Shown here: positions 1 to 64,000 of the stretch, in pieces
Position numbering within the stretch: the first letter of the stretch is position 1
How the letters are laid out: each line of letters begins with the position of its first letter
Assembly (NCBI GenBank): GCA_964609085.1
Contig: CAZSRZ010000012.1
Coordinates: 2,292-66,291 of the forward strand
Reading direction: 5' to 3'
DNA: 64,000 nucleotides
From: an uncultured bacterium
GTDB taxonomy: Bacteria; Armatimonadota; SYMT01
Notes under the pieces: generated by a model
The model's database searches: none
What the model was told of the DNA's origin: nothing
What the model saw: only the letters and a program-made list of their open reading frames with translations
Made by a program: the position numbers and the translations under genes

Positions 1-1
1 A

Positions 2-1033
2 TTGCTGAACGCCACCTTCGGCAACGCCGCCGAGCTGATTATCGCTCTCTTCGCTCTCAAGGCAGGTTATCTGGACGTCGTCCAGGCTTCCATCACCGGT
101 TCGATCCTCGGAAACGTGTTGCTCGTTCTCGGCCTCGCGGTGTGGGCCGGCGGATGGAAGCGCGAAAGGCAGACCTTTAATCGAACTCTGGCGGGGATGC
201 ACGCGAGCATGTTGATCCTCGCTTCTGCCGGACTGATGGTCCCCGCCATTTTTGTCCATGCGCAGCCGGGGAAGGCGGACGTGCACGGAGCCACCCACGA
301 TCCCGCCGTCTGGCAGCTCAGCCTGGCCGTCTCCGGGGTGCTGATGGCCAGCTACCTGCTGGGCCTGCTTTTCAGCCTCAAGACCCACCACTCCGTTTTC
401 GCCACCGGCACCGAGGTGGAGGTTCCACACTGGAGCAAGGCGAAGAGCCTGGCTATCCTCGGAGTTGCCACGGCCCTCGTCGCCTGGATGAGCGAGATGC
501 TCGTCCACAGCGTCGAGCCCATGACGGCGGCCCTGGGGTTTTCTCCCATCTTCGTCGGCGTCATCATCATCCCGATCATCGGTAACGCTGCCGAGCACGC
601 CTCCGCCATCAGCATGGCCGCGAACAACAAGATGGACGTGGCGCTCTCGATCGCCGTGGGATCCAGCACCCAGATCGCGCTCTTTGTCGCACCTCTGCTC
701 GTGTTCCTCAGCGCCCTTTTCGGACACCAACTTTCACTCATCTTTACGACTGTAGAACTGGTCGCGATGGCAGCAGCCGTTGCGATCGTGGCCTTCATTT
801 CGATGGACGGCGAGACCCACTGGTATGAAGGCGCCTTGCTGCTCGCCGTCTACGTGATCATCGCGCTCGCGTTCTGGCTGATGCCTCCGCCGATGTCGGC
901 GCCGAGTCATGGCGGACGCCCGGCTCCCGTCGGCGTACCGGCGGCGCGGGCCCGCCGGGCGGAGGGGTGGGGGATGCTGTCGCTCGCTCCCCCCGGGAGG
1001 GCTTCGTGGCCAAGCGTCGACGCCGGAGGCTAA
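2..1033 (+). CDS. Ca2+/H+ antiporter, CaCA/CAX family (5' end outside window)
   Basis: Two alpha-repeat signatures, 'GNAAELIIALFAL' and 'IIGNAAEHASAI', are typical of CAX/ChaA exchangers. The translation is hydrophobic and multi-TM throughout. The ORF runs from the window edge, so it is N-terminally partial. The C-terminal tail overlaps the next gene because no earlier stop occurs in this GC-rich frame. Confidence 0.8.
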   Translation: MLNATFGNAAELIIALFALKAGYLDVVQASITGSILGNVLLVLGLAVWAGGWKRERQTFNRTLAGMHASMLILASAGLMVPAIFVHAQPGKADVHGATHDPAVWQLSLAVSGVLMASYLLGLLFSLKTHHSVFATGTEVEVPHWSKAKSLAILGVATALVAWMSEMLVHSVEPMTAALGFSPIFVGVIIIPIIGNAAEHASAISMAANNKMDVALSIAVGSSTQIALFVAPLLVFLSALFGHQLSLIFTTVELVAMAAAVAIVAFISMDGETHWYEGALLLAVYVIIALAFWLMPPPMSAPSHGGRPAPVGVPAARARRAEGWGMLSLAPPGRASWPSVDAGG

Positions 1034-2829
1034 GCGACGCCGAAGTCGATCTGCTCCAGGGAAAGCTGGGTCAGAAGGAAGCCATCCGTCGGCTCGTTCG
1101 CTATCTGCGACCGCTAACGCCGTGGATAATAGCAGGGCTAATTCTTACCTTTCTCGGATCAATCGCGAATCTCGGCGTGCCTTTCATCGCGAAACACTTC
1201 TTCGACACGATTGAGCATAACAAAGGTCGAGGCGACTACACTCTCCTCCATCTGCAGACAGGGCTGGCCGTCGGCCTCATGCTGGTCAAGTCGATCCTGC
1301 TCTTCGCCCAGGCTTACACCTGGGCCCTGGTGAGCAACCGGTTGACGCTGCGGTTGCGGAACGAGGTCTTCGTTCATCTCCAGAATCAGTCGATCGCCTT
1401 CTTCGACCACCGCAAGACGGGCCAACTGTTGTCTTCCATGAGCAACGACGTCCCGCAACTGACGGCCGTTCTCGACGTGATCCAGGAGATGGCAGGTTCG
1501 CCCTTCCTTCTCGTGGGCGGGCTCGTCTACATGTTCTTCCTGAACTGGCAGCTCACCCTGATTTCGCTGACGTGCCTGCCCTTCATGCTGTTTCTCATCC
1601 TCTGGGCCAGCCGACGCATCCAGCACTACAGCCAGTTGCTGCAGTCCAACCGGGCGCGCTCGATGGATCTCGCCGAGGAGACCCTCTCGGCGATCCGCAT
1701 CGTGAAGTCCTTTGGAAACGAGGGGTACGAAATCGATCGCTACCGCAAGCAGAGTGAGGATGTGTACCACAACGTGATGTCGACCGTCCGCGTGAAGAAC
1801 ATGGCGCGCCCACTCGTCGAGTTCATTGGCGGCGTCGCCATCGTCACCGTGTTGTGGATTGGGGGCCAGCAGATCATCAGCCCCATGTCCGTGATCACGG
1901 TCGGGAGTCTGTTCGCCTTCGTGCTGGCGCTGCAGCAGGTGGCCGACTCCGCCCGCAACGTCGGCAACATCAGTATGAACATGACGCAGGCTGGCGTAGC
2001 CGCCGACCGCGTCTTCACTCTCCTGGACATGGCGAGCGACATCCAGGAAAAGCCCAACGCCTGCGCTTTGCCGGACGGCGCGGGTCGCGTGGTGTTCGAT
2101 CAGGTCAGCTTCCGCTACGGAGGCGGAGCGCCTGTGCTTTCCGATGTCAGCTTCACGATGGAACCGGGCGAGGTGGTGGCGCTCGTCGGACCGACGGGGG
2201 CCGGGAAGACGACGATTGCTGCGCTGATCCAGCGGTTCTACGACGTGACGGGCGGCGCGATCACCGTCGACGGGGTCGATCTGCGCGAGTGCACGCTCGC
2301 CTCGCTGCGCGGCAAGATCGGCGTGGTGCCGCAGGAGTCGACGCTTTTCGCCGGCTCCTTGCGGGACAACATACGATACGGGCGCCTCGACGCGACAGAG
2401 GAGGAAGTGATCGCCGCCGCCCAGACTGCCAACGCCTGGGAGTTCATCGACCGGCTCAAGGGTGGGCTGGATGCTGTCGTGGGGGAGCGTGGCGTGCGCC
2501 TTTCGGGCGGTCAACGCCAGCGCATTGCCATTGCCCGCGCCGTGCTGCGCGACCCGGCCATCCTGATCCTCGACGAGGCCACTTCCTCCCTGGACACCCA
2601 CTCGGAAGCGCTGGTGCAGGACGCGCTGCAGAAGCTCGTAAGGGACCGAACCACGCTCGTCATCGCCCACCGACTCTCCACCGTTCGCAATGCGGACAAG
2701 ATCCTGGTGCTTAAGGACGGGTTGGTCGCGGAGTGCGGCCGGCACGAGGACCTTCTGCGTCAGAACGGCATCTACGCGCGCCTCTATCACACGCAGTTCG
2801 AACGCCACGGAGAGTTGGAGCCCGCGTGA
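967..2829 (+). CDS. msbA: ABC transporter permease/ATP-binding protein, MsbA-like lipid A exporter
   Basis: An N-terminal 6-TM exporter domain is followed by Walker A 'GPTGAGKTT', ABC signature 'LSGGQRQRIAIARA' and Walker B 'ILILDEATSSLD'. It lies immediately upstream of waaA/lpxK. The start is uncertain: the ATG at 967 overlaps the CAX gene by about 67 bp, and a later GTG is possible. Confidence 0.8.
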   Translation: MGDAVARSPREGFVAKRRRRRLSDAEVDLLQGKLGQKEAIRRLVRYLRPLTPWIIAGLILTFLGSIANLGVPFIAKHFFDTIEHNKGRGDYTLLHLQTGLAVGLMLVKSILLFAQAYTWALVSNRLTLRLRNEVFVHLQNQSIAFFDHRKTGQLLSSMSNDVPQLTAVLDVIQEMAGSPFLLVGGLVYMFFLNWQLTLISLTCLPFMLFLILWASRRIQHYSQLLQSNRARSMDLAEETLSAIRIVKSFGNEGYEIDRYRKQSEDVYHNVMSTVRVKNMARPLVEFIGGVAIVTVLWIGGQQIISPMSVITVGSLFAFVLALQQVADSARNVGNISMNMTQAGVAADRVFTLLDMASDIQEKPNACALPDGAGRVVFDQVSFRYGGGAPVLSDVSFTMEPGEVVALVGPTGAGKTTIAALIQRFYDVTGGAITVDGVDLRECTLASLRGKIGVVPQESTLFAGSLRDNIRYGRLDATEEEVIAAAQTANAWEFIDRLKGGLDAVVGERGVRLSGGQRQRIAIARAVLRDPAILILDEATSSLDTHSEALVQDALQKLVRDRTTLVIAHRLSTVRNADKILVLKDGLVAECGRHEDLLRQNGIYARLYHTQFERHGELEPA

Positions 2830-2857
2830 CCGAGCAGCCGCGTCGAGCATCAAGGTG

Positions 2858-4138
2858 ATGCCATTCGTCTACAACCTGGTGTTGTTCCTCGCGTCGCCGA
2901 TGCTGCTGGCGTACCTGTTTTACCGGTTGGTCGTTTTGGGGAAGTCACGGTCCGGGCTCGGTCAGCGGCTTGGTTTGCTGCCCGCGCTTCCGGCACCCGG
3001 CCCCGCAGGGCGTGTCTGGATGCACGCGGTTTCGGCTGGGGAGATGGTGGCAGCGGCAGCGATCGCTCGGCGATTGCGGGAGCAATCGCCGGCGGTGGAG
3101 CTGGTCGTCAGCACCACAACACCGGCGGGGATGCTGCAGGCCCAGAGGTTGATTCCGTGGGCCAGGAGCCTCAGCTTCTTTCCGTTTGACCTGCTGCCCT
3201 GTGTGCTGGCGGGGCACAGCCGGTGGCGGGCAACCGTGGTTGTGTGCGTGGAAACGGAGATCTGGCCGAACTGGCTCTGGGTGGCTCGCGTGCGCGGATC
3301 GCGGCTGCTATTGCTGAACGGACAGTTCGCCGATCGAGGTTTCCGGAAGGCCATCCGGGTACGCCCGCTCTATGCCTGGGCCCTGGGCCTCTTCGACCGT
3401 CTCCTGATGCAGAGCGCGCAGGCGGCGGATCGGGCCAGGTTGCTCGGGGCAGCCGAGGATCGTGTGGAGTTTTTCGGGAATGCGAAGTTCGACCAGCCCC
3501 ACTCCCCACCATCGGAGGCGCTGGTTCAGCGCATCCGACAGGCGTTTGGCGAGGTGCTTCCCCCGCTCTGGGTGGCCGGCTCCACACACCCGGGCGAGGA
3601 TGAGGCCGTGCTGGGCGCACATGCCATGGCGGCAGCAGAGGTGCCGGGCCTACGCCTGCTCCTGGCTCCTCGCCACATCGAGCGGGCCGATGAGGTTGTG
3701 GAACTGGCGGCCCGCCGGGGCCTGAGGGTAGGTCGCCGGACCGGCGCTGAGGCCGATGTTCAGGTGCTGGTACTGGACACCATGGGCGAGCTGGCATCCG
3801 CCTATGCGTTCGGGAGCCTGGTCTTCGTGGGAGGCAGCCTCGTTCCGATCGGGGGCCACGACATTCTGCAGCCGCTGATGCACGGCAAGCCGGTGCTGTT
3901 CGGCCCAGCAATGCACAATCAGGCGGAGGTGGCCGTCGCGGCTCTGGGGTCGGGGGCGGCTGTGCAGGTGAGTTCGGCCGATGGTCTCGCCCGAGAGGTA
4001 GTCCGGCTGCTGACGGACCCCGGCGAGGTGGAGGCGCGCACCTCCGGGGGCCGCGAACTCCTGCGCCGCAACTCCGGAGCCGCCGGGGCTTACGCGCGGG
4101 CGATCGTCTGCCTGCTGCCGTCGGGAGGCGGGGCGTGA
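2858..4138 (+). CDS. waaA: 3-deoxy-D-manno-octulosonic acid (Kdo) transferase
   Basis: A hydrophobic N-terminus 'MPFVYNLVLFLASPMLLAYLFYR' is followed by 'WMHAVSAGEMVAAAAIARRLRE' and 'VVSTTTPAGM', both hallmarks of KdtA/WaaA. An ATG at 2858 with an 'aagg' RBS lies just after the msbA stop; the longer upstream ORF extension has poor composition. Confidence 0.85.
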   Translation: MPFVYNLVLFLASPMLLAYLFYRLVVLGKSRSGLGQRLGLLPALPAPGPAGRVWMHAVSAGEMVAAAAIARRLREQSPAVELVVSTTTPAGMLQAQRLIPWARSLSFFPFDLLPCVLAGHSRWRATVVVCVETEIWPNWLWVARVRGSRLLLLNGQFADRGFRKAIRVRPLYAWALGLFDRLLMQSAQAADRARLLGAAEDRVEFFGNAKFDQPHSPPSEALVQRIRQAFGEVLPPLWVAGSTHPGEDEAVLGAHAMAAAEVPGLRLLLAPRHIERADEVVELAARRGLRVGRRTGAEADVQVLVLDTMGELASAYAFGSLVFVGGSLVPIGGHDILQPLMHGKPVLFGPAMHNQAEVAVAALGSGAAVQVSSADGLAREVVRLLTDPGEVEARTSGGRELLRRNSGAAGAYARAIVCLLPSGGGA

Positions 4139-5187
4139 TGCCGGCCCCGAGCGGGGCAGTCCCCCGCATACTGATTGTGCGGCTTTCGGCGATCGGCGAC
4201 GTCATCGTCACCACGCCCGTCAGCAGGGCCCTGCGGGAGGCGTTTCCGGACGCGCACATCGCGTGGGCAGTGGAGGCGCTCTCTGCCCCCGTGCTTGAGG
4301 CTAATCCGTATCTCGACGAAGTGCTGGTGTGGGAACGGTCATCCGCGAGCTTCCGGTTGCGCGACTATCTGGAGTTCGTAGGCCGTCTGCGCAGGCGTCG
4401 ATTCGATTGGATCGTCGACTGCCAGGGAAACCTGCGCAGCGGCGTCGTGTCCCGTCTCGCTACCCGGCGCGGTCTGGTCGGGAACACGCAGGCCAAGGAA
4501 AGCGCCTCGATCTTCTACGACGTGCGCGTGCCGCGAGACCCCCACGACCGCAGTTCCCGCCGACGCTGCCTGGACCTGCTGCGTCCGCTGGGGGTGGAGA
4601 CCGCGGACAAGCGGATGGTTCTGCGCGTCACCCCCGAAGAGCAGGCCGCTGCCCGCGGATTGCTGGATCGCTCCGCGGAACACTCTGTCACGCGAATCGC
4701 CCTCATCCCGGCGACGACGTGGCCTCAAAAGCACTGGCTGCCTGACCGATGGGGAGCGCTGGCGGCGCTCATCAAGGCGGAGCTCGGGGCGAATCCCCTC
4801 ATCCTGGGGGGGCCGGCAGATCGGCCCCTGGCGGCAGCCATACAGGCCGCCGCTGGGGGAGCGTGCACGGACCTCGCCGGCCAGACCTCGCTGCGCAGCG
4901 CGCTCGCAGTGTTGTCGTTGTGCTCGGCGGCGGTGGCGGTTGATACCGGGTTGATGCACGCCTCTGTGGCGCTGGGCGTGCCGACGGTGGGATTGGCTGG
5001 CGCCTCCTGGTGGCCGGGTTTCGAGGACTACGAGGGGTTCTCGTTGATTCGAGAGCCGATGGCGTGTTCGCCTTGCCTCCATCGTCCGACGTGCGCTGGG
5101 CGCTTTGACTGCATGGCGGCGCTGGACGTCGAGCGAGTCGCGAACGCTCTCCGCGGCTGCCTGTCGCGGGTTGGAGCTTGCGGATGA
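4135..5187 (+). CDS. GT9 family glycosyltransferase (LPS heptosyltransferase-like)
   Basis: The N-terminal motif 'RILIVRLSAIGDVIVTTPVSRALREAFPDAHIAWAVE' is typical of heptosyltransferases WaaC/WaaF. The start overlaps the waaA stop (ATGA). Confidence 0.75.
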   Translation: MMPAPSGAVPRILIVRLSAIGDVIVTTPVSRALREAFPDAHIAWAVEALSAPVLEANPYLDEVLVWERSSASFRLRDYLEFVGRLRRRRFDWIVDCQGNLRSGVVSRLATRRGLVGNTQAKESASIFYDVRVPRDPHDRSSRRRCLDLLRPLGVETADKRMVLRVTPEEQAAARGLLDRSAEHSVTRIALIPATTWPQKHWLPDRWGALAALIKAELGANPLILGGPADRPLAAAIQAAAGGACTDLAGQTSLRSALAVLSLCSAAVAVDTGLMHASVALGVPTVGLAGASWWPGFEDYEGFSLIREPMACSPCLHRPTCAGRFDCMAALDVERVANALRGCLSRVGACG

Positions 5188-6317
5188 CCTCCCTGGAGGT
5201 GCGTTGGCGTTCCCTGGTCACCGGTGAGGTCCGGCCGTTCTGGGGACCCCTCGCCCGTCTGGGACTGGGGGGCCTGGCGGTCGCCTACTCCGCCGTGGTA
5301 ACCGGCCATCGGTTGCTTTTCGACAGCAAAGTGCTCCGGCGAACGCGACTCCCCTGCAAGGTCATCTCCGTCGGCAACCTGACCGTCGGGGGAACCGGCA
5401 AGACGACCACGGTTCGCTGGTTGACCAGAGAGCTGCAGCAGCGCGGCTACCGGCCTGCCGTCCTGTCCTATGGCTACCGCGTAATGCGGGACGCCGGCCC
5501 GACAGCCGTGCGGGTGATCCGCGATGTCGACTCGGTCCTGAGGCCCACCGCGGAGAGTGGGGACGAGGCGCAATTGCTTTCCCGGTCGTTGCCCGGGGTC
5601 CCGGTGCTGATTGGGAAACGACGCGTGCTGTCCGGCGCCCAAGCTTGCCGCGACTATCCGATCGACGTGTGCATCCTGGACGATGCCTTCCAGTACTGGC
5701 GGCTCGAAAGAGACCTCGATGTGGTGCTGCTGGACGGCACCGATCCCTTCGGCGGAGGTCGCGTTCTCCCGGCGGGGTTGCTCCGCGAGCCTCGGAGCGG
5801 TCTCCGACGGGCCGACGCGGTGATCGTGACGCACGCAGACCGCGTCGCCCCCGACGTCCTCGACAAACTGGAGCACACAGTACACGGCCTGGCCCCGAAC
5901 GCGATCCTGGCTCGGGCCAGACATGCGCCGGGACGGCTCGTCGAGTGCGGCTCCGGGAGGTCGATTCCTCTCAGCGCGGCGCAGGAGGGAGAGTGGCTCT
6001 TTCTTTCCAGCCTCGGGAGCCCTCAATCCTTTGAAAGGACCGCGCGCGAAGTGGGGGCGAGGGCAGCCGTGACGCGCCGGTTCCCGGACCACCACACGTA
6101 CACTCGCGAAGAATGGGATTCCATCGTCCTTGAGGTGCGGCGCCTCGGACTTCGCGGGATACTGACCACGGAGAAGGACGCGGTGAAGCTGGCCGCGGAA
6201 TGGGTAGGGGACGTGAACTGTGTGTCGCTCGAGGTAGATCTGCAGGTGATGACCGGCCTCCCGGAATTGCTCACCCTGATTGAGGCCAGGCTAGGCCACC
6301 CCGAGGCCCGGAGTTGA
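5184..6317 (+). CDS. lpxK: tetraacyldisaccharide 4'-kinase
   Basis: The P-loop motif 'ISVGNLTVGGTGKTTTVRWL' is characteristic of LpxK. The ATG at 5184 overlaps the upstream stop (GGATGA). Confidence 0.8.
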   Translation: MTSLEVRWRSLVTGEVRPFWGPLARLGLGGLAVAYSAVVTGHRLLFDSKVLRRTRLPCKVISVGNLTVGGTGKTTTVRWLTRELQQRGYRPAVLSYGYRVMRDAGPTAVRVIRDVDSVLRPTAESGDEAQLLSRSLPGVPVLIGKRRVLSGAQACRDYPIDVCILDDAFQYWRLERDLDVVLLDGTDPFGGGRVLPAGLLREPRSGLRRADAVIVTHADRVAPDVLDKLEHTVHGLAPNAILARARHAPGRLVECGSGRSIPLSAAQEGEWLFLSSLGSPQSFERTAREVGARAAVTRRFPDHHTYTREEWDSIVLEVRRLGLRGILTTEKDAVKLAAEWVGDVNCVSLEVDLQVMTGLPELLTLIEARLGHPEARS

Positions 6318-7282
6318 CTGTCGGCGCACCGTCCGCCCCGCGCCCCGCCAGGCGCTGGTCGAAACCAGCCGAGTACTGGCTCACCCGCCAGTTTGTCGCC
6401 TCGTTGAACCTGCTCGGCCGCGTGCTCACAGTGCGCGCTTTGGACCGACTCGGTTGCGCCCTCGGCCATCTGGCCTATCGCACGATGCGCCGCTACCGAC
6501 GAGTGGCGATGTCGAACCTGCGACGGGCGTACGGCGACCAGTGGTCCGACGCCCAGATTGAGGCGTGCGCAAGAGCCAGTTTCCGCGGCGTGGGACGCAC
6601 CCTCGTCGAGTTCTTCCTCCGCCAGCCGCGGATCACGATGGAACAAATCGCAGCCGAAGTAGGCTTCGAAGGGCAAGAGCACTTTGAAGCTGCCTTCGAG
6701 CGCGGCAAGGGGGTGGTGTTGGTAACCGCCCACTATGGGAACTGGGAAATGATGGGCCCGCGGCTGGCGTGCGCGGGGTACCAGGTGCACGCGGTCAGCC
6801 GCACGGCGGATGATCCTGCGCTTGACCGTATGATCGAGCGAATCCGCACTCGAACCGGGCTGAGGCAGATTCCGCGGCGACGGGCGGCACGTGAAGGTCT
6901 CCTGGCGCTGCGCCAGAACCAGGTGCTCGCCATTCTGCTGGACCAAAACACTCTTCGTGGCGGAGTGTTCGTGCCGTTTTTCGGTCATCCGGCGAGTACG
7001 GCCACAGGACCAGCGGCGTTCGCGCTGAAGACCGGCGCGGCGGTGATCCCGACCTTCTGCCGCCGGGAAGCGAACGGCCGGCATACCATGCGCGCCTGGC
7101 CGCCGATTTATCCGGTACCCACGTCGGACCGAGATCGGGACATCCTCACGCTGACGGCCGCGATGACCGCTGTGATCGAGCAGCAGATCCGCGAGCAGCC
7201 CGAGGACTGGTGCTGGATCCACGACCGGTGGAAGACGCGCCCGGAGTCCGTGGCGGTCGCCTCGCCGGCGGAACCGGGATGA
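6314..7282 (+). CDS. lipid A biosynthesis late acyltransferase (LpxL/LpxM/HtrB family)
   Basis: The motif 'LVTAHYGNWEM' (HX4-type acyltransferase motif of the LpxL family) is followed by 'LDQN...GVFVPFFG'. A TTG start overlaps the lpxK stop; start choice is uncertain. Confidence 0.7.
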   Translation: MTVGAPSAPRPARRWSKPAEYWLTRQFVASLNLLGRVLTVRALDRLGCALGHLAYRTMRRYRRVAMSNLRRAYGDQWSDAQIEACARASFRGVGRTLVEFFLRQPRITMEQIAAEVGFEGQEHFEAAFERGKGVVLVTAHYGNWEMMGPRLACAGYQVHAVSRTADDPALDRMIERIRTRTGLRQIPRRRAAREGLLALRQNQVLAILLDQNTLRGGVFVPFFGHPASTATGPAAFALKTGAAVIPTFCRREANGRHTMRAWPPIYPVPTSDRDRDILTLTAAMTAVIEQQIREQPEDWCWIHDRWKTRPESVAVASPAEPG

Positions 7283-8352
7283 GCCGCACTGTGAACGAAC
7301 CCCGGCCCCCGGTTGAACGCCTGCAGAATGTCCGCGACATCCTGCTGCTCAACCGACTCCACATAGGTGACTGCATCCTCACCACCCCTCTGCTCAGCGC
7401 GCTCAAACGTCGCTTTCCGGCAGCCAGGCTCACTCTGGCCGTGCCGGCCGGCAACCGGGCCCTGATCCGCGCGAACCCGCACGTGGATGAGATCATCGAG
7501 CGGCCGCCGACGGATCGTTGGGTCGCCAAGTTGCGCTTCATCCTGGAGGTGCGTCGCCGCCGCTTCGACCTCATCATCGCGGCGCAGGAAAAGTCGGTCT
7601 TCTATGGCTGGGTCGCGGCCACCCAGCGATGGCTGAACCCCCGCCGACCCGTGACCCTGTCGCTCTCCCACCCTCGGACCCGCCGCTTCTATGAGTTCGC
7701 AGCGCCGATGATTGCGGATCAGCACGAGGTTCTGAAGTACCTGAATCTCGCGGATGCGCTGGGATGTCCCCGCGATCCGAATCCCGTGTTGGAATTCACA
7801 CCGCCCCGGTCCGTCCGACTAAAGGTGCAGACCCTGCTCAACCGGACGCTTGGGGACGAGTCTGCGAGGATCATCGCCCTCAACCCCGGCGCGACCACCG
7901 CAGACAAGCGCTGGACAACCGCCGGGTTCGCCGAGGTGGGGGATCGGTTGGGGCGGGAGTACGGCCTGCCGGTGGTGATCATCGGTGGGCCCGGCGACAC
8001 GCTGCGGGCGGACGAGATCCGTTCCATGATGAAGACTGCGGCGACCTCGACAGCCGGCTTGCTGGACCTGGATGAGACCGCGGCTCTGCTCGAGCGGGCC
8101 GAGGTGCTCGTGACGGGTGACACCGGCCCCATGCACCTTGCCGTTGCTGTCGCGACACCGGTCGTCGCCATGTTTGGACCGAGCAGCCCGGGCAAGTTCG
8201 GCCCGTTCACCCGCAACGCCGTCGTGATCCGTCATGCCCGGCCGTGCTCGGATTGCCAGCGGCCATGCCTGCACACCATCCTGCCCGAGGAGGTGTGTGA
8301 GGCTGTCGCGCGCTTGCTGGGGCCCCCCCGCCGTGTCGAGGATCTCGTCTAG
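7279..8352 (+). CDS. GT9 family glycosyltransferase (heptosyltransferase-like)
   Basis: Motifs 'ILLLNRLHIGDCILTTPLLSALKRRFPAARLTLAV' and, C-terminally, 'VTGDTGPMHLAVAVATPVVAMFGPS' are GT9 hallmarks. The ATG at 7279 overlaps the upstream stop (ATGA). Confidence 0.7.
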   Translation: MSRTVNEPRPPVERLQNVRDILLLNRLHIGDCILTTPLLSALKRRFPAARLTLAVPAGNRALIRANPHVDEIIERPPTDRWVAKLRFILEVRRRRFDLIIAAQEKSVFYGWVAATQRWLNPRRPVTLSLSHPRTRRFYEFAAPMIADQHEVLKYLNLADALGCPRDPNPVLEFTPPRSVRLKVQTLLNRTLGDESARIIALNPGATTADKRWTTAGFAEVGDRLGREYGLPVVIIGGPGDTLRADEIRSMMKTAATSTAGLLDLDETAALLERAEVLVTGDTGPMHLAVAVATPVVAMFGPSSPGKFGPFTRNAVVIRHARPCSDCQRPCLHTILPEEVCEAVARLLGPPRRVEDLV

Positions 8353-9537
8353 ATGGCGGTGCCCACGACATCCTTGCCGGAGGAACCCCCCGCCGATCTT
8401 CAGACGGCGTCCCCGCAGCGGAGTGGAGATGCGCACTTCCTCCCTGCGGTTGGCCACGGAACCCTACCCATCCGGCGGATCTTGGTCGTCCACACCGAGC
8501 GGATGGGGGACGTGCTGTGTGCCACCCCGGTCTTCGCCGCCCTCAAGCATCGCTTCCCCGGCGTGCATCTGGAGGCGCTGCTGCATCGGCCGCACGATCA
8601 ACTGGTTCGAGGCGGTGAGTTGGACGACATCCTGCTCTATGACCGCCAGACTACCCACCGAACGTGGAGGCAGCGGCTGGAATTGATCGGCGAGCTTCGG
8701 GAGCGCTCCTTCGACTGGGCGCTTGTGCTCCACGCAGCCTCCAGCGTCGCATTTGCCCTCGCCCACAGCGGCATCCCGTGGCGGACAGTTGTGTGGCGCG
8801 AAGGGGCGCGTCGGCCGCCGCACTGGCGTCACTGGTACCATCAGCACATCCGGCAGGACCGCAACGACCAGTCGCGACACGAGATCGAATACAACCTCGA
8901 TGTGCTTCGGCAACTCGGCATCGATGCCGCGTCCCCTGGTTATCGGGTTCACCTCTCGGACGCCGAGATCTGCTGGGCCCGCGACTGGTTGACCAAGCGA
9001 GGACACGCGACCGACCGCCCTCATGGCCGACCGCTCATCGTACTGCACCCGGGGCACGGTGGGGGGAGGCAGGTCTGGCCGGAGACGAACTACGCGGAGT
9101 TGGCGCGTCAGTTGTCCGATCAGGGCTGTCGGGTCGCCGTCACGGGCACTGAGAAGGAACGCCCGGTGGCTGAGCGCATCTGCGCCGCCGCCCCGGGCGC
9201 GCTGATGTTTGCAGGCGAGTTGACGCAGCGGCAGCTTGCCGCGGTGCTGGCTCATGCCGCCGCCTTCGTGAGTGTCTCCACCGGTCCGATGCACCTGGCA
9301 AGTGCCATGGGGGTGCCGACGGCGACTCTGTATGGTCCGAGCGACCTCCGCCATGAGATCGTCCGCTTCAGCCCCTACGGTAGTCGCACCGAGAGCGTCC
9401 TTTCGCCGCTGGTTTGTCCTTGCCCGGATAGCCACAAGTGTAAGAACCCGGTCTGCATGCCCGCGATCACCGTAGAGGCTGTCTTCGACGCCGTTCGGCG
9501 CCTGTGCGCGGCCCCAGAGGACCCGGTGGCGCCGTGA
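8353..9537 (+). CDS. GT9 family glycosyltransferase (heptosyltransferase-like)
   Basis: Motifs 'ILVVHTERMGDVLCATPVFAALKHRFPGVHLEALLH' and 'STGPMHLASAMGVPTATLYGPS' are GT9 hallmarks. The gene starts 1 nt after the previous stop. Confidence 0.7.
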   Translation: MAVPTTSLPEEPPADLQTASPQRSGDAHFLPAVGHGTLPIRRILVVHTERMGDVLCATPVFAALKHRFPGVHLEALLHRPHDQLVRGGELDDILLYDRQTTHRTWRQRLELIGELRERSFDWALVLHAASSVAFALAHSGIPWRTVVWREGARRPPHWRHWYHQHIRQDRNDQSRHEIEYNLDVLRQLGIDAASPGYRVHLSDAEICWARDWLTKRGHATDRPHGRPLIVLHPGHGGGRQVWPETNYAELARQLSDQGCRVAVTGTEKERPVAERICAAAPGALMFAGELTQRQLAAVLAHAAAFVSVSTGPMHLASAMGVPTATLYGPSDLRHEIVRFSPYGSRTESVLSPLVCPCPDSHKCKNPVCMPAITVEAVFDAVRRLCAAPEDPVAP

Positions 9538-10895
9538 AGCAGCCGCTAAACCTGATACTGCTGGTCGTAGATAGCCTGCGGGCGGACCACCTCGGCTGTT
9601 ACGGCAACCTCGATGTCGGCACTCCCAACCTGGACCGACTGGCGCGGGAGTCCGTCCGGTTCACCGACGCCCACGCGTGCAGCTTTCCGACGCTCCCCTG
9701 TCGCATCGAGCTCTTGTCCGGCAAGTTCACCTTCGCCCGGTACCCCTGGGGACCGTTTCCGGATCAGGAGGTTCCGGTGGCGGAGCGGCTGCGGGACGGC
9801 GGATTCCACACCGCCTTGATCACCGACAACCTGCCGATGGCGCGGAAGAACCATCGCTTCGAGCGTGGGTACGACTCTAGAGTCTCGGTCCGGGGGCAGT
9901 GGTATGATCAGTGGGCGCCCTGTGAGGGACCGGTTGAGCTCCCCGCCCCGGCGGCGAGCCTGGATCAGCACGAGCGCGTCCGCCAGTACCTGCACAACGT
10001 CCGCGATCGCGCGACCGAAGCGGACTACTTCGCCCCCCGGGTCATGCGGGCGTCCTCGGACTGGCTGACCAGCTTTGGGAAACGCGGTCGCTTCTTCCTC
10101 CACCTTGAATGCTTCGATCCGCACGAGCCGTGGGACCCGCCGGCAGGCTACACCGATCCCAAGTTGGTCGGTCCGCACCGGATCATTTATCCCCACCTGG
10201 GCCGCGCTTCACGCTACTCGCCAGCCGAACTGGCATCGATCCGCGAACTCTACGCGGGCGAGGTGCGGATGGTGGACCGGTGGATTGGGACTCTGCTCGA
10301 CACATTGGATCGGGAGGGGCTAGCGGACACGACGGCCCTGCTCATGGTCTCGGATCATGGGATCTTCCTTGGTGAGCACGACCTGCTGGGGAAGGCCAAC
10401 CATCGGCGAGAGGACGTAAACGGGTGGCCGCCCTATCGCGAGGTCAGTCACATCCCGTTGATGCTGCGGGTCCCGGGGTTGAGCCCGGGAACGAACGACG
10501 CCTTCGTCCATCCGGGCGACCTGATGCCGACGCTGATGGAATTGGCGGGGCTGCCGATCCCCGAGGGTGTGACCGCATCATCCCTGATGCCGATCGCCCG
10601 CGGGGAGGCAGAGTCTGGCCGTGGGATCGCCGTTACCGCATGGTCCTACCGCGGTTGGCGTCGGTGGCACCCCACGTGCATCCGCGACCGGGAGTGGTCG
10701 ATGGTCTGGTGGCGGACGGGGATTCCCCCGCGCCTCCACCATCTGCCGACCGACCCGACAGAGAACACTGACCTGTACCCAGCACACCGGACCGAGGCAC
10801 GTCGCCTCCACCGAGAGTACGTGCGCTTTCTCAAGGCGCAGCCCCGCCGGCCGCGGAACTACTGGTCGCGACGCTTCTTCCCGCCCTGGAACTGA
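9534..10895 (+). CDS. sulfatase-family (alkaline-phosphatase superfamily) enzyme with Thr in place of the FGly Cys/Ser
   Basis: The N-terminal block 'LILLVVDSLRADHLGCYGNLDVGTPNLDRLARESVRFTDAHACSFPTLPCRIELLSGK' aligns by eye with the arylsulfatase block 'DDLGYGDLGCYG..TPNLD.LA...RFTD....LCTPSRAALLTGR'. At the position of the catalytic Cys the sequence reads T-L-P-C-R. A GTG start at 9534 overlaps the GT9 stop, so the gene is translationally coupled to the LPS operon. Confidence 0.65.
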   Translation: MKQPLNLILLVVDSLRADHLGCYGNLDVGTPNLDRLARESVRFTDAHACSFPTLPCRIELLSGKFTFARYPWGPFPDQEVPVAERLRDGGFHTALITDNLPMARKNHRFERGYDSRVSVRGQWYDQWAPCEGPVELPAPAASLDQHERVRQYLHNVRDRATEADYFAPRVMRASSDWLTSFGKRGRFFLHLECFDPHEPWDPPAGYTDPKLVGPHRIIYPHLGRASRYSPAELASIRELYAGEVRMVDRWIGTLLDTLDREGLADTTALLMVSDHGIFLGEHDLLGKANHRREDVNGWPPYREVSHIPLMLRVPGLSPGTNDAFVHPGDLMPTLMELAGLPIPEGVTASSLMPIARGEAESGRGIAVTAWSYRGWRRWHPTCIRDREWSMVWWRTGIPPRLHHLPTDPTENTDLYPAHRTEARRLHREYVRFLKAQPRRPRNYWSRRFFPPWN

Positions 10896-11151
10896 CCCTG
10901 TCCTTGGCGCACCCTGGCGGATCTCGGCCGCCCGGAGGGGATCTCCCTGGTTCACGCGGAGACGCGGAGAGAGCCGCGGAGGTGCAAGGACGCGGAGGCC
11001 TGGAGAGAGCAATCACGTCTCTTGATGCCATCTCCGGCTCATGCGGAGGCGCGGTGAGAATCGCAGTCCTATTGCCCTGTGCATCGGGTTCGGCTATCGT
11101 GCTTGGGTGTCTGACAGGGGCCGTTTCGGTCCCCTGGGTTGTAGGTGGCTG

Positions 11152-12345
11152 ATGGCTTCCAAGTTGGTGGAGACCAAAAAAGAAAAGCAGCGCGCGATTC
11201 TGATCGCGGTGGAACGGACGCGGCGCGTTGACAACGAGCAGCCGTTCGATCCCGAGTTGATGGAGTTGCAGGGGTTGGTCGATACCGCGGGCGGCGAGGT
11301 TGTCGGCATCCTCTGCCAGCGGCGCATGGCACCCAGCCCGTCCAGCTATCTGGGCTCCGGCAAGGTGGGCGAGGTCAAGGAGTTGATCGCGGCTACCCAG
11401 GCTGACCTGGTGATCGCCGACGATGAGCTGACGCCGGTTCAGCAGCGGAACATCAGCGAGGAGCTCAATCGCCCGGTGCTCGATCGGACGCAGCTCATTC
11501 TCGACATCTTCGCGCAGCGAGCCCAGACCGCGGAGGGGAAGCTGCAGGTGGAACTGGCGCAGCTCAGTTACGCGCTGCCGCGGCTATCCAGCGTCTATAC
11601 GAAGTTCGAGCGCCAGCAGGGTGGGATTGGGCTTCGCGGGCCGGGAGAGACCAAGCTGGAGGCGGATCGTCGGCGGGTGCGCCAACGCATCTCCGATCTC
11701 AATCGCGACATTGACCAGATCCGACGCCATCGCCAGGTGCAGCGCTCCAGCAGACGCCACGAAGGTTTCTCGACGGTGGCCATCGTGGGCTACACCAGCG
11801 CCGGCAAGTCCACCCTGCTGAATGCGCTGTCCGGGGCGGATGTCTACACAGATGCCAGGGTGTTCGCCACGCTGGATCCAACCACACGGCGCGCGCAACT
11901 GCCCGGCGGCCGCCCGATCCTGGTCACGGATACGGTGGGCTTCATCCGCCGCCTGCCTCACGGCCTGGTTGCCGCCTTCCGCGCCACTCTGGAGGAGACC
12001 GCTGAAGCCGACGTTCTGCTGCACGTCGTCGACGCCAGCAGTCCGGACATGCGGGAGCAGATGGAAGCCGTGATGGTGGTGCTGACGGAACTCCACATTC
12101 AAGATAAGCCGATCGTCACAGTGCTGAACAAGATCGACCTGATGCGCGACACATCCGCGCTCCGCGAAATGGTGGCGAATACGCCAGACACGGTCTATGT
12201 TTCCGCGCGCACTGGTGACGGTCTGCGACAACTCATGCTCACCGTCGAGCGCGTGCTGGCCCACGCCGAACGACGGCGCCGGCAGGAGGTGACCGAGGCC
12301 CGCGAGCAGGAGCTGGAACGGCGGCGTGCGCTCCGAGTGCTTTGA
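11152..12345 (+). CDS. hflX: GTPase HflX
   Basis: An HflX N-domain is followed by a G-domain with 'VAIVGYTSAGKSTLLNALSGADV...FATLDPTTRRAQL...DTVGFIRRLPHGLVAAFRATLEE'. The ATG at 11152 has an 'aggtgg' RBS. Confidence 0.85.
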   Translation: MASKLVETKKEKQRAILIAVERTRRVDNEQPFDPELMELQGLVDTAGGEVVGILCQRRMAPSPSSYLGSGKVGEVKELIAATQADLVIADDELTPVQQRNISEELNRPVLDRTQLILDIFAQRAQTAEGKLQVELAQLSYALPRLSSVYTKFERQQGGIGLRGPGETKLEADRRRVRQRISDLNRDIDQIRRHRQVQRSSRRHEGFSTVAIVGYTSAGKSTLLNALSGADVYTDARVFATLDPTTRRAQLPGGRPILVTDTVGFIRRLPHGLVAAFRATLEETAEADVLLHVVDASSPDMREQMEAVMVVLTELHIQDKPIVTVLNKIDLMRDTSALREMVANTPDTVYVSARTGDGLRQLMLTVERVLAHAERRRRQEVTEAREQELERRRALRVL

Positions 12346-13381
12346 TTACGAACTACCGCCGGACCGCATAGCCCAGGTTCCGCACCAGCCTCGAGACCGA
12401 TCCCGGCTCCTCGTGGTGCCTCCCGCGGGTGGTTTCGGACACCGGCTGTTCTGTGATCTGCCCGCACTGCTCCAGCCGGGAGACCTGCTGGTCCTCAACG
12501 ACACCCGCGTCCGCAAGGCGAGGTTGACGGGCCTCCGACCAGGGGGAGGATCGGCGGAGGTGCTCCTTCTCGGGCAACTGGCGGATGGCGACTGGGAGGC
12601 GATGGTTCGCCCTGGTGGCCGTCTCAAGCCGGGGACGGAGATCGTCGTGAGGGGCAGCGACGGTGCCGCAGTCCACGTAGCAGTCCGTGACTACTTGCCG
12701 GGCGGCACGCGGCGGGTCCATCTGGAGGCCCGGGACTGGGATGGGCCCGGCGGCGTGGAGGGGCTGATCGCCCACCTGGGCAGTATGCCTCTGCCGCCCT
12801 ATATTCATACCAAGCTGGATGATGAGACCGCCTATCAGACGGTCTACTCGCGAACCCTGGGCGCGGCTGCCGCCCCGACAGCCGGGCTGCACATGACGGA
12901 TGCTCTGCTCCGGGCGATCGTGGATCGCGGGGTGGGCGTCTGTCGACTCACACTGCACGTCGGGATAGGCACATTCCGGCCGGTGAAGAGCGAGGAGATT
13001 GAGCAGCACGAAATGCACGCGGAGTGGTACTCGCTCCCGGCCGAGGCCGCCCTGGCGGTGAACGCATGTCGCGGCCGCGTGGTTGCGTTGGGGACCACGG
13101 TGGTTCGGGCGCTGGAGTCGGCCGCCGTGGGCGCGCCGGTGGGAGCGCGCGTGAGGCCACACACGGGCTTCACCCAGCTCTACATTACACCGGGGTATCC
13201 CTTTCGCGTGGTGGATCGGCTGGTAACCAACTTTCACACGCCACGGTCGAGTTTGCTCATCCTCGTCAGCGCCTTCGCCGGGTATGAACGAGTTCAACAG
13301 ACGTATGCAGAAGCTCTATCTCAGGGTTACCGGTTCTTGAGCTTTGGCGATGCCTGCCTGTTCGATCGAGCGCAGGGGTAG
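12326..13381 (+). CDS. queA: S-adenosylmethionine:tRNA ribosyltransferase-isomerase
   Basis: The N-terminus 'MRSECFDYELPPDRIAQVPHQPRDRSRLLVV' matches the QueA start and the protein has QueA length. It overlaps the hflX end by 20 bp. Confidence 0.85.
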   Translation: MRSECFDYELPPDRIAQVPHQPRDRSRLLVVPPAGGFGHRLFCDLPALLQPGDLLVLNDTRVRKARLTGLRPGGGSAEVLLLGQLADGDWEAMVRPGGRLKPGTEIVVRGSDGAAVHVAVRDYLPGGTRRVHLEARDWDGPGGVEGLIAHLGSMPLPPYIHTKLDDETAYQTVYSRTLGAAAAPTAGLHMTDALLRAIVDRGVGVCRLTLHVGIGTFRPVKSEEIEQHEMHAEWYSLPAEAALAVNACRGRVVALGTTVVRALESAAVGAPVGARVRPHTGFTQLYITPGYPFRVVDRLVTNFHTPRSSLLILVSAFAGYERVQQTYAEALSQGYRFLSFGDACLFDRAQG

Positions 13382-13390
13382 GTCGTCGGG

Positions 13391-14640
13391 TCACTGCTTC
13401 CCTGGTCGCTTCGGCGGGGCCTGAAAGAAACTCTCCCACTCGGCGAGCGAGGAGGGAGCGTTCGCCGCGGGAGGGGGAGTGGGAACGGGCAACGGGCGCT
13501 CGGCAGGCGGCGCCAGGCGCGACGCGAGCCACTGAACCGGCTGCACCTTAGCCCCCGCGGCACGTATGGCGGCCGCAAGAGCACGGTCGTCGGTGATGAC
13601 CGTGGCCCGTCGGCGATCCGGCTCCGGCAACTGGTTCAAATACTCCAGGATCACATCGTCCGCCGGGCGGCCGTTCCCGGTCGTTCGCTCTTCCAGATTC
13701 CCGCGGACCAGGCGTGAGGCTTTCGACCCATCGAAGAAGACGGTCCACCGCTGGCTGCTCTCGACGCGGCATCGGTCGCCGACGCGGAGCATGAACTGAC
13801 GCCGGCTCTCCGGATCGCGGAGAGCATAGCCTTCGGCGCTGCCCAGGAAGTTGCTCCCGTCGACGATCACCCTCTGGAACCCTGGTGCTGGGCGCGGCGG
13901 TGGGGGCGCTGCTGGGGGTATGGCCGGCGCCGCAGCCTGCTGGCGCGGTGGGGCCGCGGGCTCCATTTGCGCCACCTTGGCTTCGGTCCGTCCATTGGGC
14001 CGGCCAGCCGGCGGCGGGGGAGAAACAGGTGCAGTGCTCCCCGGTTTCGGCGCTCCATTCGGGGCGACCGGCCTGGGCGCATCCAACACCGGCGTTGGTG
14101 TTACGGTCTGGGCTGGCGCTGGCTCGGTGGGGGGAGGTGGCGTGCATTCCGGCGACGTTGAAGCGACCTCGGGCGGGGTTGGGGAGGCGGCAGGGGGGGC
14201 CGGAGGGGTGGGCTCGGGTTGGTCTACGATCGGCGGAGTCGACGGAGCCACGGCAAGCTCCGAAGGTCGCTGCGCCTCAATTTCCTCACGAATGGCACCG
14301 ATAAGCTGGAACCCTGCCAGCGAGAGAGCTTCTGGGAGCTGCCGTAGCCGACGGAAGGTGAGCAAGACCGCCTCCGACTCCAGCGCGAGGAGATCGGCCG
14401 CGGCGAGGTCAGCATCAGGTGACTGCCCGCGTTCCGGTGCATCCCAGGCCCGCGCCAGCAGGGCGGCCATCTGGACGGATAGATCGATGAGACGATCGGC
14501 CAGGCGTCGGGCGTCTGGGGTGCGCCATTGGCCGGCGACCGTCAGAAGCAGTTCCGTGAAGTCCAGGCTCTGACGCCAGGCGCCGCAGCCGTGATGCGAC
14601 GCGGCCGGCGGTGTAGGCACCGCGGTTGGGTCCTCCTGGC
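13391..14640 (-). CDS. NYN-domain (YacP-like) putative RNase with long Pro/Ala-rich linker
   Basis: The C-terminal region has 'RVIVDGSNFLGS...WTVFFDG...VITDD', the NYN/YacP-like signature. It is preceded by a low-complexity stretch of about 150 aa rich in P/A/T ('PTPPAPPAASPTPPEVASTSPECTPPPPTEPAPAQTVTPTP'). The 5' end is uncertain: the longest ORF (to 14728) overlaps the upstream gene. Confidence 0.5.
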
Positions 14641-15198
14641 TCAAAGCGGACTCCTTGCCCGGCGGCGCATCGAAACGCGGTTGTCGAGCTTCACGGCACC
14701 TCGTTTCTCGGGAAGTTGGCGCCGCCACGCACTTGCGTCCGACGGCATGACCATCGGTGCCCGCGCTTCGAGCTGCTCCAGTTCTGCCAGAATGTGGACC
14801 AGACCTCGCTGGCGGCTCGACAGCGGAACCATCAAATTGAGCCGATCTATGCCCCGGTTGAGTTCCACCAGTCGCCGAGCGGATTCGATCAGGAAGCGTC
14901 CCGCCTCTGCAGCGCCGGGAGCCTCGGCCGTCCCTTCACACCTCCGCGTGAAGTCATCGCGCAGCACACGCCACTCCTCGACCGACCGGCAAACGGATCG
15001 ATCCAATTCGATCCAGTCCGGCAGCATGTTCGCATCCCGCATCAGGCGATAGCCGAGCCGCTCCTCGGGCGGGATGTGCCGGTCGCGATCCAGGTCGACC
15101 GGTTCGCCCGCGCCCTGGAGCTGTTCGAATGAACCCTCTTCCTGCGCTTCGCGGATCTTCCGGTCGGCGATGATCTCAACCCACGACATCTCGGGCAC
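14641..15198 (-). CDS. DUF1992 (DnaJ-C28-like) domain protein
   Basis: The motif 'SWVEIIADRKIREAQEEGSFEQLQGAGEPVDLD' matches the conserved DUF1992 signature (W..I.E.KIREA.E.G.F.NL.G.G.PL). Confidence 0.55.
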   Translation of the reverse strand: MPEMSWVEIIADRKIREAQEEGSFEQLQGAGEPVDLDRDRHIPPEERLGYRLMRDANMLPDWIELDRSVCRSVEEWRVLRDDFTRRCEGTAEAPGAAEAGRFLIESARRLVELNRGIDRLNLMVPLSSRQRGLVHILAELEQLEARAPMVMPSDASAWRRQLPEKRGAVKLDNRVSMRRRARSPL

Positions 15199-15483
15199 CT
15201 CTACCTCAGTGTATCAGCGACTGATTCGCCCGCAGCCCGAGCCGGATCACCACGGCTCTGTGCGGGTCCGGGCGACTCCCGGGACGGCGTCTCGGGGGTC
15301 TCCCGGCCCGAGTTCGACCGCACCTGGGGCGAGGCCGGAGCCGTGTCGGGAAATGAGGCGTTAACCTATTCGTCGCGGGATCTTTATCGATCGAGGGGTA
15401 TCCTGGTAAAACAGCCTGTCCATCCCTCCCGCGGCTGCTCCTCACACGTCATTCCGTTGCCGACCCCACGGCTAGGAGTGGAA

Positions 15484-16875
15484 ATGTCGTCCACAGAACT
15501 CCAGGCTGAACCGCCGACGGCGCGCCCACCCGCCTCGCTGCTCCCAGATCTGGGGCACAGCCCTCTTTTCAACCCCGCGTCCGGTTTTCTCCCCGCTCTC
15601 ACCGTCGCCAACACAGTGTTTGTGTTGCTTAGCTTCGAGGGTCCGGACGCGTACAGCCGCGCCGGAGGGCTGGGCGTCCGGATCACCGAGTTGGGCTACG
15701 CGCTGGCGGATCACGGATTCGAGACGCATCTCTACTTCGTCGGGGATCCCTCCGCGCCGACCGTGGAGCGGATGTCCAACCGACCATTCACCCTTCACCG
15801 CTGGAGTCAGTGGATCAGCAGGCATCACCCGCTAGGCGTCTACGACGGCGAGGAAGGCAAGCTTCGGGACTATAGGTCGACCCTCCCCGAGGTCTTGCTG
15901 GAGGAACGCGTCCGGCCCGCCGTGGCGGACGGCAAGTGGGTCGTCATTCTCTCCGAAGAGTGGCACACAGCGGACACGGCATGCGATGTGGCGGATCGGC
16001 TCCATGCGGCGGGACTCCGGGACCGCGCAATCATGGTGTGGAACGCGAACAACACGCTCGGGTTTGAGAATGTTGACTTTGGGCGACTCCGCTTCACGCA
16101 AACGATTTCTACCGTAAGCCGATGGATGAAGCACGAAATGTGGAATTGGGGATGCAACCCGATAGTGATCCCCAACGGCATCCCGGCGCGAGCGCTTGAG
16201 CCGTCTCCACTCGCTGACGAGCTGGCACAACTGGCCCAGGCCCGCCTGAACAACCGGCTCACACTGGGCAAAGTGGCCAGGTTTGACCCCGACAAGCGCT
16301 GGTTGATGGCGGTGGACGCCGCGGCTGGGCTCAAAGCGAAGCAGTTGCCCGTGCTCTTCATCGCCAAGGGCGGAATGGAGGCACACGGCCACGACGTCAT
16401 GCGCCGCGCCCATGAGCGCGGCCTGCGTGTCCGTGACGTCTCCTCTCCCAGCCGTGACCCGCGGACGCTGATGGAGAACCTGCTCGACGCCGCGAGCGAT
16501 GCGGACATGCTGAACGTGCAGTTCTACCTGGGCGACGACCTCAAGCGGGCCCTTTTCCGAGTTGCGGACGTGATGCTTCAGAACAGCGGGAGAGAGCCGT
16601 TCGGGTTGGTCGGCCTGGAAGTCATGGCGGCGCAGGGCCTCGTCTTCACCGGTGCGACCGGCGAGGAGTACGCCCGCACGTACGAAAACGCCATCGTCCT
16701 GGATACGGACGGCGCCGACGAGATCGAGGCGACCGTCATCGACCTGCTCTCTCGCCCCGGGGAGGTGGAGCGCATGCGCAGACAGGGAGTTGAGACGGCG
16801 CGGAAGTACACCTGGGATCAGGTGATCTCCGTCCTGTTGCGGCGGTTGCAGCACCTCGCCGTGCGGACTGGCTAG
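15484..16875 (+). CDS. GT4-family retaining glycosyltransferase
   Basis: The N-terminal sugar-donor domain has 'FEGPDAYSRAGGLGVRITELGYALADHGFETHLYF' and the C-terminal GT4 motif is 'REPFGLVGLEVMAAQGLVFTGATGEEY'. The ATG at 15484 is preceded by 'ggagtgg'. Confidence 0.7.
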   Translation: MSSTELQAEPPTARPPASLLPDLGHSPLFNPASGFLPALTVANTVFVLLSFEGPDAYSRAGGLGVRITELGYALADHGFETHLYFVGDPSAPTVERMSNRPFTLHRWSQWISRHHPLGVYDGEEGKLRDYRSTLPEVLLEERVRPAVADGKWVVILSEEWHTADTACDVADRLHAAGLRDRAIMVWNANNTLGFENVDFGRLRFTQTISTVSRWMKHEMWNWGCNPIVIPNGIPARALEPSPLADELAQLAQARLNNRLTLGKVARFDPDKRWLMAVDAAAGLKAKQLPVLFIAKGGMEAHGHDVMRRAHERGLRVRDVSSPSRDPRTLMENLLDAASDADMLNVQFYLGDDLKRALFRVADVMLQNSGREPFGLVGLEVMAAQGLVFTGATGEEYARTYENAIVLDTDGADEIEATVIDLLSRPGEVERMRRQGVETARKYTWDQVISVLLRRLQHLAVRTG

Positions 16876-16893
16876 ACGCCAGGGGAGGGCGCT

Positions 16894-17340
16894 ATGCGGG
16901 TCCTGATACCGGTGGATGGTTCGCAATCGGCAAAGCTTGCGGCCCGACATGCCGCCGAGCAGCAAACGACGCGGAGCGCCGTGCTCCTCTACGTGGCTGC
17001 GTCCGCCCGCCCGGGGGATCTGGGCAAGGCTCAGTTTACGCTGCGTGGGTTGCGCGACGAGTGTCACCAGATCAACCCGGAACTCGACGTCAGCACGCGC
17101 ATTGAGGTAGGTGCCCGGGACGAGGTGCTCTGCCGGATCGCGACGAAGGAAGCGTTCGACCTGATCGTGATCGGCGCACAGGGCATCAATGCTGAGGGGC
17201 ACACCGAACTGGTCGACAGCGAAATCGACGATATGGTCGCCTCCCTTCAACCACCCGTGGTCGTGGTGACGTCACTTGGCGAGTACGCGCCTGCGGACTC
17301 CGAGCGAGTCGCAGACGCGCGGACAGGGGAGGCCGCATGA
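16894..17340 (+). CDS. universal stress protein (UspA family)
   Basis: The translation reads 'MRVLIPVDGSQSAKLAARHAAE...LIVIGAQG', a Usp fold signature. The protein is 148 aa. Confidence 0.6.
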   Translation: MRVLIPVDGSQSAKLAARHAAEQQTTRSAVLLYVAASARPGDLGKAQFTLRGLRDECHQINPELDVSTRIEVGARDEVLCRIATKEAFDLIVIGAQGINAEGHTELVDSEIDDMVASLQPPVVVVTSLGEYAPADSERVADARTGEAA

Positions 17341-19301
17341 CTGCGAGCCACGGACTCATCGGAAACGGCGAACTCCTGGCCCGGGTCCGCGCGGACGGAC
17401 TGCTGGCCGAAGCCTACTACCCCTCCATCGGCTACTTCCGTCACCTGCTGCAATCTCAGTTCGGACTGCGCGACTCGCAAACGGGGCGATTCGTGTGGTT
17501 GACGCGGCCGGACTTTGAGCCCGAGCAAACCTACATCGCGGACACCAACGTCCTCCAGACAAGCTACAACTCGCCCGGCCTCGAGGCGACCGTCACGGAC
17601 CTCGCGAGCCCGTCGGGGAGCAGCATCCTCCGTATCCTCGATGTCTACAACGTGGGCAGCGAACCGCTGACCCTGGAGCTGGTGCACGGAGAGGCCGCGT
17701 CGATCGCCGACCACAAGGGAGAGTTCGGCTACAACGTCGTCTACTACAGCCGGCTGGATCAGCACTTCGTGCGCTACCGCGGTCATCCCTGGGACGAGGC
17801 CGTTGAGTCGCAGATCGTCTGGATCATTGGGGCGCGGCCGCAGCCCGAAACCTATCAGTGCGGGGTGTCCTATTGTGAGCAAGGCGATGGAATCGATGCG
17901 TTCTATGATGTCCTTGACGGCAAACTACAGGAGAACCGCTACGCATTCGGCGACCCGACTGGGGTCACCAGCGCCTTTCTCTGGCGGCGCACCCTCGCCC
18001 CCGGAGAATCGACCTCTGTCAGCGTGAGCCTGACTGCGGGGATGTCGCTGTTCGAGGCGGAGGACGCAGCGAAGCAGTTCCAGGAACGCCGACCGGATCA
18101 GCGTCTGGGGGAGACGGTAAGCCACTGGCGGGATTGGATCAGCACGGGGCGCCAACGGCTCCCCCCGCTCGGCGAGGAGCGGCTCGAGCGGCTCTACCTG
18201 CGCTCAATTCTGCTCCTCAAGCTCCTGCAGGATCGACGGTTCGGCTCCTTCATCGCCGCGCCGACCCTTGAGCCCGATTACCGCTACTGCTGGCCGCGGG
18301 ACGGGGTTTTCGAAGCGTGGGCTTTGGACCGCTGCGGCTATAGCGAGGAGGCGCATCGATTCTACCGCTGGTGCCGCCGAACCCAAATGCATGAGGGGTT
18401 GTGGTACCAGAATCACTACACCGACGGCCGTCGGCACTGGGCCGGCATTCAAGTCGATCAGGTAGCGACGGTGGTCTGGGGAGTGTGGCAGCACTTCGAG
18501 TTGAATCATGACCGGGAGTTCCTGGTCGAGATGTGGCCGATGGTGCAGCGGGCGAGCGACTACTTGCTGCGGGCGAGGTCTGCTGATTCCGGTCTGGTGT
18601 TTTCCGAACAGGATCTTTGGGAGGAGACCGGCGGGGAGCTCCTCTACACCAATGCAGCGACGGTCGCCGGGCTGGAGTGCGCGGCACTGCACGCCAAGGA
18701 GCTGGGGCAAGAACGACATGCAGCCCGCTGGCGAAAGGAAGCAGGGCTGGTTCGGAAGGCTATTGAGGCGCATCTACGCCGCGACGGTTACTACGTGGGC
18801 GAGCGGGAGGCCGAATCCAGCTACCCGGTAAGAAAAGACTACCTCCACGACATCGCCAATCTGGCGATGGTGGTGCCGTTCCGGCTGGTCGCGCCAGGCG
18901 GTGCCCCGATGCGGAACACCGCAAAACGCATAGAGCAGAGCATGAAGTACGCGGCAGGAGGGATTGGGCGCTATGCCTCGGACCTCTTCATGGGCGGGAA
19001 TCCCTGGTCGCTGAGCGCCCTGTGGCTTGCCCTATTCCACGTGGAGACTGGCGACCTGGCGGAGTGCTATCGTCTCCTCTATTGGTGCTTGAAGCACGCC
19101 ACGCTCCACGACTTCATGCCTGAGCAGAGTCAGAAGCAGACAGGCGCGCCTGCCGGGGCATCCCCGCTCGGCTGGAGCCACGCCTGGGTGATTATCCTGC
19201 TGCAACGAATTGGGCGGCGGCTCACCACGGAGGGTGAGTCGCCGCCCGCCAAGGATCCCCGACCCGCGCCGACGGGAGGCCGGCCGGCCGTGGGGCCGTA
19301 G
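17337..19301 (+). CDS. GH15 glycoside hydrolase (glucoamylase/trehalase-like)
   Basis: It contains 'RYCWPRDGVFEAWAL' and 'PLGWSHAWVIILL', typical of the GH15 (alpha/alpha)6 catalytic domain, after an N-terminal beta-sandwich region. Confidence 0.8.
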   Translation: MTASHGLIGNGELLARVRADGLLAEAYYPSIGYFRHLLQSQFGLRDSQTGRFVWLTRPDFEPEQTYIADTNVLQTSYNSPGLEATVTDLASPSGSSILRILDVYNVGSEPLTLELVHGEAASIADHKGEFGYNVVYYSRLDQHFVRYRGHPWDEAVESQIVWIIGARPQPETYQCGVSYCEQGDGIDAFYDVLDGKLQENRYAFGDPTGVTSAFLWRRTLAPGESTSVSVSLTAGMSLFEAEDAAKQFQERRPDQRLGETVSHWRDWISTGRQRLPPLGEERLERLYLRSILLLKLLQDRRFGSFIAAPTLEPDYRYCWPRDGVFEAWALDRCGYSEEAHRFYRWCRRTQMHEGLWYQNHYTDGRRHWAGIQVDQVATVVWGVWQHFELNHDREFLVEMWPMVQRASDYLLRARSADSGLVFSEQDLWEETGGELLYTNAATVAGLECAALHAKELGQERHAARWRKEAGLVRKAIEAHLRRDGYYVGEREAESSYPVRKDYLHDIANLAMVVPFRLVAPGGAPMRNTAKRIEQSMKYAAGGIGRYASDLFMGGNPWSLSALWLALFHVETGDLAECYRLLYWCLKHATLHDFMPEQSQKQTGAPAGASPLGWSHAWVIILLQRIGRRLTTEGESPPAKDPRPAPTGGRPAVGP

Positions 19302-19304
19302 TGC

Positions 19305-19520
19305 CTAGCGAGTGCCGCCCGGGTTGAAGTCCGGCGGAGCGTTGAGTTTCGGCCCGGCGGCGGACGGGCCTCCGGCAGGCCCTACAGAACCGGTCGGTGA
19401 GCCCGAGTTGAGCGGTGCGGCCGGCGGCTCCTCGGTCTGCGATGGCTTACATCCGATAGCGAAGACGGCCACGCTTGCAGTGGCCAACGCCAGGCAGGTA
19501 GTGCGAAGTAGTCCCTTCAT
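19305..19520 (-). CDS. small lipoprotein (hypothetical)
   Basis: 'MKGLLRTTCLALATASVAVFAIGC' is a signal peptide with a lipobox, followed by a G/P-rich tail. A strong RBS 'aaaggaga' sits 6 nt upstream of the ATG. The upstream extension of the ORF was rejected. Confidence 0.5.
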   Translation of the reverse strand: MKGLLRTTCLALATASVAVFAIGCKPSQTEEPPAAPLNSGSPTGSVGPAGGPSAAGPKLNAPPDFNPGGTR

Positions 19521-19702
19521 CGTCCCTGGTTCTCCTTTCAGCCGGCCGTCCCGCGCGCTTCTGTCGCAACCCGGATCGCCGAACTGTGTCTCACAGCCCG
19601 TTCGTTGCGGAGCAGCGCTGAAGGGTTCGGAGGAGAATGCAGGCACCTTCGGGTGAAGGGATGGTGCGGATACTCGGCGGTGCCCGGCGCGTGTGCGACG
19701 GG

Positions 19703-21007
19703 ATGACCCGTCGCGAACTCCTCAGTTTCGGCTGCCTGGCCGGGGCGTTGGCACTCCCTCGTGGGGTCACCGCGGCCATGCCTGGCGGGAAAGCCCGATC
19801 CCTGCTGTTCATTTCCCTCTTCGGTGGACCCTCGCACCAGGACATGTGGGATCTGAAGCCCGACGCACCGGCCGAGGTCCGCGGTGAGTTCAAGCCCATC
19901 GAGACCAGTGTCCCGGGCATTCGCATCACAGAACATCTGCCGATGCTCGCACGGACAGCCCACCGGTACTCGCTCATACGGTCGGTCACCCATGCGGACA
20001 ATGGCCACGGCAGTGCGATGTATGCTGCATTCACCGGTTGGCCCCACCGTTTCCCGAACACTAACCCGATCCCCGACGTCGCCGATTCACCTGCCTACGG
20101 GTGTGTGCTCGCCCGGCTCCGCCCGCCGACCCACACGGTGCCCAGTTTCATTGCGGTGGGCGGAACCCAGTTCGTCTGCGGGAATCAAATCCCCGGGCAG
20201 CGTGCCGGTTGGCTGGGACCCGCCTACGAGCCTTTCGTGGTGACCGGTGATCCCAACCGGGCAGAGTTCCGCGTACCCGAGCTCTCCCTGCTCCCTGGGA
20301 TCACCGATCTGCGGCTCGGCCGCCGACGCAATCTGCTGCAATCCGTCGAGAGTGCTCAACGGCTCGCGGAGCGCGGGCCGGGGCCGATGGGACTGGGCGT
20401 AGCGCAGGCGCGCGCTTACGAGCTGCTGACCAGCGAGGGGGTAAGGACGGCGCTTGACATGAAACCTGAGCGGCCCGAGACCCGTGATCGCTATGGCCGC
20501 ACCACGTTTGGCCAGAGCCTCATACTGGCCCGCCGGCTGATCGAGGCCGGCGTGCCGGTCGCAACGGTCAACTGGTCCACCGGGGGTTCGTGGGACACTC
20601 ACAGCGGCAATTTTCCGTCCTTGAAGGGGGACCTGCTGCCCCGGCTGGATCGAAGTTTGAGCGCGCTGCTCGAGGACCTCGATCAACGCGGACTGCTGGC
20701 GGAGACGCTCGTGGTGGTGACGGGAGAGTTCGGCCGGACGCCGCAGGTCAACCCGGGTGGTGGTCGCGACCACTGGGCGGGTGTATACACCGTCCTGATG
20801 GCAGGTGGCGGCATCGCGGGCGGGCGCGTGCACGGCAGCTCGGACGCCCAAGCCGCCTATCCCGCGGAGGATGCCGTTGGCCCCTGGGACATCGCGGCCA
20901 CCGTGTTCGACCGGTTTGGCCTCCCGCCGGAGACCGAGATCCGGGACTCCACGGACCGCCCCAGCCGGATCGCACGCGGAGAACCGATCGCTTCCATCCT
21001 TGCGTAG
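19703..21007 (+). CDS. DUF1501 (sulfatase-like) protein with Tat signal
   Basis: It has the twin-arginine signal 'MTRRELLSFGCLAGALAL' and DUF1501-type blocks ('LFISLFGGPSHQDMWDLKPDAP', 'GGGRDHW', 'GGGIAGGRVHGSSD'). Confidence 0.75.
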   Translation: MTRRELLSFGCLAGALALPRGVTAAMPGGKARSLLFISLFGGPSHQDMWDLKPDAPAEVRGEFKPIETSVPGIRITEHLPMLARTAHRYSLIRSVTHADNGHGSAMYAAFTGWPHRFPNTNPIPDVADSPAYGCVLARLRPPTHTVPSFIAVGGTQFVCGNQIPGQRAGWLGPAYEPFVVTGDPNRAEFRVPELSLLPGITDLRLGRRRNLLQSVESAQRLAERGPGPMGLGVAQARAYELLTSEGVRTALDMKPERPETRDRYGRTTFGQSLILARRLIEAGVPVATVNWSTGGSWDTHSGNFPSLKGDLLPRLDRSLSALLEDLDQRGLLAETLVVVTGEFGRTPQVNPGGGRDHWAGVYTVLMAGGGIAGGRVHGSSDAQAAYPAEDAVGPWDIAATVFDRFGLPPETEIRDSTDRPSRIARGEPIASILA

Positions 21008-21056
21008 CCGCCATGGCAGCCCGCACCCGGCCTCCGAGGTGGGCTCATCACCTGCC

Positions 21057-22286
21057 TTACGGCTGGCCCACCGCGACCTCCTCCAGCAGGGCATCCGGAT
21101 CCAACTCCGCCAGCTCGCCGATCATCCCGATGAGCTTTTCCAGACCAGCGTTGTCCTGGGGCTCCCCCAGTAGCGCGCCTGGATTAAGCACCCAGGAAGC
21201 CGTGGACTCCACCTGCCATGGCTTCTGCTGAAGGTGCGGGATCCCGTCAACGGACTCCAGCAGGTAGGGCGTGCCGTGGGCGGCGATCAGCGGGCTGTGG
21301 GTCGTCACGATCAATTGTTCTGGCCCGATTCCGGACTGGATGATCCTGCGGGCAAGCTGAATGAACCGGGTCTGCAGGTCGGGAGAGAGCCGGCACTCGG
21401 GCTCCTCGATGCAGACGAAGCGTTCGCGAGCCAGGCACAGCTCCGCCAGCATGCAGACGGCTCGGCGAATTCCGGCGCCCATCCGATCCAGCGGCACGGC
21501 GTCCTGCCCCCAGAGATAAACCAGGTCGGCCCGGCCCTTGGCACGATCGAACACCGTGTCCCAGGTCCCATCCCCGAGCTCGCCGCGAAGCGATCCGGCC
21601 AGTTGGCTAAAGAGGCTCCACCTCCGCCGCTCATCCGGGTTGATTGACTGTCGAGCGTCGAACATGCGATCCCGGACGGGCTGGGGAAAGCCGGAGAGAT
21701 CCGTGCCGAGAAATGCGAAGTTGACGACGGGTCGCTCATGGCGGAAAGGTTCGCAATCCGCCAGCCACCGGCGCACCTGCGAGGCGAACCCAACCAGCAC
21801 CTGCTCCTTCCCCCGTTCGAGGGTGGAGACGTCTTGCCCGTCGAATTCCCACTTACCGACCCGCATCTCCATACTGCGGTTGATCCTCTGCACTTCGAAC
21901 TCGACCCCCACGTTTCGGATCGACTGTCCGGCTGCAACTCCCAGTCGCTGATGGACCTGTTCCGTGATCAGTCCGATGCCCTCCAGGTCGTCCCCGGCCA
22001 GAGACCAGGCCGCCTTGAAGCGAATCGGCTGCGGATCGTCGACGTGAAATGCGCGGGCGAGGGTGCCGCCCAGGGTGGGGTTGTCATCGGTCAGCGTGGC
22101 CGTCTGGGACCGGCTGACCGACTCGCCGGCAGCGAGCAGCCGATAGAACAGTTCGATGGCGCGGACCAGGTTGCTCTTGCCGCAGTTGTTCGCCCCGTAG
22201 ACCACGGTCAATTCGTCCATCGGCGCGAACGCGACGGTCTGGCTCAGATTCCCGTATCCCGTGACTTCGAGCGACTCGAGACGCAT
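21057..22286 (-). CDS. ABC-type AAA ATPase (AAA_15/AAA_21, OLD/RecF-like), orphan
   Basis: The N-terminus 'MRLESLEVTGYGNLS...LTVVYGANNCGKSNLVRAIE' is a Walker A. The C-terminus 'FVCIEEPECRLSPDLQTRF...LIVTTHSPLIAAHG' carries the Walker B, D-loop and H-loop. No nuclease domain or partner gene is adjacent. Confidence 0.7.
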   Translation of the reverse strand: MRLESLEVTGYGNLSQTVAFAPMDELTVVYGANNCGKSNLVRAIELFYRLLAAGESVSRSQTATLTDDNPTLGGTLARAFHVDDPQPIRFKAAWSLAGDDLEGIGLITEQVHQRLGVAAGQSIRNVGVEFEVQRINRSMEMRVGKWEFDGQDVSTLERGKEQVLVGFASQVRRWLADCEPFRHERPVVNFAFLGTDLSGFPQPVRDRMFDARQSINPDERRRWSLFSQLAGSLRGELGDGTWDTVFDRAKGRADLVYLWGQDAVPLDRMGAGIRRAVCMLAELCLARERFVCIEEPECRLSPDLQTRFIQLARRIIQSGIGPEQLIVTTHSPLIAAHGTPYLLESVDGIPHLQQKPWQVESTASWVLNPGALLGEPQDNAGLEKLIGMIGELAELDPDALLEEVAVGQP

Positions 22287-22422
22287 GTGGTGGACGGATC
22301 TCCATGGCAGGCGAGGTCACGCACAATTTTGCCGGTCACGGCCTGAATCCGCAGGGTGATCGGCGCCGACGGAGAGGTCGAACGACGAGATAAACTCACG
22401 GGGCGACCCCCGGAGATCCTGT

Positions 22423-23454
22423 ATGCGCGCCGCCCTTCCGCTTCTCGCCACCAGCTCCATCGGCAGCTACGCGCCGCCGAGTTGGTTCTGCGCGGCCGTC
22501 GAGGCGATCGGACGCGGCGAGTTCGGCGAGACTGACCGCGAAGAGACCTACAACGACGCCTGCCGCATCGCCCTCCTCGACCAGGAGCAGGCCGGTCTCG
22601 ACCTGCTCACCGAGGGCGAAATGCGCCGGGTGGATTTCAACCTCGGCTTCTACGGCAGGATCCACGGTCTTGAGAAGTTGCCCCCGCAGCGCACAAAGGG
22701 ACCCGATGGGCATGACATGCGTGACCGGTACATCGTCACCGATCGGCTCTCGGCCCCCGTCGGCCTGGGCATCGTCCAAGAGTTCCAGTTTGCGCGCGAG
22801 CAGACAAGCCGGCCTCTGAAGGTCACGTGTCCCGGTCCCTACACCCTCGCCGGCAGACCGCAGACGGGGGGGATCTACGCCGACCGTTACGCGGTGGCGA
22901 TGGATATGGCGGAACTCATCAACTCGGAGCTGCGAAGGTGTGTGGACGCGGGTGCCGAGTACATTCAGTTGGATGAGCCTTCGGCCGCGGTCCACCCGGA
23001 TCGTCCGGAGGCGTTCGTCAAGTTGATCGCTCGAGCTCTCGATGGCGTCGACGCGCACGTGGGGATGCACATGTGCTTCGGCAACTTCCGTGGGCGCGCG
23101 GTTGGGAGACGGCGCTACGAGCCGCTGTTCCCGGGGATCCTGGACTGCCCGGTCCATCAGTTCGTCCTCGAGTTTGCCAGCCGCGAGATGTGTGAGATCG
23201 ATCTCTGGGAGCGCTTCCCGAACGACCGAGAGCTGGCTATCGGGGTCATCGACGTCAAGAACTACTGGGTCGAAACTCCGGCTGAAGTGGCTGACCGCAT
23301 CCGCGCTGCCATGAGGTTCGTAGCCCCCGAGAAGCTGCACGTGGTGCCCGACTGCGGGTTCAGCCAGACCTCCCGCTGGGCCTCCCGGGCGAAGTTGAAG
23401 GCCATGGTGGAGGGCGCGGCCATCATCCGCCGCGAACTCACCGGGGAGGGGTGA
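22423..23454 (+). CDS. cobalamin-independent methionine synthase (MetE) C-terminal-domain-like protein
   Basis: The length is about 340 aa. Motifs 'IQLDEPS', 'HMCFGNF' and 'LEFA..E' resemble the UroD/MetE-C fold with its Zn/homocysteine-binding residues. Confidence 0.6.
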   Translation: MRAALPLLATSSIGSYAPPSWFCAAVEAIGRGEFGETDREETYNDACRIALLDQEQAGLDLLTEGEMRRVDFNLGFYGRIHGLEKLPPQRTKGPDGHDMRDRYIVTDRLSAPVGLGIVQEFQFAREQTSRPLKVTCPGPYTLAGRPQTGGIYADRYAVAMDMAELINSELRRCVDAGAEYIQLDEPSAAVHPDRPEAFVKLIARALDGVDAHVGMHMCFGNFRGRAVGRRRYEPLFPGILDCPVHQFVLEFASREMCEIDLWERFPNDRELAIGVIDVKNYWVETPAEVADRIRAAMRFVAPEKLHVVPDCGFSQTSRWASRAKLKAMVEGAAIIRRELTGEG

Positions 23455-24608
23455 GGCACCCCGCGATGCGATTCGCTACTCGGATGGCGGGTGTCAGCGC
23501 GTCCCCGATCATGGAGCTAATCAAGACGGTTGCGTCGGGGGAGTACATCTCCTTCGCGAGCGGCCTGCCGGACAGCGCTCTCTACCCGGTCGAGACCCTG
23601 GCGGAACTGGCGGACCTGGTGCTGACCCGTGATGGTCGAGCTGCTCTCCAATACGGCGCCGCGGAAGGATACATGCCCCTTAGAGCGCAAGTGGCGGAGC
23701 GCCTCACCCACCGGGGGCTGCGGTCCGTGGCGGAGAACATCCTCATCACTTCGGGTTCGCAACAGGCGATCGATCTCGTTGCGCGGGCGCTGCTCGATCC
23801 CGGTGACGTGGTCGCCGTCGAGCGCCCCACGTACCTCGCCGCCCTCCAGGTGTTCTCCAGCTACGGTGCGGCCCTCACCGAGTGCCTGGCGCCCAATGAC
23901 GGAGGCGGGCCGTGTACGTGGCAGCCCGCAACCCGACTCCTCTACTGCATGCCGAACTTTCAGAATCCAGCGGGGAGTACGTGGACCCTCGAGCGGCGGC
24001 AGACAGTGGCGGCTGCGGCGACCACGGCGGGGCTGCCCGTGCTGGAGGACGACGCCTACGGGGATCTCCGCTACGAGGGCGAGGACCTCCCAGCCGTCGC
24101 CGCGTGTGCGCATAATCCCGCCGCGATCTACACGGGCACATTCAGCAAGGTCATTTGCCCCGGCGTTCGCGTCGGGTATCTCCGGGCAGATGCCGGGCTG
24201 GTGGAGCGGCTGACGCAGCTCAAGCAGATCACGGACCTCCACACCGGCTCACTCACACAGCGAATCGTGGCGGCTTACTGTGAGCATGGGTTGTTAGATC
24301 CGGGTATCGAGCGCTATCGAAGCGTCTACACTGCGCGGAGGGACATCCTTCTGCAGGCTCTGCAGACCCACTGTCCGTCGCTCCAACTCTGGACTCGACC
24401 GCGCGGAGGGATGTTTGTATTCCTGACGCACCCCGAGCGAGGCGCTGACGGGCTTCTGCAGGCCGCGATGGCGGTTGGGGTCGTGTTCGTTCCCGGCCGG
24501 TCCTTTTTTGCCCACGGCGGCGGGGAGCGCACGCTGCGTCTCAACTTCGTCAGCGAACCCGAAGCACAAATCATCGAAGGGGCGCGCCTGCTCGGTTCCG
24601 TTCTGTAG
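23451..24608 (+). CDS. PLP-dependent aminotransferase (class I/II)
   Basis: Motifs 'SGSQQAIDLVARALLDPGDVVAVERPTY' and 'YTGTFSKVICPGVRVGYL' (the PLP-lysine region 'SFSK') are present. The protein resembles 2-aminoadipate / aromatic aminotransferases. Confidence 0.75.
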   Translation: MRHPAMRFATRMAGVSASPIMELIKTVASGEYISFASGLPDSALYPVETLAELADLVLTRDGRAALQYGAAEGYMPLRAQVAERLTHRGLRSVAENILITSGSQQAIDLVARALLDPGDVVAVERPTYLAALQVFSSYGAALTECLAPNDGGGPCTWQPATRLLYCMPNFQNPAGSTWTLERRQTVAAAATTAGLPVLEDDAYGDLRYEGEDLPAVAACAHNPAAIYTGTFSKVICPGVRVGYLRADAGLVERLTQLKQITDLHTGSLTQRIVAAYCEHGLLDPGIERYRSVYTARRDILLQALQTHCPSLQLWTRPRGGMFVFLTHPERGADGLLQAAMAVGVVFVPGRSFFAHGGGERTLRLNFVSEPEAQIIEGARLLGSVL

Positions 24609-24750
24609 CCAGGCAGAGGCGAATCTCCACCTGGCCAGATGGTGTCATCACCGGTCGAATCTCTGCAACCCGACCCGGCCGACGCTGTCCCAAATCACGG
24701 TTCCGAGTCTGTGTTCCTGTGCTGAGCTGTAGGCACATGGCAGGTGGTCC

Positions 24751-27252
24751 TTGATCCGCATCCGGTGGTCGCTGAAACTGGTCCTGTCGCTCGCGCCTGC
24801 GGTGCTGGCAGCGGCTGTGGCTGCGGCGCCAACAACCGCTCCCACTTCAGGGGAATCGGTGATCGCTCGATCCTGCCTTCGATGCCACGGGGACGGCGCA
24901 ACGCAGGCCGGGCTGGATCTCAGGAGCAGAGAATCCGCTCTCAAAGGCGGCAAGCACGGGCCGGCCCTGGTTCCGGGCCATCCGGAGCGAAGCCTGCTGC
25001 TGCGGCATGTGCTGGGTGAGGTCAAGCCGCAGATGCCGCCGACCGGACCGCTCTCCGGCGCTGATGTGGCGTCACTGCGTCGCTGGATTGCCGGCGGGGC
25101 GGAGTACACGGTCCGGCGCGCTGGCCGAGACGCACGGTGGTGGGCGTTCAGAGACGTGATTTCGCCTGCCGTTCCCACGGTGAATTCGCCCTGGATCCGA
25201 GGACCCATTGATGCGTTCATCCTGCGGCAACTGCGCGCGAGGGGGCTCACTCCCAGCCCCGCGGCGGATCCCCGTGCCCTGATTCGCCGGGTTACCTTTG
25301 ATCTGACCGGGCTCCCGCCCGCGCCGGAAGCCGTAGAGCGATTCGTCCGGGACCCCTCGCCGGCGGCCTACGACCGCGTGGTCGATCGGTTGCTGGCCTC
25401 GCCCGCCTACGGAGAGCGTTGGGCCAGGATGTGGCTCGACCTGGCGCGTTACGCCGAGAGTGAAGGGTTCAAGGCGGATGAGACACGCCCCGACGCCTGG
25501 CGGTACCGCGATTATGTGATCCGCAGCTTCAACGACGACAAGCCTTATGATCGGTTCATCCGGGAACAGATCGCCGGCGACGAGTTGTTTCCCAACGATC
25601 CAAACGCCCTCGTCGCCACGGGCTTCAATCGACACTGGGCCGATGAAAGCAACGCGAGGAACCTGGCGTTGCGCCGGCAAGAGATCCTCAATGACATCAC
25701 CGATACCGTCGGCTCCGTGGTCCTGGGCCTGACGGTCGGTTGTGCCCGCTGCCACGACCACAAGTACGACCCCATCCCACAGAAGGACTACTACCGGCTG
25801 CAGGCCTTCTTCGCCGCGGTCCAGCCGAGAAGCGATCTGGTGCTGGCACCCCCGCCCGAGATTGAGCGCCACCGCCAGGCTCTGGCCGAGTGGGAGAGTG
25901 CGACCGAACCGGCCCGCAAGCGGATCGCTGCCATCGAGGAACCCGTGCGCCGTCGCCTGGTGGTAGGAAAGCGCATGCCGTTCACCGATGACGTGCAGGC
26001 CGCGATTGACACCCCGGCTGCCCGGCGCACCGCGCTCCAGTGGCAGCTCTTCCTGCAGGTTTCTCCCCAGTTGGAAATCACCGATGAGGAGATTGCCAAG
26101 GCCCTCAAGCCGGAGCAGCGAAGTGAGTGGGAAGCGGCACGGGCTCGGGTGACCGGCTGCGGGGTGAAGCGACCGGCGCCGCTGCCCACGGCTCAGGGCG
26201 TCACGGACGTGGGGCCGGAAGCGCCGCCCACCCACGTCCTCAATGTCGGTCTCTACGACTCGCCCGGCGAGCTGGTGGAGCCAGGGTTCCTCAGCGCTGT
26301 CGACCGCCGCCCGGCGCGCATCACACCACCTGGTTCCCTGCGCTCGACGGGACGGCGGTCCGCTCTCGCGGCGTGGCTTTCCGCGCCGGACAATCCGCTG
26401 ACGGCTCGCGTCATCGTCAATCGCCTGTGGCAGGCGCACTTCGGCAGCGGGCTCGTGGGCACCGCCAGCGACTTCGGCAAGACGGGGGATCTGCCTTCGC
26501 ACCCGGAACTCCTGGACTGGCTGGCAGGCCAATTGATCCGCGACGGCTGGAGTCTGAAGCGGATGCATCGGCGGATGGTCACCAGTGCATCCTATCGACA
26601 GGCCAGCGAATTCCGGTCCAATGATGCACGGCGGGATCCGGAAAACAGGCTCCTGTGGCGTGCGAACCGGCGTCGGCTGGAGGCAGAGATGCTTCGGGAT
26701 GCGTGCCTGTCCGTCTCCGGGATGCTCAACCCTAGGCAGGGCGGGCCGAGCGTCTTTCCGGAGATGCCGGAGGGAGTGAGCACTCGCGGCGGTTGGAGCG
26801 TTACGGCAGATCCCGTGGAACGAAACCGTCGGAGCGTCTACGTATTCGTCCGCAGGAATATGCGCTATCCGCTCTTCGAGGCGTTTGACTTCCCGGATAC
26901 CCACGAGCCCTGTGCTCGAAGGGGCATCACCAACACAGCTCCTCAGGCGTTGTTACTCTTCAACGGGGAGCTGGTGATTCGGTGGGCCGAGGCGCTGGCC
27001 GACCGGTGCGCAGCAGCAGTGCGCACCCCGGAGGCGCGTATCGGAGAAGCCTACCACCTCTGCTTCGCACGCCTCCCCAGCCCCGACGAGGTTCGGGATG
27101 GTCTTGCCTTCCTGCGGCGGCAAGAGGTGATCCTTCGCAAGCAAGCGAGCCCCGGTCGCGCTCAACCGGCGGAGGCCGGGATCGAGAGGGCGGCCCTCGT
27201 CGATTTCTGCCACGCCCTGCTGAACGCGAATGAGTTCCTATATGTCGACTGA
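24751..27252 (+). CDS. PSCyt1-DUF1549-DUF1553 protein
   Basis: It has a signal peptide and the haem-like motif 'CLRCHGD'. DUF1549 is shown by 'LIRRVTFDLTGLPPAPEAVERFVRD' and DUF1553 by 'WQAHFGSGLVGTASDFGKTGDLPSHPELLDWLA...MVTSASYRQAS'. Confidence 0.8.
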   Translation: MIRIRWSLKLVLSLAPAVLAAAVAAAPTTAPTSGESVIARSCLRCHGDGATQAGLDLRSRESALKGGKHGPALVPGHPERSLLLRHVLGEVKPQMPPTGPLSGADVASLRRWIAGGAEYTVRRAGRDARWWAFRDVISPAVPTVNSPWIRGPIDAFILRQLRARGLTPSPAADPRALIRRVTFDLTGLPPAPEAVERFVRDPSPAAYDRVVDRLLASPAYGERWARMWLDLARYAESEGFKADETRPDAWRYRDYVIRSFNDDKPYDRFIREQIAGDELFPNDPNALVATGFNRHWADESNARNLALRRQEILNDITDTVGSVVLGLTVGCARCHDHKYDPIPQKDYYRLQAFFAAVQPRSDLVLAPPPEIERHRQALAEWESATEPARKRIAAIEEPVRRRLVVGKRMPFTDDVQAAIDTPAARRTALQWQLFLQVSPQLEITDEEIAKALKPEQRSEWEAARARVTGCGVKRPAPLPTAQGVTDVGPEAPPTHVLNVGLYDSPGELVEPGFLSAVDRRPARITPPGSLRSTGRRSALAAWLSAPDNPLTARVIVNRLWQAHFGSGLVGTASDFGKTGDLPSHPELLDWLAGQLIRDGWSLKRMHRRMVTSASYRQASEFRSNDARRDPENRLLWRANRRRLEAEMLRDACLSVSGMLNPRQGGPSVFPEMPEGVSTRGGWSVTADPVERNRRSVYVFVRRNMRYPLFEAFDFPDTHEPCARRGITNTAPQALLLFNGELVIRWAEALADRCAAAVRTPEARIGEAYHLCFARLPSPDEVRDGLAFLRRQEVILRKQASPGRAQPAEAGIERAALVDFCHALLNANEFLYVD

Positions 27253-28681
27253 TCCGCAACCAACTCGGCCCAACCCGCGGACGACAGTCTCGGGCAGAAG
27301 AGAGCTGCTGATGCGCGGCGGTCTCGGCTTCGGGGGGTTGGCCCTCGGCTCCATCCTGGCCCGGGAGGCGCGGTCGGCCGGCAGGACGAATCCTCTCGCC
27401 GCGGCGAGACCGCATCACCGCCCGCGCGCCGACGCCGTCATCTTTCTCTTCATGGAGGGCGGCCCCAGCCATCTCGACCTCTTTGATCCGAAACCTGAGT
27501 TGCAGCGGCTGGCAGGGCAACCGCTCCCTGCGTCGTACGGAAAACCGATCACCCCGATGGGCGTCTCCGGCAATGCGCTGTTGGGGACGAAGCGCACCTT
27601 CACCCGACACGGCCGGAGCGGGATCGAGGTATCCGACTGGTACCCGAACATTGCGAGGCACGCCGACAAGCTGTGCGTATTGCGAGGCTGCTGGGCCGAC
27701 GGCCTGAACCACGTCGGCTCGGTCTGCCAGATGAACACTGGCTCCATCCTGGCTGGTCGCCCCTCCCTGGGTGCCTGGGTTCAGTATGGCCTGGGTACGG
27801 CGAACGAGAATCTCCCCGGATTTGTCGTCCTGCTCGACGACAAGGAGCCGATCGGGGGACCCAAAAACTGGAGCGCCGGGTTCATGCCCGCTGCGTTCCA
27901 GGGCACGCACTTCCGGCCGAAGGGCGCGCCCATCCTCGGCCTCACGCCTCCCACCGGGCTCACCATGGAGCAGCAGCGCTCAAAGCTCGACTTCGTCCAG
28001 GCATTGAATGCCCGGTTCGGGAAGGGCCGTGAGGACTTCACCGAGTTGGACGCGCGGATCGCCGCCTATGAGCTGGCATTTCGGATGCAATCAAGTGCGA
28101 CTGAGGCCGTGGACCTGCGGGGAGAATCGGATGCTACCCGGCGGCTCTACGGGATGGACCGTCCGGAATCGGCCCGGTTCGGGGAGAACTGCCTCCTCGC
28201 CCGCCGGTTGGTGGAGCGAGGCGTCCGTTTCGTGCAACTCTACTGCGGAACCGGCAGCCAGTGGGACGCTCATACCGACCTGGAGGGGAACCACGGGAAG
28301 ATGTGCGCCGTCTCGGATCGGCCCGTGGCGGGGCTCCTGGCGGACCTGGACCAGCGCGGATTGCTAGACCGCACTCTGGTGATCTGGGGAGGCGAATTCG
28401 GCCGCACACCCATGTCGGAGAAAGGGATCGGCCGCGACCACAACCCCTATGGGTTTACGATGTGGCTGGCCGGCGGTGGCGTGCGCGCGGGGCACGTCAT
28501 CGGGCGCACCGATGATCTTGGGTTGCGGGCCGTCGAAGACCGAATGCACGTGCACGACCTGCACGCCACTGTGCTTCACCTGCTGGGGGAGGATCATCTC
28601 CAACTGACGTACCAGCACAACGGACGCAAGGAACGAGCCACTGTCAACGCCGGCAATGTGATGACGAAGGCCCTGGCATGA
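27230..28681 (+). CDS. DUF1501 protein with Tat signal
   Basis: The signal 'RRELLMRGGLGFGGLALG' is followed by DUF1501 blocks ('IFLFMEGGPSHLDLFDPKPE', 'GRDHNPYGFTMWLAGGGV'). Confidence 0.8.
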   Translation: MSSYMSTDPQPTRPNPRTTVSGRRELLMRGGLGFGGLALGSILAREARSAGRTNPLAAARPHHRPRADAVIFLFMEGGPSHLDLFDPKPELQRLAGQPLPASYGKPITPMGVSGNALLGTKRTFTRHGRSGIEVSDWYPNIARHADKLCVLRGCWADGLNHVGSVCQMNTGSILAGRPSLGAWVQYGLGTANENLPGFVVLLDDKEPIGGPKNWSAGFMPAAFQGTHFRPKGAPILGLTPPTGLTMEQQRSKLDFVQALNARFGKGREDFTELDARIAAYELAFRMQSSATEAVDLRGESDATRRLYGMDRPESARFGENCLLARRLVERGVRFVQLYCGTGSQWDAHTDLEGNHGKMCAVSDRPVAGLLADLDQRGLLDRTLVIWGGEFGRTPMSEKGIGRDHNPYGFTMWLAGGGVRAGHVIGRTDDLGLRAVEDRMHVHDLHATVLHLLGEDHLQLTYQHNGRKERATVNAGNVMTKALA

Positions 28682-31161
28682 GCCTCTGTCTTGCGACGGG
28701 ACTCCGGATGGTGGGCTTCGCCCTCGCGGTGCTGCCGGCGGCCGGGTCAATCGCGGCCGGTATGCCCCCTTCAGCCATCTCCGAGCTGACGCTCGGGCCT
28801 GGTCCCGTGCTCACGCTGCGGGGGCCGGGAGAGGAAGGTCGTCTCTTCGTCACGGCGAGGCTGTCCGGCGGGCGGACGATCGACGTCACCAGCTCGGCAA
28901 AGCTCACCATCTCCGGCGGGTGCGTGACCCTCCTGCGCGGCAATGAGATCCGCGCTCGCTCCCAGGGCCGGTCCCGCGTGACCGCCGAGTACGGCGGGAG
29001 GCAGTCGAGCGTGCTGGTTCAGGTCGTTTCCCCACGGGAGTGGATTCCTTCCTGGCGGCAGGACGTGCTCCCCGTGCTGAGCCGATCAGGCTGCAACCAG
29101 GGAGCGTGTCACGGGAATAGTCTGGGCAGGGGAGGCTTCCTGCTTTCTCTGAAAGGGGAGGATCCGGATCGGGATCTGGACGTCGTCGCACGGGCAGGAG
29201 GTGGACGTCGGATCGACCGGATTGATCCAGGTCGCAGCCTGCTGCTCCGCAAGAGCGCTGGGCTGGTGCCCCATGGGGGCGGACGTCGATTCGCCCCGGA
29301 CTCCTGGCAATTCCGCGTCCTCGCTCGCTGGATCGGCGCTGGGGCACGCGCGGACGACCTCAGCGCGCCGGCGCTGGTGGGCATCGACGCGACGCCGCGC
29401 GAGGCGATTGTTGAGCAGCCGACCGTCTTTGCTCGCGTCACAGCCACGGCCCGCTATTCGGATGGGTCCCGCCGCGATGTGACGTCGCTCGCCGCCTACC
29501 AGTGCGCCGAGCCTTCCGTGCAGGTCGGCCCTGAGGGCACCGTCGACTGCGATCGCGGGGGCGACGCCCCAATCCTGGTTCGCTTCGCCGACCAGATGAG
29601 CACCGCCCGCATCATCTTCATTCCTCGCCGGCCCCGGGTAGCGTGGACGGCGCCCCCTGCGGCCAACGTGATCGATGAGCTCCAGTACTCTCGCCTGCGT
29701 GCACTGCGGCTGCACCCATCCCCTCCGGCTTCCGACCCCGTGTTTCTGCGGCGGGTGTTTCTCGACACGCTGGGAGTGCTTCCAACCCCTGATGAGGCCA
29801 GGGCATTCCTCGTCGACTCTCGTCCGGATCGTCGGGCTCGGCTTATCGAGAGCCTGCTCACGCGGTCGGAGTTCGACGATTTCTGGGCGATGAAGTGGGG
29901 GGATCTGCTTCGGTCAGAGGAACGGTCGCTGGATCCGACCGGCATCGTCGCCTACAGGGACTACCTGCGCGCCGCTATCTCCCGCCGGATGCCTCTCGAC
30001 CAACTAGCTCGGGAGCTGCTCACGAGTTCCGGGTCGACCTACAAGCAGCCGGCGGCCAACTACTACCGCCGCACGCGCGCGCCCGAGGAGCTAGCCGAGA
30101 CGTCCGCACAGATCTTCATGGGCACGCGGCTCCTGTGCGCACGCTGCCACAACCACCCCACGGAGAAGTGGCGACAGGACGACTACTACGCCCTCGCTGC
30201 CTACTTCGCTCGGGTCGACCGCAAGATCGAGAACCTCACTCGGCGCGACAAGTTCGATCTGCACGAGATGATCGGCGAGGAGATGATCCAGCCGGCCGAG
30301 AAGGGCGAGGTCCGGCATCCCCGGACAAGGGCGGTCGTGGCTCCTCATCTTCCCGGCAGTCCGCCGGATCCACGCCATGAAAACGGGGATCGTCGGGTGC
30401 ACTTTGCCACGTGGCTTACGTCGCCGAGCAATCCCTATTTCTCCCGTGCCCTCGCGAATCGGATCTGGTACCACCTGAACGGCCGCGGGCTCGTCGACGC
30501 AGTGGACGACCTGCGAGAGTCCAACCCGGCGTCCAACCCGGCGCTGCTCGATCGCTTGGCGCTGGAGCTACGACAATCGGGCTACGATCTGCGTGCGCTG
30601 GCACGGCTGATCCTCAACAGCCATACCTACCAGGCCGCGTCCGAGACCACCCCGGCCAACGCCGGGGATGACCGGTTTTTCTCTCACGCCGTCGCCCAGC
30701 GGGTTCCGGCTGAGGTCCTGTTGGACGCGATCGCGCAGGTCACCGGCGTGCCCGAGGCGTACGCGGGATTTCCGCCAGGCACACGAGCGACCCAACTCCC
30801 GGCCGTCCGCACTCGAAACCCGTTCCTGCTCCTCTTCGGCCAACCGACCCGGGAGACGGTCTGCGAGTGCGATCGGACCAGCGATACGACGCTCGGCCAG
30901 TCCTTTGCCCTCCTCAGCGGTGACGTCATCGACAGCAGGGTCCGACGCAAGGATAATCGGTTAGGTGCCCTGATCAGCCTCGGCAAGGACGACACTGCCA
31001 TCATCGAGGAGCTCTACCTTGCCGCCTACGCCCGGTTCCCCGACGCGGCCGAGATGAAGACAGCGCTGGGGTTCCTGCAGCAGAAGAGCGATCGGCGATC
31101 CGCCCTTGAGGACCTGTTGTGGGCGATCCTGAACAGTTCGCAATTCTTGCTTCGAAGGTAG
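28678..31161 (+). CDS. PSCyt2/DUF1549/DUF1553 protein with Ig-like N-terminal domain
   Basis: After the signal peptide comes 'CNQGACHGN' (PSCyt2-type). DUF1549 is shown by 'FLRRVFLDTLGVLPTPDEARAFLVDS' and DUF1553 by 'NRIWYHLNGRGLVDAVDDLRESNPASNPALLDRLA'. Confidence 0.75.
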   Translation: MSLCLATGLRMVGFALAVLPAAGSIAAGMPPSAISELTLGPGPVLTLRGPGEEGRLFVTARLSGGRTIDVTSSAKLTISGGCVTLLRGNEIRARSQGRSRVTAEYGGRQSSVLVQVVSPREWIPSWRQDVLPVLSRSGCNQGACHGNSLGRGGFLLSLKGEDPDRDLDVVARAGGGRRIDRIDPGRSLLLRKSAGLVPHGGGRRFAPDSWQFRVLARWIGAGARADDLSAPALVGIDATPREAIVEQPTVFARVTATARYSDGSRRDVTSLAAYQCAEPSVQVGPEGTVDCDRGGDAPILVRFADQMSTARIIFIPRRPRVAWTAPPAANVIDELQYSRLRALRLHPSPPASDPVFLRRVFLDTLGVLPTPDEARAFLVDSRPDRRARLIESLLTRSEFDDFWAMKWGDLLRSEERSLDPTGIVAYRDYLRAAISRRMPLDQLARELLTSSGSTYKQPAANYYRRTRAPEELAETSAQIFMGTRLLCARCHNHPTEKWRQDDYYALAAYFARVDRKIENLTRRDKFDLHEMIGEEMIQPAEKGEVRHPRTRAVVAPHLPGSPPDPRHENGDRRVHFATWLTSPSNPYFSRALANRIWYHLNGRGLVDAVDDLRESNPASNPALLDRLALELRQSGYDLRALARLILNSHTYQAASETTPANAGDDRFFSHAVAQRVPAEVLLDAIAQVTGVPEAYAGFPPGTRATQLPAVRTRNPFLLLFGQPTRETVCECDRTSDTTLGQSFALLSGDVIDSRVRRKDNRLGALISLGKDDTAIIEELYLAAYARFPDAAEMKTALGFLQQKSDRRSALEDLLWAILNSSQFLLRR

Positions 31162-31183
31162 CCCGGTAAACTGGAGTGACAGC

Positions 31184-32551
31184 GTGAAGTATTCAGCCGG
31201 GCAAGCCCACACTGCCTCTTCGCCGCGATGGAGCCGCCGTGATCTTCTCACGGCCGGCAGCCTCGGGGCGCTCGGTTGCAGCCTGCCCGGGATTCTGGCG
31301 GCCGAAGCGGCGGGGCTGCGAGCCGGCGCAACGGCAAAATCAGTGATTTTGCTCTTTCAGTGGGGGGGACCGAGTCACCTCGAGACATTCGACATGAAGC
31401 CCACGGGGGATGAGAATGCTCGGGGCCAGTTCCGGCCGATTGGGTCCTCGCTGCCCGGGGTTCAGGTGTGCGAACACCTGCCGCGCTTCGCGCAGGTGAT
31501 GGATCGGGTCACGCTGGTTCGCTCGGTCTCGCACCAGTTCAAGAATCATAACCCGCCCGGCTACTACGCCTTGAGCGGCCACGCTCCCCCATTGGATGAC
31601 CAGCGCTTGCGCGACACGCCGGAACTCTTCCCTCACGTGGGCTCGGTGCTCTCGAAACTGTATCCGTCGCCGTCAGATGTTCCGAGTTTCGTCGCCATGC
31701 CGGCCCGGATCCGAGACGGAAGCGTCGTGCCCGGCCAACACGCCAGCTTCCTGGGAAAGCAGCACGACCCCCTGTTGATCCTCAACGATCCGAACGGCAA
31801 GGATTTCCGATTGCCTGAGCTGAGCCTGCCGGCCGCGTTGACTCCCGAAAGGCTGGACGATCGTCGCACCCTGCTGCGAGCCCTGGACCGGCGGCAGCGG
31901 CTGGCCGAGAAACTGCCTGCCGCCCAGGGAGTCGAGGCCTACCAGGAGCGGGCCTTCGCGATGCTCTCATCCCCGAAGGTCAAGCAGGCATTCGACTTGA
32001 GCCGGGAGGCTGCAGCGACGCGGGATGCCTACGGACGCACCACCTTCGGGCAATCCACGTTGCTGGCTCGGCGGCTCGTGGAGGCCGGCGTACGGCTGGT
32101 AACCGCCTACTACTGCAATCCGGGCGGGGGGTTCATCTGGGACACCCATGAGAACAATTTTCCGGAATTGAAATCCAAATTGCTCCCCACAACGGACCAA
32201 ACCGTGCCCACACTGCTTCGAGATCTCGAAGATCGAGGACTTCTGCAGGAGACCCTCGTCATCTGGATGGGCGAATTCGGTCGCACTCCGAAGATCAACG
32301 ACAAGGCCGGACGTGATCACTGGCCGGACTGCTACAGCCTGATCATGGCCGGGGGCGGAATGAAGCGCGGGTTCGTCTATGGTGCCTCTGACCCCGCGGG
32401 AGCTTACCCGATCGAGAACCCGGTCCGCCCCGAGAACATTGCCGGGACACTTTACCGCGCCCTTGGCCTCGACCCGCACACCGAGGTGCGTGACCTCACC
32501 AACCGCCCGTTCCCGATTGGGGGCGATGCCGTTGCCGACCTCTTCGCATGA
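31184..32551 (+). CDS. DUF1501 protein
   Basis: Motifs 'VILLFQWGGPSHLETFDMKP', 'GRDHWPDCYSLIMAGGGM' and a Tat-like 'SRRDLLTAGSLGALG' are present. Confidence 0.8.
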   Translation: MKYSAGQAHTASSPRWSRRDLLTAGSLGALGCSLPGILAAEAAGLRAGATAKSVILLFQWGGPSHLETFDMKPTGDENARGQFRPIGSSLPGVQVCEHLPRFAQVMDRVTLVRSVSHQFKNHNPPGYYALSGHAPPLDDQRLRDTPELFPHVGSVLSKLYPSPSDVPSFVAMPARIRDGSVVPGQHASFLGKQHDPLLILNDPNGKDFRLPELSLPAALTPERLDDRRTLLRALDRRQRLAEKLPAAQGVEAYQERAFAMLSSPKVKQAFDLSREAAATRDAYGRTTFGQSTLLARRLVEAGVRLVTAYYCNPGGGFIWDTHENNFPELKSKLLPTTDQTVPTLLRDLEDRGLLQETLVIWMGEFGRTPKINDKAGRDHWPDCYSLIMAGGGMKRGFVYGASDPAGAYPIENPVRPENIAGTLYRALGLDPHTEVRDLTNRPFPIGGDAVADLFA

Positions 32552-34329
32552 GGCGGCGGTCGCACGGGATTCAGCGGCGGTGGGCTGCGGCTGCGTTGGT
32601 GTTTGCTTTCTCCGTGGCGGCGGGGGCCGGCTACGCCGGTCTGCCGCCTGCGGCGGCGCGGTCAGTGCAGCGAGCATTCCCCGTGGCGCTGGCTGCTTCA
32701 CCGGACGGTCGACATCTCTACGTAGCCGAGAGCGGGCTCGACAGCGTCGCGGAAATCGACACCGCGCGCCGGGCCGTGACACGACGGCTGCGCGTCGGGG
32801 GTTCGCCGGTCGCCATCGCTCTCTCGGGCGATGGCCGTCGCCTCGTCTGCTGCATCGCCAGGCCGAGTTCTCTGACGATCATCGGCTTGCCCGGGGGGGC
32901 TATCGAAAAATCCTTGCCGCTCCCGGGTAGCCCCCAGGCCATTCGGATTGCTCCGGAGGGCGACCGCGCGTACGTTGCGCTTTCAACGCTCAACAGTGCG
33001 GTGGCGGTGAAGCTGGCGACCAGTGAAGTGGTGGGATCAGCACCTGTGGGTCGCCGACCTGTCGCACTCGATCTGGACTCGGACGGTGCGCGGATGGTTG
33101 TGGCGTCGGCCGCGGATGGCACGCTCTCCATCATCGAGACCGAGTCGATGCGTGAGACGGACCGGTTCAAGCTGAAGGGTATCAACGCCCGAGGAGTGCG
33201 CCTGACCCCTGGCGGGACGGAGGCGTACGCCGTGTGCATGCCCGCGTTCAACCAGCGCCCCGCTGCCGAAAGCAAGGAACTCTGGCACAACCTGATCCAG
33301 GGCGTTTCGCTCGATGTCAGCCCGCCGCGGAGCGTCGAGGACCAGTGGATCGACTTCTCCATCGGGCACATCTCCGGCGAGATCCTGGGTGAAGCGGATC
33401 CGATGGATCTGGTGATCAACTCGGACGCCACGATTGCCTGGATTGCCGTGGGCGGACGAGATGTCGTCACACGCATCAGCATTCACGACCGTCGGCGTAC
33501 GGCGATCTGGCCTTTCTTCCAGGACGAGACGCCGGTGGGAGCCAATCCGAGGGCCCTCGCGCTCAGCCCGGACGGAAAGACCTTATGGGTAGCCTGCATG
33601 CTGGACGACACCATCCGCGCCGTGGATGCCGTGCGCGGGACGGAGCTTGCCGTCATTCGTCTTGCCGAGTCGCCGGTCGATGAGGTCTTGCGCGGGTTGC
33701 GACTCTTCTACTCTGCGGCCCACAGCCCCCATCGACGATTTAGCTGCGCCTCCTGCCACCCGGATGGCGCATCGGACGGGCTCACCTGGCGGTTCGTTCA
33801 CGTTTCGGATGGCGTGGAGCAGCGGAACACCCGCGATCTGCGGGGAGGGATCCTGGCCACGGGTCCATTCCGATGGTCCGGCCATGATGAGCGCGTTGCT
33901 GCGTTTGTGGCCGACGAAATTCGGGGGCTGTTTGCCGGTCCGCCATTACCCGCCCCCGACGTTGCAGCGCTCTCGGAAGCGCTCGACACACTACGGATGC
34001 CCGAAAACCCGCATCGTTCCCCTGGCGGCGGCATGAGCCCAGAAGCCCGATCCGGCGGCGTTGTCTTCAATCGGGCAGGATGTGGTCAGTGTCACGCGGG
34101 CTCCCGCGGCGGTGGAACCGGCCTGAGAGCCGATGTCGGCACAGGCGGCACCTTTGATGTTCCCCATCTGACCGGGCTGTTCGACGGGGCACCGTATCTG
34201 CATGACGGTCGAGCGCGGACGATCGGCGACATCATGACCCAGCCTGGTCTGGGCGTGCACCAGGATCGATTCCGCCTACTCTCGCCGGGGGATCAATCCG
34301 CCCTGATCCGCTATCTGTTTGAGTTCTGA
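32548..34329 (+). CDS. YVTN-type beta-propeller fused to di-haem c-type cytochrome (CCP/MauG-like) domain
   Basis: It has a signal peptide and repeated 'SPDGR.LYVA'/'SGDGRRLV'/'SPDGKTLWVA' blades. Two CxxCH motifs ('CASCHPDG', 'CGQCHAG') lie in the C-terminal half. Confidence 0.6.
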   Translation: MRRRSHGIQRRWAAAALVFAFSVAAGAGYAGLPPAAARSVQRAFPVALAASPDGRHLYVAESGLDSVAEIDTARRAVTRRLRVGGSPVAIALSGDGRRLVCCIARPSSLTIIGLPGGAIEKSLPLPGSPQAIRIAPEGDRAYVALSTLNSAVAVKLATSEVVGSAPVGRRPVALDLDSDGARMVVASAADGTLSIIETESMRETDRFKLKGINARGVRLTPGGTEAYAVCMPAFNQRPAAESKELWHNLIQGVSLDVSPPRSVEDQWIDFSIGHISGEILGEADPMDLVINSDATIAWIAVGGRDVVTRISIHDRRRTAIWPFFQDETPVGANPRALALSPDGKTLWVACMLDDTIRAVDAVRGTELAVIRLAESPVDEVLRGLRLFYSAAHSPHRRFSCASCHPDGASDGLTWRFVHVSDGVEQRNTRDLRGGILATGPFRWSGHDERVAAFVADEIRGLFAGPPLPAPDVAALSEALDTLRMPENPHRSPGGGMSPEARSGGVVFNRAGCGQCHAGSRGGGTGLRADVGTGGTFDVPHLTGLFDGAPYLHDGRARTIGDIMTQPGLGVHQDRFRLLSPGDQSALIRYLFEF

Positions 34330-34335
34330 CCGACG

Positions 34336-36234
34336 TCAGGCCGGGTGGGTGTCGGCCGGCCGGGAGCGGATCAGTCGGCGAACGGTGGTCTGACCGCTTT
34401 GCGGAGCGCGGCTGTGGATGTAGGAGAGCACCATCGACGGGACGCGGACCGCCGGCTGGAACCGGTCGATGTGCAGCACGCCCGGGTTCGGCGTCAGGAC
34501 AGGTTGCCCCGGATCACGCCCGATGCCTCCACCCGTCAGGATGAGTAGGTAGTCACCCTCCGGGACTCTGCTGAACTGCCATCGCCCCCGGGCGTCCGTG
34601 TAGGTGAGATCCAGGACGTGTCGCCAACTCGCCGGACCCCGGATGCCGATCAAGTCCCCGGCGCGATCAAGCGGAACGAGCCCGAGCCGCACCCCTTCCT
34701 GACGGACGCCAGGCACGCGCAATTCTCCCTGGACGGTCCCCGACACAAGCGGTGCGATGCCGGCCAGCAGGGGTAGAGTCTCCCGATCCTGCCCACGGAC
34801 ACCAAGCAGATAGCTGCGGGACTTCTTCAGATCGCCGTACCGTCGATAGAGGCGCCCCAGCCAGACGGCGCCGCGAGGTTGCGGCAACCGGAACCGGCTT
34901 GGGTCGGCAAGTCGATCGAGCACAGCCCGCGACTCCCGAGTGACAGGCGAGGCCTCGAGTTTTTCGAGAAGCAGTCGCACGGTGAGGGGGGAGGGTGAAC
35001 GCTCCAGGCATTCCAGCGTCGTCCGCAGGTTCAGTGTCGACAGCCAGTCCAGGGAGGCGCAGGCCTGCAGATGGAAGAAAGCTCGATCCGCCAGCCCCGA
35101 GCGTGCGCCGTGCTGCCGCAGGTACTCCTCAACCGCCCTGACGGAAGTGCCCGAGCAAGCCACGCGGTCACGTCCATTCCCGTCATCCGATCCATCGTCC
35201 GGACTGCTGGGTGCAACCCGGTCCCCGGGCACGGCGATCAACGCGTACCTCCGCAGCGGGGATGGGGGGAGGTTCAACCGGCGGGCCAGCCCCGCCCCCA
35301 CGTCCAGGGAGCGGAGCGCCGCGGCGGAGCGATCTGCCCCGAAGCAGCCCAGTCCGCACGCCATCAGGGCGCCGATGACGTAGAGGTGACGGGGAGTGGT
35401 TTCGACCCTGCCGGGACGGAAGACAAAGGTGACGAGCGTTAGATAGATCATCCCGGCGGCAGGCAACGCGACCGCAGCGATCAACAGCCCTACCCACCCC
35501 TGCCGATCGGCAAGACTGTACGCGGTTGCGGCGGCAGTCAGACCCGGGCGGGGGAGGTAGAGCGCTGCGACGCCCGGCACGGCTGCCAGACCGGCAGCCG
35601 CACCCCAGAAGAAGGTGTCCCCCGGGTTCGGGACGGGTTGAGACTGCTCCCGCATGATTCCGATCGGCCCCCAGATCAGCCAGAGTACCAGAAACAGACA
35701 GAGGGAGAGCAGCAAGACACTCAGCGGTCCAACGCTGCTGCCGACCCACGCCGGCAGGCCACCCAGAAGTCGGGTGAGACTGACCGATCCTCGCACCGGC
35801 CCGGAGAGAACCTGACCGATGGGCGCGAGCGCCCCGGCCAGCCAGAGCGTCAGGAGTGCGCCGAGGCCTCCCCTAAGGAGTTTAGGAACATCCACGTGGC
35901 TTCTGGGGGCGGGTGACCCATCCGGTAGAAAGCGGCGCCGGAGGCTGAACCCGGGGATGAGTGCGCGCACGAGCCAGAGGCAGACGAGCAGGATCAACAC
36001 AAGCGACGCCGCCACGATCAGTCGCTCCAGGTCGTCCAGGCTCCTCCCCAGCCGGTGAAGGCGATCCCACCAGAGGGTGGAGATGGGCCGCGGTAATCCC
36101 GTGAATGCCTCAATGCGCTGGAGAGGGAACGCCAGCAGTGAGCGCAGCACCGGAAGGCCGAGCGTAAAGCCCAGCATGGCTGCAGTCACTGGGGCAAGGA
36201 GCAGATCGACCCGCCGGTCGCGGGAGAAACTCAT
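34336..36234 (-). CDS. polytopic membrane protein with C-terminal carboxypeptidase-regulatory-like beta-sandwich
   Basis: About 10 hydrophobic helices fill the N-terminal two-thirds. The C-terminus 'DARGRWQFSRVPEGDYLLIL' resembles the CarboxypepD_reg fold. No catalytic motif was recognised. Confidence 0.45.
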   Translation of the reverse strand: MSFSRDRRVDLLLAPVTAAMLGFTLGLPVLRSLLAFPLQRIEAFTGLPRPISTLWWDRLHRLGRSLDDLERLIVAASLVLILLVCLWLVRALIPGFSLRRRFLPDGSPAPRSHVDVPKLLRGGLGALLTLWLAGALAPIGQVLSGPVRGSVSLTRLLGGLPAWVGSSVGPLSVLLLSLCLFLVLWLIWGPIGIMREQSQPVPNPGDTFFWGAAAGLAAVPGVAALYLPRPGLTAAATAYSLADRQGWVGLLIAAVALPAAGMIYLTLVTFVFRPGRVETTPRHLYVIGALMACGLGCFGADRSAAALRSLDVGAGLARRLNLPPSPLRRYALIAVPGDRVAPSSPDDGSDDGNGRDRVACSGTSVRAVEEYLRQHGARSGLADRAFFHLQACASLDWLSTLNLRTTLECLERSPSPLTVRLLLEKLEASPVTRESRAVLDRLADPSRFRLPQPRGAVWLGRLYRRYGDLKKSRSYLLGVRGQDRETLPLLAGIAPLVSGTVQGELRVPGVRQEGVRLGLVPLDRAGDLIGIRGPASWRHVLDLTYTDARGRWQFSRVPEGDYLLILTGGGIGRDPGQPVLTPNPGVLHIDRFQPAVRVPSMVLSYIHSRAPQSGQTTVRRLIRSRPADTHPA

Positions 36235-37835
36235 ACTGGACCGGAACTGCCCCCACTCTGACTGGGCTGGAGCGGCAGCCAGACGTGGAAGTGGCTGCCC
36301 TTGCCGAAGTCACTCTCGACCCACAGCCGGCCTCCGTGGCCCTCAACCATGTGCTTGGTCAGCCACAGACCCAGGCCGGTGCCTTTGATGCCGGAATGGG
36401 ATTGGCCTTCCACCCGGAAGAACTGGCTGAACATCTTCCCGACTTGCTCGGGCGGAATGCCGAGCCCCTGATCGCTGACGCAAATGTCAATGCCATCATC
36501 TTGCAAGCGACCGGCAATCCGGACTTCGCCGCCGTTCGGGGAGTACTTCAGGGCGTTGCCGACCAGATTGTGGAGGATCTGCACCACCTTGGCTTCGTCT
36601 GCTTGCACCATCGGGAAATCCTCAGGCACGTCCACTACGAGACGATGCTGGGTTTTCATGATGGAGCTTTGCTTCTGGAGCCGAACAACCTGCTGGATGA
36701 CGCTCTCCAGGCTCATGGCGGCAAAGTGGAATTGCAGGCCACGGCCGTTCTGGATGCGAGCGATGTTGAGTTGCTCGTCAATCATGCCGCCCAGACGCTC
36801 TGCCTCTGTATCCACAATTTGAAGGAACTCTTCCTGAGTGGGCCAGTCAAAGGTGCCTTCCCCCGCCTGGATCAGGGTGGCGACGAAGCCGCGGATCGAC
36901 GTGAGCGGCGTGCGCAATTCGTGACTGATCATGTCCACGAACGCGGACATCATCCGCTCCGCCTGACGGATGTCCGTCACGTTCTCGAACACCGTGACCC
37001 AGCCGAGCGACTGGTTGTCTTCGGAACGGATCTGATCCACCTGCACGCGGTAGATTCGCTCTTCCCGGCCTTCCGGTCCCTGCACCCACAGGGTCAGCTC
37101 CGTCGGCTCTTCGGGAGGGGACCCGCCGAGGGCATCCTCGATGATGCAGCCGATCTCTGTGTTGGAGACAATTTCGTGGAAATTACGCCCAAACCAACCT
37201 TCGCGCGAGATGCCCAATGCGCGCCGAGCCGCCGCATTCACCTGCGTGACGGTCCCCTTCGGCGAAACGGCCATCAGTCCCACCGAGGTGCTCTCGATGA
37301 TGGACATGATGCGCGTACTGCGCTCGACTTCCTTCCAGTAAAGCTGGCTGGTGACGAGAACGGCCGAGGCCTGCTTGGCCATGATTCCGGCCAGGCGCAC
37401 GTCTTCCTGGTCGAATGCCCGCCCGTAATACTTGTCGAAGGCGCACAGCACACCCATGACGCTGCGATCGACGACCTCGTTGTTCTCGTCCTTGCGCTCG
37501 ATCGCCAGCGGCACGCCGACGGCGTTCCCGACCTCGAGGGCTTTGAACAGGTCGGCGTCGACCGCTCCCTCTTGCTCCTGATCGAGCAGCACCGCGCGAT
37601 CCTGCAGGACGGTCAGCCCCAGCGTGGTGCCGGTGACGGGGAATTCCGTCCCGTTCACACGGCTATCAGGGAAGCCCGCGAATGGCCGCATGGCGGTAAG
37701 CACGTTGCGGTCTCGATCCCAGACGAAGACGCCACATCCCCGTGCCTGGAGCAACGAGGCCGTCTTGTTCAGGATGCGCAGCAGAGTGTCGGTGTCGCTG
37801 TGCGCGGTATGAAGCCCAGCATCCCCCTCGAGCAA
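36231..37835 (-). CDS. sensor histidine kinase with GAF and PAS domains (no cognate response regulator nearby)
   Basis: The HisKA motif is 'ISHELRTPLTSIRGFV' and the HATPase_c motifs are 'GTGLGLWLTKHMVEGHGGRLWVESDFGKGSHFHVWLP'. A GAF-like N-terminus and a PAS region lie upstream. Confidence 0.8.
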   Translation of the reverse strand: MLEGDAGLHTAHSDTDTLLRILNKTASLLQARGCGVFVWDRDRNVLTAMRPFAGFPDSRVNGTEFPVTGTTLGLTVLQDRAVLLDQEQEGAVDADLFKALEVGNAVGVPLAIERKDENNEVVDRSVMGVLCAFDKYYGRAFDQEDVRLAGIMAKQASAVLVTSQLYWKEVERSTRIMSIIESTSVGLMAVSPKGTVTQVNAAARRALGISREGWFGRNFHEIVSNTEIGCIIEDALGGSPPEEPTELTLWVQGPEGREERIYRVQVDQIRSEDNQSLGWVTVFENVTDIRQAERMMSAFVDMISHELRTPLTSIRGFVATLIQAGEGTFDWPTQEEFLQIVDTEAERLGGMIDEQLNIARIQNGRGLQFHFAAMSLESVIQQVVRLQKQSSIMKTQHRLVVDVPEDFPMVQADEAKVVQILHNLVGNALKYSPNGGEVRIAGRLQDDGIDICVSDQGLGIPPEQVGKMFSQFFRVEGQSHSGIKGTGLGLWLTKHMVEGHGGRLWVESDFGKGSHFHVWLPLQPSQSGGSSGPV

Positions 37836-37943
37836 CGGAAACCTCCCCGGTCAGGGTGACGACCCATGAGCCAACGCCGGCTGAAGGCGGGCCGTCAGGG
37901 CATGATACTCCGCGGCTGTGTTCAAATCCTGTTGCGGTTGCCG

Positions 37944-39050
37944 TTACTCTCGACCAAGTTGACGGCGCAGCCCCGACAAGGGGTCTTCCGGGGCGGGAGC
38001 CAGGCGTTCCACCGCTGCCTGGAGGGCTCCCGCAATCGTACGGAAGGCCTGCGCCTGACCGCTCTCCGGCGCGGCCAGGACAGTCGGAACGCCCTGATCT
38101 CCGTGCGCAACCGTCGACGGATCGAGAGGAACGCTGCCCAAGAATTCGGTCCCCAGACGAGCCGCGGCGGCCTCACTACCTCCTCCGGAGAATATGGCCG
38201 TCCCCACACCGCAATGCGGGCAGATGAAAGTGTCCATGTTGCCGACCACACCCAGGATGGGGACATCGAGCCGGCGGAACATCCCGACCGCCTTGGCGGC
38301 GATGTTTACGGCGACATCCTGGCTCGTCATGACGACGATGGCTCCCGTGAGGGGCACGCTCTGCGCCAGGGTAAGCTGGGCGTCGCCCGTCCCCGGCGGG
38401 AGGTCAACCAGCAGATAGTCCAACTCTCCCCAGTCGCAGTCGGCAAGCATCTGCCGGACAGCGCCGCCCACCATCGGTCCCCGCCAGATGACATGGCTGG
38501 AGTCGTCGGGCATCAGAAAACCGAGCGACATCAGTCGGACGCCGTGCTGTTCGAGGGGGACGATCTTGCCCGCGCGGATCACCGGCTGCCGACGTACTCC
38601 CATCATCATGGGGATGCTTGGACCGTACACGTCGGCGTCCAGCAACCCTGTGCGGGCACCGGCAAGGGCAAGCGCCACCGCCAGATTGACCGCAACAGTC
38701 GACTTGCCCACCCCGCCCTTGCCACTACCGACGGCGATCACGTAGCGCACTCCGGGCAGCAGGCGCGTCGTCGGTGACGGGTCCGCGGTTGACGTTCCGG
38801 CCTGAACGGGCCGGACCTCGATGTGCGTGACCCCCGGAACTGTCAACACAGCCTGGCGACATGCCTCGGCGAGCATTCGCGCGGATGGGGCTCCCGGGTC
38901 CGCCAGCACGAGGCTGAACGCCACATTCCCATCGCACACTTTCACGTCGCGGATCAGTCCCAGCGCGACGATGTCCTTGCGAGCCTGCTGTTCGACGATC
39001 GTCGCCAGCGCTCGCAGGATTGATTCCTCCGTCACCTGTGTTTCACTCAT
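37944..39050 (-). CDS. apbC: Mrp/NBP35-family Fe-S cluster carrier ATPase (ApbC)
   Basis: 'VIAVGSGKGGVGKSTVAVNLAVALA' is a deviant Walker A. A 'CPHCG' cysteine pair and an N-terminal DUF59-like region are also present. Confidence 0.85.
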   Translation of the reverse strand: MSETQVTEESILRALATIVEQQARKDIVALGLIRDVKVCDGNVAFSLVLADPGAPSARMLAEACRQAVLTVPGVTHIEVRPVQAGTSTADPSPTTRLLPGVRYVIAVGSGKGGVGKSTVAVNLAVALALAGARTGLLDADVYGPSIPMMMGVRRQPVIRAGKIVPLEQHGVRLMSLGFLMPDDSSHVIWRGPMVGGAVRQMLADCDWGELDYLLVDLPPGTGDAQLTLAQSVPLTGAIVVMTSQDVAVNIAAKAVGMFRRLDVPILGVVGNMDTFICPHCGVGTAIFSGGGSEAAAARLGTEFLGSVPLDPSTVAHGDQGVPTVLAAPESGQAQAFRTIAGALQAAVERLAPAPEDPLSGLRRQLGRE

Positions 39051-39103
39051 CCCGGCTCCTTCGTCGCCCGATCATCGCGCGGGAATCTCCCGCTCAAGGG
39101 CAT

Positions 39104-39580
39104 TCAGCGCGCCAGATAGCCGTTGACGTAGACGAGGACGGGGGTGGCCGAACCGGTGCCCTTCTCGTTGCTGACCACCAGTTCAGCCGCGCCGCGCAGC
39201 TCGAAGCCGGTCTCCATGCGCCACTGCTCCGAGTCGTTTCCTAACAGCCGCATGCGGTTAATCAGCCCGACGGACTTGCCCTCTACATATCCCCCCAGCC
39301 ATACATAGTTCTCCGCGCCCGGAGCTACCTTATGTCCTCGGCCGTCCTGCGCGTTGTAGGCGATGACATCGGTGACCACCACCCGCTGCCCCTGCTGGGC
39401 CCGGACGACGACGTAGTCGCGATCATCCGGAGGCACGAGCAGTAGCTGCTGGAACTGTTGGCGATCTACCGGGCCTTGAGCTTGAGCTGCCCTGGGCGGC
39501 AGATGGAGGGCGACCGCCAGCACGGCTGCCAGGCCGATCATGGCGAGTCCGCCGAGGAGCGGAGTGGGAGATAACTTCAT
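39104..39580 (-). CDS. secreted hypothetical protein
   Basis: It has the signal peptide 'MKLSPTPLLGGLAMIGLAAVLAVALHLPPRAAQAQG'. No recognisable domain was found. Confidence 0.45.
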   Translation of the reverse strand: MKLSPTPLLGGLAMIGLAAVLAVALHLPPRAAQAQGPVDRQQFQQLLLVPPDDRDYVVVRAQQGQRVVVTDVIAYNAQDGRGHKVAPGAENYVWLGGYVEGKSVGLINRMRLLGNDSEQWRMETGFELRGAAELVVSNEKGTGSATPVLVYVNGYLAR

Positions 39581-39672
39581 CGACGTAGTCCTTCCGGTGC
39601 ACGACGGCACAGGCTCATTCTAGTGCCGCCGCGTCGCCGATTGGGAATGTCGTCCCCGGAGGCAGAGCGCTC

Positions 39673-41028
39673 ATGGAAGAAACCCGGCTCCTGGTACACA
39701 CGGTTGAGGACCTGGTCCGCTCTGGGGAACTGGAGCTTCTGCGCCGGGCGCTCGAACCCCAGTCGGCCGAAGACCTGGCCGATCTGCTCGAACACGCCGG
39801 GCCGGAGGTTCGTGACGCCGTCTTCGCGGCGCTCGGCCCGGGGCAGCAGGGCGAAGTTGCTGTCCTTGTGGATGAGGCGGTCCGTGAAGATCTGTTGGAG
39901 GACATCCCGGCCCAGCAACTCGCCGAAATCGTCCAGCCGCTGGAGCCCGCGGACGCGGTTACGATCCTCGAGGACGCTGACCCGGACGTCGCCGACGCGG
40001 TGTTGGGCCGGCTTGATCCCGAGGAAGCAGAGGAGGTGCGTCAACTCCTGGGTTACGACGAGGACAGCGCCGGTCGGGCCATGGAGTTTGGTGCCCCCGC
40101 GGTTCACCAGGATTCCACCCTGGGCGCGGCACTGGAGCAACTCCGAGGGGCGGCTGACGAACTGGACGAAATCCAGGCGGTCTACGTCGTCGACACGATC
40201 GGTCGGCTGCGCGGGTACGTGCCGCTGCACGTTCTAATCGTGCGCCCGCCCGACACACCCGTGATCGATGTGATGCGCTCGGATCTGATCTTCGCCTACG
40301 TGGACGACGACCAGGAGATGGCGGCCACTCGAGCCCGCCGGAGTGGACTGGCCTCGATACCGATCGTTGACAGCCGGGGTGTTCTGCGCGGACAGATCGC
40401 TCGGGACAGGCTGCGAGAAATCGAAGAGGAGGAAGCATCCGAGGACATGTACCGAATGGTCGGCCTGTCCGAGGACGACAGCGTCTACTCCCCGGTGGGA
40501 TTCAGCCTGCGTCGGCGGCTCCCATGGTTGCTGGTGAACCTGGGAACTGCTTTCCTTGCCGCAGGTGTGGTCAGCCTCTTCAAGGGCACCATCGAGAAGT
40601 TCGCCGTTCTGGCGGTCCTCCAAAGCGTGGTCGCCGGGCAGGGAGGCAACGCCGGGATCCAGACACTCACCATCGTCGTTCGGGCCTTGGCGCTCGGGGA
40701 CCTGGACTGGCGCAACTCCGGCCGCATCTTCTTCAAGGAACTGGCGGTCGGTTTCTGTAATGGGCTTGGGGTCGGTGCGCTGGTCGGCATCGCCGTCTAC
40801 GTCTGGCAGCACAATCTGGTTCTGAGCTGCGTCATCGCAGCAGCCATGGCCTTGAACATGGTGGTGGCGGCGCTGTCGGGCTTCACCATCCCGCTCTTCC
40901 TGCGCGCGCTCCGGCTGGATCCCGCATTGGCGTCAGGCGTGTTCGTCACCATGATGACGGACGTGTGCGGCTTCCTCTTCTTCCTCGGGCTCGCCACTCT
41001 GCTGATGCCGTGGCTCACGTTGGGTTGA
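39673..41028 (+). CDS. mgtE: magnesium transporter MgtE
   Basis: An MgtE N-domain acidic helix bundle is followed by tandem CBS domains and a 5-TM MgtE channel domain ('GGNAGIQTLTIVVRALALGD'). Confidence 0.85.
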   Translation: MEETRLLVHTVEDLVRSGELELLRRALEPQSAEDLADLLEHAGPEVRDAVFAALGPGQQGEVAVLVDEAVREDLLEDIPAQQLAEIVQPLEPADAVTILEDADPDVADAVLGRLDPEEAEEVRQLLGYDEDSAGRAMEFGAPAVHQDSTLGAALEQLRGAADELDEIQAVYVVDTIGRLRGYVPLHVLIVRPPDTPVIDVMRSDLIFAYVDDDQEMAATRARRSGLASIPIVDSRGVLRGQIARDRLREIEEEEASEDMYRMVGLSEDDSVYSPVGFSLRRRLPWLLVNLGTAFLAAGVVSLFKGTIEKFAVLAVLQSVVAGQGGNAGIQTLTIVVRALALGDLDWRNSGRIFFKELAVGFCNGLGVGALVGIAVYVWQHNLVLSCVIAAAMALNMVVAALSGFTIPLFLRALRLDPALASGVFVTMMTDVCGFLFFLGLATLLMPWLTLG

Positions 41029-41072
41029 GCTGACCCGGAGCGGGCCAGGGCCCTCGGCACCAGCGTGGGGGA

Positions 41073-41104
41073 CGATCGCCGGACAGCACCGCTGCCGGCG
41101 ATCG
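41073..41104. terminator. perfect 10-bp stem-loop between convergent mgtE and ssrA
   Basis: CGATCGCCGG-(12 nt loop)-CCGGCGATCG is read directly. No U-tract follows, so it may be a processing or terminator hairpin. Confidence 0.4.
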
Positions 41105-41110
41105 TGAGCA

Positions 41111-41460
41111 TGGAGGCGCCGGGAGTTGAACCCGGGTCCGAAGGGACGCGAACGAGACTACTACGAGCGTATCCGCTGATTTAATCTTGCGCCTGGCCCC
41201 CCAGCGACAGGGTTCCGATCGGCGCCAGCCCGCTTGTTAGGCAGGGCGGTCCACAGGCACTACCGCCCGGCCTGGCCAGGATCGTTAACGCCCTACCCCG
41301 CGCCCCTGGCCGGGCACGGTTCGGACGGGCCGCTTAGTTAAGCAGCCAGCGCGTAACTGTTATGGTTCGCGTTTGTGTTTTTGCCGCTTTTTACGAGGCC
41401 AACGGCGCCTCGGCTCGCAATCTCGCCCGGCACTCTCCTCCGTCGACACCCATCGCCCCC
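41111..41460 (-). ncRNA. ssrA: tmRNA (transfer-messenger RNA, SsrA)
   Basis: The minus-strand 5' end 'GGGGGCGAUGGGUGUCGACGG' pairs with the 3' end '...GGGUUCAACUCCCGGCGCCUCCA' (T-arm GGUUCAACUCC, G3:U70 acceptor). An internal tag ORF reads '...GCG AAC CAU AAC AGU UAC GCG CUG GCU GCU UAA' = (A)NHNSYALAA-stop. Length is about 350 nt. Confidence 0.85.
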
Positions 41461-41478
41461 TTGGGGATGAACAGGTTC

Positions 41479-41507
41479 ATGCTAGCCGCGACCCAGATCG
41501 GAGTCAA
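41479..41507 (-). promoter_or_regulatory. candidate sigma70 promoter of ssrA
   Basis: On the minus strand, TTGACT is followed by 17 nt and TAGCAT, about 18 nt before the mature tmRNA 5' end. Confidence 0.3.
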
Positions 41508-41749
41508 TCGGCACCCGCAGGTCGCGAACCCCCTGGGCGAAACCGCGATCCCGACCCGGATCACCTCACGGAGTCGCGCGGCACGCGGGCCTCACACGCG
41601 GACGACCTCGTCCACGGTCGATCATCCTACCCGGGAAGGAGTGCCCGGTCCTTCGGTAGAAGCGATATCACCATGGCCGAGGATCGGGATCTGTGGCGAT
41701 CGGGCAACGGACTCACCCAACTCGTCCGCAATCTTCATTTCGGAGGCCT

Positions 41750-43042
41750 ATGAACAAGAGCGGTGCCAAGAAGGGTCAGCGCGGGGCACCGAAGGTCCCC
41801 GTTTCGGCCGCGCCGGTCCTGACCGCGGAAGCGCAGGAGATACGCGCCCTGCTCCGGCGAGTTCCGGACGGCACCAAGGCAGCGTTGGCCGCATTGAAGG
41901 CCCGGCCCGCCGACGCCCGCGAGCGCGTGTTGTCCGAGCTGACCCGGACCCTTGGTCGAGAGGTACTGCCTTTGCTGGGCACGGCGGGCAAAGGATCAGA
42001 CGAGGGCCTCGCCGTCTCGGCCGTCCGCGTCTTGCCCATCCTAGGTTCGCGGGCCGCCGCCGACTTGCTCACGGAGATCTACGCGGCCTTCCCGGACAGC
42101 GACCGGGCGGCTGCCGCGCGCACCGGTGCGGGGTCTCTGGCTGCGCGTGGGATCCGGGTGGGGATACCGGAGGAGACCAGCATCTCGTCAGAGCCCGTAC
42201 TCTCCCTGCGGGAGACGTCCGTCTGCTCTCCGGACGGCGTCGGCTCCGCCTCCGTCGTGGCGCGGTTCCAGGACCGGTACGGCGTGTGGCACGGCCTGTT
42301 TGTCCTGTGGAACGATCAGGCCGGCATCAAGGACGGTTTCTTTCGCCCTGTCAGCCGGAACGAGTGGTACAAATCCATCGCGGGGCTCTCGCAGGGTGAA
42401 GATGTCTGGGTGACCTGCCCCAAAGAATATGCGCAGCAGCTTGTTCAACGGTTCCGGATGCTCAATGAGGAGACGGGCTTCCCGGTTGAGAACCACCTGG
42501 CAGACTGGGACCGTCTCATCGGCCCTCCCCCGGCGAACTACTCACCGCCCAACCCGGCGGACGTCCTGGTGGGAGTGGATGAAGAGACCAGGGAGCGTCT
42601 CCTCGCAGCCAGCATGGAGCTAGCCAGGCACAAGGACACGCGTGTCTGGTTCTTCGAGGTGGCGGATTGCAAGGATGTCGTGGCTGACTACGCCAGCTTC
42701 CAGTTTCGCCACCGAAGTGTCGAGCCCGACGAAGAAGCTCGATCGGAGATGCTGCGCAAGTTGGCGGAAGCAGCCGATCCATTCATTACCGGCGAAGAGG
42801 GTCTGCGCCTCAGCCGGCGACTGGATGATCTAGTGGTTATCCTGACGCTGCGGGACGGCTCTTCGCGCTCTGCTCAACAAGCCAGGGTGGTGGCCGAGGC
42901 AATTCGCGCTGGTCGGCCAGCCATTGATACTCCGTTCGTCCTCGGAATGATGCAAAGGACGGTCATGGCCGGGTACCGGATGCTCGTGAGGGGTGAGGAT
43001 CCGGAGAAGCACCGCTACCGGCCCATGCGCAAGCCCCGGTAG
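41750..43042 (+). CDS. hypothetical protein (helical N-terminal region, no recognised domain)
   Basis: The ATG at 41750 follows 'ggagg'. The translation is of good quality and non-repetitive. The overlapping 345-aa ORF 41362..42399 was rejected because it runs through the tmRNA. Confidence 0.5.
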   Translation: MNKSGAKKGQRGAPKVPVSAAPVLTAEAQEIRALLRRVPDGTKAALAALKARPADARERVLSELTRTLGREVLPLLGTAGKGSDEGLAVSAVRVLPILGSRAAADLLTEIYAAFPDSDRAAAARTGAGSLAARGIRVGIPEETSISSEPVLSLRETSVCSPDGVGSASVVARFQDRYGVWHGLFVLWNDQAGIKDGFFRPVSRNEWYKSIAGLSQGEDVWVTCPKEYAQQLVQRFRMLNEETGFPVENHLADWDRLIGPPPANYSPPNPADVLVGVDEETRERLLAASMELARHKDTRVWFFEVADCKDVVADYASFQFRHRSVEPDEEARSEMLRKLAEAADPFITGEEGLRLSRRLDDLVVILTLRDGSSRSAQQARVVAEAIRAGRPAIDTPFVLGMMQRTVMAGYRMLVRGEDPEKHRYRPMRKPR

Positions 43043-43068
43043 CCGCAGTCCGGAAAGGCGTCATGCCG

Positions 43069-43100
43069 GGGACTGCCGCTCAGACGAGAACGGCAGTCCC
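43069..43100. terminator. 10-bp stem-loop between convergent genes
   Basis: GGGACTGCCG-(12 nt)-CGGCAGTCCC is read directly. Confidence 0.35.
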
Positions 43101-43112
43101 GATGTTGGCCTG

Positions 43113-43631
43113 TCAGGGGATGAGGACCTTCGCGAACTTCGCCGGTTCCTTGTCGAAAGCGGCCTTGCTGGCTTCGCTCTCGAAGTAGTAGATGCTCCCT
43201 TTATAGGTGGAAGTCGGGATACCGGCCGCCAGGGCGAACATCTTGCCGCTCACGGGGTCGGCGACCTGCCCCAGCAGGCTGGGGTCCTTCTTGAAGTCCT
43301 CGGCGCAGTTGGTGCAGCAGAAGTAAACGATCTGGTCGTTCACCACCAGCCTGTTGGCCTTGTTGGCTCGGCCCGGCGTGCCCTTCAAGGGACAGACCTG
43401 CGGGGTCTTCAGGTAGCTCTCGGGGTTCTTGAGGAACGTCTCGCGGTTCTTGGCGTCGGTGAAGTAGAGCTTGTTGCCCCCGACCACCACGAGCGGTGTC
43501 TCTTTGGCGACGGTCAGCGGCTTGAGGTTGACGGGGTCAACGACCTTTTTGCCCGTGTCGTCGGCGGCGAAGGCAGTGCCGATGGCTAGCGAGAGCAGAG
43601 CGGCCGTGATCGTGACGATCTGTGGTTTCAT
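43113..43631 (-). CDS. secreted protein with three YHS-like metal-binding-domain repeats
   Basis: The signal peptide is 'MKPQIVTITAALLSLAIGTAFA'. The repeats are 'LYFTDAKNRETFLKNPESYL', 'VYFCCTNCAEDFKKDPSLL' and 'IYYFESEASKAAFDKEPAKF'. The RBS is 'ggaga'. Confidence 0.55.
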   Translation of the reverse strand: MKPQIVTITAALLSLAIGTAFAADDTGKKVVDPVNLKPLTVAKETPLVVVGGNKLYFTDAKNRETFLKNPESYLKTPQVCPLKGTPGRANKANRLVVNDQIVYFCCTNCAEDFKKDPSLLGQVADPVSGKMFALAAGIPTSTYKGSIYYFESEASKAAFDKEPAKFAKVLIP

Positions 43632-43819
43632 GATGGGGATCTCCAGAGTTGGGGGCCGCCCGGCGGCGGGCTCCGGCCCACACAGACTATACGGCGGCGG
43701 GGCGGGTCGGTCACGAAATCGGCTGGGCTGCACCACCTGCGCACGATGCCTTGCGGAGGAGAGCGGCGTCTGCAGGCTGAAAGCCTCGTTGTCACACCCT
43801 CGCTATCTCGAACATCCCA

Positions 43820-46800
43820 ATGAAACTCTTCCGCCTCATCTCCCTACTGGCCGCCGCGGGCGCGCTGCAACTGGCCGCAGTGGCTCCGGCCGCCGACGCC
43901 GCCGTTCGGGCGGCGCGACTTCGCTGCGAATACCTGGTGAACCCCCTGGGTCTCGACGAACGGGTGCCCCGGTTCTACTGGGAGCTTCGGTCCGGAGTGC
44001 GGGGGGAAGCGCAGACCGCGTACCAGGTGATCGTTTCCAGCACCCGCGATCTCGCCGGGAAAGGCAAGGGAGACCTCTGGGACAGCGGCAAGGTCTCGGG
44101 TAGTCAGTCCCAGCATGTGGAGTATGCCGGCAAGCCGCTGGCGTCCCGCACGGCGGGGTTCTGGCGGGTGCGGGTGTGGGATGGTCGTGGCACGGCGAGC
44201 GCTTTCAGCGAGACTGCGGTGTTCGAAGTCGGGCTGGCGACAGCGGACTGGACCGCGTCGTGGATCGGCCTTCCGTCTCCGGAACCGCCCGGGCCGCTGT
44301 ACGATCTCGCCGGGGCCTCGTGGTGCTGGTTCCCAGAAGGGAACCCGGTGCAGAGCGCGCCGGCAGGCAGGCGTTTCTTCCGTCGCCGATTCGACTTACC
44401 CGTCGGCACTCGGCCCGAACGAGCCGTGGTCCTGGTGTCCGTGGACAACGACGCGACGGTGTTCCTCAACGGTGGCGCTGCCGGCACCGCCGGCGGCTGG
44501 CAAACCGCGGCGGTCATCGACGTCCGGGACCGGCTCCGCGAGGGGCAAAACGTCCTGGCCATCGCTGCGGGGAATGCCTCCGAGGGCCCGGCAGGGCTGA
44601 TCGCGCGCTTCGTGGCGTATTACGCGGACGGCACGAGCGTGGTCGTGACGCTCAATGAGGACTGGAAGTGCAGAGCGCAGGAAGAGCCGGGCTGGGAGAA
44701 GTCGGAATTCGACGACGGAGCCTGGGTTGCGGTGAAGCGGATCGCCCAACTCGGCGCTGCGCCGTGGGGACAGGTGAAGGTGGGTCAACCGACCGCAAGC
44801 CGTCCGGCCGCCTACCTGCGAAAAGAATTCGCCGGTGCTCCAGGGCTCCGGCGCGCCCGACTCTATGCCACGGCGCTCGGAGTCTTCGAGATCCAACTCA
44901 ACGGCGAGCGAGTAGGGGACGACGTGCTGGCGCCTGGGTGGACGGACTACCGGAAGCGTGCGCAGTACGTCACCTACGACGTGACCGAGCGGATTCGCGC
45001 GGGCAAGAACGTCGTTGGCGCGGTCGTCGCCGACGGCTGGTATGCCGGGTCCCTCGGATTCGACTTGAGCAAGAACCACTTCGGGCCCTCTCCTCCTCGC
45101 TTGCGTCTCCAGTTGGAGTTGGAGTTCGCCGACGGCCGCCGGCTACAGGTGGTCAGTGATCAAAGCTGGCTGGCCGCCACGGGCCCCATCCGCGAGGCGG
45201 ATCTCTACGGCGGCGAGGTGCACGATGCCCGTTTGGAACTGAGCGGTTGGACCGATCCCGCCGTCGTGCCGCCGGGCAAGACCTGGCAGGCCGTCACCGT
45301 CTACACCGATCGGGTGGTCGAGATGAACGGGCTCACCTGTCCACCCATCCGCGTGACCGGGGATCGCCCCACGGTGGCCGTCACGGAGCCCACGCCGGGG
45401 ACCTTCGTCTTCGACGTAGGCGTGAACATGGTCGGCGTCGCCAGGCTTCGGGCGAAGGCACCGGCCGGCACACGCATCCGATTGCGGTTCGCCGAAATCC
45501 TCAACCCGGACGGCACCATCTATCGGGACAACCTGCGCATGGCCCGCGCGGAGGACGTCTACATCACCCGGGGTGAGGGGACCGAAATCTGGGAGCCCCG
45601 CTTCACCTACCATGGATTCCGCTACGTCGAAGTCACCGGGTACCCCGGCCGTCCGGACGAAGACCTCATCACGGGTCGTGTCTTCCACTCGGATCTGGAC
45701 CGCGCAGGGAGCCTGGAGACGGGTGTCGACCTGGTCGATCGCCTGCACGCGAACATCTATCGTGGGCAGCAGGGCAACCTGATGAGTGTCCCGACGGATT
45801 GTCCGCAGAGGGACGAGCGCCTCGGCTGGATGGGCGACGCCCAGGTCTTCGCCTGGAGCGCCTGCTGGAACATGGATATGGCGCCGTTCTGGACCAAGTG
45901 GATGCGAGACATCGCGGATTCCCAGTCCGAGGCCGGAGCATTCTCGGATGTCTCCCCGCGAGTGGTGGACCTGGCGGATGGCGCCCCGGCCTGGGCTGAC
46001 GCCGGCATCGTCATCCCGTGGACCCAGTGGCTGTACTACGGGGACCGGCGACTCATCCAACGATACTACCCGGCCATGAGGAAGTACGTGGACCTGCTGG
46101 TGAGCGCCAACCCGGACCTGCTGTGGCTGAAGCGGCGGAACAATGACTTTGGAGACTGGGTGGCGGCAGGCGAGAATACCAACAAGGATCTCATCGCCAG
46201 CGCCTACCTTGCCTGGGACCTGCGTGTAATCTCCGAAAGCGCTGCCGTCCTGGGCCAGACGGCCGACGCCGCCCGCTACGGCGAACTCGCAAAGCGCTCG
46301 GCCGCTGCCTACAACCAGCGCTTCCTGGACGCGGATGGCCGGTACCGTGGCGACACACAGACCGCGTATGCGATGTCCCTGGGGATGGGCCTGGTGCCGG
46401 CCGATCGCCGCGCTCAGGTATCCGCCCGGCTCCTCGAAAGCGTCCGGCGGCGGGGCAACCATCTGGCCACAGGGTTCATCGGTACGCGGTTCTTGCTTCC
46501 GGCGCTCTCCGACAGCGGGGAAGACGTCCTGGCGTATCGCCTGCTACTCAATCGCACTTTTCCCTCGTGGGGCTATATGATCGATAAGGGGGCCACGACG
46601 ATCTGGGAGCTGTGGAACAGCGACACGCAGGGACCGGCGATGAACTCCAGGAATCACTTTGCTTTCGGAACGGTCGCCGAGTGGATGCAGCGGTATCTCC
46701 TGGGCGTCGACCTGGCGGAGGGCAGCTCCGGCTACCGGCGGATCAGCATCCGACCGCGAGTGGCTCCCGGCATTCCGGGGGCGAAGGGGGATGTGGGCAC

Positions 46801-47080
46801 CCTCTACGGAACCATCCATACCGATTGGCGAGTTGATGGGGATACCCTTCGCCTCGAGGTGGGGTTGCCTACAGGCACGACGGGCGTGGTCTATCTCCCC
46901 AAGCGGGGTGCCGGCCGAGTAACCGTCTCGGAAGGTGGGCGGACTCTGTGGCGTGGCGGGGCTCTCGTCGGTGGAGTCCGCGGGGTCCGCACGGCTCGGG
47001 ATCTCGGTACCATGGTCATGCTCCAGGTCGACAGTGGGCGCTACGACTTCCGTGTCGCGCCCGAAATGAGATTGCCGTAG
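43820..47080 (+). CDS. GH78 alpha-L-rhamnosidase, secreted
   Basis: It has a signal peptide and 'DCPQRDERLGWMGDAQVF' in the catalytic (alpha/alpha)6 domain, with N- and C-terminal beta-sandwich domains. The protein is 1086 aa. Confidence 0.85.
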   Translation: MKLFRLISLLAAAGALQLAAVAPAADAAVRAARLRCEYLVNPLGLDERVPRFYWELRSGVRGEAQTAYQVIVSSTRDLAGKGKGDLWDSGKVSGSQSQHVEYAGKPLASRTAGFWRVRVWDGRGTASAFSETAVFEVGLATADWTASWIGLPSPEPPGPLYDLAGASWCWFPEGNPVQSAPAGRRFFRRRFDLPVGTRPERAVVLVSVDNDATVFLNGGAAGTAGGWQTAAVIDVRDRLREGQNVLAIAAGNASEGPAGLIARFVAYYADGTSVVVTLNEDWKCRAQEEPGWEKSEFDDGAWVAVKRIAQLGAAPWGQVKVGQPTASRPAAYLRKEFAGAPGLRRARLYATALGVFEIQLNGERVGDDVLAPGWTDYRKRAQYVTYDVTERIRAGKNVVGAVVADGWYAGSLGFDLSKNHFGPSPPRLRLQLELEFADGRRLQVVSDQSWLAATGPIREADLYGGEVHDARLELSGWTDPAVVPPGKTWQAVTVYTDRVVEMNGLTCPPIRVTGDRPTVAVTEPTPGTFVFDVGVNMVGVARLRAKAPAGTRIRLRFAEILNPDGTIYRDNLRMARAEDVYITRGEGTEIWEPRFTYHGFRYVEVTGYPGRPDEDLITGRVFHSDLDRAGSLETGVDLVDRLHANIYRGQQGNLMSVPTDCPQRDERLGWMGDAQVFAWSACWNMDMAPFWTKWMRDIADSQSEAGAFSDVSPRVVDLADGAPAWADAGIVIPWTQWLYYGDRRLIQRYYPAMRKYVDLLVSANPDLLWLKRRNNDFGDWVAAGENTNKDLIASAYLAWDLRVISESAAVLGQTADAARYGELAKRSAAAYNQRFLDADGRYRGDTQTAYAMSLGMGLVPADRRAQVSARLLESVRRRGNHLATGFIGTRFLLPALSDSGEDVLAYRLLLNRTFPSWGYMIDKGATTIWELWNSDTQGPAMNSRNHFAFGTVAEWMQRYLLGVDLAEGSSGYRRISIRPRVAPGIPGAKGDVGTLYGTIHTDWRVDGDTLRLEVGLPTGTTGVVYLPKRGAGRVTVSEGGRTLWRGGALVGGVRGVRTARDLGTMVMLQVDSGRYDFRVAPEMRLP

Positions 47081-47175
47081 CCCAGATCGGCGCAGGTCGA
47101 ACGCGGAACTTCAGAGAAACCTTAGAAGTCCGAAACCTGCGACACCGGGGCGCGGTGCACGGGGAGGAGCGGGGA

Positions 47176-48519
47176 ATGATGGATAGCACTCGCATCATGG
47201 GGGCCGGCGGGATGGGTGGCGACGCCACCCAACTGGGCGGGCTGGGCGGCGGATTCGATCCCGGACGGACGGCGATGGCCGGCTCACTTCAGGGGCTCAC
47301 CCTGGACGTGATCACGGGCAACCCCTACGCGCAGGCAGGCCGGGCGGCGGCCGACCACGTGCTTTTCCAGATCAACGCGTCCAGTGGCATGGTCGGCCGA
47401 CGGCTGCCGCTCAACATCGCCCTGGTCATCGATCGCAGTGGGTCAATGGAAGGCGAGCCGCTCGACTACATGAAGCGCGCCTGCGGTCATGTCGTCGACC
47501 TGCTGGATCCGAACGACGTGCTCTCTATCGTCACCTTTGAGGAACGTGTAGAGGTGGTGATGCCCGCACGCCGCGTTGTGAACAAGCAACTCGTGAAGGA
47601 GCACATCAACCGGATCCAGCCGGGGAACACCACCAATCTCTTCGAAGGTCTTGCCCAGGGCGCCTCCCAGGTAGCGTCGGTTCGCTCCGAAGGCTACGTC
47701 AACCGCGTGGTGCTCCTCACCGATGGCGAACCCACCGCCGGTGTCAAAGACTACTCATCCATCGTGGGCTGCGCGGCGGAGCAGCGATCCCGCGGAATCA
47801 GCGTCACAGCCCTGGGCTTCGGCCCGGAGTACAACGAGGAACTGTTGGTCGGCATCGCCCGGCGGGGCGGCGGCAACTACTACTACATCGCGCGTCCCGA
47901 CCTGATTCCGGAGGTGTTCCGGGCAGAGTTGGAGCAGTTGCTCACCATCGTTGCGAAGAACATCCGGCTGCGCCTGGTGATGGGGAAGTGGACCGAACTG
48001 CGGCAGATTTACGGTCACCAGCCGCAACTGGGGAATCGCACTGCCGAGCTGCAGCTCCCCGACCTGGAGCGCGGCGCGTCCGTGCGCGTGCTGATGGAAC
48101 TCGGCCTCGGACGCCGACCGGCGGCATCATTCCGCGTCGCCCGAGCGGAACTTCACTATGACGATTGTCTCTCTGGCGCGGCCGGTCAATGCGTCGAGGG
48201 CGATGTCCTCTTTCAGTTCGTCCCGGATGCGTCCCTGGTCGCTTCCGGGGTCAATGGAACCGTGCAGCGGGAAATCGAAGTCGCCCGCGCCTCCCGCAGC
48301 CTGGAGCGAACGATGATGGGGATCAAGACCCAGCATCTTTCCACCGACCACGCGCTGCTTGACCTGCAGCGGACGCAGATGCTGCTAACCCAGTCCGGCG
48401 CCGCGGCACAGGCCGCAGAGGTGGGGCGGGCCATCCGCGATCTGCGTTCGGGCACGGGCGATGCCGAAAAGACTCTCATAGGCACCGTGATGGATCTCGA
48501 CCTCGGTAAGCGAAACTAA
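47176..48519 (+). CDS. von Willebrand factor type A (vWA) domain protein
   Basis: 'LNIALVIDRSGSMEGEPLDYMK' is the MIDAS motif DxSxS, followed by 'LTDGEPT'. The N-terminus is Gly-rich. The ATG at 47176 follows 'ggagg'. Confidence 0.75.
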   Translation: MMDSTRIMGAGGMGGDATQLGGLGGGFDPGRTAMAGSLQGLTLDVITGNPYAQAGRAAADHVLFQINASSGMVGRRLPLNIALVIDRSGSMEGEPLDYMKRACGHVVDLLDPNDVLSIVTFEERVEVVMPARRVVNKQLVKEHINRIQPGNTTNLFEGLAQGASQVASVRSEGYVNRVVLLTDGEPTAGVKDYSSIVGCAAEQRSRGISVTALGFGPEYNEELLVGIARRGGGNYYYIARPDLIPEVFRAELEQLLTIVAKNIRLRLVMGKWTELRQIYGHQPQLGNRTAELQLPDLERGASVRVLMELGLGRRPAASFRVARAELHYDDCLSGAAGQCVEGDVLFQFVPDASLVASGVNGTVQREIEVARASRSLERTMMGIKTQHLSTDHALLDLQRTQMLLTQSGAAAQAAEVGRAIRDLRSGTGDAEKTLIGTVMDLDLGKRN

Positions 48520-48530
48520 GGGAGGCGGAC

Positions 48531-49490
48531 GTGGAAGAACGTACAGTCGTCGACCCGGGGTTTGGCTACGCCGCCGGCTCCGAGGCCACAGTGGTCGTCG
48601 GGGCGCCGGTCGCTGGGGGCTTCGATGTTACCCAGCAAGCCATCGTCACCACCTGCCCGGTTTGCTCCGCCACGAACCCACCGGGCAACCGGTTCTGCCA
48701 GGACTGCGGCTATGTCGCGGGATCGATCGCCTCGGACGAGGTGCCGGAACTTGGCGAATCCGCGAAGCTGGTGGATGCCTCCGGCCGTGAGCATTCGATC
48801 GACCAGGGGGCTAACAGCGTCGGCCGCGAGAGCGCGGATGTGCTTTTGCCCGACCCCACCGTGTCCCGACGACATGCCGTGCTGACGGTGGACGGGACGC
48901 AAGTGCTGATTGAGGACCTGGGCAGCACCAACGGCACCCAGATCTCGGGTCGCCGTCTCGTTCCGAATGAGAAGTCGGCAGCCTTCCACGGCGACCGGGT
49001 CTCCTTCGGGAAGGTGGAGTTAACCCTGCACCTCCCAGGCGCCCCCGCCAGGCCAGCATCTCTGCCGGCGCCGGGTCAGACCGCCGGACCGGCAGCGCAG
49101 GAGCCCGCCGTGGATCGGGGTCCGGTCCTGGCGGAGGTCACACTCCCGGACGGCTCGGTTCACTCGCTCTACGCCGGAGTGAACACCGTGGGGCGGCGCT
49201 CCACCAACCAGATCGTACTCCCAGACGCGTTCGCCTCGGGAGCGCATGCCGAGTTCCATGTCAGTGCGGACGGCACCGTCGAGATCGTGGACATCGGCAG
49301 CACGAATGGTTCCTTCTACGCGGGAGAGCGGCTCGCGCACGGGACGAGGATCACCCTCACCCCCGGCGACTCCGTCACACTCGGGAAGACGCTGGTAGCG
49401 CTCAACGCATCGCTGGAATCGAGGGCGGAACCGGAAACGATGGTGGTTGTGGAGGCTGGGTCGGCCGAAGACGAGGCCGCCCGGCCGTGA
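48531..49490 (+). CDS. zinc-ribbon + two FHA domains protein
   Basis: The zinc ribbon is 'CPVCSATNPPGNRFCQDCG'. FHA motifs are seen twice ('GANSVGRESADVLLPDPTVSRRHAVL...STNGTQI' and 'GVNTVGRRSTNQIVLPDAFASGAHAEF...STNGSF'). Confidence 0.75.
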   Translation: MEERTVVDPGFGYAAGSEATVVVGAPVAGGFDVTQQAIVTTCPVCSATNPPGNRFCQDCGYVAGSIASDEVPELGESAKLVDASGREHSIDQGANSVGRESADVLLPDPTVSRRHAVLTVDGTQVLIEDLGSTNGTQISGRRLVPNEKSAAFHGDRVSFGKVELTLHLPGAPARPASLPAPGQTAGPAAQEPAVDRGPVLAEVTLPDGSVHSLYAGVNTVGRRSTNQIVLPDAFASGAHAEFHVSADGTVEIVDIGSTNGSFYAGERLAHGTRITLTPGDSVTLGKTLVALNASLESRAEPETMVVVEAGSAEDEAARP

Positions 49491-50488
49491 TGCGGGACGA
49501 GCAGGAAGTGACAGCGCCGCTCGACACCGCGGAATTGGAGTCGGGCTGGGCCACCAAGCAGCCCTCGCAGCCGCGGAAGCACACCTATCTGCTCTGCGCC
49601 GCGAAGACCGACCTGGGCCAGGTTCGGGAAAACAACGAGGACAAGTTCGACAGCTTCGAGCCGGATGATCCGGCGACACTGGCGACCAAGGGGCGGGTGT
49701 ACGCCGTCGCCGACGGGATGGGTGGCTACTCCGCGGGGCAGATCGCTTCCGAAATGGCGCTGAACGTCTTCATCCGCGCCTACCTGGCGCATCGCAGCCC
49801 GGACATCGAACGGGCGCTGAAGGACGCGGTGCGGGAGGCGAACGAGTTCGTCGTGGGCGTCGCGAAGACTGTCCCCGGGCGCAACGGAATGGGCACCACA
49901 CTGACGGCCGCCGTGATTCGCGACGACGACATGTTCGTCACGCAGGTAGGGGACAGCCGGTGCTACCTGCTTCGGGACGGGGTGCTCGATCAGTTGACTG
50001 AGGACCATTCCTGGGTGGCAGAGCAGGTCCGCTCCGGAGCCATGTCGCTTGCCGAAGCCGAGCAGTCACCCTTCCGGAACGTGATCACGCGCTCCATTGG
50101 CGGGCAGCCGCAGGTTGTGGCGGATGTCTATGCCCTGACGCTGCAGCCGGGCGATCGAATCCTTCTCTGCTCGGACGGGTTGAGTGGCTTCATCCCACCG
50201 ACAGAGCTGTTTGAGATTCTCTCCGACGGCTCCGCTTCGGTCGCCGCCTGGAACATGATCGAACGCGCCAATCATCATGGGGGGCGGGACAACATCACCG
50301 CCTACGTGCTCGACATCGTCGATATTGTGGATTGGCATACGACGGATCCAGACCCGGAATCTGCCCGCGAGCCCGGACACACCAATGGGAATTCCCGAAC
50401 CGTCGAGCCCCTGCCTGCCGCTGAAGCCACGCCTGCATCGGAGGGTGGACGCGGGGGACTGATGGGGCGCCTCTTCGGCCGAGGCTGA
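49487..50488 (+). CDS. PP2C-family Ser/Thr protein phosphatase
   Basis: Motifs 'YAVADGMGGYSAGQIAS', 'GTTLTAAV' and 'LLCSDGLS' are present. Confidence 0.8.
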   Translation: MMRDEQEVTAPLDTAELESGWATKQPSQPRKHTYLLCAAKTDLGQVRENNEDKFDSFEPDDPATLATKGRVYAVADGMGGYSAGQIASEMALNVFIRAYLAHRSPDIERALKDAVREANEFVVGVAKTVPGRNGMGTTLTAAVIRDDDMFVTQVGDSRCYLLRDGVLDQLTEDHSWVAEQVRSGAMSLAEAEQSPFRNVITRSIGGQPQVVADVYALTLQPGDRILLCSDGLSGFIPPTELFEILSDGSASVAAWNMIERANHHGGRDNITAYVLDIVDIVDWHTTDPDPESAREPGHTNGNSRTVEPLPAAEATPASEGGRGGLMGRLFGRG

Positions 50489-50591
50489 AGCCGGCTGTCC
50501 CCGGGTGCCGGGCTCCGGTAGAATCAGTCGAACAGGCGCCGCCCGTGGGTCGTCTCGTTGACAGGACACCGCTGCAAACCCGGAACCTCGC

Positions 50592-52496
50592 GTGCAGACT
50601 TCGAACACACTTGGTCGCTACCAGATCCTCCGCGAGCTGGCCCGCAGCAACGACATCGTCTACGAGGCCCGGGATCCATCAGGGCTTCGCGTCGCCCTCA
50701 AGGAACTGCAGGTGCCGGCCAATCTCGTGGGTCGCGCCCGCACCGAGAGGATCGCTCGGTTCACGCGGGAGGCACGGGCGGCCGCCAGCCTGAAGCATCC
50801 GAACATCGTCCATATCCATGACCATGGCGACGTGCAGGGTCGCTACTTCATTGCGATGGAGTTCCTGCAGGGTCAGTCACTGCGTGACGTGCTGCGACAG
50901 CGGGGCGCACTCCCGGCGAGCGACGCCATCAACATCGCCGCGAAGGTGGCGGAAGGGCTGGCTTATGCCCACAAGCACGGCGTCGTGCACCGGGACGTCA
51001 AGCCGGACAACGTGCACATGGAACCGGATGGGCGCGTCGTCATCACCGACTTCGGCATCGCCCGGCTCACCTTCGAACCCACCCTGACGGCGGAAGGCCA
51101 GGTGTTCGGCACTCCCAGCTATATGTCGCCCGAACAGGTGACGGGCAAGGGGATTGATCACCGCAGCGATGTCTTTTCTCTGGGCGTGATGCTTTACGAG
51201 ATGGTGGCAGGCCGGAAGCCGTTTAGCGGCGACAGCGTCATCACCATCACCTACAACATCATGAACATGGAGCCGTCTCCTCTCGCGAATGGACCGACCG
51301 GCCTGGACGCCGTCATCCGTCGCGCCATGGCCAAAGACCCGAATCGGCGGTACGCAAACTGCGCCGAGTTGATTGAGGACCTCCAGTCGATCCAGCAGGG
51401 GCGGCGCCCTGCGCATGCGGACAGGATGCCTCCAGCTCGAGTGGGCGGCGCCGCCCCCGCCCGCCCATCAGGAACGCAGGCCCGGCATCCCGCGCCCCCG
51501 GCACCCCGGCCGCAGCCTCGCCCGGCCCCGCGGGCAGCAGGGCCGCTGCCGCATCCTGCCCCGGGATATCCCGCGCCGGTTCGCCAGGGCGCTTCGCCGG
51601 GGGCGCCCGTGCGCGGTGCCCGCCCAGCCGCGCCACCCACACACCAGATTCCAGCGCCGGTGCCGGTCTACCACTCGTCCCCCCAACGGGGCGGGCTCGA
51701 TCTCCGGTGGTTGCTGGGCTGGCTCGGTCTGGCCGTACTCGTCGGGCTGATGATCATCGGGATTGTTTGGGTGAGTGTGACCGCCCTGGATCGCTTCCGT
51801 GTGGAGACCAGTGTGCGCGACGCCGAGAGAGCGCATACGATCGCGGCGGCGGACTTCCAGGCAGGGCGGTATGAGGAGGCGCTGCGGGGGTATCTCGCGG
51901 CGGAAAAAGGCCTCTCCGGCCCCCGCCTCCTGGTGGTGCAAAAGAATGCGGCCAACGCCGCCGTGGCGCTGGCTGATCGGGCGCTGGAACAGAAGGATGC
52001 GGCCCGCGCGGAGTCGTTCGCTCGCCAGGCCGTGCAGCAGAACCCGGACGAACCGGCCGCCCGGTTGTCGCTGGGCAGAGCGCTGGCGCTGCTGGGGCGC
52101 GTGGATGAGGCCCTGCAGGAGTTTGGACAGGTCGAGGGGGCGGCGGAGCGCGCCCGACGAACGGACACGCCGGCCGAGGCGGCCCTCCATCGAAAGACGG
52201 TCGAGGCCCTGCCGCTGTGGCGCGCGGCAACGACCTACGCGGACGGCGTGGCGCTGGCTGAGACGAACCCCCAGCTCGCCCGCCAGCGATTTCAAATGAC
52301 CGTGGATGCCGCGCCAGCCTCCGATTTCGCCAGAAACGCGCGAGATTACATCCTGCGGATCGACTCTGCCGCTCGGGCCGGCACGCCCCTCAGCCCGCCA
52401 TCCGATCCGCCAGGCGGGCAGCCTGGGGGCGTCGGCGGCTCGCCGGAACGGCCCCCTGGCTGGACGGATCCTGGGTTCAGGGCCAGTGATCCCTGA
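50592..52496 (+). CDS. Hanks-type Ser/Thr protein kinase with TM segment and C-terminal TPR region
   Basis: Kinase motifs are 'VALKEL', 'HRDVKPDNVHM', 'DFGIAR' and 'GTPSYMSPEQ'. A Pro-rich linker, a TM helix 'LGWLGLAVLVGLMIIGIVWV' and TPR-like repeats follow. The start codon is GTG. Confidence 0.85.
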   Translation: MQTSNTLGRYQILRELARSNDIVYEARDPSGLRVALKELQVPANLVGRARTERIARFTREARAAASLKHPNIVHIHDHGDVQGRYFIAMEFLQGQSLRDVLRQRGALPASDAINIAAKVAEGLAYAHKHGVVHRDVKPDNVHMEPDGRVVITDFGIARLTFEPTLTAEGQVFGTPSYMSPEQVTGKGIDHRSDVFSLGVMLYEMVAGRKPFSGDSVITITYNIMNMEPSPLANGPTGLDAVIRRAMAKDPNRRYANCAELIEDLQSIQQGRRPAHADRMPPARVGGAAPARPSGTQARHPAPPAPRPQPRPAPRAAGPLPHPAPGYPAPVRQGASPGAPVRGARPAAPPTHQIPAPVPVYHSSPQRGGLDLRWLLGWLGLAVLVGLMIIGIVWVSVTALDRFRVETSVRDAERAHTIAAADFQAGRYEEALRGYLAAEKGLSGPRLLVVQKNAANAAVALADRALEQKDAARAESFARQAVQQNPDEPAARLSLGRALALLGRVDEALQEFGQVEGAAERARRTDTPAEAALHRKTVEALPLWRAATTYADGVALAETNPQLARQRFQMTVDAAPASDFARNARDYILRIDSAARAGTPLSPPSDPPGGQPGGVGGSPERPPGWTDPGFRASDP

Positions 52497-53430
52497 GGTG
52501 CGGACGCCCGGCAGCGAAGAGGCCGCCGCGCTGGTGGCCCGCGCCAATCTGGCCCGGCTCCGGGGACAGTGGGCCGAGGCCACCACCTTGTGCACGGCCG
52601 CCATCCGGGCGGATCCCTCCAATGCCTCTGCATGCTCGTTGCTGGGCGATGTCTACTTCGAGCAAGGGCGACCTGAGGAGGCAGAGCACTGGTATAGCGT
52701 CGCTCTCGAGATCCAGCCGGACAACCCTGCGGACCGCGGGCGACTTGAGAGGGTTCGTTCGTCCAGAGACGTGCAGCGCCTGCAGGCCGAGTGGGAAGCC
52801 GTCGTGGAGGGCCGGGTGCGATCCCTCCCGCGCGGCGACGTGGTCCGAGAGACGGTGCTCCGCGTGGCCACGATTGTGGGCACCTCCCTGTGCGCGATCG
52901 TGCTGGTGATGGCGGTGATCGTCTCCCTGATGGACCCAGTCGGTGGCACGGGAGCAACCGCAAACCTGCCGACGGCGGTGCCCCCACCGGCCGGGAGTAG
53001 CAGTGGGACCGCATTTGAAACCACCGCCGAACAGGATCTGTATCTGCGCCTGCGCCAGGCGATGGTGCGATCCATGGGGCAGGTGGTTCGACTCGAACTG
53101 GATCCGCGCGACCAGTCGGCCACCCTGCGGATCGTCGTGCCCGCATCCATCAGGGATCGGCTTCAGTCCGCCCCATATCGGCTTGAGCTGATGCGCGAGG
53201 GCTATCGGTTCGCCTGGAAGCTCGCCGAGTTGGATCGCAGTCTCAAGTCCGTCCACCTGCGCGTCATCCGCCCCGATGGCGCCACGCGTACGGCTACACG
53301 GGGCGAAGTGGAACTCCTGGCGGCAGTGCCCTGCGACAGCGCCGTGACGCCCGAGCGAGCAACGCCCACAGAGTTGGAGCAGCTTTACTCCGCGCTTGGT
53401 CAGCCACTCTGGGCTCCGGGGCTGCGCTGA
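52486..53430 (+). CDS. TPR-repeat membrane protein
   Basis: TPR motifs ('CSLLGDVYFEQGRPEEAEHWYSVALEIQPDN') are followed by a TM helix 'IVGTSLCAIVLVMAVIVSLM'. The start is uncertain (GTG near 52486). Confidence 0.5.
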   Translation: MIPEVRTPGSEEAAALVARANLARLRGQWAEATTLCTAAIRADPSNASACSLLGDVYFEQGRPEEAEHWYSVALEIQPDNPADRGRLERVRSSRDVQRLQAEWEAVVEGRVRSLPRGDVVRETVLRVATIVGTSLCAIVLVMAVIVSLMDPVGGTGATANLPTAVPPPAGSSSGTAFETTAEQDLYLRLRQAMVRSMGQVVRLELDPRDQSATLRIVVPASIRDRLQSAPYRLELMREGYRFAWKLAELDRSLKSVHLRVIRPDGATRTATRGEVELLAAVPCDSAVTPERATPTELEQLYSALGQPLWAPGLR

Positions 53431-53495
53431 TCAAGCGTGGGCCGGGATCCGGCTGCCCGTCTGATCCTCCGAGGCGCGCTCGTTCGCAGATATAC

Positions 53496-53975
53496 TTGCC
53501 GGACGCCCATCGGAGCCCCCACTTGCCCCACATCCAGACCAGCATCGACATCGCCGCCCTGCCGGATTCCGTGTTCGCCATCGCCCGTGATGTGGAACGA
53601 TTCCCCGACTTCATGCCGGAAGTTCAGCGCATCACCATCCTCGAGGGCGGTCCCGCGGACGAGCGCCAGGTGGTGGAGTGGGTGGGGATCATTCCGGCCT
53701 TCCGGCTCACTATCAAGTGGTCCGAGGAAGACCTCTGGGACCCGATCGCCCGCACATGTCGTTTCAACCAGGTAAAGGGCGACTTCAAAGAGTACTCGGG
53801 GGAGTGGCGGTTCCAACCAACGGAGACGGGCACCCGCTTTGAGTCGGACCTGCACTACGAGATCGAAATCCCCACGATCGGCCCCCTCATACGGGGAGTG
53901 GTGCGGAAGATCATGACCGACAACGTAAACCGCCTCCAGGCGGCGATCAAGCGCCGAGCAGAAGAGCCTGCCTAG
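53496..53975 (+). CDS. SRPBCC-superfamily protein (RatA/COQ10-like polyketide cyclase fold)
   Basis: 'IQTSIDIAALPDSVFAIARDVERFPDFMPEV' is the typical start of the START/Bet v1-like fold. The protein is 159 aa. Confidence 0.6.
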   Translation: MPDAHRSPHLPHIQTSIDIAALPDSVFAIARDVERFPDFMPEVQRITILEGGPADERQVVEWVGIIPAFRLTIKWSEEDLWDPIARTCRFNQVKGDFKEYSGEWRFQPTETGTRFESDLHYEIEIPTIGPLIRGVVRKIMTDNVNRLQAAIKRRAEEPA

Positions 53976-54075
53976 TGCCGCCGGGCAGGTTGGCCACGTC
54001 CGGGCTTGCCGGGCGGTGCTATCATAGTCCGGCCGCCGGGAACCGGCGGTGACGAGAGATTTGAGGTAGGTAGGA

Positions 54076-55233
54076 ATGGGCGAAATGATGAAGGCGATCC
54101 GCAAGCTTCACGCGGGTCCAGGTCTCGAGATCGCGGAAGTCCCCATCCCGCATCCGGGGCCGGAGGAAGTCCTGGTGCAGGTCGAGGCTGCCAGCCTCTG
54201 CGGCACGGATCTCCACATCAACCAGTGGGACCAGTGGTCTCAGCAGCGAATCAAGCCGCCGTTGACGCTGGGGCACGAGTTTGCCGGGACCGTCGTCGAG
54301 GTAGGCAAGCAGGTCCGGCAGGTCAAGGTCGGGGACTACGTCTCGGCGGAGAGCCACATCACCTGCGGCATGTGCTACCACTGCCGCACCGGCCAGGCGC
54401 ATATGTGCGAGAACACTCGCATTCTGGGCGTAGACCGGGACGGCGCGTTTACGACCTACGTCGCCGTGCCGGAGGCGGTGATCTGGCAGAACGACCGCTC
54501 CCGCCTGCCCCCGGAAATCGCCACGCTTCAGGAGCCGTTCGGCAACGCCGTTTTTGCCACGAGCGCTCAGGATCTGGCCGGAAAATCGGTGGCAGTCCTC
54601 GGTTGTGGGCCGATCGGTCTCTTCACGATCGGCATCTGCCGTGCGTCGGGGGCCTCAGTGGTCCTCGCTTCGGATCTCTCCCCCTTCCGCATCGGCTTGG
54701 CCGGGAAGATGGGAGCCTCCGCGGTCCTGGATGTTCGGCAGAGCGACGACGTCCCCGGCTGGTACCGCGAGCAGAATGAGGGCTTCGGGGTGGATGTCGT
54801 CTTTGAGATGTCCGGCTCTCCCCGCGCGATCACCGATGCCTTCAAGATCGTGCGCAACGGTGGGCGCGTCATCCTGTTCGGCATCCCATCCCGGCCGGTG
54901 GAGATCGATGTCGCCGAGGCGTTGATCTTTAAGAATCTCAACGTTCTGGCCCTGAACGGGCGGCGCATCTTCGAGACGTGGTACAAGACCCGCTGGCTAT
55001 TGGAAAGCGGGGTGGTGGACCTACGGCCGCTCATCACCCATCGATATCCGATCGACAGCGTCGATACGGCTCTGGGTCAACTTCAGGCGGGAGAGGCGTG
55101 CAAGATCATCGTCTTTCCGGGGAAGTCCGCGAAGGAGATTCCCGGCGTGTCGCTTCCCGACGCGTCGACGCCCATCCCCGCCGAGGGTGAGACGCCCGCA
55201 CTCGCGGGGACGCCGGCCTGGACCCATCGATGA
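54076..55233 (+). CDS. tdh: L-threonine 3-dehydrogenase
   Basis: It is collinear with E. coli Tdh by eye: 'CGTDLHINQWDQWSQQRIKPPLTLGHEFAGTVVEVG', 'GESHITCGMCYHCRTGQAHMCEN' and 'FETWYK'. Confidence 0.85.
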   Translation: MGEMMKAIRKLHAGPGLEIAEVPIPHPGPEEVLVQVEAASLCGTDLHINQWDQWSQQRIKPPLTLGHEFAGTVVEVGKQVRQVKVGDYVSAESHITCGMCYHCRTGQAHMCENTRILGVDRDGAFTTYVAVPEAVIWQNDRSRLPPEIATLQEPFGNAVFATSAQDLAGKSVAVLGCGPIGLFTIGICRASGASVVLASDLSPFRIGLAGKMGASAVLDVRQSDDVPGWYREQNEGFGVDVVFEMSGSPRAITDAFKIVRNGGRVILFGIPSRPVEIDVAEALIFKNLNVLALNGRRIFETWYKTRWLLESGVVDLRPLITHRYPIDSVDTALGQLQAGEACKIIVFPGKSAKEIPGVSLPDASTPIPAEGETPALAGTPAWTHR

Positions 55234-56423
55234 GTCGCGTTTTCCGAGAGTGGTTGTCCGCCGAGTTGGACGGACTTCGGACGGCGGGCACCTACAAGCG
55301 CTTCAACACCCTCCTCTCGCCGCAAGACGCCGTGGTGACGATGGCGGGTCGGGGTGAGGTGCTGGTGCTCTCCTCGAACAACTATCTCGGCCTGGCCGGC
55401 CACCCGGATGTCATCCGGGCGGGGCAGGAGGGTCTGGCTCACTACGGCGCCGGCACGGGGAGCGTGCGCTTCATTTGCGGCCTGTTCCAGCCGCACCTGG
55501 AGTTGGAGCAGGCCGCGGCGGACCTCGTCGGCTGCGAGGCCGCGCTCTCATTTGTCTCCTGTTGGAACGCCAATGAGGCCGTCATCCCGACACTCTGCGA
55601 CAGCAGCACGGTGTTGCTCTCCGATGAGTTGAACCACGCCAGCATCATCGACGCAATGCGACTGTCGAAGCCGGCTCGCAAGGTGATCTATCGGCACGCG
55701 GCGATGGATCATCTGCGAGAGGGGCTGGAGAGCTGCTCGCCCGGCCAGCGGAAGATCATCGTCACCGACGGCGTCTTCAGCATGGAGGGCGATCTGGCGC
55801 CGCTTCCGGACATCCTGGCACTGGCCCGGGCACATGATGCCCTGGTGATCGTGGACGACTCGCATGGATCAGGCGTCATGGGTCACACCGGCCGCGGTGT
55901 CGCGGAGCACTTCGGCGTGTTGGGGGAGGTCGACGTGATCACCAGCACGCTGGGCAAGGCGCTCGGTGGGGCAGCGGGCGGGTTCGTCGCCGGGTCCGCT
56001 GACTTGTGCGACTACCTGGCCCAGCGAGCGCGGCCCCAGCTCTTCTCGAACGCGCTCCCCCCCACCGTCGCGTGCAGTGCCCGGAAGGCGATTGAGATCC
56101 TGCGTTCGGAGCCGGAACGGGTGGAAAAGCTCCACGCGAACACCGCCTACTTCCGCCGCCGCATTCGAGAGGCGGGCTTCAAGCCTCTGGACGGCGAGGG
56201 AGCCATCGTCCCCATCATCGTGGGCGAGACCGCCTTTGCCATCCGCATCAGCCAGTTGCTGTTGGATCAGGGCGTCTTCGTCACCGGCTTCGGCTTTCCC
56301 GTTGTGCCCGAGGGGACTGCCCGCATCCGCGTCCAGATCAGCGCGGCACATGATGTCGAGCAGCTCGAGCGGGCGGTATCGGCGTTCGAGGGCGTCGGTC
56401 GGTCAGTCGGATTGCTCAACTAG
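55230..56423 (+). CDS. kbl: glycine C-acetyltransferase (2-amino-3-ketobutyrate CoA ligase)
   Basis: It is an alpha-oxoamine synthase with 'DDSHGSGVMGHTGRG' and the PLP-lysine motif 'TSTLGKALGGAAGGF'. It overlaps the tdh stop, giving the classic tdh-kbl pair. Confidence 0.85.
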   Translation: MSRVFREWLSAELDGLRTAGTYKRFNTLLSPQDAVVTMAGRGEVLVLSSNNYLGLAGHPDVIRAGQEGLAHYGAGTGSVRFICGLFQPHLELEQAAADLVGCEAALSFVSCWNANEAVIPTLCDSSTVLLSDELNHASIIDAMRLSKPARKVIYRHAAMDHLREGLESCSPGQRKIIVTDGVFSMEGDLAPLPDILALARAHDALVIVDDSHGSGVMGHTGRGVAEHFGVLGEVDVITSTLGKALGGAAGGFVAGSADLCDYLAQRARPQLFSNALPPTVACSARKAIEILRSEPERVEKLHANTAYFRRRIREAGFKPLDGEGAIVPIIVGETAFAIRISQLLLDQGVFVTGFGFPVVPEGTARIRVQISAAHDVEQLERAVSAFEGVGRSVGLLN

Positions 56424-56436
56424 CCGGGAGCGTCAA

Positions 56437-57606
56437 ATGCGCTTTCACTCCGCGCTCACCGTCGCGGCCACCGCGGAAGATGCCGGTTTAGAACTCACCT
56501 CGGCGGCGCGCGACGCGTGGGGAGGAGCGGGTCCGATCGACCTCGCGTTCCTCTTTTTCACGGGACACCACGCCGACTCTGCGCCCGAGCTGGCCGGATC
56601 GCTGCGGGCAACCCTGGGAATCAAGCATCTCCTCGGCGTCAGTTGCGAGGGTGTCATCGGCGAGCGGACGGAGATCGAGCGCGTCCCGGCTGTGGCATTG
56701 CTCACCGCGCGGCTGCCCGGGGTGAATCTTCAACCCTTCGCCGTCGAGGGTCGCGAGTGGTCGGAGCTGCTTCTGGACGAAGAGCGACTGCAGCGGCGCC
56801 TCGGAACCGGGCCGGGGCACGCCGGTCAGATCCTGTTGTCGGACCCTTTCAGTACTCCGATCGACGAGATCCTGCCCGGACTCGATGTTGTTCTCGGGCG
56901 CCCCACGGTCGGCGGGATGGCGAGCGGCTCCCATCAACCGGGCGGCAACATACTGATCTGCAACGACCGTGTGCTCAACGCCGGGTCTATCGGGGTGGGC
57001 ATCGGCGGCGCACTCAGCCTCACAACGCTCGTCAGCCAGGGCTGTCGACCGATTGGTCGCCCGATGGTCGTCACGCGATCGGACCGCAACGTCATTCTTG
57101 AGCTGGGGCGACGCCCAGCGCTAGCTGCCGCGCAAGAGATGTTGCGCGCCCTCCCGCCGGAGGAAGCAGAGATGCTCACGTCCGGACTCCTGATCGGAGT
57201 CGTACTCGACGAATACAGGTCCGAATTCACTCGCGGCGACTTCCTGATACGACCGCTGATGGGCGGCGATCGCGAGGCCGGCTCCATCGTGATGGGCGAC
57301 CTCATCCGGTCCGGCCAGACCATTCAGTTTCATGTGCGGGACGCAAGCACGGCGACCGAAGACCTGCGCGAACTGCTGACGCCGCACCTCGCGGAGCCGC
57401 CGCCCGCGGGTGCCCTCATTTTCAGTTGCAACGGCAGGGGGAGCCGGCTTTTCGAGGAAGCTGGCCACGATCTGGGCGCGCTGCAATCAGCTTTCCCGGG
57501 CCTTCCGACAGCAGGGTTTTTCGCGATGGGGGAATTGGGGCCGATCGCCGGTCGAACGCATCTGCACGGGCACACCGCCAGCATGCTGCTCATCCACCCG
57601 GCCTGA
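56437..57606 (+). CDS. FIST-domain sensory protein (FIST_N + FIST_C)
   Basis: FIST-like blocks are 'DLAFLFFTGHHADSAPELAGSL...LLGVSCEGVIGE' and, C-terminally, 'GALIFSCNGRGSRLFEE...PTAGFFAMGELGP'. The ATG at 56437 has a 'gggag' RBS 6 nt upstream. The gene starts 14 bp after kbl. Confidence 0.7.
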   Translation: MRFHSALTVAATAEDAGLELTSAARDAWGGAGPIDLAFLFFTGHHADSAPELAGSLRATLGIKHLLGVSCEGVIGERTEIERVPAVALLTARLPGVNLQPFAVEGREWSELLLDEERLQRRLGTGPGHAGQILLSDPFSTPIDEILPGLDVVLGRPTVGGMASGSHQPGGNILICNDRVLNAGSIGVGIGGALSLTTLVSQGCRPIGRPMVVTRSDRNVILELGRRPALAAAQEMLRALPPEEAEMLTSGLLIGVVLDEYRSEFTRGDFLIRPLMGGDREAGSIVMGDLIRSGQTIQFHVRDASTATEDLRELLTPHLAEPPPAGALIFSCNGRGSRLFEEAGHDLGALQSAFPGLPTAGFFAMGELGPIAGRTHLHGHTASMLLIHPA

Positions 57607-57619
57607 TCGGGCAGGCCGG
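57598..57619 (+). terminator. 8-bp stem-loop overlapping FIST stop codon
   Basis: CCGGCCTG-ATCGGG-CAGGCCGG is read directly. No U-tract follows. Confidence 0.3.
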
Positions 57620-57645
57620 GATAGGATGTGTCGCAGCAGACCCCC

Positions 57646-58046
57646 CACGCTCCCTCACGGCTGCGGCTCAGCGGGGGTGCTCCCGACCTGGGTGCGCGGG
57701 CGTCCCGGCCCGCCTGGCCTCCACGATCCATGGACCCGTCGGGGCACGTCGGCGGTGAATCGCGAGTGGCCGAGGACTCCAGGCACCAGACGGAGGCCGA
57801 GTCCGCTGGCGGCAATGGCACCACGCTCCCTGACGGCCGCGGCTCAGCGGGGGTGCTCCCGACCTGGGTGCGCGGGCGTCCCGGCCCGCCTAGCATCCAC
57901 GATCCATGGACCCGTCGGGGCACGTCGTCGGTGAATCGCGGGTGGCCGAGGACACCAGGCCCCGGGCCCCAGGCCCCAGACGGAGGCCGAGTCCGCTGGC
58001 GGCAATGGCACCACGCTCCCTGACGTCCGCGGCTCAGCGGGAGTGG
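57646..58046. repeat. tandem direct repeat, about 2.2 copies of a 176-190 bp GC-rich unit
   Basis: The unit starting 'CACGCTCCCTGACGGCCGCGGCTCAGCGGGGGTGCTCCCGACCTGGGTGCGCGGGCGTCCCGGCCCGCC...' recurs at 57646, 57822 and 58012 with over 90% identity. The second copy carries a 14-bp insertion (CCCGGGCCCCAGGC). The period is not a multiple of 3. Confidence 0.85.
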
Positions 58047-58317
58047 CTGCGGCGTCCGCGCTGTGCCCGCGGACCAGTGTCTGCGTACAGCACCACAGCC
58101 GGCACGCAATCGCAAAAGAGGAGCCAGGTACTTTCTGAATGGCCGAGGAGTTTCTGGGGCGGATGTCGAATCAACTCCTGACGCCGCTCGGTGGCGGCGA
58201 GGGGAGCCACGATGCTCGGCAAACGCAGAGCGAAACCCGGTCCGCGCTCTCTTGACCGGTGGATGGTCGCCACCACCAGCCCCGGCATTTGGTCCGGCGT
58301 TCTCGATTCACGCGGCA

Positions 58318-59871
58318 ATGGCCAACGGTATGACCGTGAGTCACACCTATGACAGCGACAGCCGCGAACTGCTGCTGGAGAACCGGAAGAGCGATGGCAC
58401 GGGGATCGCCGTCTACACGGCGCAGTATGACAACGCTGGCAATCGGCTCAACGTCGTCGAGCTCGACGGCAGCCGGGTGACGTATGGCTACGACGAAGTA
58501 TCCCAGCTCACCAGCGAGGTGCGGTCGGGGACCTGGCCCTACGACATCCAGTATGAGTACGACGGCTGCATGAACCGGAAGCGGATGATCGAGAGCGGCG
58601 CCGTCACCAGCTACAGCCACAACGCGGCCAACGAGCTTCTCGTGGTCCAACCCTTCAACGCCTTCCCGACCAGCATGACCTGGGACGCCGACGGGAACCT
58701 GGAGACCGAAGTCACCGGGGCGAATCGGACCACGCGAAGCTGGGACTCCGAGAACATGATGGTCAGCGTCAGCAGCCCCGACGGCCTGGCCACCCACACC
58801 TACAGCCAGGGTCAGAACGGCTACCGCGTGCGCAAAGCAGACCCGGACGGAACGACGGTCTTCGTCTGGGATCTCGAGAACATGCTTCTCGAGGCAGACC
58901 TGGCCGGCGTGACACAGGCGAAGTACACCGACTTTCCGGGGTATTGGGGTGGCCTGGCCAGCCAGCGGATGAGCAGCGTCTCCGGTTGGTACTGTACGGA
59001 CGCGGACGGAAACGTGCGCTACCTGGTTGATGAACAGGGTCTCGCGGGCGGCCAGATCTGTCTCGCGTCGTTTGGGGTGCGGCTGGACGGCGCCGTCGGG
59101 CGGGAGCTACCCTGCGTCTTCCACGGCCTCACGGGGTACCGCACTGCGGGAGCAACCCTATTCGTTCGCGCGAGATCTCTGCAGCCCTCGGTCGGCCGAT
59201 TCTCGAGCCGTGACCCCTTCGGTACCTCTGATCTCTACGTGTATTGCGGTAATCGGCCTCTCCTGCTGGACGACCCATCTGGGCTAGTATCCAGGAAGGG
59301 GAAGCCGTCGGGTGTCGAGTGGACTGCCTTGCTTCCCATTCTTCCTTCTCCACTTAGGGAACTATGCCTTGGGGCAGCGACGTGTCAGTACCTGCAAGGA
59401 CTGACCGAGTACGGCAACTGGTGTGGAGCGGGGATCTCAGGTCCAGCCACCGGTCGTCCGAGCACCACCTGTGATTGTATCGATACGGGGTGCGCAAACC
59501 ACGACGCCTGTCTCCGGGGAATCGCGCCTGGCACTTCCTTGGCACGGCTAGCGTGCGACACGGCCCTCTGCCGCAAGGCTAAGTCGTGCCTCGGCGGGGG
59601 CTGCGATCGGCAGGTTGCGTCGCCGCCGTGTACACCGGTAACCTGCAGGCAATTTGCCTGGCGCATAATATTGAACTTCTGCCAGGGCGGAGCAGGTTCG
59701 AGCCCCCCGGCCACGTATCCCGTGCCCGCCGTCAACGGCAACCGTAACACGTCGATCGATGACATCCGCAACTGGTGCGTGTGGTATGGATGGCCGGGGA
59801 TATCGCTTTACCATCCTCCTTTTCCCAACCCTCTCGGTCCGCTACCAGGTTCAAGTTATTTCTGGAGGTGA
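58318..59871 (+). CDS. N-terminally truncated RHS/YD-repeat polymorphic toxin with C-terminal secreted-PLA2-like domain
   Basis: YD repeats are present ('YDSDSRELL', 'YTAQYDNAGNRL', 'YGYDEVSQL', 'YEYDGCMNRKR'). The RHS core ends with 'GYRTAGATLFVRARSLQPSVGRFSSRDPFG...LLLDDPSGL'. A 190-aa Cys-rich tail then carries 'YGNWCGAGISG' (PLA2 Ca-loop-like YGxxCGxG) and 'DCIDTGCANHDACL' (PLA2 catalytic CCxxHDxC-like). There is no PAAR or other N-terminal trafficking domain. Confidence 0.7.
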   Translation: MANGMTVSHTYDSDSRELLLENRKSDGTGIAVYTAQYDNAGNRLNVVELDGSRVTYGYDEVSQLTSEVRSGTWPYDIQYEYDGCMNRKRMIESGAVTSYSHNAANELLVVQPFNAFPTSMTWDADGNLETEVTGANRTTRSWDSENMMVSVSSPDGLATHTYSQGQNGYRVRKADPDGTTVFVWDLENMLLEADLAGVTQAKYTDFPGYWGGLASQRMSSVSGWYCTDADGNVRYLVDEQGLAGGQICLASFGVRLDGAVGRELPCVFHGLTGYRTAGATLFVRARSLQPSVGRFSSRDPFGTSDLYVYCGNRPLLLDDPSGLVSRKGKPSGVEWTALLPILPSPLRELCLGAATCQYLQGLTEYGNWCGAGISGPATGRPSTTCDCIDTGCANHDACLRGIAPGTSLARLACDTALCRKAKSCLGGGCDRQVASPPCTPVTCRQFAWRIILNFCQGGAGSSPPATYPVPAVNGNRNTSIDDIRNWCVWYGWPGISLYHPPFPNPLGPLPGSSYFWR

Positions 59872-59873
59872 CG

Positions 59874-60950
59874 ATGGCGAACACGCGAACCCGAAAGGGC
59901 CCGAATTGGCTCGATAAAGTGTTGTTGCCGGCGGTGACGGTTGGCATTCTCGCGTGCTGCATTCTCAGTTCCGGCTGTAGTGCCGTCAGCAACGACACAT
60001 TCCAGGACTCTGCGATCGACGTCTCCGCTGACGGCAACCGGATCTGCTTCGCCGCGGCAGGCGACGGCAGGAGAGACATCTACTGGCTCGACAGGCGGAC
60101 AGGTTTGGTCCAACTGGTCGCCAAAACCGCCCAATGGGAACGGGGACCTCGGTTCGTGCCGGGATCCAATATGCTGGTGTGCAGTGCGGGCGACGCGGGA
60201 GGTGAGTCGGCCCACATTGAGCAGCGCGATCTCGGCGGGACCGCCGGACCAGTAATGCTCACCGCAGACGAGGCGCAGATCGACGAGTGCCCAGCCGTGT
60301 CGCCGAACGGGAGACTGGTGGCCTTCGCGCGCGCGCCAAAGCTCGGACTGGGGCCTAACGGCTATCTACCCGGATCATGGGACGTCTACACTGTCAGCGT
60401 GAAAGGGGGTGCTCCCGTCCAACGCACCACGATTGGCTTTGGGCGGTTGGTCTCCTTGGCCTTCTCTACTGACGGTAGGTATGTCTATTTCAATGCTCAG
60501 CGACTGCGCGTCCCTGGCTTTCGCGTTTTCCGCCTGGACTTGGCTCGACCAGCGCAGCCGGTTGAACTCAAGATGCGGCTCCCCGTGTACGAGCCGATCC
60601 CGGGACCAGGCGCGAACAGCATACTGTACTGCTCAACGGCCAAGGCGAATCCACCTGGGGGGCCAAGTACGGGTACCGTGGAGCTATTCAGGATGGACGG
60701 TCTCGCAAAGAATCGGTGGGGCAATCCCTCGCAGCTCACGCACGGGGATCAACCCATTTGGAGTCCAGTGCTCGCTCGCTCTACGCAGACGGTTTACTTC
60801 GTTCGGCAGTCGCCTAGCAGTACCATGAGGCGCCGGATGGCGGAGATCCGTAGTTACTCGCTCACCAATGGCACCGAGTCAAAGGTGGCTGGCGAGCAAA
60901 TTTTTAGCGATCCCCTTGGCGGGTCGACTGCGCCCGGGCAGGTCCGTTGA
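59874..60950 (+). CDS. PD40/TolB-like beta-propeller lipoprotein (candidate immunity protein)
   Basis: The ATG lies 2 nt after the RHS stop, with a 'ggagg' RBS. The signal peptide and lipobox is 'VGILACCILSSGC'. Repeated 'SADGNRICF', 'SPNGRLVAF' and 'STDGRYVYF' blades match the PD40 pattern. Confidence 0.65.
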   Translation: MANTRTRKGPNWLDKVLLPAVTVGILACCILSSGCSAVSNDTFQDSAIDVSADGNRICFAAAGDGRRDIYWLDRRTGLVQLVAKTAQWERGPRFVPGSNMLVCSAGDAGGESAHIEQRDLGGTAGPVMLTADEAQIDECPAVSPNGRLVAFARAPKLGLGPNGYLPGSWDVYTVSVKGGAPVQRTTIGFGRLVSLAFSTDGRYVYFNAQRLRVPGFRVFRLDLARPAQPVELKMRLPVYEPIPGPGANSILYCSTAKANPPGGPSTGTVELFRMDGLAKNRWGNPSQLTHGDQPIWSPVLARSTQTVYFVRQSPSSTMRRRMAEIRSYSLTNGTESKVAGEQIFSDPLGGSTAPGQVR

Positions 60951-61645
60951 CTTCACGAAGCGTCGCCACCATGGGGAAGATCGATCGACCCGAAACTGTT
61001 CCGGACAGCCGAAAGCGCGATGGGACGGGGAGCGGACTCCACACGGCGAGTTACGATCAAGCGGCGAACCGCCTCAACCTGGTCGAGCTGGACGGCAGCC
61101 GGGTGACGTGTGGCTACGACGAGTCCTATCAGCTCACCAGCGAGGTGAGATCCGGCACCTGGCCGTATGACATTGCCTATCAGTATGACGGCGCCTCAAA
61201 CCGGCTGGTGAAGGTGAAGGACGGTCAGCGAACGACGAGCACCTACAACGCCGCGCAGGAGCTGACGGTCATCCAGCATCCCGACGGGACGCGCACCACT
61301 CTCACCTGGGATCCCAACCGCAACCTGGAGACGGAGACCCTTGGATCGGCGACTACCACCTACCAGTGGGATGCCGAGAACCAGATTCGGCAGATCACCG
61401 AGCCACCGAGTACCGTTAACACCTACCGTTACCGGGCCCATCACTGTCGCGGCATCCAGCAGAACGACACCAGCACCAAGTACCTGATCTGGGACTGGCA
61501 GAACTGCGCACTGGAGCTGACCGACGGCCTGGCAGTGGCCGCCGAGTACTCGGGATACCCGGGCGAGTGGGGCGGGCTGGCCAGCATGCGCCGCGGCGGT
61601 GCGTGTGGCTTGCTTCATCCGGACTACTCTGCAAAGAAACTGTGA
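60947..61645 (+). CDS. RHS/YD-repeat fragment (paralogue of 58.3-59.0 kb region, no RHS core or toxin; probable remnant)
   Basis: 'NRLNLVELDGSRVTCGYDESYQLTSEVRSGTWPYDIAYQYDG' is roughly half identical to the corresponding stretch of the upstream RHS gene. It ends just after the conserved 'YPGEWGGLAS' block, about 50 bp inside the point where GC content drops. It has a TTG start, or an ATG at 60971. Confidence 0.5.
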   Translation: MTSRSVATMGKIDRPETVPDSRKRDGTGSGLHTASYDQAANRLNLVELDGSRVTCGYDESYQLTSEVRSGTWPYDIAYQYDGASNRLVKVKDGQRTTSTYNAAQELTVIQHPDGTRTTLTWDPNRNLETETLGSATTTYQWDAENQIRQITEPPSTVNTYRYRAHHCRGIQQNDTSTKYLIWDWQNCALELTDGLAVAAEYSGYPGEWGGLASMRRGGACGLLHPDYSAKKL

Positions 61646-61944
61646 AACCACTGTTAGCACTTTTGGTGCTGCCAACTATGGGAATGGTGGCACTCAAGAT
61701 GATCGGGCTATTGGTGGGGATTGAAACCGGTATTGTGGGCTTCTTCGCAGTTGGTGTTGTTACGTTGTTATTGGCCCGCCGAACTGCACGGGCTGCTGTT
61801 TCGCAGCTGGAACACATGCGTGGTGGCTGGAACCAACCTGGAGACGAGACATTTGCCCTGAGATGTCTTACATGGGTTTTCTGGCTGGTGGGAACCATGT
61901 ATGTTTTATTTGGGCTGGTTGAGATTGTCGTGGCGCTGAAATGA
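61643..61944 (+). CDS. small 2-3 TM membrane protein (hypothetical)
   Basis: A GTG start overlaps the RHS-fragment stop. The translation includes 'LALLVLPTMGMVALKMIGLLVGIETGIVGFFAVGVVTLLLA' and a second helix 'WVFWLVGTMYVLFGLVEIVVAL'. Confidence 0.4.
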
Positions 61945-62157
61945 CGCTTCAGATTCGGTCGGGTCGGGCCGCAAAGCAATCGGTCGGCCGAGAGCGCACC
62001 ATCAGCCGCCGACACTTCACTCCCCCATCCGCTCCGCTAAACGATTGCTTTGTTGCCACCACGATAGCTCGATTTGGGGCTGGAGGTGTCGATCTCCGTG
62101 CGGATGTGCAGTGAATGTGGACGACAGGCAGTCCACGGGTTGACCCGATCAGCTTGT

Positions 62158-62178
62158 ATTCAGTATTGGCTACTGAAT
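62158..62178. promoter_or_regulatory. perfect 8-bp inverted repeat (candidate operator) upstream of small ORF
   Basis: ATTCAGTA-TTGGC-TACTGAAT lies 60 bp upstream of the 62240 ORF. TTGACC at 62141 is a possible -35 element. Confidence 0.3.
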
Positions 62179-62239
62179 CCGCCTCGGTTCGAGTCTGGCG
62201 GCGCCAGGGCAATGCAGTGGCTAGTTTGGAGCTCTAGAA

Positions 62240-62449
62240 ATGCCTAGATGGATTGACTATCTGGCGCTGATTGGGATCAGTGTCCTCGGATTGGGTGCGG
62301 CCGGATGCGCTTTGGTGTTCGTTCAGTTGGCAGAAAGGGGCAGTATGGCGGAAGCACGCCCCTGGGTGTGGGGTGAAGTCGGTCTGTCTCTGGTCTGCGG
62401 TGGGATTCTGGTCTGGTATTTCAAAAAAACTGTTAGACAGATGCGCTGA
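62240..62449 (+). CDS. small 2-TM membrane protein (hypothetical)
   Basis: The translation is 'MPRWIDYLALIGISVLGLGAAGCALVFVQLAERG...WVWGEVGLSLVCGGILVWYFKK', 69 aa, lying in the low-GC island. Confidence 0.4.
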   Translation: MPRWIDYLALIGISVLGLGAAGCALVFVQLAERGSMAEARPWVWGEVGLSLVCGGILVWYFKKTVRQMR

Positions 62450-62582
62450 TCTCTAAGAACAGGTGTGAACAACTGAACCACAAACAGGCGTTGAAAACGG
62501 ATCCATCCCTGGGGCATCTCTCAGGCGATCGCATATCTCGAGTTGGACCAGAGGCTATTCTGCCACTGAAGGATTGGATTTA

Positions 62583-63113
62583 ATGAGCGATACGGGCTTA
62601 CTGACGAGAATTGGGCGATTAGGAACGGTAGTCTTTGGTGTGGGGTGGGTTGGCGTAACGGTGGCCGCAGTATTATCTACCCCGGTAATCTTGAGATCTG
62701 GTGCAGCCGGGCTTTTCGATATGGCGGTCCTGATTCTTACTGCGGTTGGCACTGGCCGACTGACGAGAATGGCCAGTCTTCCACACGCAAAAGCAGCTCT
62801 GACAGCCTCCTGGGCTGGACCGCTGATCTTGCTTGTGGAAACTGTGCTGGTCTCTGATATGTCACCAGGATCTACCGGACTGAGAGTTGGCATTATCCAA
62901 GGTTTACTGGAAGCCGCTTTCTTCTGCTGGCTAGTGCGCGCCTACGGGGCGTTAACCTGGGTTGCTCTGGGCCCGATTGGCTCCGACCGCGGATCGAGGG
63001 TTTTCCGGTTTGCTGCGGACATGCCGGGCCGTCTCTGGTGGTTGCTACCGATGTTCTTCCTTCTGAAGGGAGTCCTGGTTTTCTGGCTTGTTAGCCGTAG
63101 TGGAAGCGGTTAG
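62583..63113 (+). CDS. multi-TM membrane protein (hypothetical; candidate orphan immunity protein)
   Basis: The ATG at 62583 follows an 'aagga' RBS. Four or five hydrophobic helices are present ('GTVVFGVGWVGVTVAAVL', 'MAVLILTAVGTG', 'WAGPLILLVETVLV', 'LLPMFFLLKGVLVFWLV'). It lies in the low-GC island. Confidence 0.45.
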   Translation: MSDTGLLTRIGRLGTVVFGVGWVGVTVAAVLSTPVILRSGAAGLFDMAVLILTAVGTGRLTRMASLPHAKAALTASWAGPLILLVETVLVSDMSPGSTGLRVGIIQGLLEAAFFCWLVRAYGALTWVALGPIGSDRGSRVFRFAADMPGRLWWLLPMFFLLKGVLVFWLVSRSGSG

Positions 63114-63189
63114 CGGCCTGTGGTGAGACCGGCTCGGCGTCTTTTCCCCGGGCCGCCCGGTGACCGCTTCGGGGCCGAGCCCGCCGGCC

Positions 63190-64000
63190 TCAAAGCACCG
63201 CGCCAATGAGCCAGGGATTGAACTCCTCGTCGCCGATGCCGTGGAGTTCGCTCTTCGTCTTCTCGCCGCCGGCCACGGAGATGACCTTTTCCAGGATCGC
63301 CCGGCCCACGTCGGGAACCGTTGCCCCCTGCAGGATGATGCCAGCGTCCAGGTCCATATCGTCGTTCATGTGTTCGAACAGGGGCGTGTTGGTGGCCACT
63401 TTGATGCTCGGTGCCGGTTTGCAGCCGAACACGGAGCCGCGACCGGTGGTGAAGACCACCACGTTGCAGCCGCCGGCAACCAGGCCCGTGACCGAGACGG
63501 GATCATGCCCGGGCGTGTCCATGAATACGAAACCGCGCTTCTGAATCGGCTCGGCGTACTCGAGGACGTCGACCAGCGGGCCATTGCCGCCTTTGGCGAG
63601 GGCCCCCAGTGACTTCTCGTAGATGGTGGTGAGTCCCCCGGCTTTGTTGCCGGGGCTCGGGTTGTTGTCGATCTCGCCGCCGAACATGGACGTGTAGCGC
63701 TCCCACCAACGCATGAGCGCAACGAGCTTTTTTCCCACCTCCGGGGTGACCGATCGGCGGGTCAGCAGGTGCTCGGCCCCGTACGTCTCCGTGGTTTCCG
63801 CCAGCACGCTGGTGCCGCCGTGGCGCACGAGTTCGTCCGTCATCCAGCCGACGGCCGGGTTAGCCGTGATGCCGGAGTTGCCGTCGCTGCCGCCGCAGTT
63901 GGTGGCGACGAAGATCTCGGCGATCGGCTGCGGGGTCCGGGCGAAGTTGTTAGCCCAGGGAAGCAAGCCCTGGATTTCGCGGATGCCCCGCTCAACGGCC
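63190..64000 (-). CDS. UxaA/GarD-family sugar-acid dehydratase, C-terminal part (gene continues past window end)
   Basis: Motifs 'VATNCGGSDGNSGITANPAVG', 'FMDTPGHDPVSVTGLVAGGCNVVVFTTGRGS' and 'GCKPAPSIKVATN' match altronate/galactarate dehydratase C-terminal domains. The gene is on the minus strand, and its start lies beyond position 64000. Confidence 0.7.
   Translation of the reverse strand, partial: AVERGIREIQGLLPWANNFARTPQPIAEIFVATNCGGSDGNSGITANPAVGWMTDELVRHGGTSVLAETTETYGAEHLLTRRSVTPEVGKKLVALMRWWERYTSMFGGEIDNNPSPGNKAGGLTTIYEKSLGALAKGGNGPLVDVLEYAEPIQKRGFVFMDTPGHDPVSVTGLVAGGCNVVVFTTGRGSVFGCKPAPSIKVATNTPLFEHMNDDMDLDAGIILQGATVPDVGRAILEKVISVAGGEKTKSELHGIGDEEFNPWLIGAVL

Follow-up and report, generated by a model that had tools for sequence, protein, structure and literature searches.

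Jackson et al. reportedly proposed a C-terminal displacement model for orphan rhs-CT/rhsI modules in 2009. Such modules and their maintenance have been described (PMC3150448, PMC7043789); in Salmonella, transcription of orphan Rhs-CT/RhsI pairs starts at promoters within the rhs ORF itself, and the pairs act as type II toxin-antitoxin systems (PMC7043789). Zhang et al. (2012) described Tox-PLA2, a toxin with the phospholipase A2 (PLA2) fold carried on RHS-repeat polymorphic toxins, including those of planctomycetes, and listed no immunity family for it (PMC3482391). Immunity proteins against phospholipases must be periplasmic lipoproteins (bioRxiv 10.1101/2023.03.28.534661).

Within the window (the whole 64-kb stretch of DNA that was analyzed), we consider it fairly likely that the locus is, in a chromosome of planctomycete type, a 5.6-kb polymorphic-toxin island between two convergent housekeeping genes, with two decayed orphan Rhs cassettes (Table 1). 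The FIST-domain gene on the left also matches FIST_C (Pfam, profile positions 1-131 of 131), and the dehydratase gene on the right, which the sequence-only reading had correctly placed downstream in convergent orientation, matches GD_AH_C (Pfam, E=6.5e-99, profile positions 2-240 of 242). Genes in the locus are tightly packed, with the PD40 gene starting 2 nt past the rhs1 stop, stop/start overlaps at PD40/rhs2 and rhs2/TM1, and no frame breaks. GC content is 0.55-0.63 in the parts of the locus versus 0.66 in the window, and it changes abruptly at 61600; this composition points to acquired DNA. The tandem repeat on the left has a period of 176-190 nt, which is not a multiple of 3 (TRF: 2.2 copies, score 619, 89% matches; repeat families D2 and D3), and its sequence is unique in the window; RNA structure analysis of the repeat gave no signal (z +1.35 and +0.83), and Rfam gave no match. 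This repeat could be a scar left at a junction, or it could serve as a promoter region.

Table 1. Features of the locus and its flanks, in window coordinates
Feature	Position	Strand	Evidence
FIST-domain gene, complete; left flank and left limit of the inserted locus	56437..57606	+	Pfam FIST, E=3.7e-33
Tandem repeat, non-coding, GC-rich (0.75), between FIST gene and rhs1	57645..58045	.	TRF
Spacer, non-coding, containing the rhs1 5' truncation junction (about 58306-58318)	58046..58317	.	GC3 and homology limit
rhs1 shell part, final ~320 aa of the YD-repeat shell of an Rhs	58318..59286	+	Pfam RHS_repeat, TIGR03696, alignment
rhs1 CT, predicted toxin domain, 195 aa, 15 Cys	59287..59871	+	Family profiles, Pfam, AF2/Foldseek
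PD40 (TolB-like) beta-propeller protein, 358 aa, N-terminal membrane/lipoprotein signal (..ILSSGC)	59874..60950	+	Pfam PD40
rhs2, shell-only remnant, both ends truncated	60947..61645	+	BLASTP vs rhs1, Pfam RHS_repeat
Low-GC segment (0.55) joined to rhs2 3' end, three small hydrophobic ORFs	61600..63113	+	GC statistics, ORFs, hydropathy
TM1, ~3 membrane segments	GTG 61642 or ATG 61678 (source annotation's start)..61944	+	Hydropathy
TM2, 1-2 membrane segments	62240..62449	+	Hydropathy
TM3, about 5 membrane segments	62583..63113	+	Hydropathy
Galactarate/altronate dehydratase gene, 3' part, C-terminus complete; right limit of the inserted locus	63190..64000	-	Pfam GD_AH_C

The rhs1 product (58318..59871, 517 aa) is identical to the NCBI-called protein P0001 and matches Pfam RHS_repeat at 45.3 bits (cutoff 22). 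Its core end, VRARSLQPSVGRFSSRDP...PLLLDDPSGL (PxxxxDPxGL), matches the Rhs_assc_core profile TIGR03696 at aa 278-323 (35.3 bits, cutoff 32.5). Residues 3-429 align with aa 909-1304 of a 1340-aa Rhs protein of Planctomyces sp. SH-PL62, the shell part corresponding to aa 909-1225; rhs2 aa 35-186 align with aa 942-1093 of the same protein. The sequence-only reading had taken both rhs-like ORFs for fragments, as these partial matches bear out; however, it had placed the displaced pieces N-proximally, whereas both are C-proximal, and it had treated rhs1 as a bare fragment, whereas a core end and a PLA2-like toxin tip are present. Both the toxin domain and the PD40 gene between the rhs ORFs were overlooked in that reading. 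Because the core fragment, the PxxxxDPxGL core end, and the PLA2-like tip are all present, rhs1 is, by its predicted domain content, a classical orphan rhs-CT.

The sPLA2-like core of the rhs1 CT spans aa 364-456 (59407-59685) and contains the motifs YGNWCG (Ca-loop, 59410-59427), CANHDAC (catalytic, 59491-59511), and CDTALC (59548-59571). Against the PDB, a trimmed profile of the CT family (A5) gave 16 matches at E≤0.01, all 16 to PLA2 (best 7e-7, rice PLA2), and the best 60 matches of the full-length profile (A3) were almost exclusively PLA2 (top E 1.1e-4). Pfam Phospholip_A2_1 was matched by 5 of the 10 CT-family members (best 1.9e-5); rhs1 by itself fell below the Pfam PLA2 cutoffs (13.1 bits versus 22). 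Members of this family always form the tip that follows an Rhs core end, and one of them sits on the 1340-aa Rhs. Based on these profile comparisons, the rhs1 CT is assigned to a secreted-PLA2-like toxin family. The AF2 model of the CT core (pLDDT 85.7) lends this assignment weak structural support: when it was searched against the PDB with Foldseek, the top five matches were all rice PLA2 (prob 0.75-0.98, E about 0.04, TM about 0.47).

The PD40 protein matches Pfam PD40 at 41.1 bits (cutoff 20.9), and hydropathy analysis places a hydrophobic segment at aa 12-39. A homologue lies behind the same CT family in locus L008 (27% identity over 310 aa, E=1e-21), and a PD40 gene also lies directly behind the full-length Rhs gene with the same CT family on plasmid pPL62-2. 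Of the six loci that carry the PLA2-like CT family, PD40 is therefore a neighbor in three (the window, L008, and pPL62-2), and the other three have different genes downstream. Because two further loci also have homologous PD40 genes behind this toxin family, the PD40 protein is, based on gene neighborhood, probably the immunity partner of the PLA2-like toxin.

In the source annotation, rhs2 starts at ATG 60971 and encodes 224 aa (P0032); its match to Pfam RHS_repeat scores 38.8 bits (cutoff 22). BLASTP aligned rhs1 aa 14-223 with rhs2 aa 13-221 at 47% identity (E=8e-59), in agreement with the paralogy at about 50% identity estimated earlier, and the 5' limits of the two ORFs fall within ~5 codons of each other. 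Third-codon identity is 0.35-0.75 throughout, and synonymous sites are saturated; the divergence of rhs1 and rhs2 is therefore old. The rhs2 stop lies 19 codons past GEWGGLAS (61562-61585), near which the ORF had been said to end, and tblastn with longer relatives extended the Rhs homology to about 61625-61630. There was no match to Rhs_assc_core (NCBIfam profile TIGR03696) in rhs2, and neither core end nor toxin follows; judging from the homology limit, both were lost at about 61625, where low-GC DNA starts.

In 60-bp windows, GC drops from 0.78 at 61540 to 0.48 at 61600 and is back at 0.66-0.72 at about 63100. The low-GC stretch (about 61591-63113) has a GC content of 0.55 versus 0.66 in the rest of the window and 0.63-0.66 in the preceding DNA, and it is the lowest 1.5 kb in the whole 64 kb (sliding-window z=-6.9 versus windows outside the locus). 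These statistics confirm the 1.5-kb fall near the rhs2 stop, and with it the compositional pattern of acquired DNA, that the sequence-only reading had proposed. The three small membrane ORFs it had listed are all called in the source annotation; the first starts at 61642, not 61643, and overlaps the rhs2 stop codon (GTGA). TM3 had no homologue among 5.8 billion proteins, and TM1-3 had no relative in related rhs loci, viral contigs, Pfam, NCBIfam, PHROGs, or PADLOC. By analogy, TM1-3 are possible remnant immunity genes; they may also not be genes at all.

A Pfam scan (E≤1e-4) of 30 large ORFs of the window (0.8-54 kb) detected no integrase, as had been stated, and no transposase, PAAR, VgrG, or other T6SS family. 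The 64-kb window likewise holds no further YD-repeat ORF, full-length rhs, or partner shell gene, and the earlier description of an array of rhs remnants lacking a full-length rhs holds within it. Each of the related loci L001, L006, L007, and L008 has several rhs-CT cassettes in an array, and small membrane proteins come after some of these.

In the explanation we favor, cassette 1 would be nearly intact, consisting of the truncated rhs1 (YD shell end, self-cleaving core end, PLA2-like tip) and the coupled PD40 lipoprotein gene; its domain content, truncation points, and conserved toxin-PD40 neighborhood are established by the comparisons above. The toxin would hydrolyze membrane phospholipids from the periplasmic side, and the periplasm-anchored PD40 protein would bind and block it. 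By itself, rhs1 would not be exportable, because the N-terminal two-thirds of the shell and a delivery domain are absent; it would remain as a reserve toxin that stays silent and is reactivated only through recombination with a full-length rhs, and protection against kin deploying the same toxin would be what maintains the immunity gene. Cassette 2 would be dead: it starts at the same shell point as cassette 1, and an illegitimate junction at about 61625 would have cost it the core end, the toxin, and the DNA that originally lay downstream, coupling it to 1.5 kb of low-GC DNA whose three lineage-specific small membrane ORFs would be immunity-gene remnants or unrelated acquired DNA. One observation against this explanation is that classical orphans sit directly downstream of a main rhs, which the window lacks.

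A further observation against it concerns the 5' boundary of rhs1. The rhs1 ATG marks the exact start of homology to the longer relative P0002, falling on a TTG Leu codon of the latter; coding signal is strong from there (GC3 0.88 in the first 100 rhs1 codons versus 0.54 in the in-frame extension upstream), and the gene call of P0003, an independent relative from metagenomic data, has this start position too. For these reasons, rhs1 might be expressed as it stands. It could then be a working "C-terminal half" of an Rhs (plug, core end, toxin) that completes a shell encoded elsewhere, as TcC completes TcB. Consistent with this, rhs2 shares the 5' boundary, the rhs1 ORF is intact with a host-like GC3 of 0.76, and split shell/CT pairs, in which the shell ORF stop and the CT ORF start lie within one nucleotide, are conserved in three unrelated contigs (L006-L008). 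However, the close relatives P0002 and P0004 continue through the boundary with further YD repeats, a partner shell gene is missing from the window, and the boundary is not the L006-L008 split, because that split lies ~190 residues further downstream; we consider a working half improbable. We regard as much less probable still that rhs1-CT and PD40 form an internally expressed toxin-antitoxin pair, neither silent reserve nor delivered toxin, as the intra-rhs promoters and type II behavior of the Salmonella orphans would suggest. The secreted-PLA2 scaffold requires disulfides, so a CT with 15 cysteines on this scaffold should be inactive in the cytoplasm; because the PD40 protein bears an export/lipoprotein signal, it and the toxin would occupy different compartments; and a sigma-70 consensus scan, a method unreliable for the host's phylum, gave no promoter-like site on the + strand.

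In an alternative that competes only with the cassette-remnant reading of 61600-63113, unrelated foreign DNA inserted independently and later, truncating rhs2 and bringing in the low-GC segment, and TM1-3 have no connection to immunity; we find this doubtful, if clearly more plausible than a working half is for rhs1. The abrupt GC step is consistent with it, as are a GC content of 0.55 versus 0.61-0.62 across the CT and PD40 regions of cassette 1, the lack of similarity between the segment and any CT or immunity gene of related arrays (including by tblastn), and the lack of detected homologues of TM1-3; however, the segment ends carry no integrase, transposase, terminal repeats, target duplication, or tRNA, and the segment has no phage or defense-family match. 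Moreover, the GTGA overlap of TM1 with rhs2 resembles that of coupled cassette genes, and small multi-membrane-segment proteins lie 3' of CT genes in L006 and L007. Because rhs repeats are known assembly hazards and the window proteins are singletons from one NCBI contig of 66,992 bp, the truncations could also be false, produced by collapse or a chimeric join in this metagenome-assembled genome; we judge this very unlikely. At about 47% protein identity and with saturated synonymous sites, rhs1 and rhs2 are too divergent for collapse, the locus lies between native high-GC genes whose ends are complete, and the overlapping stop and start codons are free of frame breaks.

Among known systems, the Rhs of pPL62-2 (NZ_CP011275.1; WP_082859080.1) carries the same PLA2-like CT family at its tip (profile at its aa 1237-1333) and has a PD40 lipoprotein gene (WP_082859081.1) directly 3', and its host belongs to the same phylum; however, it is full length (1340 aa), its shell is only 29% identical to that of rhs1, and its PD40 protein is shorter (273 aa versus 358 aa) and linked to that of the window only via the L008 homologue. 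With eukaryote/plant-type secreted PLA2 (rice, PDB 2wg7/2wg8/2wg9; Pfam Phospholip_A2_1/_2), the rhs1 CT shares the YGxxCG Ca-loop, the catalytic CxxHDxC, a later C-D-x-x-x-C, and, in the predicted model, a disulfide-rich core of three helices, whereas it is a bacterial domain behind an Rhs core end, about 20% identical, with a predicted activity. Tox-PLA2 (prokaryotic PLA2, PDB 1kp4 type) is likewise a PLA2-fold toxin on an RHS-repeat protein, but its motifs are DxC[ST] and CxxHxxxYxN (PMC3482391), whereas the rhs1 CT has CxxHDxCL without YxN and matches eukaryote-type sPLA2. By analogy, the T6SS Tle/Tli pairs also combine a toxin that hydrolyzes lipids from the periplasmic side with an exported, lipid-anchored immunity protein; however, the Tle toxins belong to the alpha/beta-hydrolase or PLD enzymes and depend for delivery on a T6SS, which the window lacks, and the one Tli protein discussed in bioRxiv 10.1101/2023.03.28.534661 is an ankyrin-repeat lipoprotein, whereas the candidate here is a PD40 propeller. 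Unlike the orphan rhs-CT/rhsI modules of Enterobacteria (Dickeya dadantii 3937 rhsC locus, Salmonella Typhimurium SPI-6), the locus lies in a genome of planctomycete type, has no full-length rhs in the 57 kb upstream and no T6SS context, keeps a long core fragment (~320 aa) with both fragments starting at the same core position, has a second unit without DPxGL end and toxin, and has an orphan that is <50% identical to its nearest relatives rather than near-identical. It resembles those modules in its 5'-truncated rhs that keeps the sequence before DPxGL and a variable CT toxin, a small immunity gene close behind, units in tandem, and non-host composition. As an ordinary array of orphan rhs-CT and immunity genes, the locus belongs to a known kind and is no new system.

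Two ORFs of the locus, rhs1 and rhs2, carry YD (RHS) repeats, as the sequence-only reading had proposed: both exceeded the Pfam RHS_repeat cutoff of 22 bits (45.3 bits for rhs1, 38.8 bits for rhs2), and TIGR01643 also matched both. Their protein products are paralogous, with 47% aa identity over ~210 residues (E=8e-59), close to the ~50% estimated earlier, and the stop codon of rhs2 lies 19 codons past the GEWGGLAS block near which this ORF had been said to end. The description of both fragments as N-proximal did not hold. In alignments to the 1340-aa full-length Rhs of Planctomyces sp. SH-PL62 (plasmid pPL62-2, NZ_CP011275.1), residues 3-429 of rhs1 correspond to aa 909-1304 and residues 35-186 of rhs2 to aa 942-1093; both pieces are therefore C-proximal. 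Neither encodes a complete shell of ~1000+ residues with an N-terminal plug/delivery domain. Within rhs1, TIGR03696 identified the Rhs core end at aa 278-323 (35.3 bits vs a cutoff of 32.5), with the sequence VRARSLQPSVGRFSSRDP...PLLLDDPSGL, which is of the PxxxxDPxGL type. As a 5'-truncated fragment with a core end and a C-terminal (CT) toxin domain, rhs1 has the composition of an orphan rhs-CT gene. This composition is not shared by rhs2, in which the TIGR03696 search found no core end and which lacks a CT; its homology to other Rhs proteins extends to ~61625-61630 and does not cover the last few codons.

Features of the locus and of the surrounding window
Feature	Coordinates	Strand	Description
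DUF1501 gene	19622-21007		solo
ATPase ORF	21057-22316	-	AAA_15/AAA_21 (AbiEii-like / OLD-type ATPase) domains; possibly defence-related
PSCyt/PSD1 + DUF1501 gene pairs	24733-32551		two tandem pairs (DUF1549/DUF1553)
tmRNA gene	41111-41460	-	tag peptide ANHNSYALAA
VWA-domain, double-FHA, Ser/Thr kinase-TPR gene cluster	46837-52496		probably a signalling module
Left flank			complete FIST gene
Tandem repeat	57645-58045		GC 0.75; period 176-190 nt, 2.2 copies, ~89-94% identity
rhs1	58318..59871	+	517 aa; identical to source-record protein P0001
PD40 gene	59874..60950	+	starts 2 nt past rhs1 stop; beta-propeller, Pfam PD40 41.1 bits vs cutoff 20.9
rhs2	60947..61645	+	source start ATG 60971; protein P0032
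TM1	61642 (or 61678)..61944		small hydrophobic ORF
TM2	62240..62449		small hydrophobic ORF
TM3	62583..63113		small hydrophobic ORF
Right flank			convergent galactarate/altronate dehydratase gene, C-terminus complete

The nucleotide alignment of rhs1 and rhs2 that had been suggested for locating a recombination breakpoint revealed no internal one, and the only breakpoints are the fragment ends. Third-codon identity was 0.35-0.75 over the whole alignment, which argues for an old duplication with no recent conversion tract. The stretch at 58440-58560 is conserved, but given the low third-codon identity it reflects protein conservation rather than recent exchange, and recent gene conversion was ruled out.

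At the 5' end, the sequences of two relatives (P0002 and P0004) continue upstream past the rhs1 start with further YD repeats (...KTLANGMTVSHTYD...), and in a comparison of the DNA the ATG of rhs1 occupies the position of a TTG Leu codon in the longer relatives. GC3 is 0.54 in the frame upstream of 58318 vs 0.88 in the first 100 codons of rhs1, and an extension of rhs1 to the GTG at 58063 was ruled out on this basis. Because the relatives read through, the ATG falls on a TTG and the upstream GC3 is low, we regard rhs1 as 5'-truncated at ~58306-58318. The starts of rhs1 (58318), rhs2 (60956-60975) and an independent metagenomic relative of 535 aa (P0003) fall within a few codons of one another, at ..SVSHTYD... 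This common start may represent a shared cassette boundary, a favoured breakpoint or the true start of a gene.

Past the DPSGL motif, rhs1 encodes 195 residues that include 15 cysteines. Searched exhaustively with HMMER, 1.84 billion representative proteins yielded ~10 relatives of this CT domain, to which a second search added three; all relatives found by protein searches are short ORFs consisting of the last ~100 Rhs-core residues and the same Cys-rich domain, which the full-length SH-PL62 Rhs bears at aa 1237-1333. The residues C, G, D, D, C, H, D and C do not vary across 12 family members and follow the pattern xGxxCG ... D..D..C..HD.C. An xGxxCG Ca-loop and an HD-containing catalytic motif are hallmarks of secreted phospholipase A2 (sPLA2), and rhs1 carries both the YGxxCG loop (YGNWCG, aa 365-370) and the catalytic CxxHDxC (CANHDAC, aa 392-398) of this superfamily. 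When a trimmed profile of the CT family was searched against all PDB sequences, it matched rice PLA2 (2wg7/8/9) with E=7e-7, and every match at E<=0.01 was a PLA2. Pfam Phospholip_A2_1 was matched by five of 10 family members (best 1.9e-5); rhs1 alone scored 13.1 bits against Phospholip_A2_2, below the cutoff of 22. AlphaFold modeled the CT core with a pLDDT of 85.7, and the top five Foldseek matches of this core in the PDB were rice PLA2 (probability 0.75-0.98, with weak E-values of 0.04-0.17 and TM ~0.46); the core-trimmed model was used because the model of the whole 194-aa CT (pLDDT 56) returned only noise. With four lines of evidence in agreement, the rhs1 CT is predicted from its sequence and modeled structure to be an sPLA2-type domain of the eukaryote/plant kind. 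The prokaryotic Tox-PLA2 of Zhang et al. 2012 (1kp4 type) has the motifs DxC[ST] and CxxHxxxYxN (PMC3482391); the rhs1 CT sequence is CANHDACLRGIAP, which has neither a Y at +4 nor an N at +6 after the His, and assignment to Tox-PLA2 was therefore ruled out. Scanning metagenome contigs with the trimmed CT alignment recovered only one locus (L005), and a plasmid search with the CT alone returned nothing relevant.

The gene between rhs1 and rhs2 encodes a PD40 protein with a hydrophobic N-terminus and a lipobox-like signal. Identification as TolB was ruled out, as TIGR02800 scored 44.3 bits vs a cutoff of 343 and matched propeller blades only. In the metagenome locus L008, a PLA2-type CT gene (P0023, 38% identical to the rhs1 toxin) precedes a gene for a PD40 protein with 27% identity to that of the window over 310 residues (E=1e-21). 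The full-length Rhs of pPL62-2 bears this CT too, and the next gene there is annotated as a PD40 lipoprotein, a homologue of the one in L008 (E=1.9e-19). Including the window, a PD40 gene thus lies downstream of the toxin in three of the six CT-family loci; the other three (L005, L006 and L007) either encode small membrane proteins at this position or have no gene called there. A plasmid search with the PD40 protein found nothing relevant. Phospholipase immunity proteins act as periplasmic lipoproteins (bioRxiv 10.1101/2023.03.28.534661), and the 2012 catalogue of polymorphic toxins includes PLA2 tips without a listed immunity family (PMC3482391). Based on the neighbourhood in three of six loci and the periplasmic-lipoprotein rule, the PD40 protein is probably the cognate immunity partner of the PLA2-like toxin.

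Using a profile of rhs1, rhs2 and their closest relatives, we found no further YD-repeat ORF in the window, and no full-length main rhs was present in the 57 kb upstream or elsewhere in the window, in line with the earlier description of an array without a main rhs gene. A scan with rhs1 of contigs from other genomes yielded only two distant Bacillota loci. In a word-indexed homologue search, the best non-self relative of rhs1 was 46% identical; the same search missed rhs2, which is 47% identical and present in the collection, so its negatives are unreliable for repeat-rich queries and its failure to return a close full-length rhs is weak evidence of absence.

Several rhs-CT cassettes stand in an array at each of four related loci (L001, L006, L007 and L008). 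L001 (5223-13001) encodes a 1058-aa Rhs whose first residues are already YD repeats, then the 5'-truncated 764-aa P0004, then a pentapeptide-repeat protein, the possible immunity partner of P0004. On three unrelated contigs, Rhs is split over two genes (L006 6593-8921, L007 7550-8846, L008 3243-4636): the shell ORF ends in '...IWDG(T/S)DYL..S*', an ORF with the core end and toxin begins <=1 nt away ('M..V.YTV..GE..'), and more CT genes, all beginning at the same Met, follow the split pair in the array. The L006 shell is additionally broken by one in-frame stop (6509-6511). In the cultured planctomycete plasmid (NZ_CP011275.1 61954-66856), an IS66 transposase lies just upstream of the full-length Rhs.

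A genuine gene start at the 5' boundary common to rhs1, rhs2 and P0003 would be relevant to how Rhs shells can be built from separate polypeptides. On that reading, planctomycete Rhs systems would be modular two-gene machines: exchangeable genes for the C-terminal half (plug, core end and toxin) would be expressed from cassette arrays, and each product would act in trans to complete a shell encoded by a separate gene. The split shell/CT pairs of L006-L008 would embody this principle in a second form, and PD40 beta-propeller lipoproteins would constitute a new immunity family for sPLA2-type toxins. We consider this reading as a whole improbable.

Downstream of the toxin cassette, the abrupt GC drop reported near the rhs2 end was borne out by computation: two successive 60-bp windows, the first at 61540, have GC 0.78 and 0.48, and GC averages 0.55 over 61591-63113 vs 0.66 elsewhere in the window (the lowest 1.5-kb stretch of the 64 kb, z=-6.9), and is back at 0.66-0.72 by ~63100. 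The segment extends from within the last rhs2 codons to a point 77 nt short of the dehydratase stop. The three hydrophobic ORFs ascribed to it are present and all called in the source annotation; only the start of the first required correction, from 61643 to GTG 61642 or ATG 61678. TM3 had no homologue among 5.8 billion proteins, and TM1-3 had no match in the related rhs loci, viral contigs, PHROGs, PADLOC, Pfam or NCBIfam; a sub-threshold DUF4064 match of TM1 (16.7 bits vs 32.1) was disregarded. The segment may be an unrelated insertion, and its ends show no integrase, transposase, terminal repeat, target duplication or tRNA. Small proteins with multiple membrane segments occur downstream of CT genes in L006 (8918-9367) and L007 (11966-12364), and the TM1 start overlaps the rhs2 stop codon (GTGA); by analogy with these arrays and given the overlap, we weakly favour an origin as a cassette remnant.

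Two convergent genes flank the locus with their 3' ends, and the dehydratase recognized earlier was confirmed as a galactarate/altronate dehydratase. Apart from the tandem repeat that separates the FIST gene from rhs1 at the left margin, GC stays at 0.55-0.63 across the locus. This repeat is unique in the window, has a period not divisible by 3, and gave no Rfam match or RNA-folding signal. Scanning the locus for Rfam families, tRNAs, promoters and terminators was uninformative. As the sequence-only reading had stated for integrases, Pfam analysis identified no integrase, transposase or phage family in 30 large ORFs spanning 0.8-54 kb of the window. The only tRNA-like gene is the tmRNA, 16 kb from the locus, no direct repeats flank the locus, and the PHROG search returned an unnamed family for the CT domain only and none for the low-GC ORFs. 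On these grounds the locus lacks the marks of an integrase-borne island or prophage. Gene content marks the window as an unremarkable chromosomal stretch from a Planctomycetota-type organism, a placement based on LPS-core genes, the tmRNA and the PSCyt1/PSCyt2/PSD1 and DUF1501 gene pairs, which we take to be a signature of such genomes.

We conclude, with fair though incomplete confidence, that the locus is a decayed orphan rhs array. The first cassette (rhs1 and the PD40 gene) would be a silent reserve of PLA2 toxin whose immunity gene is probably still useful, and the second (rhs2) would be dead. Orphan Rhs toxin-immunity cassettes are a well-described route by which bacteria store and swap competition toxins, and as another example the locus adds modestly to them. 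It contributes an Rhs tip of the predicted eukaryote-type sPLA2 kind, distinct from the catalogued prokaryotic Tox-PLA2, together with neighbourhood evidence from three independent loci for a PD40 beta-propeller lipoprotein as the partner of such a toxin, and it documents rhs-CT arrays in a planctomycete-type phylum, for which we know of no Rhs delivery route. Whereas a classical orphan rhs-CT/rhsI module lies downstream of a main rhs that shares its core, rhs1 has no such gene in the window. The multi-cassette pattern of L001 and L006-L008 is the same as that of rhs-CT arrays in the polymorphic-toxin loci of Enterobacteria (PMC3150448, PMC7043789).

What the first reader, a model, noticed from the sequence alone, without database searches (positions are those of the whole stretch)
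57646..58046. Unexplained 176-190 bp GC-rich tandem repeat (2.2 copies) between FIST gene terminator hairpin and the rhs start
Three consecutive copies, over 90% identical, of a unit beginning CACGCTCCCTGACGGCCGCGGCTCAGCGGG are directly visible at 57646, 57822 and 58012. The unit is far too long and spacer-less for CRISPR, the period is not divisible by 3 so it is not a protein repeat, and it sits exactly at the boundary of the putatively acquired rhs region. The rhs in-frame ORF can be extended back into the repeat but gives Arg-rich nonsense. It could be a duplicated promoter or 5'UTR, a structured small-RNA array, or a recombination or integration scar.
Basis: seen in the sequence. Interest (0 to 1): 0.55.

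Follow-up and report, generated by a model that had tools for sequence, protein, structure and literature searches.

The report
Private non-coding tandem duplication upstream of rhs
A 176-190 bp GC-rich stretch of non-coding DNA between a sensor gene and a short Rhs toxin gene has been duplicated head to tail; it is real, but it shows no sign of coding, of RNA structure or of occurring anywhere else, so it is most likely an ordinary one-off bacterial minisatellite.

Summary
The repeat is real. TRF finds 57645-58045, period 176, 2.2 copies, score 619. It is the only large tandem repeat in the 64-kb window. The layout is A-B-A-B'-A'', with A = 35 nt and B = 141 or 155 nt. The two full copies differ by 7 substitutions and a 14-nt insertion made by a nested CCAGGCC microsatellite. 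The array starts 8 nt after a strong hairpin at the FIST gene's 3' end and ends 272 nt before the rhs ATG (58318).

The array is non-coding in all six frames by GC3 and by codon log-odds. It folds no better than shuffled sequence on either strand, shows no compensatory changes and has no Rfam match. No promoter or terminator consensus was found.

The unit was not found elsewhere. It is absent from the rest of the window, from 185,579 species genomes, from JGI metagenomes, and from the viral, plasmid and phage collections. Translated searches of billions of proteins also found nothing. The lineage is poorly sampled (nearest FIST homologue 58% identical, nearest rhs 46%), so no comparative test is possible.

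Best reading (0.55): a private intergenic minisatellite made by slippage or unequal recombination, with no dedicated product. A cis-regulatory role for the rhs cassette cannot be excluded (about 0.2). Interest is low.

The parts
56437..57606 (+). Upstream flanking gene: FIST-domain sensor protein (389 aa).
   Evidence: Pfam FIST (3.7e-33) and FIST_C (9.4e-24). The exact protein, P0001, is in an NCBI record on a 66,992-nt contig. Codon log-odds +0.26.
57585..57637 (+). Strong GC-rich stem-loop spanning the FIST stop codon. It is a possible U-tract-less terminator or 3'-end stabiliser, and it ends 8 nt before the array.
   Evidence: MFE -34.6 kcal/mol, z = -3.73, 1 of 200 shuffles as stable. No T-run, so the terminator scan did not call it.
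57645..57820 (.). Tandem repeat copy 1 (176 nt; A1 = 57645-57679, B1 = 57680-57820).
   Evidence: TRF, alignment, nhmmer E = 1.4e-56.
57821..58010 (.). Tandem repeat copy 2 (190 nt; A2 = 57821-57855, B2 = 57856-58010). It differs from copy 1 by 7 substitutions and a 14-nt insertion.
   Evidence: TRF, alignment, nhmmer E = 3.6e-61.
57955..57979 (.). Nested 7-nt microsatellite (CCAGGCC, 3.6 copies) inside copy 2. It accounts for the 14-nt length difference between the copies and shows local slippage.
   Evidence: TRF row 3. The gap position in the pairwise alignment matches.
58011..58045 (.). Partial copy 3 (A'' only, 35 nt; 2 differences from A2, 4 from A1). Homology to the unit stops abruptly at 58045.
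   Evidence: Alignment, nhmmer E = 1.4e-4 for model positions 1-35, the repeat finder D3.
58046..58190 (.). Unique non-coding spacer between the array and the small ORF.
   Evidence: No coding signal in any frame. No repeat, Rfam or consensus hits.
58191..58352 (+). Small ORF (53 aa) that overlaps the rhs start in another frame. Its C-terminal 32 aa resemble a 52-aa ORF upstream of the related short rhs in L005. It is probably part of the rhs cassette, not of the repeat.
   Evidence: BLOSUM62 local score 56 against shuffles with mean 20.5, sd 3.8, max 41 (n = 2000). No Pfam hit. Codon log-odds -0.05, which is ambiguous.
58318..59871 (+). Downstream flanking gene: short Rhs protein (517 aa, P0121) with YD repeats, an Rhs-associated core and a Cys-rich C-terminal domain.
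   Evidence: Pfam RHS_repeat. NCBIfam Rhs_assc_core at aa 278-323. This exact 517-aa product is in the source record. Coding periodicity begins at about 58320.

Best explanation
The feature is a private, non-coding minisatellite. A roughly 176-nt segment of the FIST-rhs intergenic leader was duplicated head to tail by replication slippage or unequal recombination between short direct repeats.

The present layout is A-B-A-B'-A'' (A = 35 nt, B = 141 or 155 nt). This is what one unequal exchange between the two A segments of an ancestral A-B-A would give. Later point substitutions and slippage of an internal CCAGGCC 7-mer then made the copies diverge.

The array makes no protein and no specially structured RNA of its own. 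Its only likely effect is passive. It lengthens the GC-rich leader, by about one unit relative to a single-copy ancestor. That leader separates the FIST 3' hairpin from the small ORF and short rhs toxin cassette.

Shown here: the repeat anatomy, the non-coding nature, the lack of excess structure, and the absence from every collection searched. Inferred: the slippage or recombination origin, and the lack of a dedicated function.
For: 1. Anatomy: perfectly head-to-tail copies with a partial terminal copy, and a nested 7-mer expansion that accounts for the only indel. Both are signatures of slippage-type processes.
2. Non-coding: no GC3 periodicity between 57607 and 58318. Codon log-odds are at or below 0 in all six frames across the array, against +0.21 to +0.40 for flanking genes. 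Periods 176 and 190 are not multiples of 3. No Pfam hit for the ORFs that cross it. No real homologue of the minus-strand reading among 1.84 billion representatives; the only hits are antisense-of-FIST ORFs and one repeat-inflated chance match. No hit for the three plus-strand readings among 5.8 billion clusters.
3. No RNA signal: fold z-scores of +1.35, +0.99, +0.83 and +0.46. The minimum-energy structures of the two copies differ. There are 0 compensatory pairs. There is no Rfam match at gathering score or at E <= 10.
4. Private: no other copy in the window by seed search, blastn with word size 7, or nhmmer. Zero exact matches of conserved 22- to 30-mers in genome contigs, metagenome contigs (two patterns) and viral contigs (three patterns). 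No blastn match in plasmids or phages. Nothing similar upstream of the closest rhs relatives, and the leader is not shared with the second rhs fragment in the window.
5. No consensus promoter or terminator inside it.
Against: 1. The copies are 4% diverged, and a third partial copy carries further changes. Tandem duplications are usually lost quickly by recombination (my own knowledge), so persistence long enough to diverge could mean that both copies are maintained by selection. Alternatively, the contig consensus may mix strain variants.
2. GC of 0.75 is unusually high for non-coding DNA in a 65.6% GC genome. Simple neutral intergenic DNA does not explain this.
3. The position directly upstream of a toxin cassette fits a regulatory leader.
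4. Absence elsewhere is weakly informative. Only 64 kb of this genome could be searched, and no genome closer than 58% FIST identity exists in the collections.
Confidence: 0.55

Rival explanations
1. Cis-regulatory leader. The unit carries a promoter, an operator or a 5'-UTR element for the small ORF and rhs toxin cassette. Duplication, and possibly copy-number variation between cells or strains, tunes expression of the cassette or insulates it from FIST read-through.
For: It lies directly upstream of and co-oriented with the cassette, after a strong FIST 3' hairpin. It is non-coding. The copies have persisted long enough to diverge by 4%. The related short rhs in L005 also has a long gene-free leader of 1.3 kb before a homologous small ORF.
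Against: No sigma-70-like promoter was found in 57300-58500. There is no sequence similarity between this leader and the L005 leader. The second rhs fragment in the window lacks the unit. No conserved palindrome or operator-like motif stands out. 145 nt of unique DNA still separate the array from the small ORF.
Confidence: 0.2
2. Decayed remnant of foreign or formerly coding DNA that arrived with the rhs island, for example the eroded upstream part of a larger rhs locus or of an accessory gene from a higher-GC donor. The duplication would be incidental.
For: GC is 9 points above the genome mean. The location is the core-genome/rhs junction. In the relative L005 the short rhs follows a 1058-aa YD-repeat ORF and a 1.3-kb gene-free gap. 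So such cassettes can sit behind eroded rhs sequence.
Against: tblastn of Rhs relatives and of the L005 upstream YD protein against the leader gives only noise over the array. There is no residual codon periodicity. No translated homologue exists in any frame. No plasmid or phage DNA matches.
Confidence: 0.1
3. Array of small structured RNAs, or another RNA element, with one per unit.
For: It is GC-rich and non-coding, and the 176-nt unit is in the size range of bacterial sRNAs. MFE values are large in absolute terms (-83 to -98 kcal/mol).
Against: Those energies are no better than dinucleotide shuffles (z = +0.5 to +1.4; 132 to 182 of 200 shuffles fold at least as well). The predicted structures differ between the copies. 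There are no compensatory changes and no Rfam hit. No promoter or terminator is present per unit.
Confidence: 0.05
4. Assembly artefact. The duplication was created by the metagenome assembler from strain variants of a single-copy region.
For: The source is a metagenome-type NCBI contig with no named relatives. The differences between the copies could be strain polymorphisms.
Against: The B-to-A-to-B junction sequence can only be assembled if reads contain it (inference). The longest exact repeat inside the array is 53 nt, so at k >= 55 every k-mer in the array is unique and the path is unambiguous. The two junctions have different flanking variants.
Confidence: 0.05

Closest known systems
Bacterial intergenic minisatellites / VNTR loci (e.g. 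the MIRU and ETR loci of Mycobacterium tuberculosis used for MLVA typing; from my own knowledge)
   Same: Head-to-tail copies of a unit of tens to more than 100 nt in non-coding DNA between co-oriented genes. A partial terminal copy is present, the copies are slightly diverged, and slippage or unequal recombination is the generating process.
   Different: MIRU-type units (about 46-101 nt) recur at tens of loci per genome and often carry small in-frame ORFs. This unit is longer (176-190 nt) and has only 2.2 copies. It has been seen at one locus only, and copy-number polymorphism could not be examined.
Minisatellite inside a MITE of Porphyromonas gingivalis (PMC4596501; title and abstract only)
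   Same: A minisatellite located in intergenic DNA of a bacterium.
   Different: That one is embedded in a mobile element with inverted ends and many genomic copies. Here no terminal inverted repeats were found and no second copy was found.
Dispersed intergenic repeat families (REP/BIME, ERIC, BOX, Correia and similar; from my own knowledge)
   Same: Non-coding, intergenic, about 100-200 nt, often GC-rich or able to form structure.
   Different: Those families are interspersed rather than tandem. They are typically palindromic or have inverted ends, and they occur tens to hundreds of times per genome. None of this is seen here, within the limits of a 64-kb sample.
Orphan rhs toxin/immunity cassettes downstream of or apart from a full-length rhs gene (from my own knowledge of Enterobacteriaceae Rhs loci)
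   Same: This applies to the context only. The downstream gene is a short Rhs (517 aa) with YD repeats, an Rhs-associated core and a variable C-terminal domain. It is followed by a candidate immunity gene and a second rhs fragment that shares 74% identity over 223 nt.
   Different: No tandem GC-rich leader repeat is part of the described architecture. No full-length rhs lies in the window.

Membership tests
Bacterial minisatellite / VNTR | Head-to-tail (spacer-less) copies of one unit | tested here: met
   TRF period 176, 2.2 copies, score 619. The junctions abut exactly.
Bacterial minisatellite / VNTR | Unit of roughly 10 to a few hundred nt, in non-coding DNA or in frame within a gene | tested here: met
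   Unit of 176 or 190 nt. Non-coding by GC3 and codon log-odds in six frames.
Bacterial minisatellite / VNTR | Copy number varies between strains | not testable with these tools
   No second genome of this lineage exists in any collection searched, and no reads are available.
Dispersed intergenic repeat / MITE (REP, ERIC, MIRU-like, Correia) | Multiple copies at unlinked loci in the same genome | tested here: inconclusive
   No further copy in the 64-kb window. The rest of the genome is not available. A family of 20-150 copies in a genome of a few Mb would give only about 0.3-2 copies in 64 kb.
Dispersed intergenic repeat / MITE (REP, ERIC, MIRU-like, Correia) | Terminal inverted repeats or an overall palindromic unit | tested here: not met
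   Only short inverted matches of 72-92% complementarity, with none at the unit ends. No excess fold stability.
CRISPR array | Short repeats (about 23-50 nt) separated by unique spacers of similar length | tested here: not met
   The copies are 176-190 nt and contiguous. The 141-nt 'B' segments between the 35-nt 'A' segments are themselves 96% identical.
Structured non-coding RNA | Fold more stable than composition-matched shuffles | tested here: not met
   z = +1.35, +0.99, +0.83 and +0.46 for both copies on both strands.
Structured non-coding RNA | Covariation supporting a conserved structure | tested here: inconclusive
   0 compensatory pairs of 57 and 60 predicted pairs. Only two sequences with 7 substitutions exist, so there is no statistical power, and no homologues were found.
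Structured non-coding RNA | Match to a described RNA family | tested here: not met
   No Rfam hit at gathering score. Only one spurious hit, at E = 0.69, outside the array at E <= 10.
Protein-coding tandem repeat | Period divisible by 3, coding codon usage, and homologous proteins | tested here: not met
   Periods 176 and 190. Log-odds of -0.11 to -0.30 per codon for the ORFs that cross the array. No homologues.
Genomic-island att-site duplication | The same short direct repeat at both ends of the inserted region | tested here: not met
   No part of 57607-58318 recurs near the far end of the rhs region (about 61.6-63.2 kb) or anywhere else in the window. No tRNA gene is adjacent.

The most novel reading that the evidence does not exclude
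The array is a copy-number-variable leader that works as a heritable dial for an orphan Rhs toxin cassette. Gain or loss of 176-nt units by recombination would change transcription into the small ORF and rhs from the FIST side, or from a promoter inside each unit. That would be a contingency locus built from a long minisatellite rather than from the usual 1-9-nt repeats. A weaker variant of this reading is that each unit yields a small RNA acting on the toxin or immunity mRNAs.
Probability: 0.07. Interest if true: 0.55.

Novelty: new member of a known kind. Interest (0 to 1): 0.17.

Why it matters
As it stands it matters little. It is one more intergenic tandem duplication, in a poorly sampled high-GC lineage, with a unit sequence not seen elsewhere.

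It has two practical uses. First, it would serve as a strain-typing (VNTR) marker if more genomes of this lineage appear. Second, it is a caution for annotation. The 75% GC array is stop-free over long stretches in several frames, with ORFs of up to 261 aa. It could therefore be miscalled as genes, or as an N-terminal extension of the rhs gene.

It would become interesting only if copy number were shown to control expression of the adjacent Rhs toxin cassette.

Tried and rejected
1. Looking up the source contig and its neighbours by exact protein (FIST). The protein is in the cluster table, but no contig could be returned.
2. Synteny with the nearest FIST homologues (L001, L002). Their gene neighbourhoods are different and they have no rhs, so there is nothing to compare.
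3. Exact-pattern scans of genome, metagenome and viral collections with three different conserved parts of the unit. All returned 0 hits. These scans need exact 22- to 30-mers, so copies diverged by more than about 5-10% could be missed.
4. blastn 'distant' searches against plasmids and phages. No match.
5. Translated searches, to catch copies miscalled as ORFs elsewhere. The minus-strand search gave only antisense-of-FIST hits, plus P0123. P0123 is a 3047-aa adhesin-like protein whose E-value of 2.7e-14 comes from 17 identical repeats each matching 14 of 31 residues, so I rejected it as chance. The plus-strand search gave nothing.
6. The idea that the leader is an eroded upstream rhs portion. 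tblastn with six Rhs relatives and the L005 YD protein gave only noise over the array.
7. The idea that the second rhs fragment (60947-61645) has the same leader. Homology starts only inside the coding region, at about 58350.
8. The idea that the other GC peak (about 51.3-51.7 kb) is a related element. It is the Pro/Ala/Arg-rich linker of a 634-aa kinase-like ORF and does not align to the unit.
9. A literature search for a named class of long intergenic bacterial tandem repeats. It returned mostly eukaryotic minisatellite papers, and only the P. gingivalis MITE-minisatellite paper was loosely relevant.
10. Candidate small ORFs in the unique spacer: a 38-aa ORF at 58140-58256 and a 94-aa minus-strand ORF at 58034-58318. 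Neither has coding-like codon usage (-0.51 and +0.01) and neither has a Pfam hit.

Full report
**Observation**

The sequence at 57645-58045 is a genuine tandem repeat. Tandem Repeats Finder reports period 176, 2.2 copies, 89% matches, 6% indels and score 619.

- Copy 1 is 57645-57820 (176 nt).
- Copy 2 is 57821-58010 (190 nt).
- A third copy, 58011-58045, is only 35 nt long. After it, similarity to the unit stops abruptly.

The two full copies differ by 7 substitutions (96% identity) and one 14-nt insertion in copy 2. The insertion falls inside a nested 7-nt microsatellite, CCAGGCC, with 3.6 copies at 57955-57979.

The layout can be written A-B-A-B'-A'', with A = 35 nt and B = 141 or 155 nt. 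It is the only substantial tandem repeat in the 64-kb window.

**Setting**

- Upstream is a FIST/FIST_C sensor gene at 56437-57606 (+).
- Its stop codon lies inside a strong stem-loop at 57585-57637: -34.6 kcal/mol, z = -3.7, 1 of 200 shuffles as stable. The stem-loop has no T-run and ends 8 nt before the array.
- Downstream, coding periodicity resumes only at about 58320.
- The source record annotates a 517-aa Rhs protein from the ATG at 58318 (P0121). It has YD repeats and an Rhs-associated core at residues 278-323.
- The intergenic leader is therefore 711 nt (57607-58317), and the array fills 401 nt of it.
- The last part of the leader holds a 53-aa ORF at 58191-58352, in a different frame from rhs. 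Its C-terminal 32 residues align with a 52-aa ORF that lies upstream of the related short rhs in locus L005. The alignment score is 56, against shuffles with mean 20.5, sd 3.8 and max 41. That ORF seems to belong to the rhs cassette.
- The anonymous non-coding stretch is thus 57607-58190.

**Is it coding?**

No.

- GC at the three codon positions is flat across the array, at 0.68-0.80. The flanking genes show about 0.72/0.48/0.78 for FIST and up to 0.96 GC3 for rhs.
- I trained a codon log-odds model on 22 long coding-like ORFs of the window (12,598 codons).
  - FIST, the aminotransferase and rhs score +0.26, +0.40 and +0.21 per codon.
  - The ORFs that cross the array score -0.11 to -0.30.
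  - No positive score appears in any of six frames in sliding windows over the array.
- The in-frame upstream extension of rhs (58063-58317) scores -0.30.
- Periods of 176 and 190 shift the frame from copy to copy.
- Pfam finds nothing in the two longest ORFs that cross the array.

**Is it a structured RNA?**

Nothing supports it.

- Each full copy was folded on each strand. None is more stable than dinucleotide shuffles: z = +1.35, +0.99, +0.83 and +0.46.
- The minimum-energy structures of the two copies differ.
- RNAalifold on the two copies finds 0 compensatory pairs among 57 (+) and 60 (-) predicted pairs. With two sequences and seven substitutions this test has no power.
- Rfam gives no match at gathering scores.
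- At E <= 10 Rfam gives only one spurious hit, outside the array.
- No sigma-70-like promoter and no intrinsic terminator is predicted in 57300-58500.

**Distribution**

The unit was not found anywhere else.

- *Within the window:* seed-based repeat finding, blastn with 7-nt words and an nhmmer profile of the two copies recover only the three tandem members.
- *Exact scans with conserved parts of the unit:*
  - A 30-mer with three wildcards gave 0 matches in the 185,579-species genome collection.
  - The 30-mer and a 22-mer both gave 0 matches in JGI metagenomes.
  - Those two plus a 26-mer gave 0 matches in IMG/VR viral contigs.
- *blastn:* the whole leader has no match in plasmids or phages.
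- *Translated searches:* stop-free GC-rich DNA is often miscalled as ORFs, so I also searched translations.
  - The minus-strand reading of the whole array was searched against 1.84 billion representative proteins. The hits were antisense-of-FIST ORFs (query residues 162-261, outside the array) and one artefact. The artefact is P0123, whose score comes from 17 identical repeats that each match 14 of 31 residues.
  - The three plus-strand readings, searched against 5.8 billion clusters, gave nothing, not even a self-hit.

**Limits of the distribution result**

- The source is an NCBI contig of 66,992 nt from a lineage with no close relative in the collections.
  - The best non-self FIST homologue is 58% identical.
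  - The named homologues, at about 49-55% identity, come from Armatimonadota and Tepidisphaeraceae MAGs.
  - The best rhs relatives are 40-46% identical.
- The nearest FIST loci are not syntenic.
- The one rhs relative with upstream DNA (L005) has neither the unit nor a comparable repeat.
- 'Private' therefore means 'not seen in 64 kb of this genome, nor in any other sampled genome'. Dispersed copies on other contigs of the same genome cannot be excluded.

**Is it an assembly artefact?**

Probably not.

- The longest exact repeat within the array is 53 nt. With k >= 55 every k-mer in it is unique.
- The B-to-A-to-B junction can only be assembled if reads contain it (inference).
- The two junctions carry different flanking variants.
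- Read mapping would settle the question.

**Explanation**

The simplest account that fits everything is a one-off intergenic minisatellite.

An unequal exchange or slippage between short direct repeats (A-B-A giving A-B-A-B-A) duplicated part of the leader. Point changes and slippage of the internal 7-mer followed. The array has no product of its own. I give this 0.55.

Three things keep it from being higher.

- The copies are diverged by 4%, and there is a further-diverged partial copy. The duplication has therefore persisted, although tandem duplications are normally lost by recombination (my own knowledge).
- The array's GC is 0.75, in the top 0.3% of 400-nt windows. The only higher peak is the coding Pro/Ala-rich linker of a kinase-like ORF at about 51.3 kb. 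This is odd for non-coding DNA.
- The array sits directly upstream of a toxin cassette.

These points feed the main rivals.

| Rival | Confidence |
|---|---|
| Duplicated cis-regulatory leader | 0.2 |
| Eroded foreign or formerly coding DNA that came with the rhs island | 0.1 |
| sRNA array | 0.05 |
| Assembly artefact | 0.05 |

**Comparison with known kinds**

- It works like, and meets the testable criteria of, a bacterial minisatellite/VNTR: spacer-less tandem copies, a unit in the right size range, and a non-coding location. Copy-number polymorphism, the remaining criterion, cannot be tested.
- It fails the criteria for CRISPR, because there are no spacers.
- It fails the criteria for MITE/REP-like elements, because there are no inverted ends. 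Dispersion across the genome is untestable.
- It fails the criteria for protein repeats and for island att duplications.
- It has no support as a structured RNA.

**Verdict**

This is a real feature of ordinary kind: a new member, with a novel unit sequence, of the known class of bacterial intergenic tandem duplications. Interest is 0.17.

The most novel reading not excluded is a long-unit contingency locus that dials Rhs toxin expression. I give it a probability of about 0.07. It would deserve an interest of about 0.55 if true.

Noticed in passing
window 58191-58352 (+); L005 9729-9887 (+): A 53-aa ORF overlaps the rhs start codon in another frame. Its last 32 residues (SLDRWMVATTSPGIWSGVLDSRGNGQRYDRES) align significantly with a 52-aa ORF 113 nt upstream of the related short rhs in GCA_964519955.1 (score 56, against a shuffle maximum of 41). 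There is no DNA-level similarity and no Pfam hit. It may be a conserved small gene, or a leader peptide, of short-Rhs cassettes. The last 11 residues in the window are just the off-frame reading of MANGMTVSH.
   Followed up: partly
window 58318-59871 (+), C-terminal ~190 aa (59290-59868): After the Rhs-associated core (aa 278-323), the short Rhs protein ends in a Cys-rich domain with phospholipase-A2-like motifs (YGNWCGAG, CANHDAC). Pfam Phospholip_A2_2 matches only below threshold (E = 0.11, 13 bits against a cut-off of 22). It is a possible PLA2-type Rhs toxin domain.
   Followed up: partly
window 59775-60950 (+), 60947-61645 (+), 61600-63000: The region downstream of the rhs gene looks like a stacked toxin island. 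It holds a PD40/TolB-like beta-propeller ORF with a weak match to a 'putative T6SS immunity periplasmic lipoprotein' model. Next comes a second 232-aa rhs fragment that shares 74% identity over 223 nt with the first (58356-58578 against 60982-61204). A stretch of lower GC (0.51-0.58) follows, with ORFs that lack family hits. No full-length rhs gene is in the window.
   Followed up: partly
L005 5223-12295 (GCA_964519955.1, CAZFLM010000039.1): In the nearest rhs relative that has flanking DNA, four features lie in a row: a 1058-aa ORF full of 63-nt (21-aa) YD-type DNA repeats, a 1.3-kb gene-free gap, the small ORF, and a 764-aa short Rhs. This is either a split or eroded large rhs gene, or a main-rhs-plus-orphan arrangement.
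   Followed up: no
window 57585-57637 (+): A very stable GC-rich stem-loop encloses the FIST stop codon (-34.6 kcal/mol, z = -3.7). It has no U-tract, so it may be a U-tract-less terminator of the type common in high-GC bacteria.
   Followed up: partly
window 41108-41460 (-): A tmRNA gene (Rfam 152.8 bits) with the tag peptide ANHNSYALAA. It is the only RNA gene detected in the window and is not adjacent to the rhs region.
   Followed up: no
window 50592-52496 (+), peak at ~51300-51700: The highest-GC segment of the window (up to 0.84 over 176 nt) is the Pro/Ala/Arg-rich low-complexity linker of a 634-aa ORF. By eye, the N-terminus of that ORF looks like a Ser/Thr protein kinase (HRDVKPDN, DFG motifs). 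It is unrelated to the tandem repeat.
   Followed up: partly
window 57330-58115 (-) and antisense of FIST 3' end: A 261-aa stop-free minus-strand ORF spans the whole array and the FIST 3' end. Its FIST-antisense part matches a dozen database 'proteins' at E = 1e-4 to 1e-7. This shows that antisense-of-FIST ORFs are repeatedly miscalled as genes in public high-GC assemblies.
   Followed up: partly

What the first reader, a model, noticed from the sequence alone, without database searches (positions are those of the whole stretch)
58318..60950. RHS polymorphic toxin tipped with a secreted-phospholipase-A2-like domain, plus a PD40 beta-propeller lipoprotein as candidate immunity partner
Seen in sequence: a canonical RHS core ending '...RFSSRDPFG...LLLDDPSGL' is followed by a tail of about 190 aa and about 15 cysteines. 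The tail carries 'YGNWCGAGISG' and 'DCIDTGCANHDACL'. These match the Ca2+-binding loop (YGxYCGxGG) and the catalytic His-Asp block (CCxxHDxC) of secreted PLA2s. From established knowledge, the DPxGL motif marks the auto-cleaved boundary of RHS toxin tips. Phospholipase effectors (Tle-type) are neutralised by periplasmic lipoprotein immunity proteins. The gene 2 nt downstream encodes a lipobox-bearing PD40 beta-propeller, which is not a fold I know as a PLA2 or RHS immunity protein. The RHS gene lacks any N-terminal PAAR or secretion domain and begins inside YD repeats. The pairing of a eukaryote-like sPLA2 fold on an RHS scaffold with a beta-propeller lipoprotein may be an undescribed toxin-immunity pair.
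Basis: partly seen in the sequence, partly recalled or inferred. Interest (0 to 1): 0.72.

Follow-up and report, generated by a model that had tools for sequence, protein, structure and literature searches.

The report
Orphan RHS toxin with PLA2-like tip
A truncated bacterial RHS toxin gene carries a rare cysteine-rich phospholipase-A2-like warhead, closest to plant secreted PLA2s, and sits beside a beta-propeller lipoprotein that recurs next to distant relatives and is probably its antidote.

Summary
ORF 58318-59871 has about 317 aa of YD/RHS repeats and an Rhs core ending DPFG-x16-DPSGL. A 194-aa tail with 15 Cys follows.

On its own the tail misses the Pfam PLA2 thresholds. An exhaustive search found about 10 true relatives, all short Rhs-core-plus-tail proteins. 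They share invariant C-G, D..D..C..HD.CL and 10 conserved Cys.

A PD40 protein lies directly downstream in the window and in three other distant family loci. One is 27% identical over 310 aa. Other subclades carry an ankyrin lipoprotein or small membrane proteins instead. That pattern fits cognate, extracytoplasmic immunity.

The window gene is a 5'-truncated orphan cassette. It has no signal peptide or PAAR. A second, decayed RHS fragment follows it, in a Planctomycetota-type genome.

PLA2 tips on RHS (Streptomyces type) and a beta-propeller immunity protein (PefE) are already known. This is therefore a new variant of a known kind. It was not tested biochemically.

The parts
58318..59871 (+). 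Orphan rhs-CT gene (517 aa): RHS repeat fragment, then Rhs core, then PLA2-like toxin tip. It has no signal peptide, PAAR or other N-terminal delivery domain.
   Evidence: ORF list. The exact protein is on record in NCBI. Pfam and NCBIfam scans.
58318..59148 (+). YD/RHS repeat segment of about 277 aa, far too short for a closed RHS shell.
   Evidence: PF05593 E 1.2e-11. TIGR01643 YD_repeat_2x. tblastn finds no further RHS sequence in the window apart from the second fragment.
59149..59286 (+). Rhs-associated core with the two aspartyl-protease motifs, DPFG (59212-59223) and DPSGL (59272-59286). The self-cleavage site is predicted after Leu323.
   Evidence: TIGR03696 at aa 278-323, 35.3 bits against a cut-off of 32.5. 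Motif positions. Cleavage itself is inferred from established knowledge of Tc/Rhs C-terminal autoproteolysis.
59287..59868 (+). C-terminal toxin tail, 194 aa with 15 Cys.
   Evidence: Homologues found.
59398..59685 (+). sPLA2-like core domain (tail aa about 38-133). It has three long helices and 10 family-conserved Cys.
59410..59442 (+). Candidate Ca2+-binding loop YGNWCGAGISG. The family consensus is [YH]G[NKR]xCG, and the plant motif is YGKYCGxxxxGC.
   Evidence: C-G is invariant and G43 nearly invariant. HMMER aligns it to rice RYGKYCGILYSGC. The plant motif is taken from PMC6635587.
59473..59514 (+). Catalytic block DCIDTGCANHDACL, containing the His72-Asp73 pair (tail numbering).
   Evidence: D, D, C, H, D, C and L are invariant across 14 sequences. 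The block aligns to rice DALDACCMVHDHCV and bovine DDLDRCCQTHDNCY.
59557..59559 (+). Asp91 of the tail (in ACDTALC), candidate equivalent of the helix-3 Asp99 of animal sPLA2s. Homologues have D, H or N here, as plant enzymes do.
   Evidence: Alignment columns. The rice alignment places C-D opposite C-N. HMMER's bovine alignment places D99 elsewhere, so this assignment is tentative.
59874..60950 (+). PD40 beta-propeller protein (358 aa) with an N-terminal signal or lipoprotein sequence (aa 1-35, 59874-59978). Candidate cognate immunity protein.
   Evidence: PF07676 E 1.5e-10. Precomputed hits PF26549 Tricorn_N and PF07676. It is a full-length homologue of the gene downstream of P0007 in L007. 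The same domain set sits downstream of P0015.
60947..61645 (+). Second, decayed RHS fragment (232 aa). Its 5' boundary matches the first fragment's. It stops before the core, so it has no DPxGL and no toxin.
   Evidence: 74% nt identity between 58356-58578 and 60982-61204, spacing 2626. tblastn 46.7% identity, E 7e-55. Translation.
61567..63113 (+). Low-GC stretch (55-57%) with three small multi-TM ORFs (61567-61944, 62240-62449, 62574-63113). They may be orphan immunity-type genes; whether they belong to the system is uncertain.
   Evidence: Composition, translations, no Pfam family.

Best explanation
This is an orphan polymorphic-toxin cassette in a Planctomycetota-type, diderm genome. A 5'-truncated rhs gene keeps about 277 aa of YD repeats and the Rhs core with its self-cleaving DPxG...DPxGL motif. 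Its tip is a disulfide-rich, Ca2+-dependent secreted-phospholipase-A2 domain whose nearest solved relative is plant group XI sPLA2.

Once the tip is joined to a full-length Rhs carrier or otherwise exported, it would be released after Leu323. It would fold only in an oxidising compartment and hydrolyse the sn-2 ester of membrane phospholipids from the periplasmic or outer side of a target cell.

The gene 2 nt downstream encodes an exported, probably lipid-anchored PD40 beta-propeller. It most likely binds the PLA2 domain in the producer's periplasm and blocks its interfacial or active-site face. That would make it the cognate immunity protein.

- Shown here: domain identities, conservation of the catalytic motifs, fold similarity, recurrent toxin-PD40 synteny, and the truncation.
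- Inferred: enzymatic activity, autocleavage, compartment of action, direct inhibition by the propeller, and the orphan/recombination role.
For: RHS part:
- PF05593 and TIGR03696 both score above their cut-offs.

Toxin tip:
- About 10 true homologues exist among 1.84 billion representatives, all Rhs-core + tail.
- C-G, D..D..C..HD.CL and 10 Cys are conserved.
- The family profile hits rice sPLA2 at E 1e-5 and bovine at 1e-3, and the list is almost purely sPLA2.
- Six of 11 members hit PF00068. P0015 scores 30.7 bits against a gathering score of 32.1.

Immunity partner:
- PD40/Tricorn_N genes lie directly downstream of the toxin in the window, next to P0015 (overlapping start), next to P0007 in L007 (27% identity over 310 aa, E 1e-21) and next to P0009 in L008 (PD40 E 9e-5).
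- These four toxins are spread across the family tree.
- In other subclades the downstream gene is an ankyrin lipoprotein, a TM-anchored 135-aa protein or a small 2-TM protein. All of these readable partners are exported or membrane-bound.
- P0015 carries a Sec signal peptide directly before the core end and PLA2 domain.

Orphan status:
- There is no N-terminal domain and no other RHS in the window.
- A second fragment shares the same 5' boundary.
- L007 is an array of such cassettes.
Against: - The window's own tail fails every Pfam PLA2 gathering threshold.
- Foldseek E-values are weak (0.09).
- The second Ca2+-loop glycine is not conserved in the family.
- The Asp99 equivalent is ambiguous: the rice and bovine alignments disagree.
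- Only 4 of 11 readable contexts have a PD40 partner. One of those (L008) could not be shown to be an orthologue of the window's protein (hhalign probability 5.6%).
- The PD40 model from a single sequence failed (pLDDT 33.6), so no interface could be examined.
- No full-length rhs, PAAR, VgrG or other delivery gene was seen among the window ORFs I scanned.
- Nothing shows that the gene is expressed.
Confidence: 0.66

Rival explanations
1. The PD40 protein is not an inhibitor. It is instead an accessory factor, such as a folding or export chaperone, an activator or a receptor-binding partner for the disulfide-rich toxin. Alternatively it is an unrelated TolB-like envelope protein that merely travels with the cassette.
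For: Immunity proteins can double as activators: E. cloacae Tli and P. mirabilis PefE are both needed for effector activity (bioRxiv 10.1101/2023.03.28.534661). PD40 repeats resemble the TolB propeller (TIGR02800 partial hit, E 1e-11). Seven of 11 family members have a different downstream gene.
Against: The position directly downstream of the toxin tip (2 nt gap, or an overlapping start in the P0015 locus) is the canonical immunity position. The partner type changes with toxin subclade, as expected for cognate pairs. All readable alternative partners are also exported or membrane proteins. The TolB score is 44 bits against a cut-off of 343, and there is no TolB N-domain.
Confidence: 0.15
2. 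The locus is only a decaying remnant. The truncated rhs fragment is neither translated nor ever used, and the PLA2-PD40 pair has no present function in this genome.
For: The 5' truncation leaves no signal or PAAR domain. The neighbouring second fragment is clearly degenerate. No promoter-like site lies upstream. No main rhs gene is present in the 64-kb window.
Against: Both ORFs are intact, with all catalytic residues and 15 Cys preserved and tight 2-nt coupling. Orphan rhs/cdi cassettes in other bacteria keep working immunity genes and can be re-activated by recombination (established knowledge). The sigma-70 scan does not cover planctomycete promoters.
Confidence: 0.12
3. The tail is a PLA2-fold protein that is not a lipase toxin. 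It could be a catalytically dead membrane binder like Lys49 myotoxins, or a Cys-rich domain that only converges on the motifs.
For: Pfam scores are sub-threshold. The Gly32 equivalent is variable. The 60-aa Pro/Trp-rich C-terminal extension has unknown function and low pLDDT.
Against: His-Asp, both upstream Asp residues and the Ca-loop C-G are invariant across members only 24-67% identical, which argues for selection on catalysis. The hit lists are specific to sPLA2s rather than to Cys-rich proteins in general.
Confidence: 0.07

Closest known systems
Tox-PLA2-tipped polymorphic toxins (Zhang, de Souza, Anantharaman, Iyer & Aravind 2012, PMC3482391)
   Same: A PLA2-fold toxin domain sits at the C-terminus of RHS or filamentous polymorphic toxins. 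These occur in many phyla, including planctomycetes.
   Different: That family is the Streptomyces/fungal group XIV type (PDB 1kp4, motif CxxHxxxYxN, two disulfides). No immunity family is listed for it. The window's domain has the classical YGxxCG Ca2+ loop and CxxHDxC block and at least 10 conserved Cys. It gives no PF09056 hit and lacks YxN.
Plant group XI secreted PLA2 (rice OsPLA2, PDB 2WG7/2WG8/2WG9)
   Different: The plant enzyme is eukaryotic, free-standing and signal-peptide-secreted, with 12 Cys. The window's domain is fused behind an Rhs autoproteolytic core, has a different Cys pattern and a Pro/Trp-rich C-terminal extension, and is paired with an immunity-type gene.
PefD-PefE of Proteus mirabilis (PMC5714391)
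   Same: An immunity protein with a predicted bladed beta-propeller fold is encoded directly downstream of a disulfide-rich effector.
   Different: PefD is a PAAR + Tox-GHH2 nuclease delivered by a T6SS. I could not test homology between PefE and the PD40 protein here.
T6SS Tle phospholipases with periplasmic Tli lipoprotein immunity (e.g. E. cloacae Tle/Tli, bioRxiv 10.1101/2023.03.28.534661)
   Same: A membrane-lipid-degrading toxin acts in the periplasm and is neutralised by an exported lipoprotein. One family member (P0003) even has an ankyrin lipoprotein partner like E. cloacae Tli.
   Different: Tle enzymes are alpha/beta-hydrolases or PLD-type, not sPLA2 fold. They are T6SS-linked, and no T6SS genes were seen here.
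Orphan rhs-CT/immunity modules downstream of main rhs genes in Enterobacteria (established knowledge)
   Same: A 5'-truncated rhs fragment retains core homology, a toxin tip and an immunity gene. Cassettes are arrayed in tandem (window: two; L007: three).
   Different: No main rhs gene lies upstream; the flanks are housekeeping genes (FIST, kbl, tdh, altronate dehydratase). In related loci the core + toxin is a separate ORF with its own ATG overlapping the stop of the repeat ORF.

Membership tests
RHS/YD polymorphic toxin | YD/RHS repeats | tested here: met
   PF05593 E 1.2e-11. TIGR01643 E 6e-5.
RHS/YD polymorphic toxin | Rhs-associated core ending in DPxGL, with an upstream DPxG | tested here: met
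   TIGR03696 scores 35.3 bits against a cut-off of 32.5. DPFG-x16-DPSGL is present.
RHS/YD polymorphic toxin | Complete shell (roughly 1000 aa or more of repeats) plus an N-terminal delivery domain (PAAR, signal peptide, VgrG, etc.) | tested here: not met
   Only 323 aa precede the cleavage motif. There are no N-terminal domain hits and no hydrophobic N-terminus. The gene is therefore an orphan fragment.
RHS/YD polymorphic toxin | C-terminal autoproteolysis releasing the tip | not testable with these tools
   Only the motif is present.
Classical secreted PLA2 superfamily (PF00068/PF05826; groups I/II/III/XI) | Ca2+-binding loop Y-G-x-x-C-G | tested here: met
   YGNWCG is present. C-G is invariant and G nearly invariant in 14 sequences. 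It aligns to the rice and bovine loops.
Classical secreted PLA2 superfamily (PF00068/PF05826; groups I/II/III/XI) | Catalytic His-Asp in C-x-x-H-D-x-C | tested here: met
   CANHDAC is present. H, D and both Cys are invariant.
Classical secreted PLA2 superfamily (PF00068/PF05826; groups I/II/III/XI) | Helix-3 Asp99 (Asp/His/Asn/Ser in plants) supporting the His | tested here: inconclusive
   The C-D of ACDTALC aligns to rice C-N, and D/H/N predominate in the family. The bovine alignment places D99 opposite a different helix.
Classical secreted PLA2 superfamily (PF00068/PF05826; groups I/II/III/XI) | Score above the curated Pfam gathering threshold | tested here: not met
   PF05826 scores 13.1 against 22 bits and PF00068 scores 10.4 against 32.1 bits. 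The best relative, P0015, scores 30.7 against 32.1. This is a divergent branch outside the current models.
Classical secreted PLA2 superfamily (PF00068/PF05826; groups I/II/III/XI) | Small disulfide-rich three-helix sPLA2 fold | tested here: met
Classical secreted PLA2 superfamily (PF00068/PF05826; groups I/II/III/XI) | Ca2+-dependent sn-2 phospholipid hydrolysis | not testable with these tools
   Needs an enzyme assay.
Tox-PLA2 / prokaryotic group XIV PLA2 (PF09056, PDB 1kp4) | Motif CxxHxxxYxN and a PF09056 match | tested here: not met
T6SS Tle/Tli phospholipase effector-immunity pairs | Alpha/beta-hydrolase (GxSxG) or PLD catalytic domain | tested here: not met
   No such Pfam hit was found. 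The fold is sPLA2-like.
T6SS Tle/Tli phospholipase effector-immunity pairs | Linkage to VgrG, PAAR or T6SS genes | tested here: inconclusive
   None were found among the 24 window ORFs I scanned. The whole window was not scanned, and the rest of the genome is unavailable.
TolB | Full-length TolB (N-terminal domain plus six-bladed propeller) above the equivalog cut-off | tested here: not met
   TIGR02800 scores 44.3 bits against 343, a partial match over aa 50-154 only.
Cognate immunity protein of a polymorphic toxin | Encoded immediately downstream of the toxin tip, with the pairing conserved in divergent relatives | tested here: met
   The gap in the window is 2 nt. PD40 partners also follow P0015, P0007 and P0009.
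Cognate immunity protein of a polymorphic toxin | Binds and neutralises the toxin | not testable with these tools
   No multimer prediction was available. The single-chain PD40 model failed.

The most novel reading that the evidence does not exclude
This very rare bacterial family has about a dozen members among 1.84 billion protein representatives. It may be a prokaryotic branch of the classical, Ca2+-loop-bearing, disulfide-rich sPLA2s, which were thought to be essentially eukaryotic or viral, and it sits closest to plant group XI. If so, it would mark either the bacterial polymorphic-toxin origin of eukaryotic secreted PLA2s or a plant/alga-to-Planctomycetota transfer that was weaponised on an Rhs scaffold. 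Its PD40 beta-propeller partner would then be a previously undescribed class of proteinaceous sPLA2 inhibitor.
Probability: 0.3. Interest if true: 0.65.

Novelty: new variant of a known kind. Interest (0 to 1): 0.5.

Why it matters
The architecture of Rhs tip plus downstream immunity gene is textbook. Neither half of this particular pair has been described in the literature I could search.

- The toxin is a classical plant-like sPLA2 domain used as a bacterial polymorphic-toxin warhead.
- The candidate immunity protein is a PD40 propeller lipoprotein.

If confirmed, three things would follow:
- a new toxin family and a new immunity family for the polymorphic-toxin catalogue;
- a natural protein inhibitor scaffold for secreted PLA2s, which are enzymes of medical and industrial interest;
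- a data point on where eukaryotic sPLA2s came from.

It also shows that sub-threshold Pfam hits on Rhs tips can be rescued by family-level profiles.

Tried and rejected
- Word-indexed homologue search with the tail found nothing. With the PD40 protein it found only the protein itself.
- The exact-sequence contig look-up for the PD40 protein returned nothing.
- The genome-contig scan with the Rhs protein returned only two distant RHS loci in Bacillota MAGs, not the source genome.
- The metagenome-contig scan returned only a contig I already held. The viral-contig scan found nothing.
The single-sequence model was useless (pLDDT 33.6), so I ran no fold search on it.
- The afdb50 fold library was unavailable.
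- hhalign of the PD40 pair against the L008 partner was inconclusive (probability 5.6%).
- The 354-aa protein near P0004 is not a PD40 relative.
- The small TM partners of P0010 and P0014 show only marginal similarity (E 0.014).
- Rfam, tRNA and promoter/terminator scans of the island gave nothing informative.
- I considered and rejected membership in Tox-PLA2/group XIV, Tle lipases and true TolB (see membership tests).
Full report
**1. What is in the sequence**

The ORF list shows a + strand ORF whose NCBI-annotated form runs 58318-59871 and encodes 517 aa.
- Pfam finds RHS repeats (PF05593, E 1.2e-11).
- NCBIfam finds the Rhs-associated core at aa 278-323 (TIGR03696, 35.3 bits against a cut-off of 32.5).
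- The core carries DPFG at aa 299-302 and DPSGL at aa 319-323, 16 residues apart. This is the arrangement associated with C-terminal aspartyl autoproteolysis in Tc and Rhs proteins (established knowledge).
- The remaining 194 residues contain exactly 15 cysteines. They include YGNWCGAGISG (59410-59442) and DCIDTGCANHDACL (59473-59514).
- The stop TGA at 59869-59871 is followed after 2 nt by the ATG of a 358-aa protein (59874-60950). That protein has PD40 repeats (PF07676, E 1.5e-10). Its N-terminus has a basic n-region, a hydrophobic core and LSSGC, which looks like a lipoprotein signal. I read this by eye only.

**2. Is the tail a PLA2?**

Taken alone, the tail is not significant. PF05826 gives E 0.11 (13.1 bits against 22) and PF00068 gives E 0.94. 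The best PDB sequence hit is rice PLA2 at E 2.4. The word-indexed search found no relatives.

The exhaustive phmmer search of 1.84 billion representatives found 13 hits. Two of them (P0006, P0012) are repeat or low-complexity artefacts. Apart from the query itself, the remaining ten are short proteins with the C-terminal part of an Rhs core, a DP[ST]G motif and then a related Cys-rich domain.

Across these relatives and three further ones found with the family profile, the following are invariant: the C-G of the Ca2+ loop, two Asp before the catalytic block, C..HD.CL and a downstream Cys. Ten Cys positions are conserved.

The family profile gives clear results.
- Against PDB it hits rice secreted PLA2 (2WG7/2WG8) at E 1e-5 and bovine pancreatic PLA2 at about 1e-3. 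Nearly all of the 60 listed hits are secreted PLA2s, not generic Cys-rich proteins.
- Six of 11 members hit PF00068 individually, best 5e-6. P0015 reaches 30.7 bits against the 32.1 threshold.

An AlphaFold2 model built with the 14-row alignment is confident over the core, with pLDDT 81-94 for tail residues 41-130.
- Foldseek's top four are the rice PLA2 chains (probability 0.82-0.97, but E only about 0.09-0.14).

The Ca2+ loop matches the plant motif YGKYCGxxxxGC. The D/H/N variation after the helix-3 Cys mirrors what is reported for plant enzymes (PMC6635587). That last assignment is alignment-dependent.

There is no PF09056 (prokaryotic PLA2) hit, and the CxxHxxxYxN motif of the catalogued Tox-PLA2 (PMC3482391) is absent.

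Conclusion: this is a divergent member of the classical sPLA2 superfamily, closest to plant group XI. It lies outside the current Pfam models and is distinct from the Streptomyces-type PLA2 already known on RHS toxins.

**3. Is the PD40 protein a partner?**

The protein has no close relatives in the word-indexed database. Context look-ups for the toxin homologues were informative.

| Toxin family member | Gene immediately downstream |
|---|---|
| Window | 358-aa PD40 lipoprotein, 2-nt gap |
| P0015 | 318-aa Tricorn_N/PD40 protein, overlapping start |
| P0007 (L007) | 340-aa Tricorn_N/PD40 protein |
| P0009 (L008) | 321-aa protein passing the PD40 threshold (E 9e-5) |
| P0011 | at least 322 aa, overlapping start; no DNA available |
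| P0003 | ankyrin-repeat protein with a lipobox (LLASC) |
| P0004 | 135-aa N-terminally anchored protein |
| P0010 | small 2-TM protein |
| P0014 | small 2-TM protein |
| P0008 | small ORF |
| P0005 | small ORF |

- The L007 partner aligns with the window's protein over 310 residues (27% identity, E 1e-21).
- The L008 partner shares the FARA...G..W.WD segment. Its orthology remains unproven.

So 4 of 11 readable contexts have a PD40 protein in the immunity position. In the gene lists returned for these loci, no PD40 hit appears on any gene other than the one directly downstream of the toxin.

The four toxins with PD40 partners are scattered over a rough NJ tree, whereas the alternative partners track subclades. 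Every alternative partner whose sequence I could read is exported or membrane-anchored. P0015 has a Sec signal peptide fused directly to the core end and the PLA2 domain.

This is the pattern expected for cognate immunity against a toxin that folds through disulfides and acts outside the cytoplasm.

On precedent: Zhang et al. noted in 2012 that beta-propellers had not been found among immunity proteins. Since then PefE of Proteus mirabilis, a predicted bladed propeller, has been shown to be an immunity protein (PMC5714391). Tsi1 is a partial propeller (PMC3391265). I found no report of a PD40 propeller paired with a PLA2.

**4. Status of the window's gene**

- Only about 277 aa of repeats precede the core, and there is no signal peptide, PAAR or other N-terminal domain.
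- tblastn finds no other RHS sequence in the window except a second fragment at 60947-61645. That fragment starts at the same repeat position (74% nt identity over 223 nt, spacing 2626). It terminates before the core.
- Next comes a 55-57% GC stretch with three small multi-TM ORFs.
- The flanks are housekeeping genes: FIST, kbl-like aminotransferase, a zinc-dependent dehydrogenase and altronate dehydratase.
- PSCyt1/PSCyt2/PSD1 proteins elsewhere in the window indicate a Planctomycetota-type, diderm genome.

The locus therefore looks like a small island of orphan rhs-CT/immunity cassettes, as known from Enterobacteria, but with no main rhs gene upstream. L007 shows the same logic, with three consecutive core + toxin ORFs and different partners.

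**5. Mechanism (inferred)**

After recombination into, or assembly with, a full Rhs carrier, or after Sec export as in P0015, the tip would be released after Leu323. It would oxidise in the periplasm or outside the cell, bind Ca2+ through the YGNWCG loop and Asp73, and use His72 to hydrolyse sn-2 acyl chains of envelope phospholipids.

The PD40 lipoprotein would sequester it in the producer's periplasm. The Pro/Trp-rich C-terminal 60 residues might aid interfacial binding. Homologues end in GW or PWP motifs.

None of these steps was tested.

**6. Verdict**

- It is a new variant of a known kind: a new toxin-tip family and a new candidate immunity family within polymorphic toxin systems.
- It is rare and untested biochemically, and in this genome it is present as an orphan cassette.
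- Interest is moderate (0.5). The most novel surviving reading is a bacterial branch of classical sPLA2s with a propeller inhibitor. I rate that at probability about 0.3 and interest about 0.65 if true.

Noticed in passing
window 57645-58045: There are 2.2 tandem copies of a 176-nt, roughly 73% GC unit between the FIST gene and the RHS fragment. The unit occurs nowhere else in the window and has no Rfam match.
   Followed up: partly
window 60947-61645: A second RHS fragment has a TTG start overlapping the PD40 stop codon. It is 47% identical to aa 14-223 of the first fragment. It ends early (…GLASMRRGGACGLLHPDYSAKKL*) with no core, no DPxGL and no toxin.
   Followed up: yes
window 61500-63113: GC drops to 55-57%. 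Three small multi-TM ORFs (61567-61944, 62240-62449, 62574-63113) have no Pfam family. They may be orphan immunity genes left behind by lost toxin tips.
   Followed up: partly
L007:3243-4636, L003:2-977, L009:2-1020: In related loci the RHS-repeat ORF stops at a conserved place (…WDGTDYLxE*). A separate ORF in another frame starts M.TV.YTV.DGEI… and encodes Rhs core + toxin. The stop and start overlap (TGATG) or are 1 nt apart. This is a recurrent split of shell and core+toxin, or a conserved internal start of orphan cassettes.
   Followed up: partly
L007:2328-3218 and L007:5877-6701: Two further core + toxin ORFs in the same array have different Cys-rich tails and no Pfam hit. They have near-identical N-termini (MPTV[RT]Y…), which would allow recombination between cassettes.
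   Followed up: no
P0015 (JGI 3300075153, 7.8-kb contig): This is a minimal version of the toxin: a Sec signal peptide, then the last ~50 aa of an Rhs core (…DPRGL), then the PLA2 domain, with no RHS repeats. The next genes are a PD40 protein and then a CotH-domain protein.
   Followed up: partly
L003:1172-1879: The partner of toxin P0003 is an ankyrin-repeat protein with a lipobox (LLASC). This is the same type as the Tli immunity lipoprotein of the Enterobacter cloacae Tle phospholipase.
   Followed up: partly
window 24751-27252 and 28678-31161: PSCyt1/PSCyt2/PSD1 (DUF1549/DUF1553) proteins are present. Together with the Ser/Thr kinase-TPR gene at 50592-52496, they point to a Planctomycetota-type genome.
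   Followed up: partly
window 59686-59868 (tail aa 134-194): The Pro/Trp-rich C-terminal extension of the toxin has low model confidence. Several homologues end in GW, PWPL or PWPF. It may be a membrane-interface anchor.
   Followed up: no
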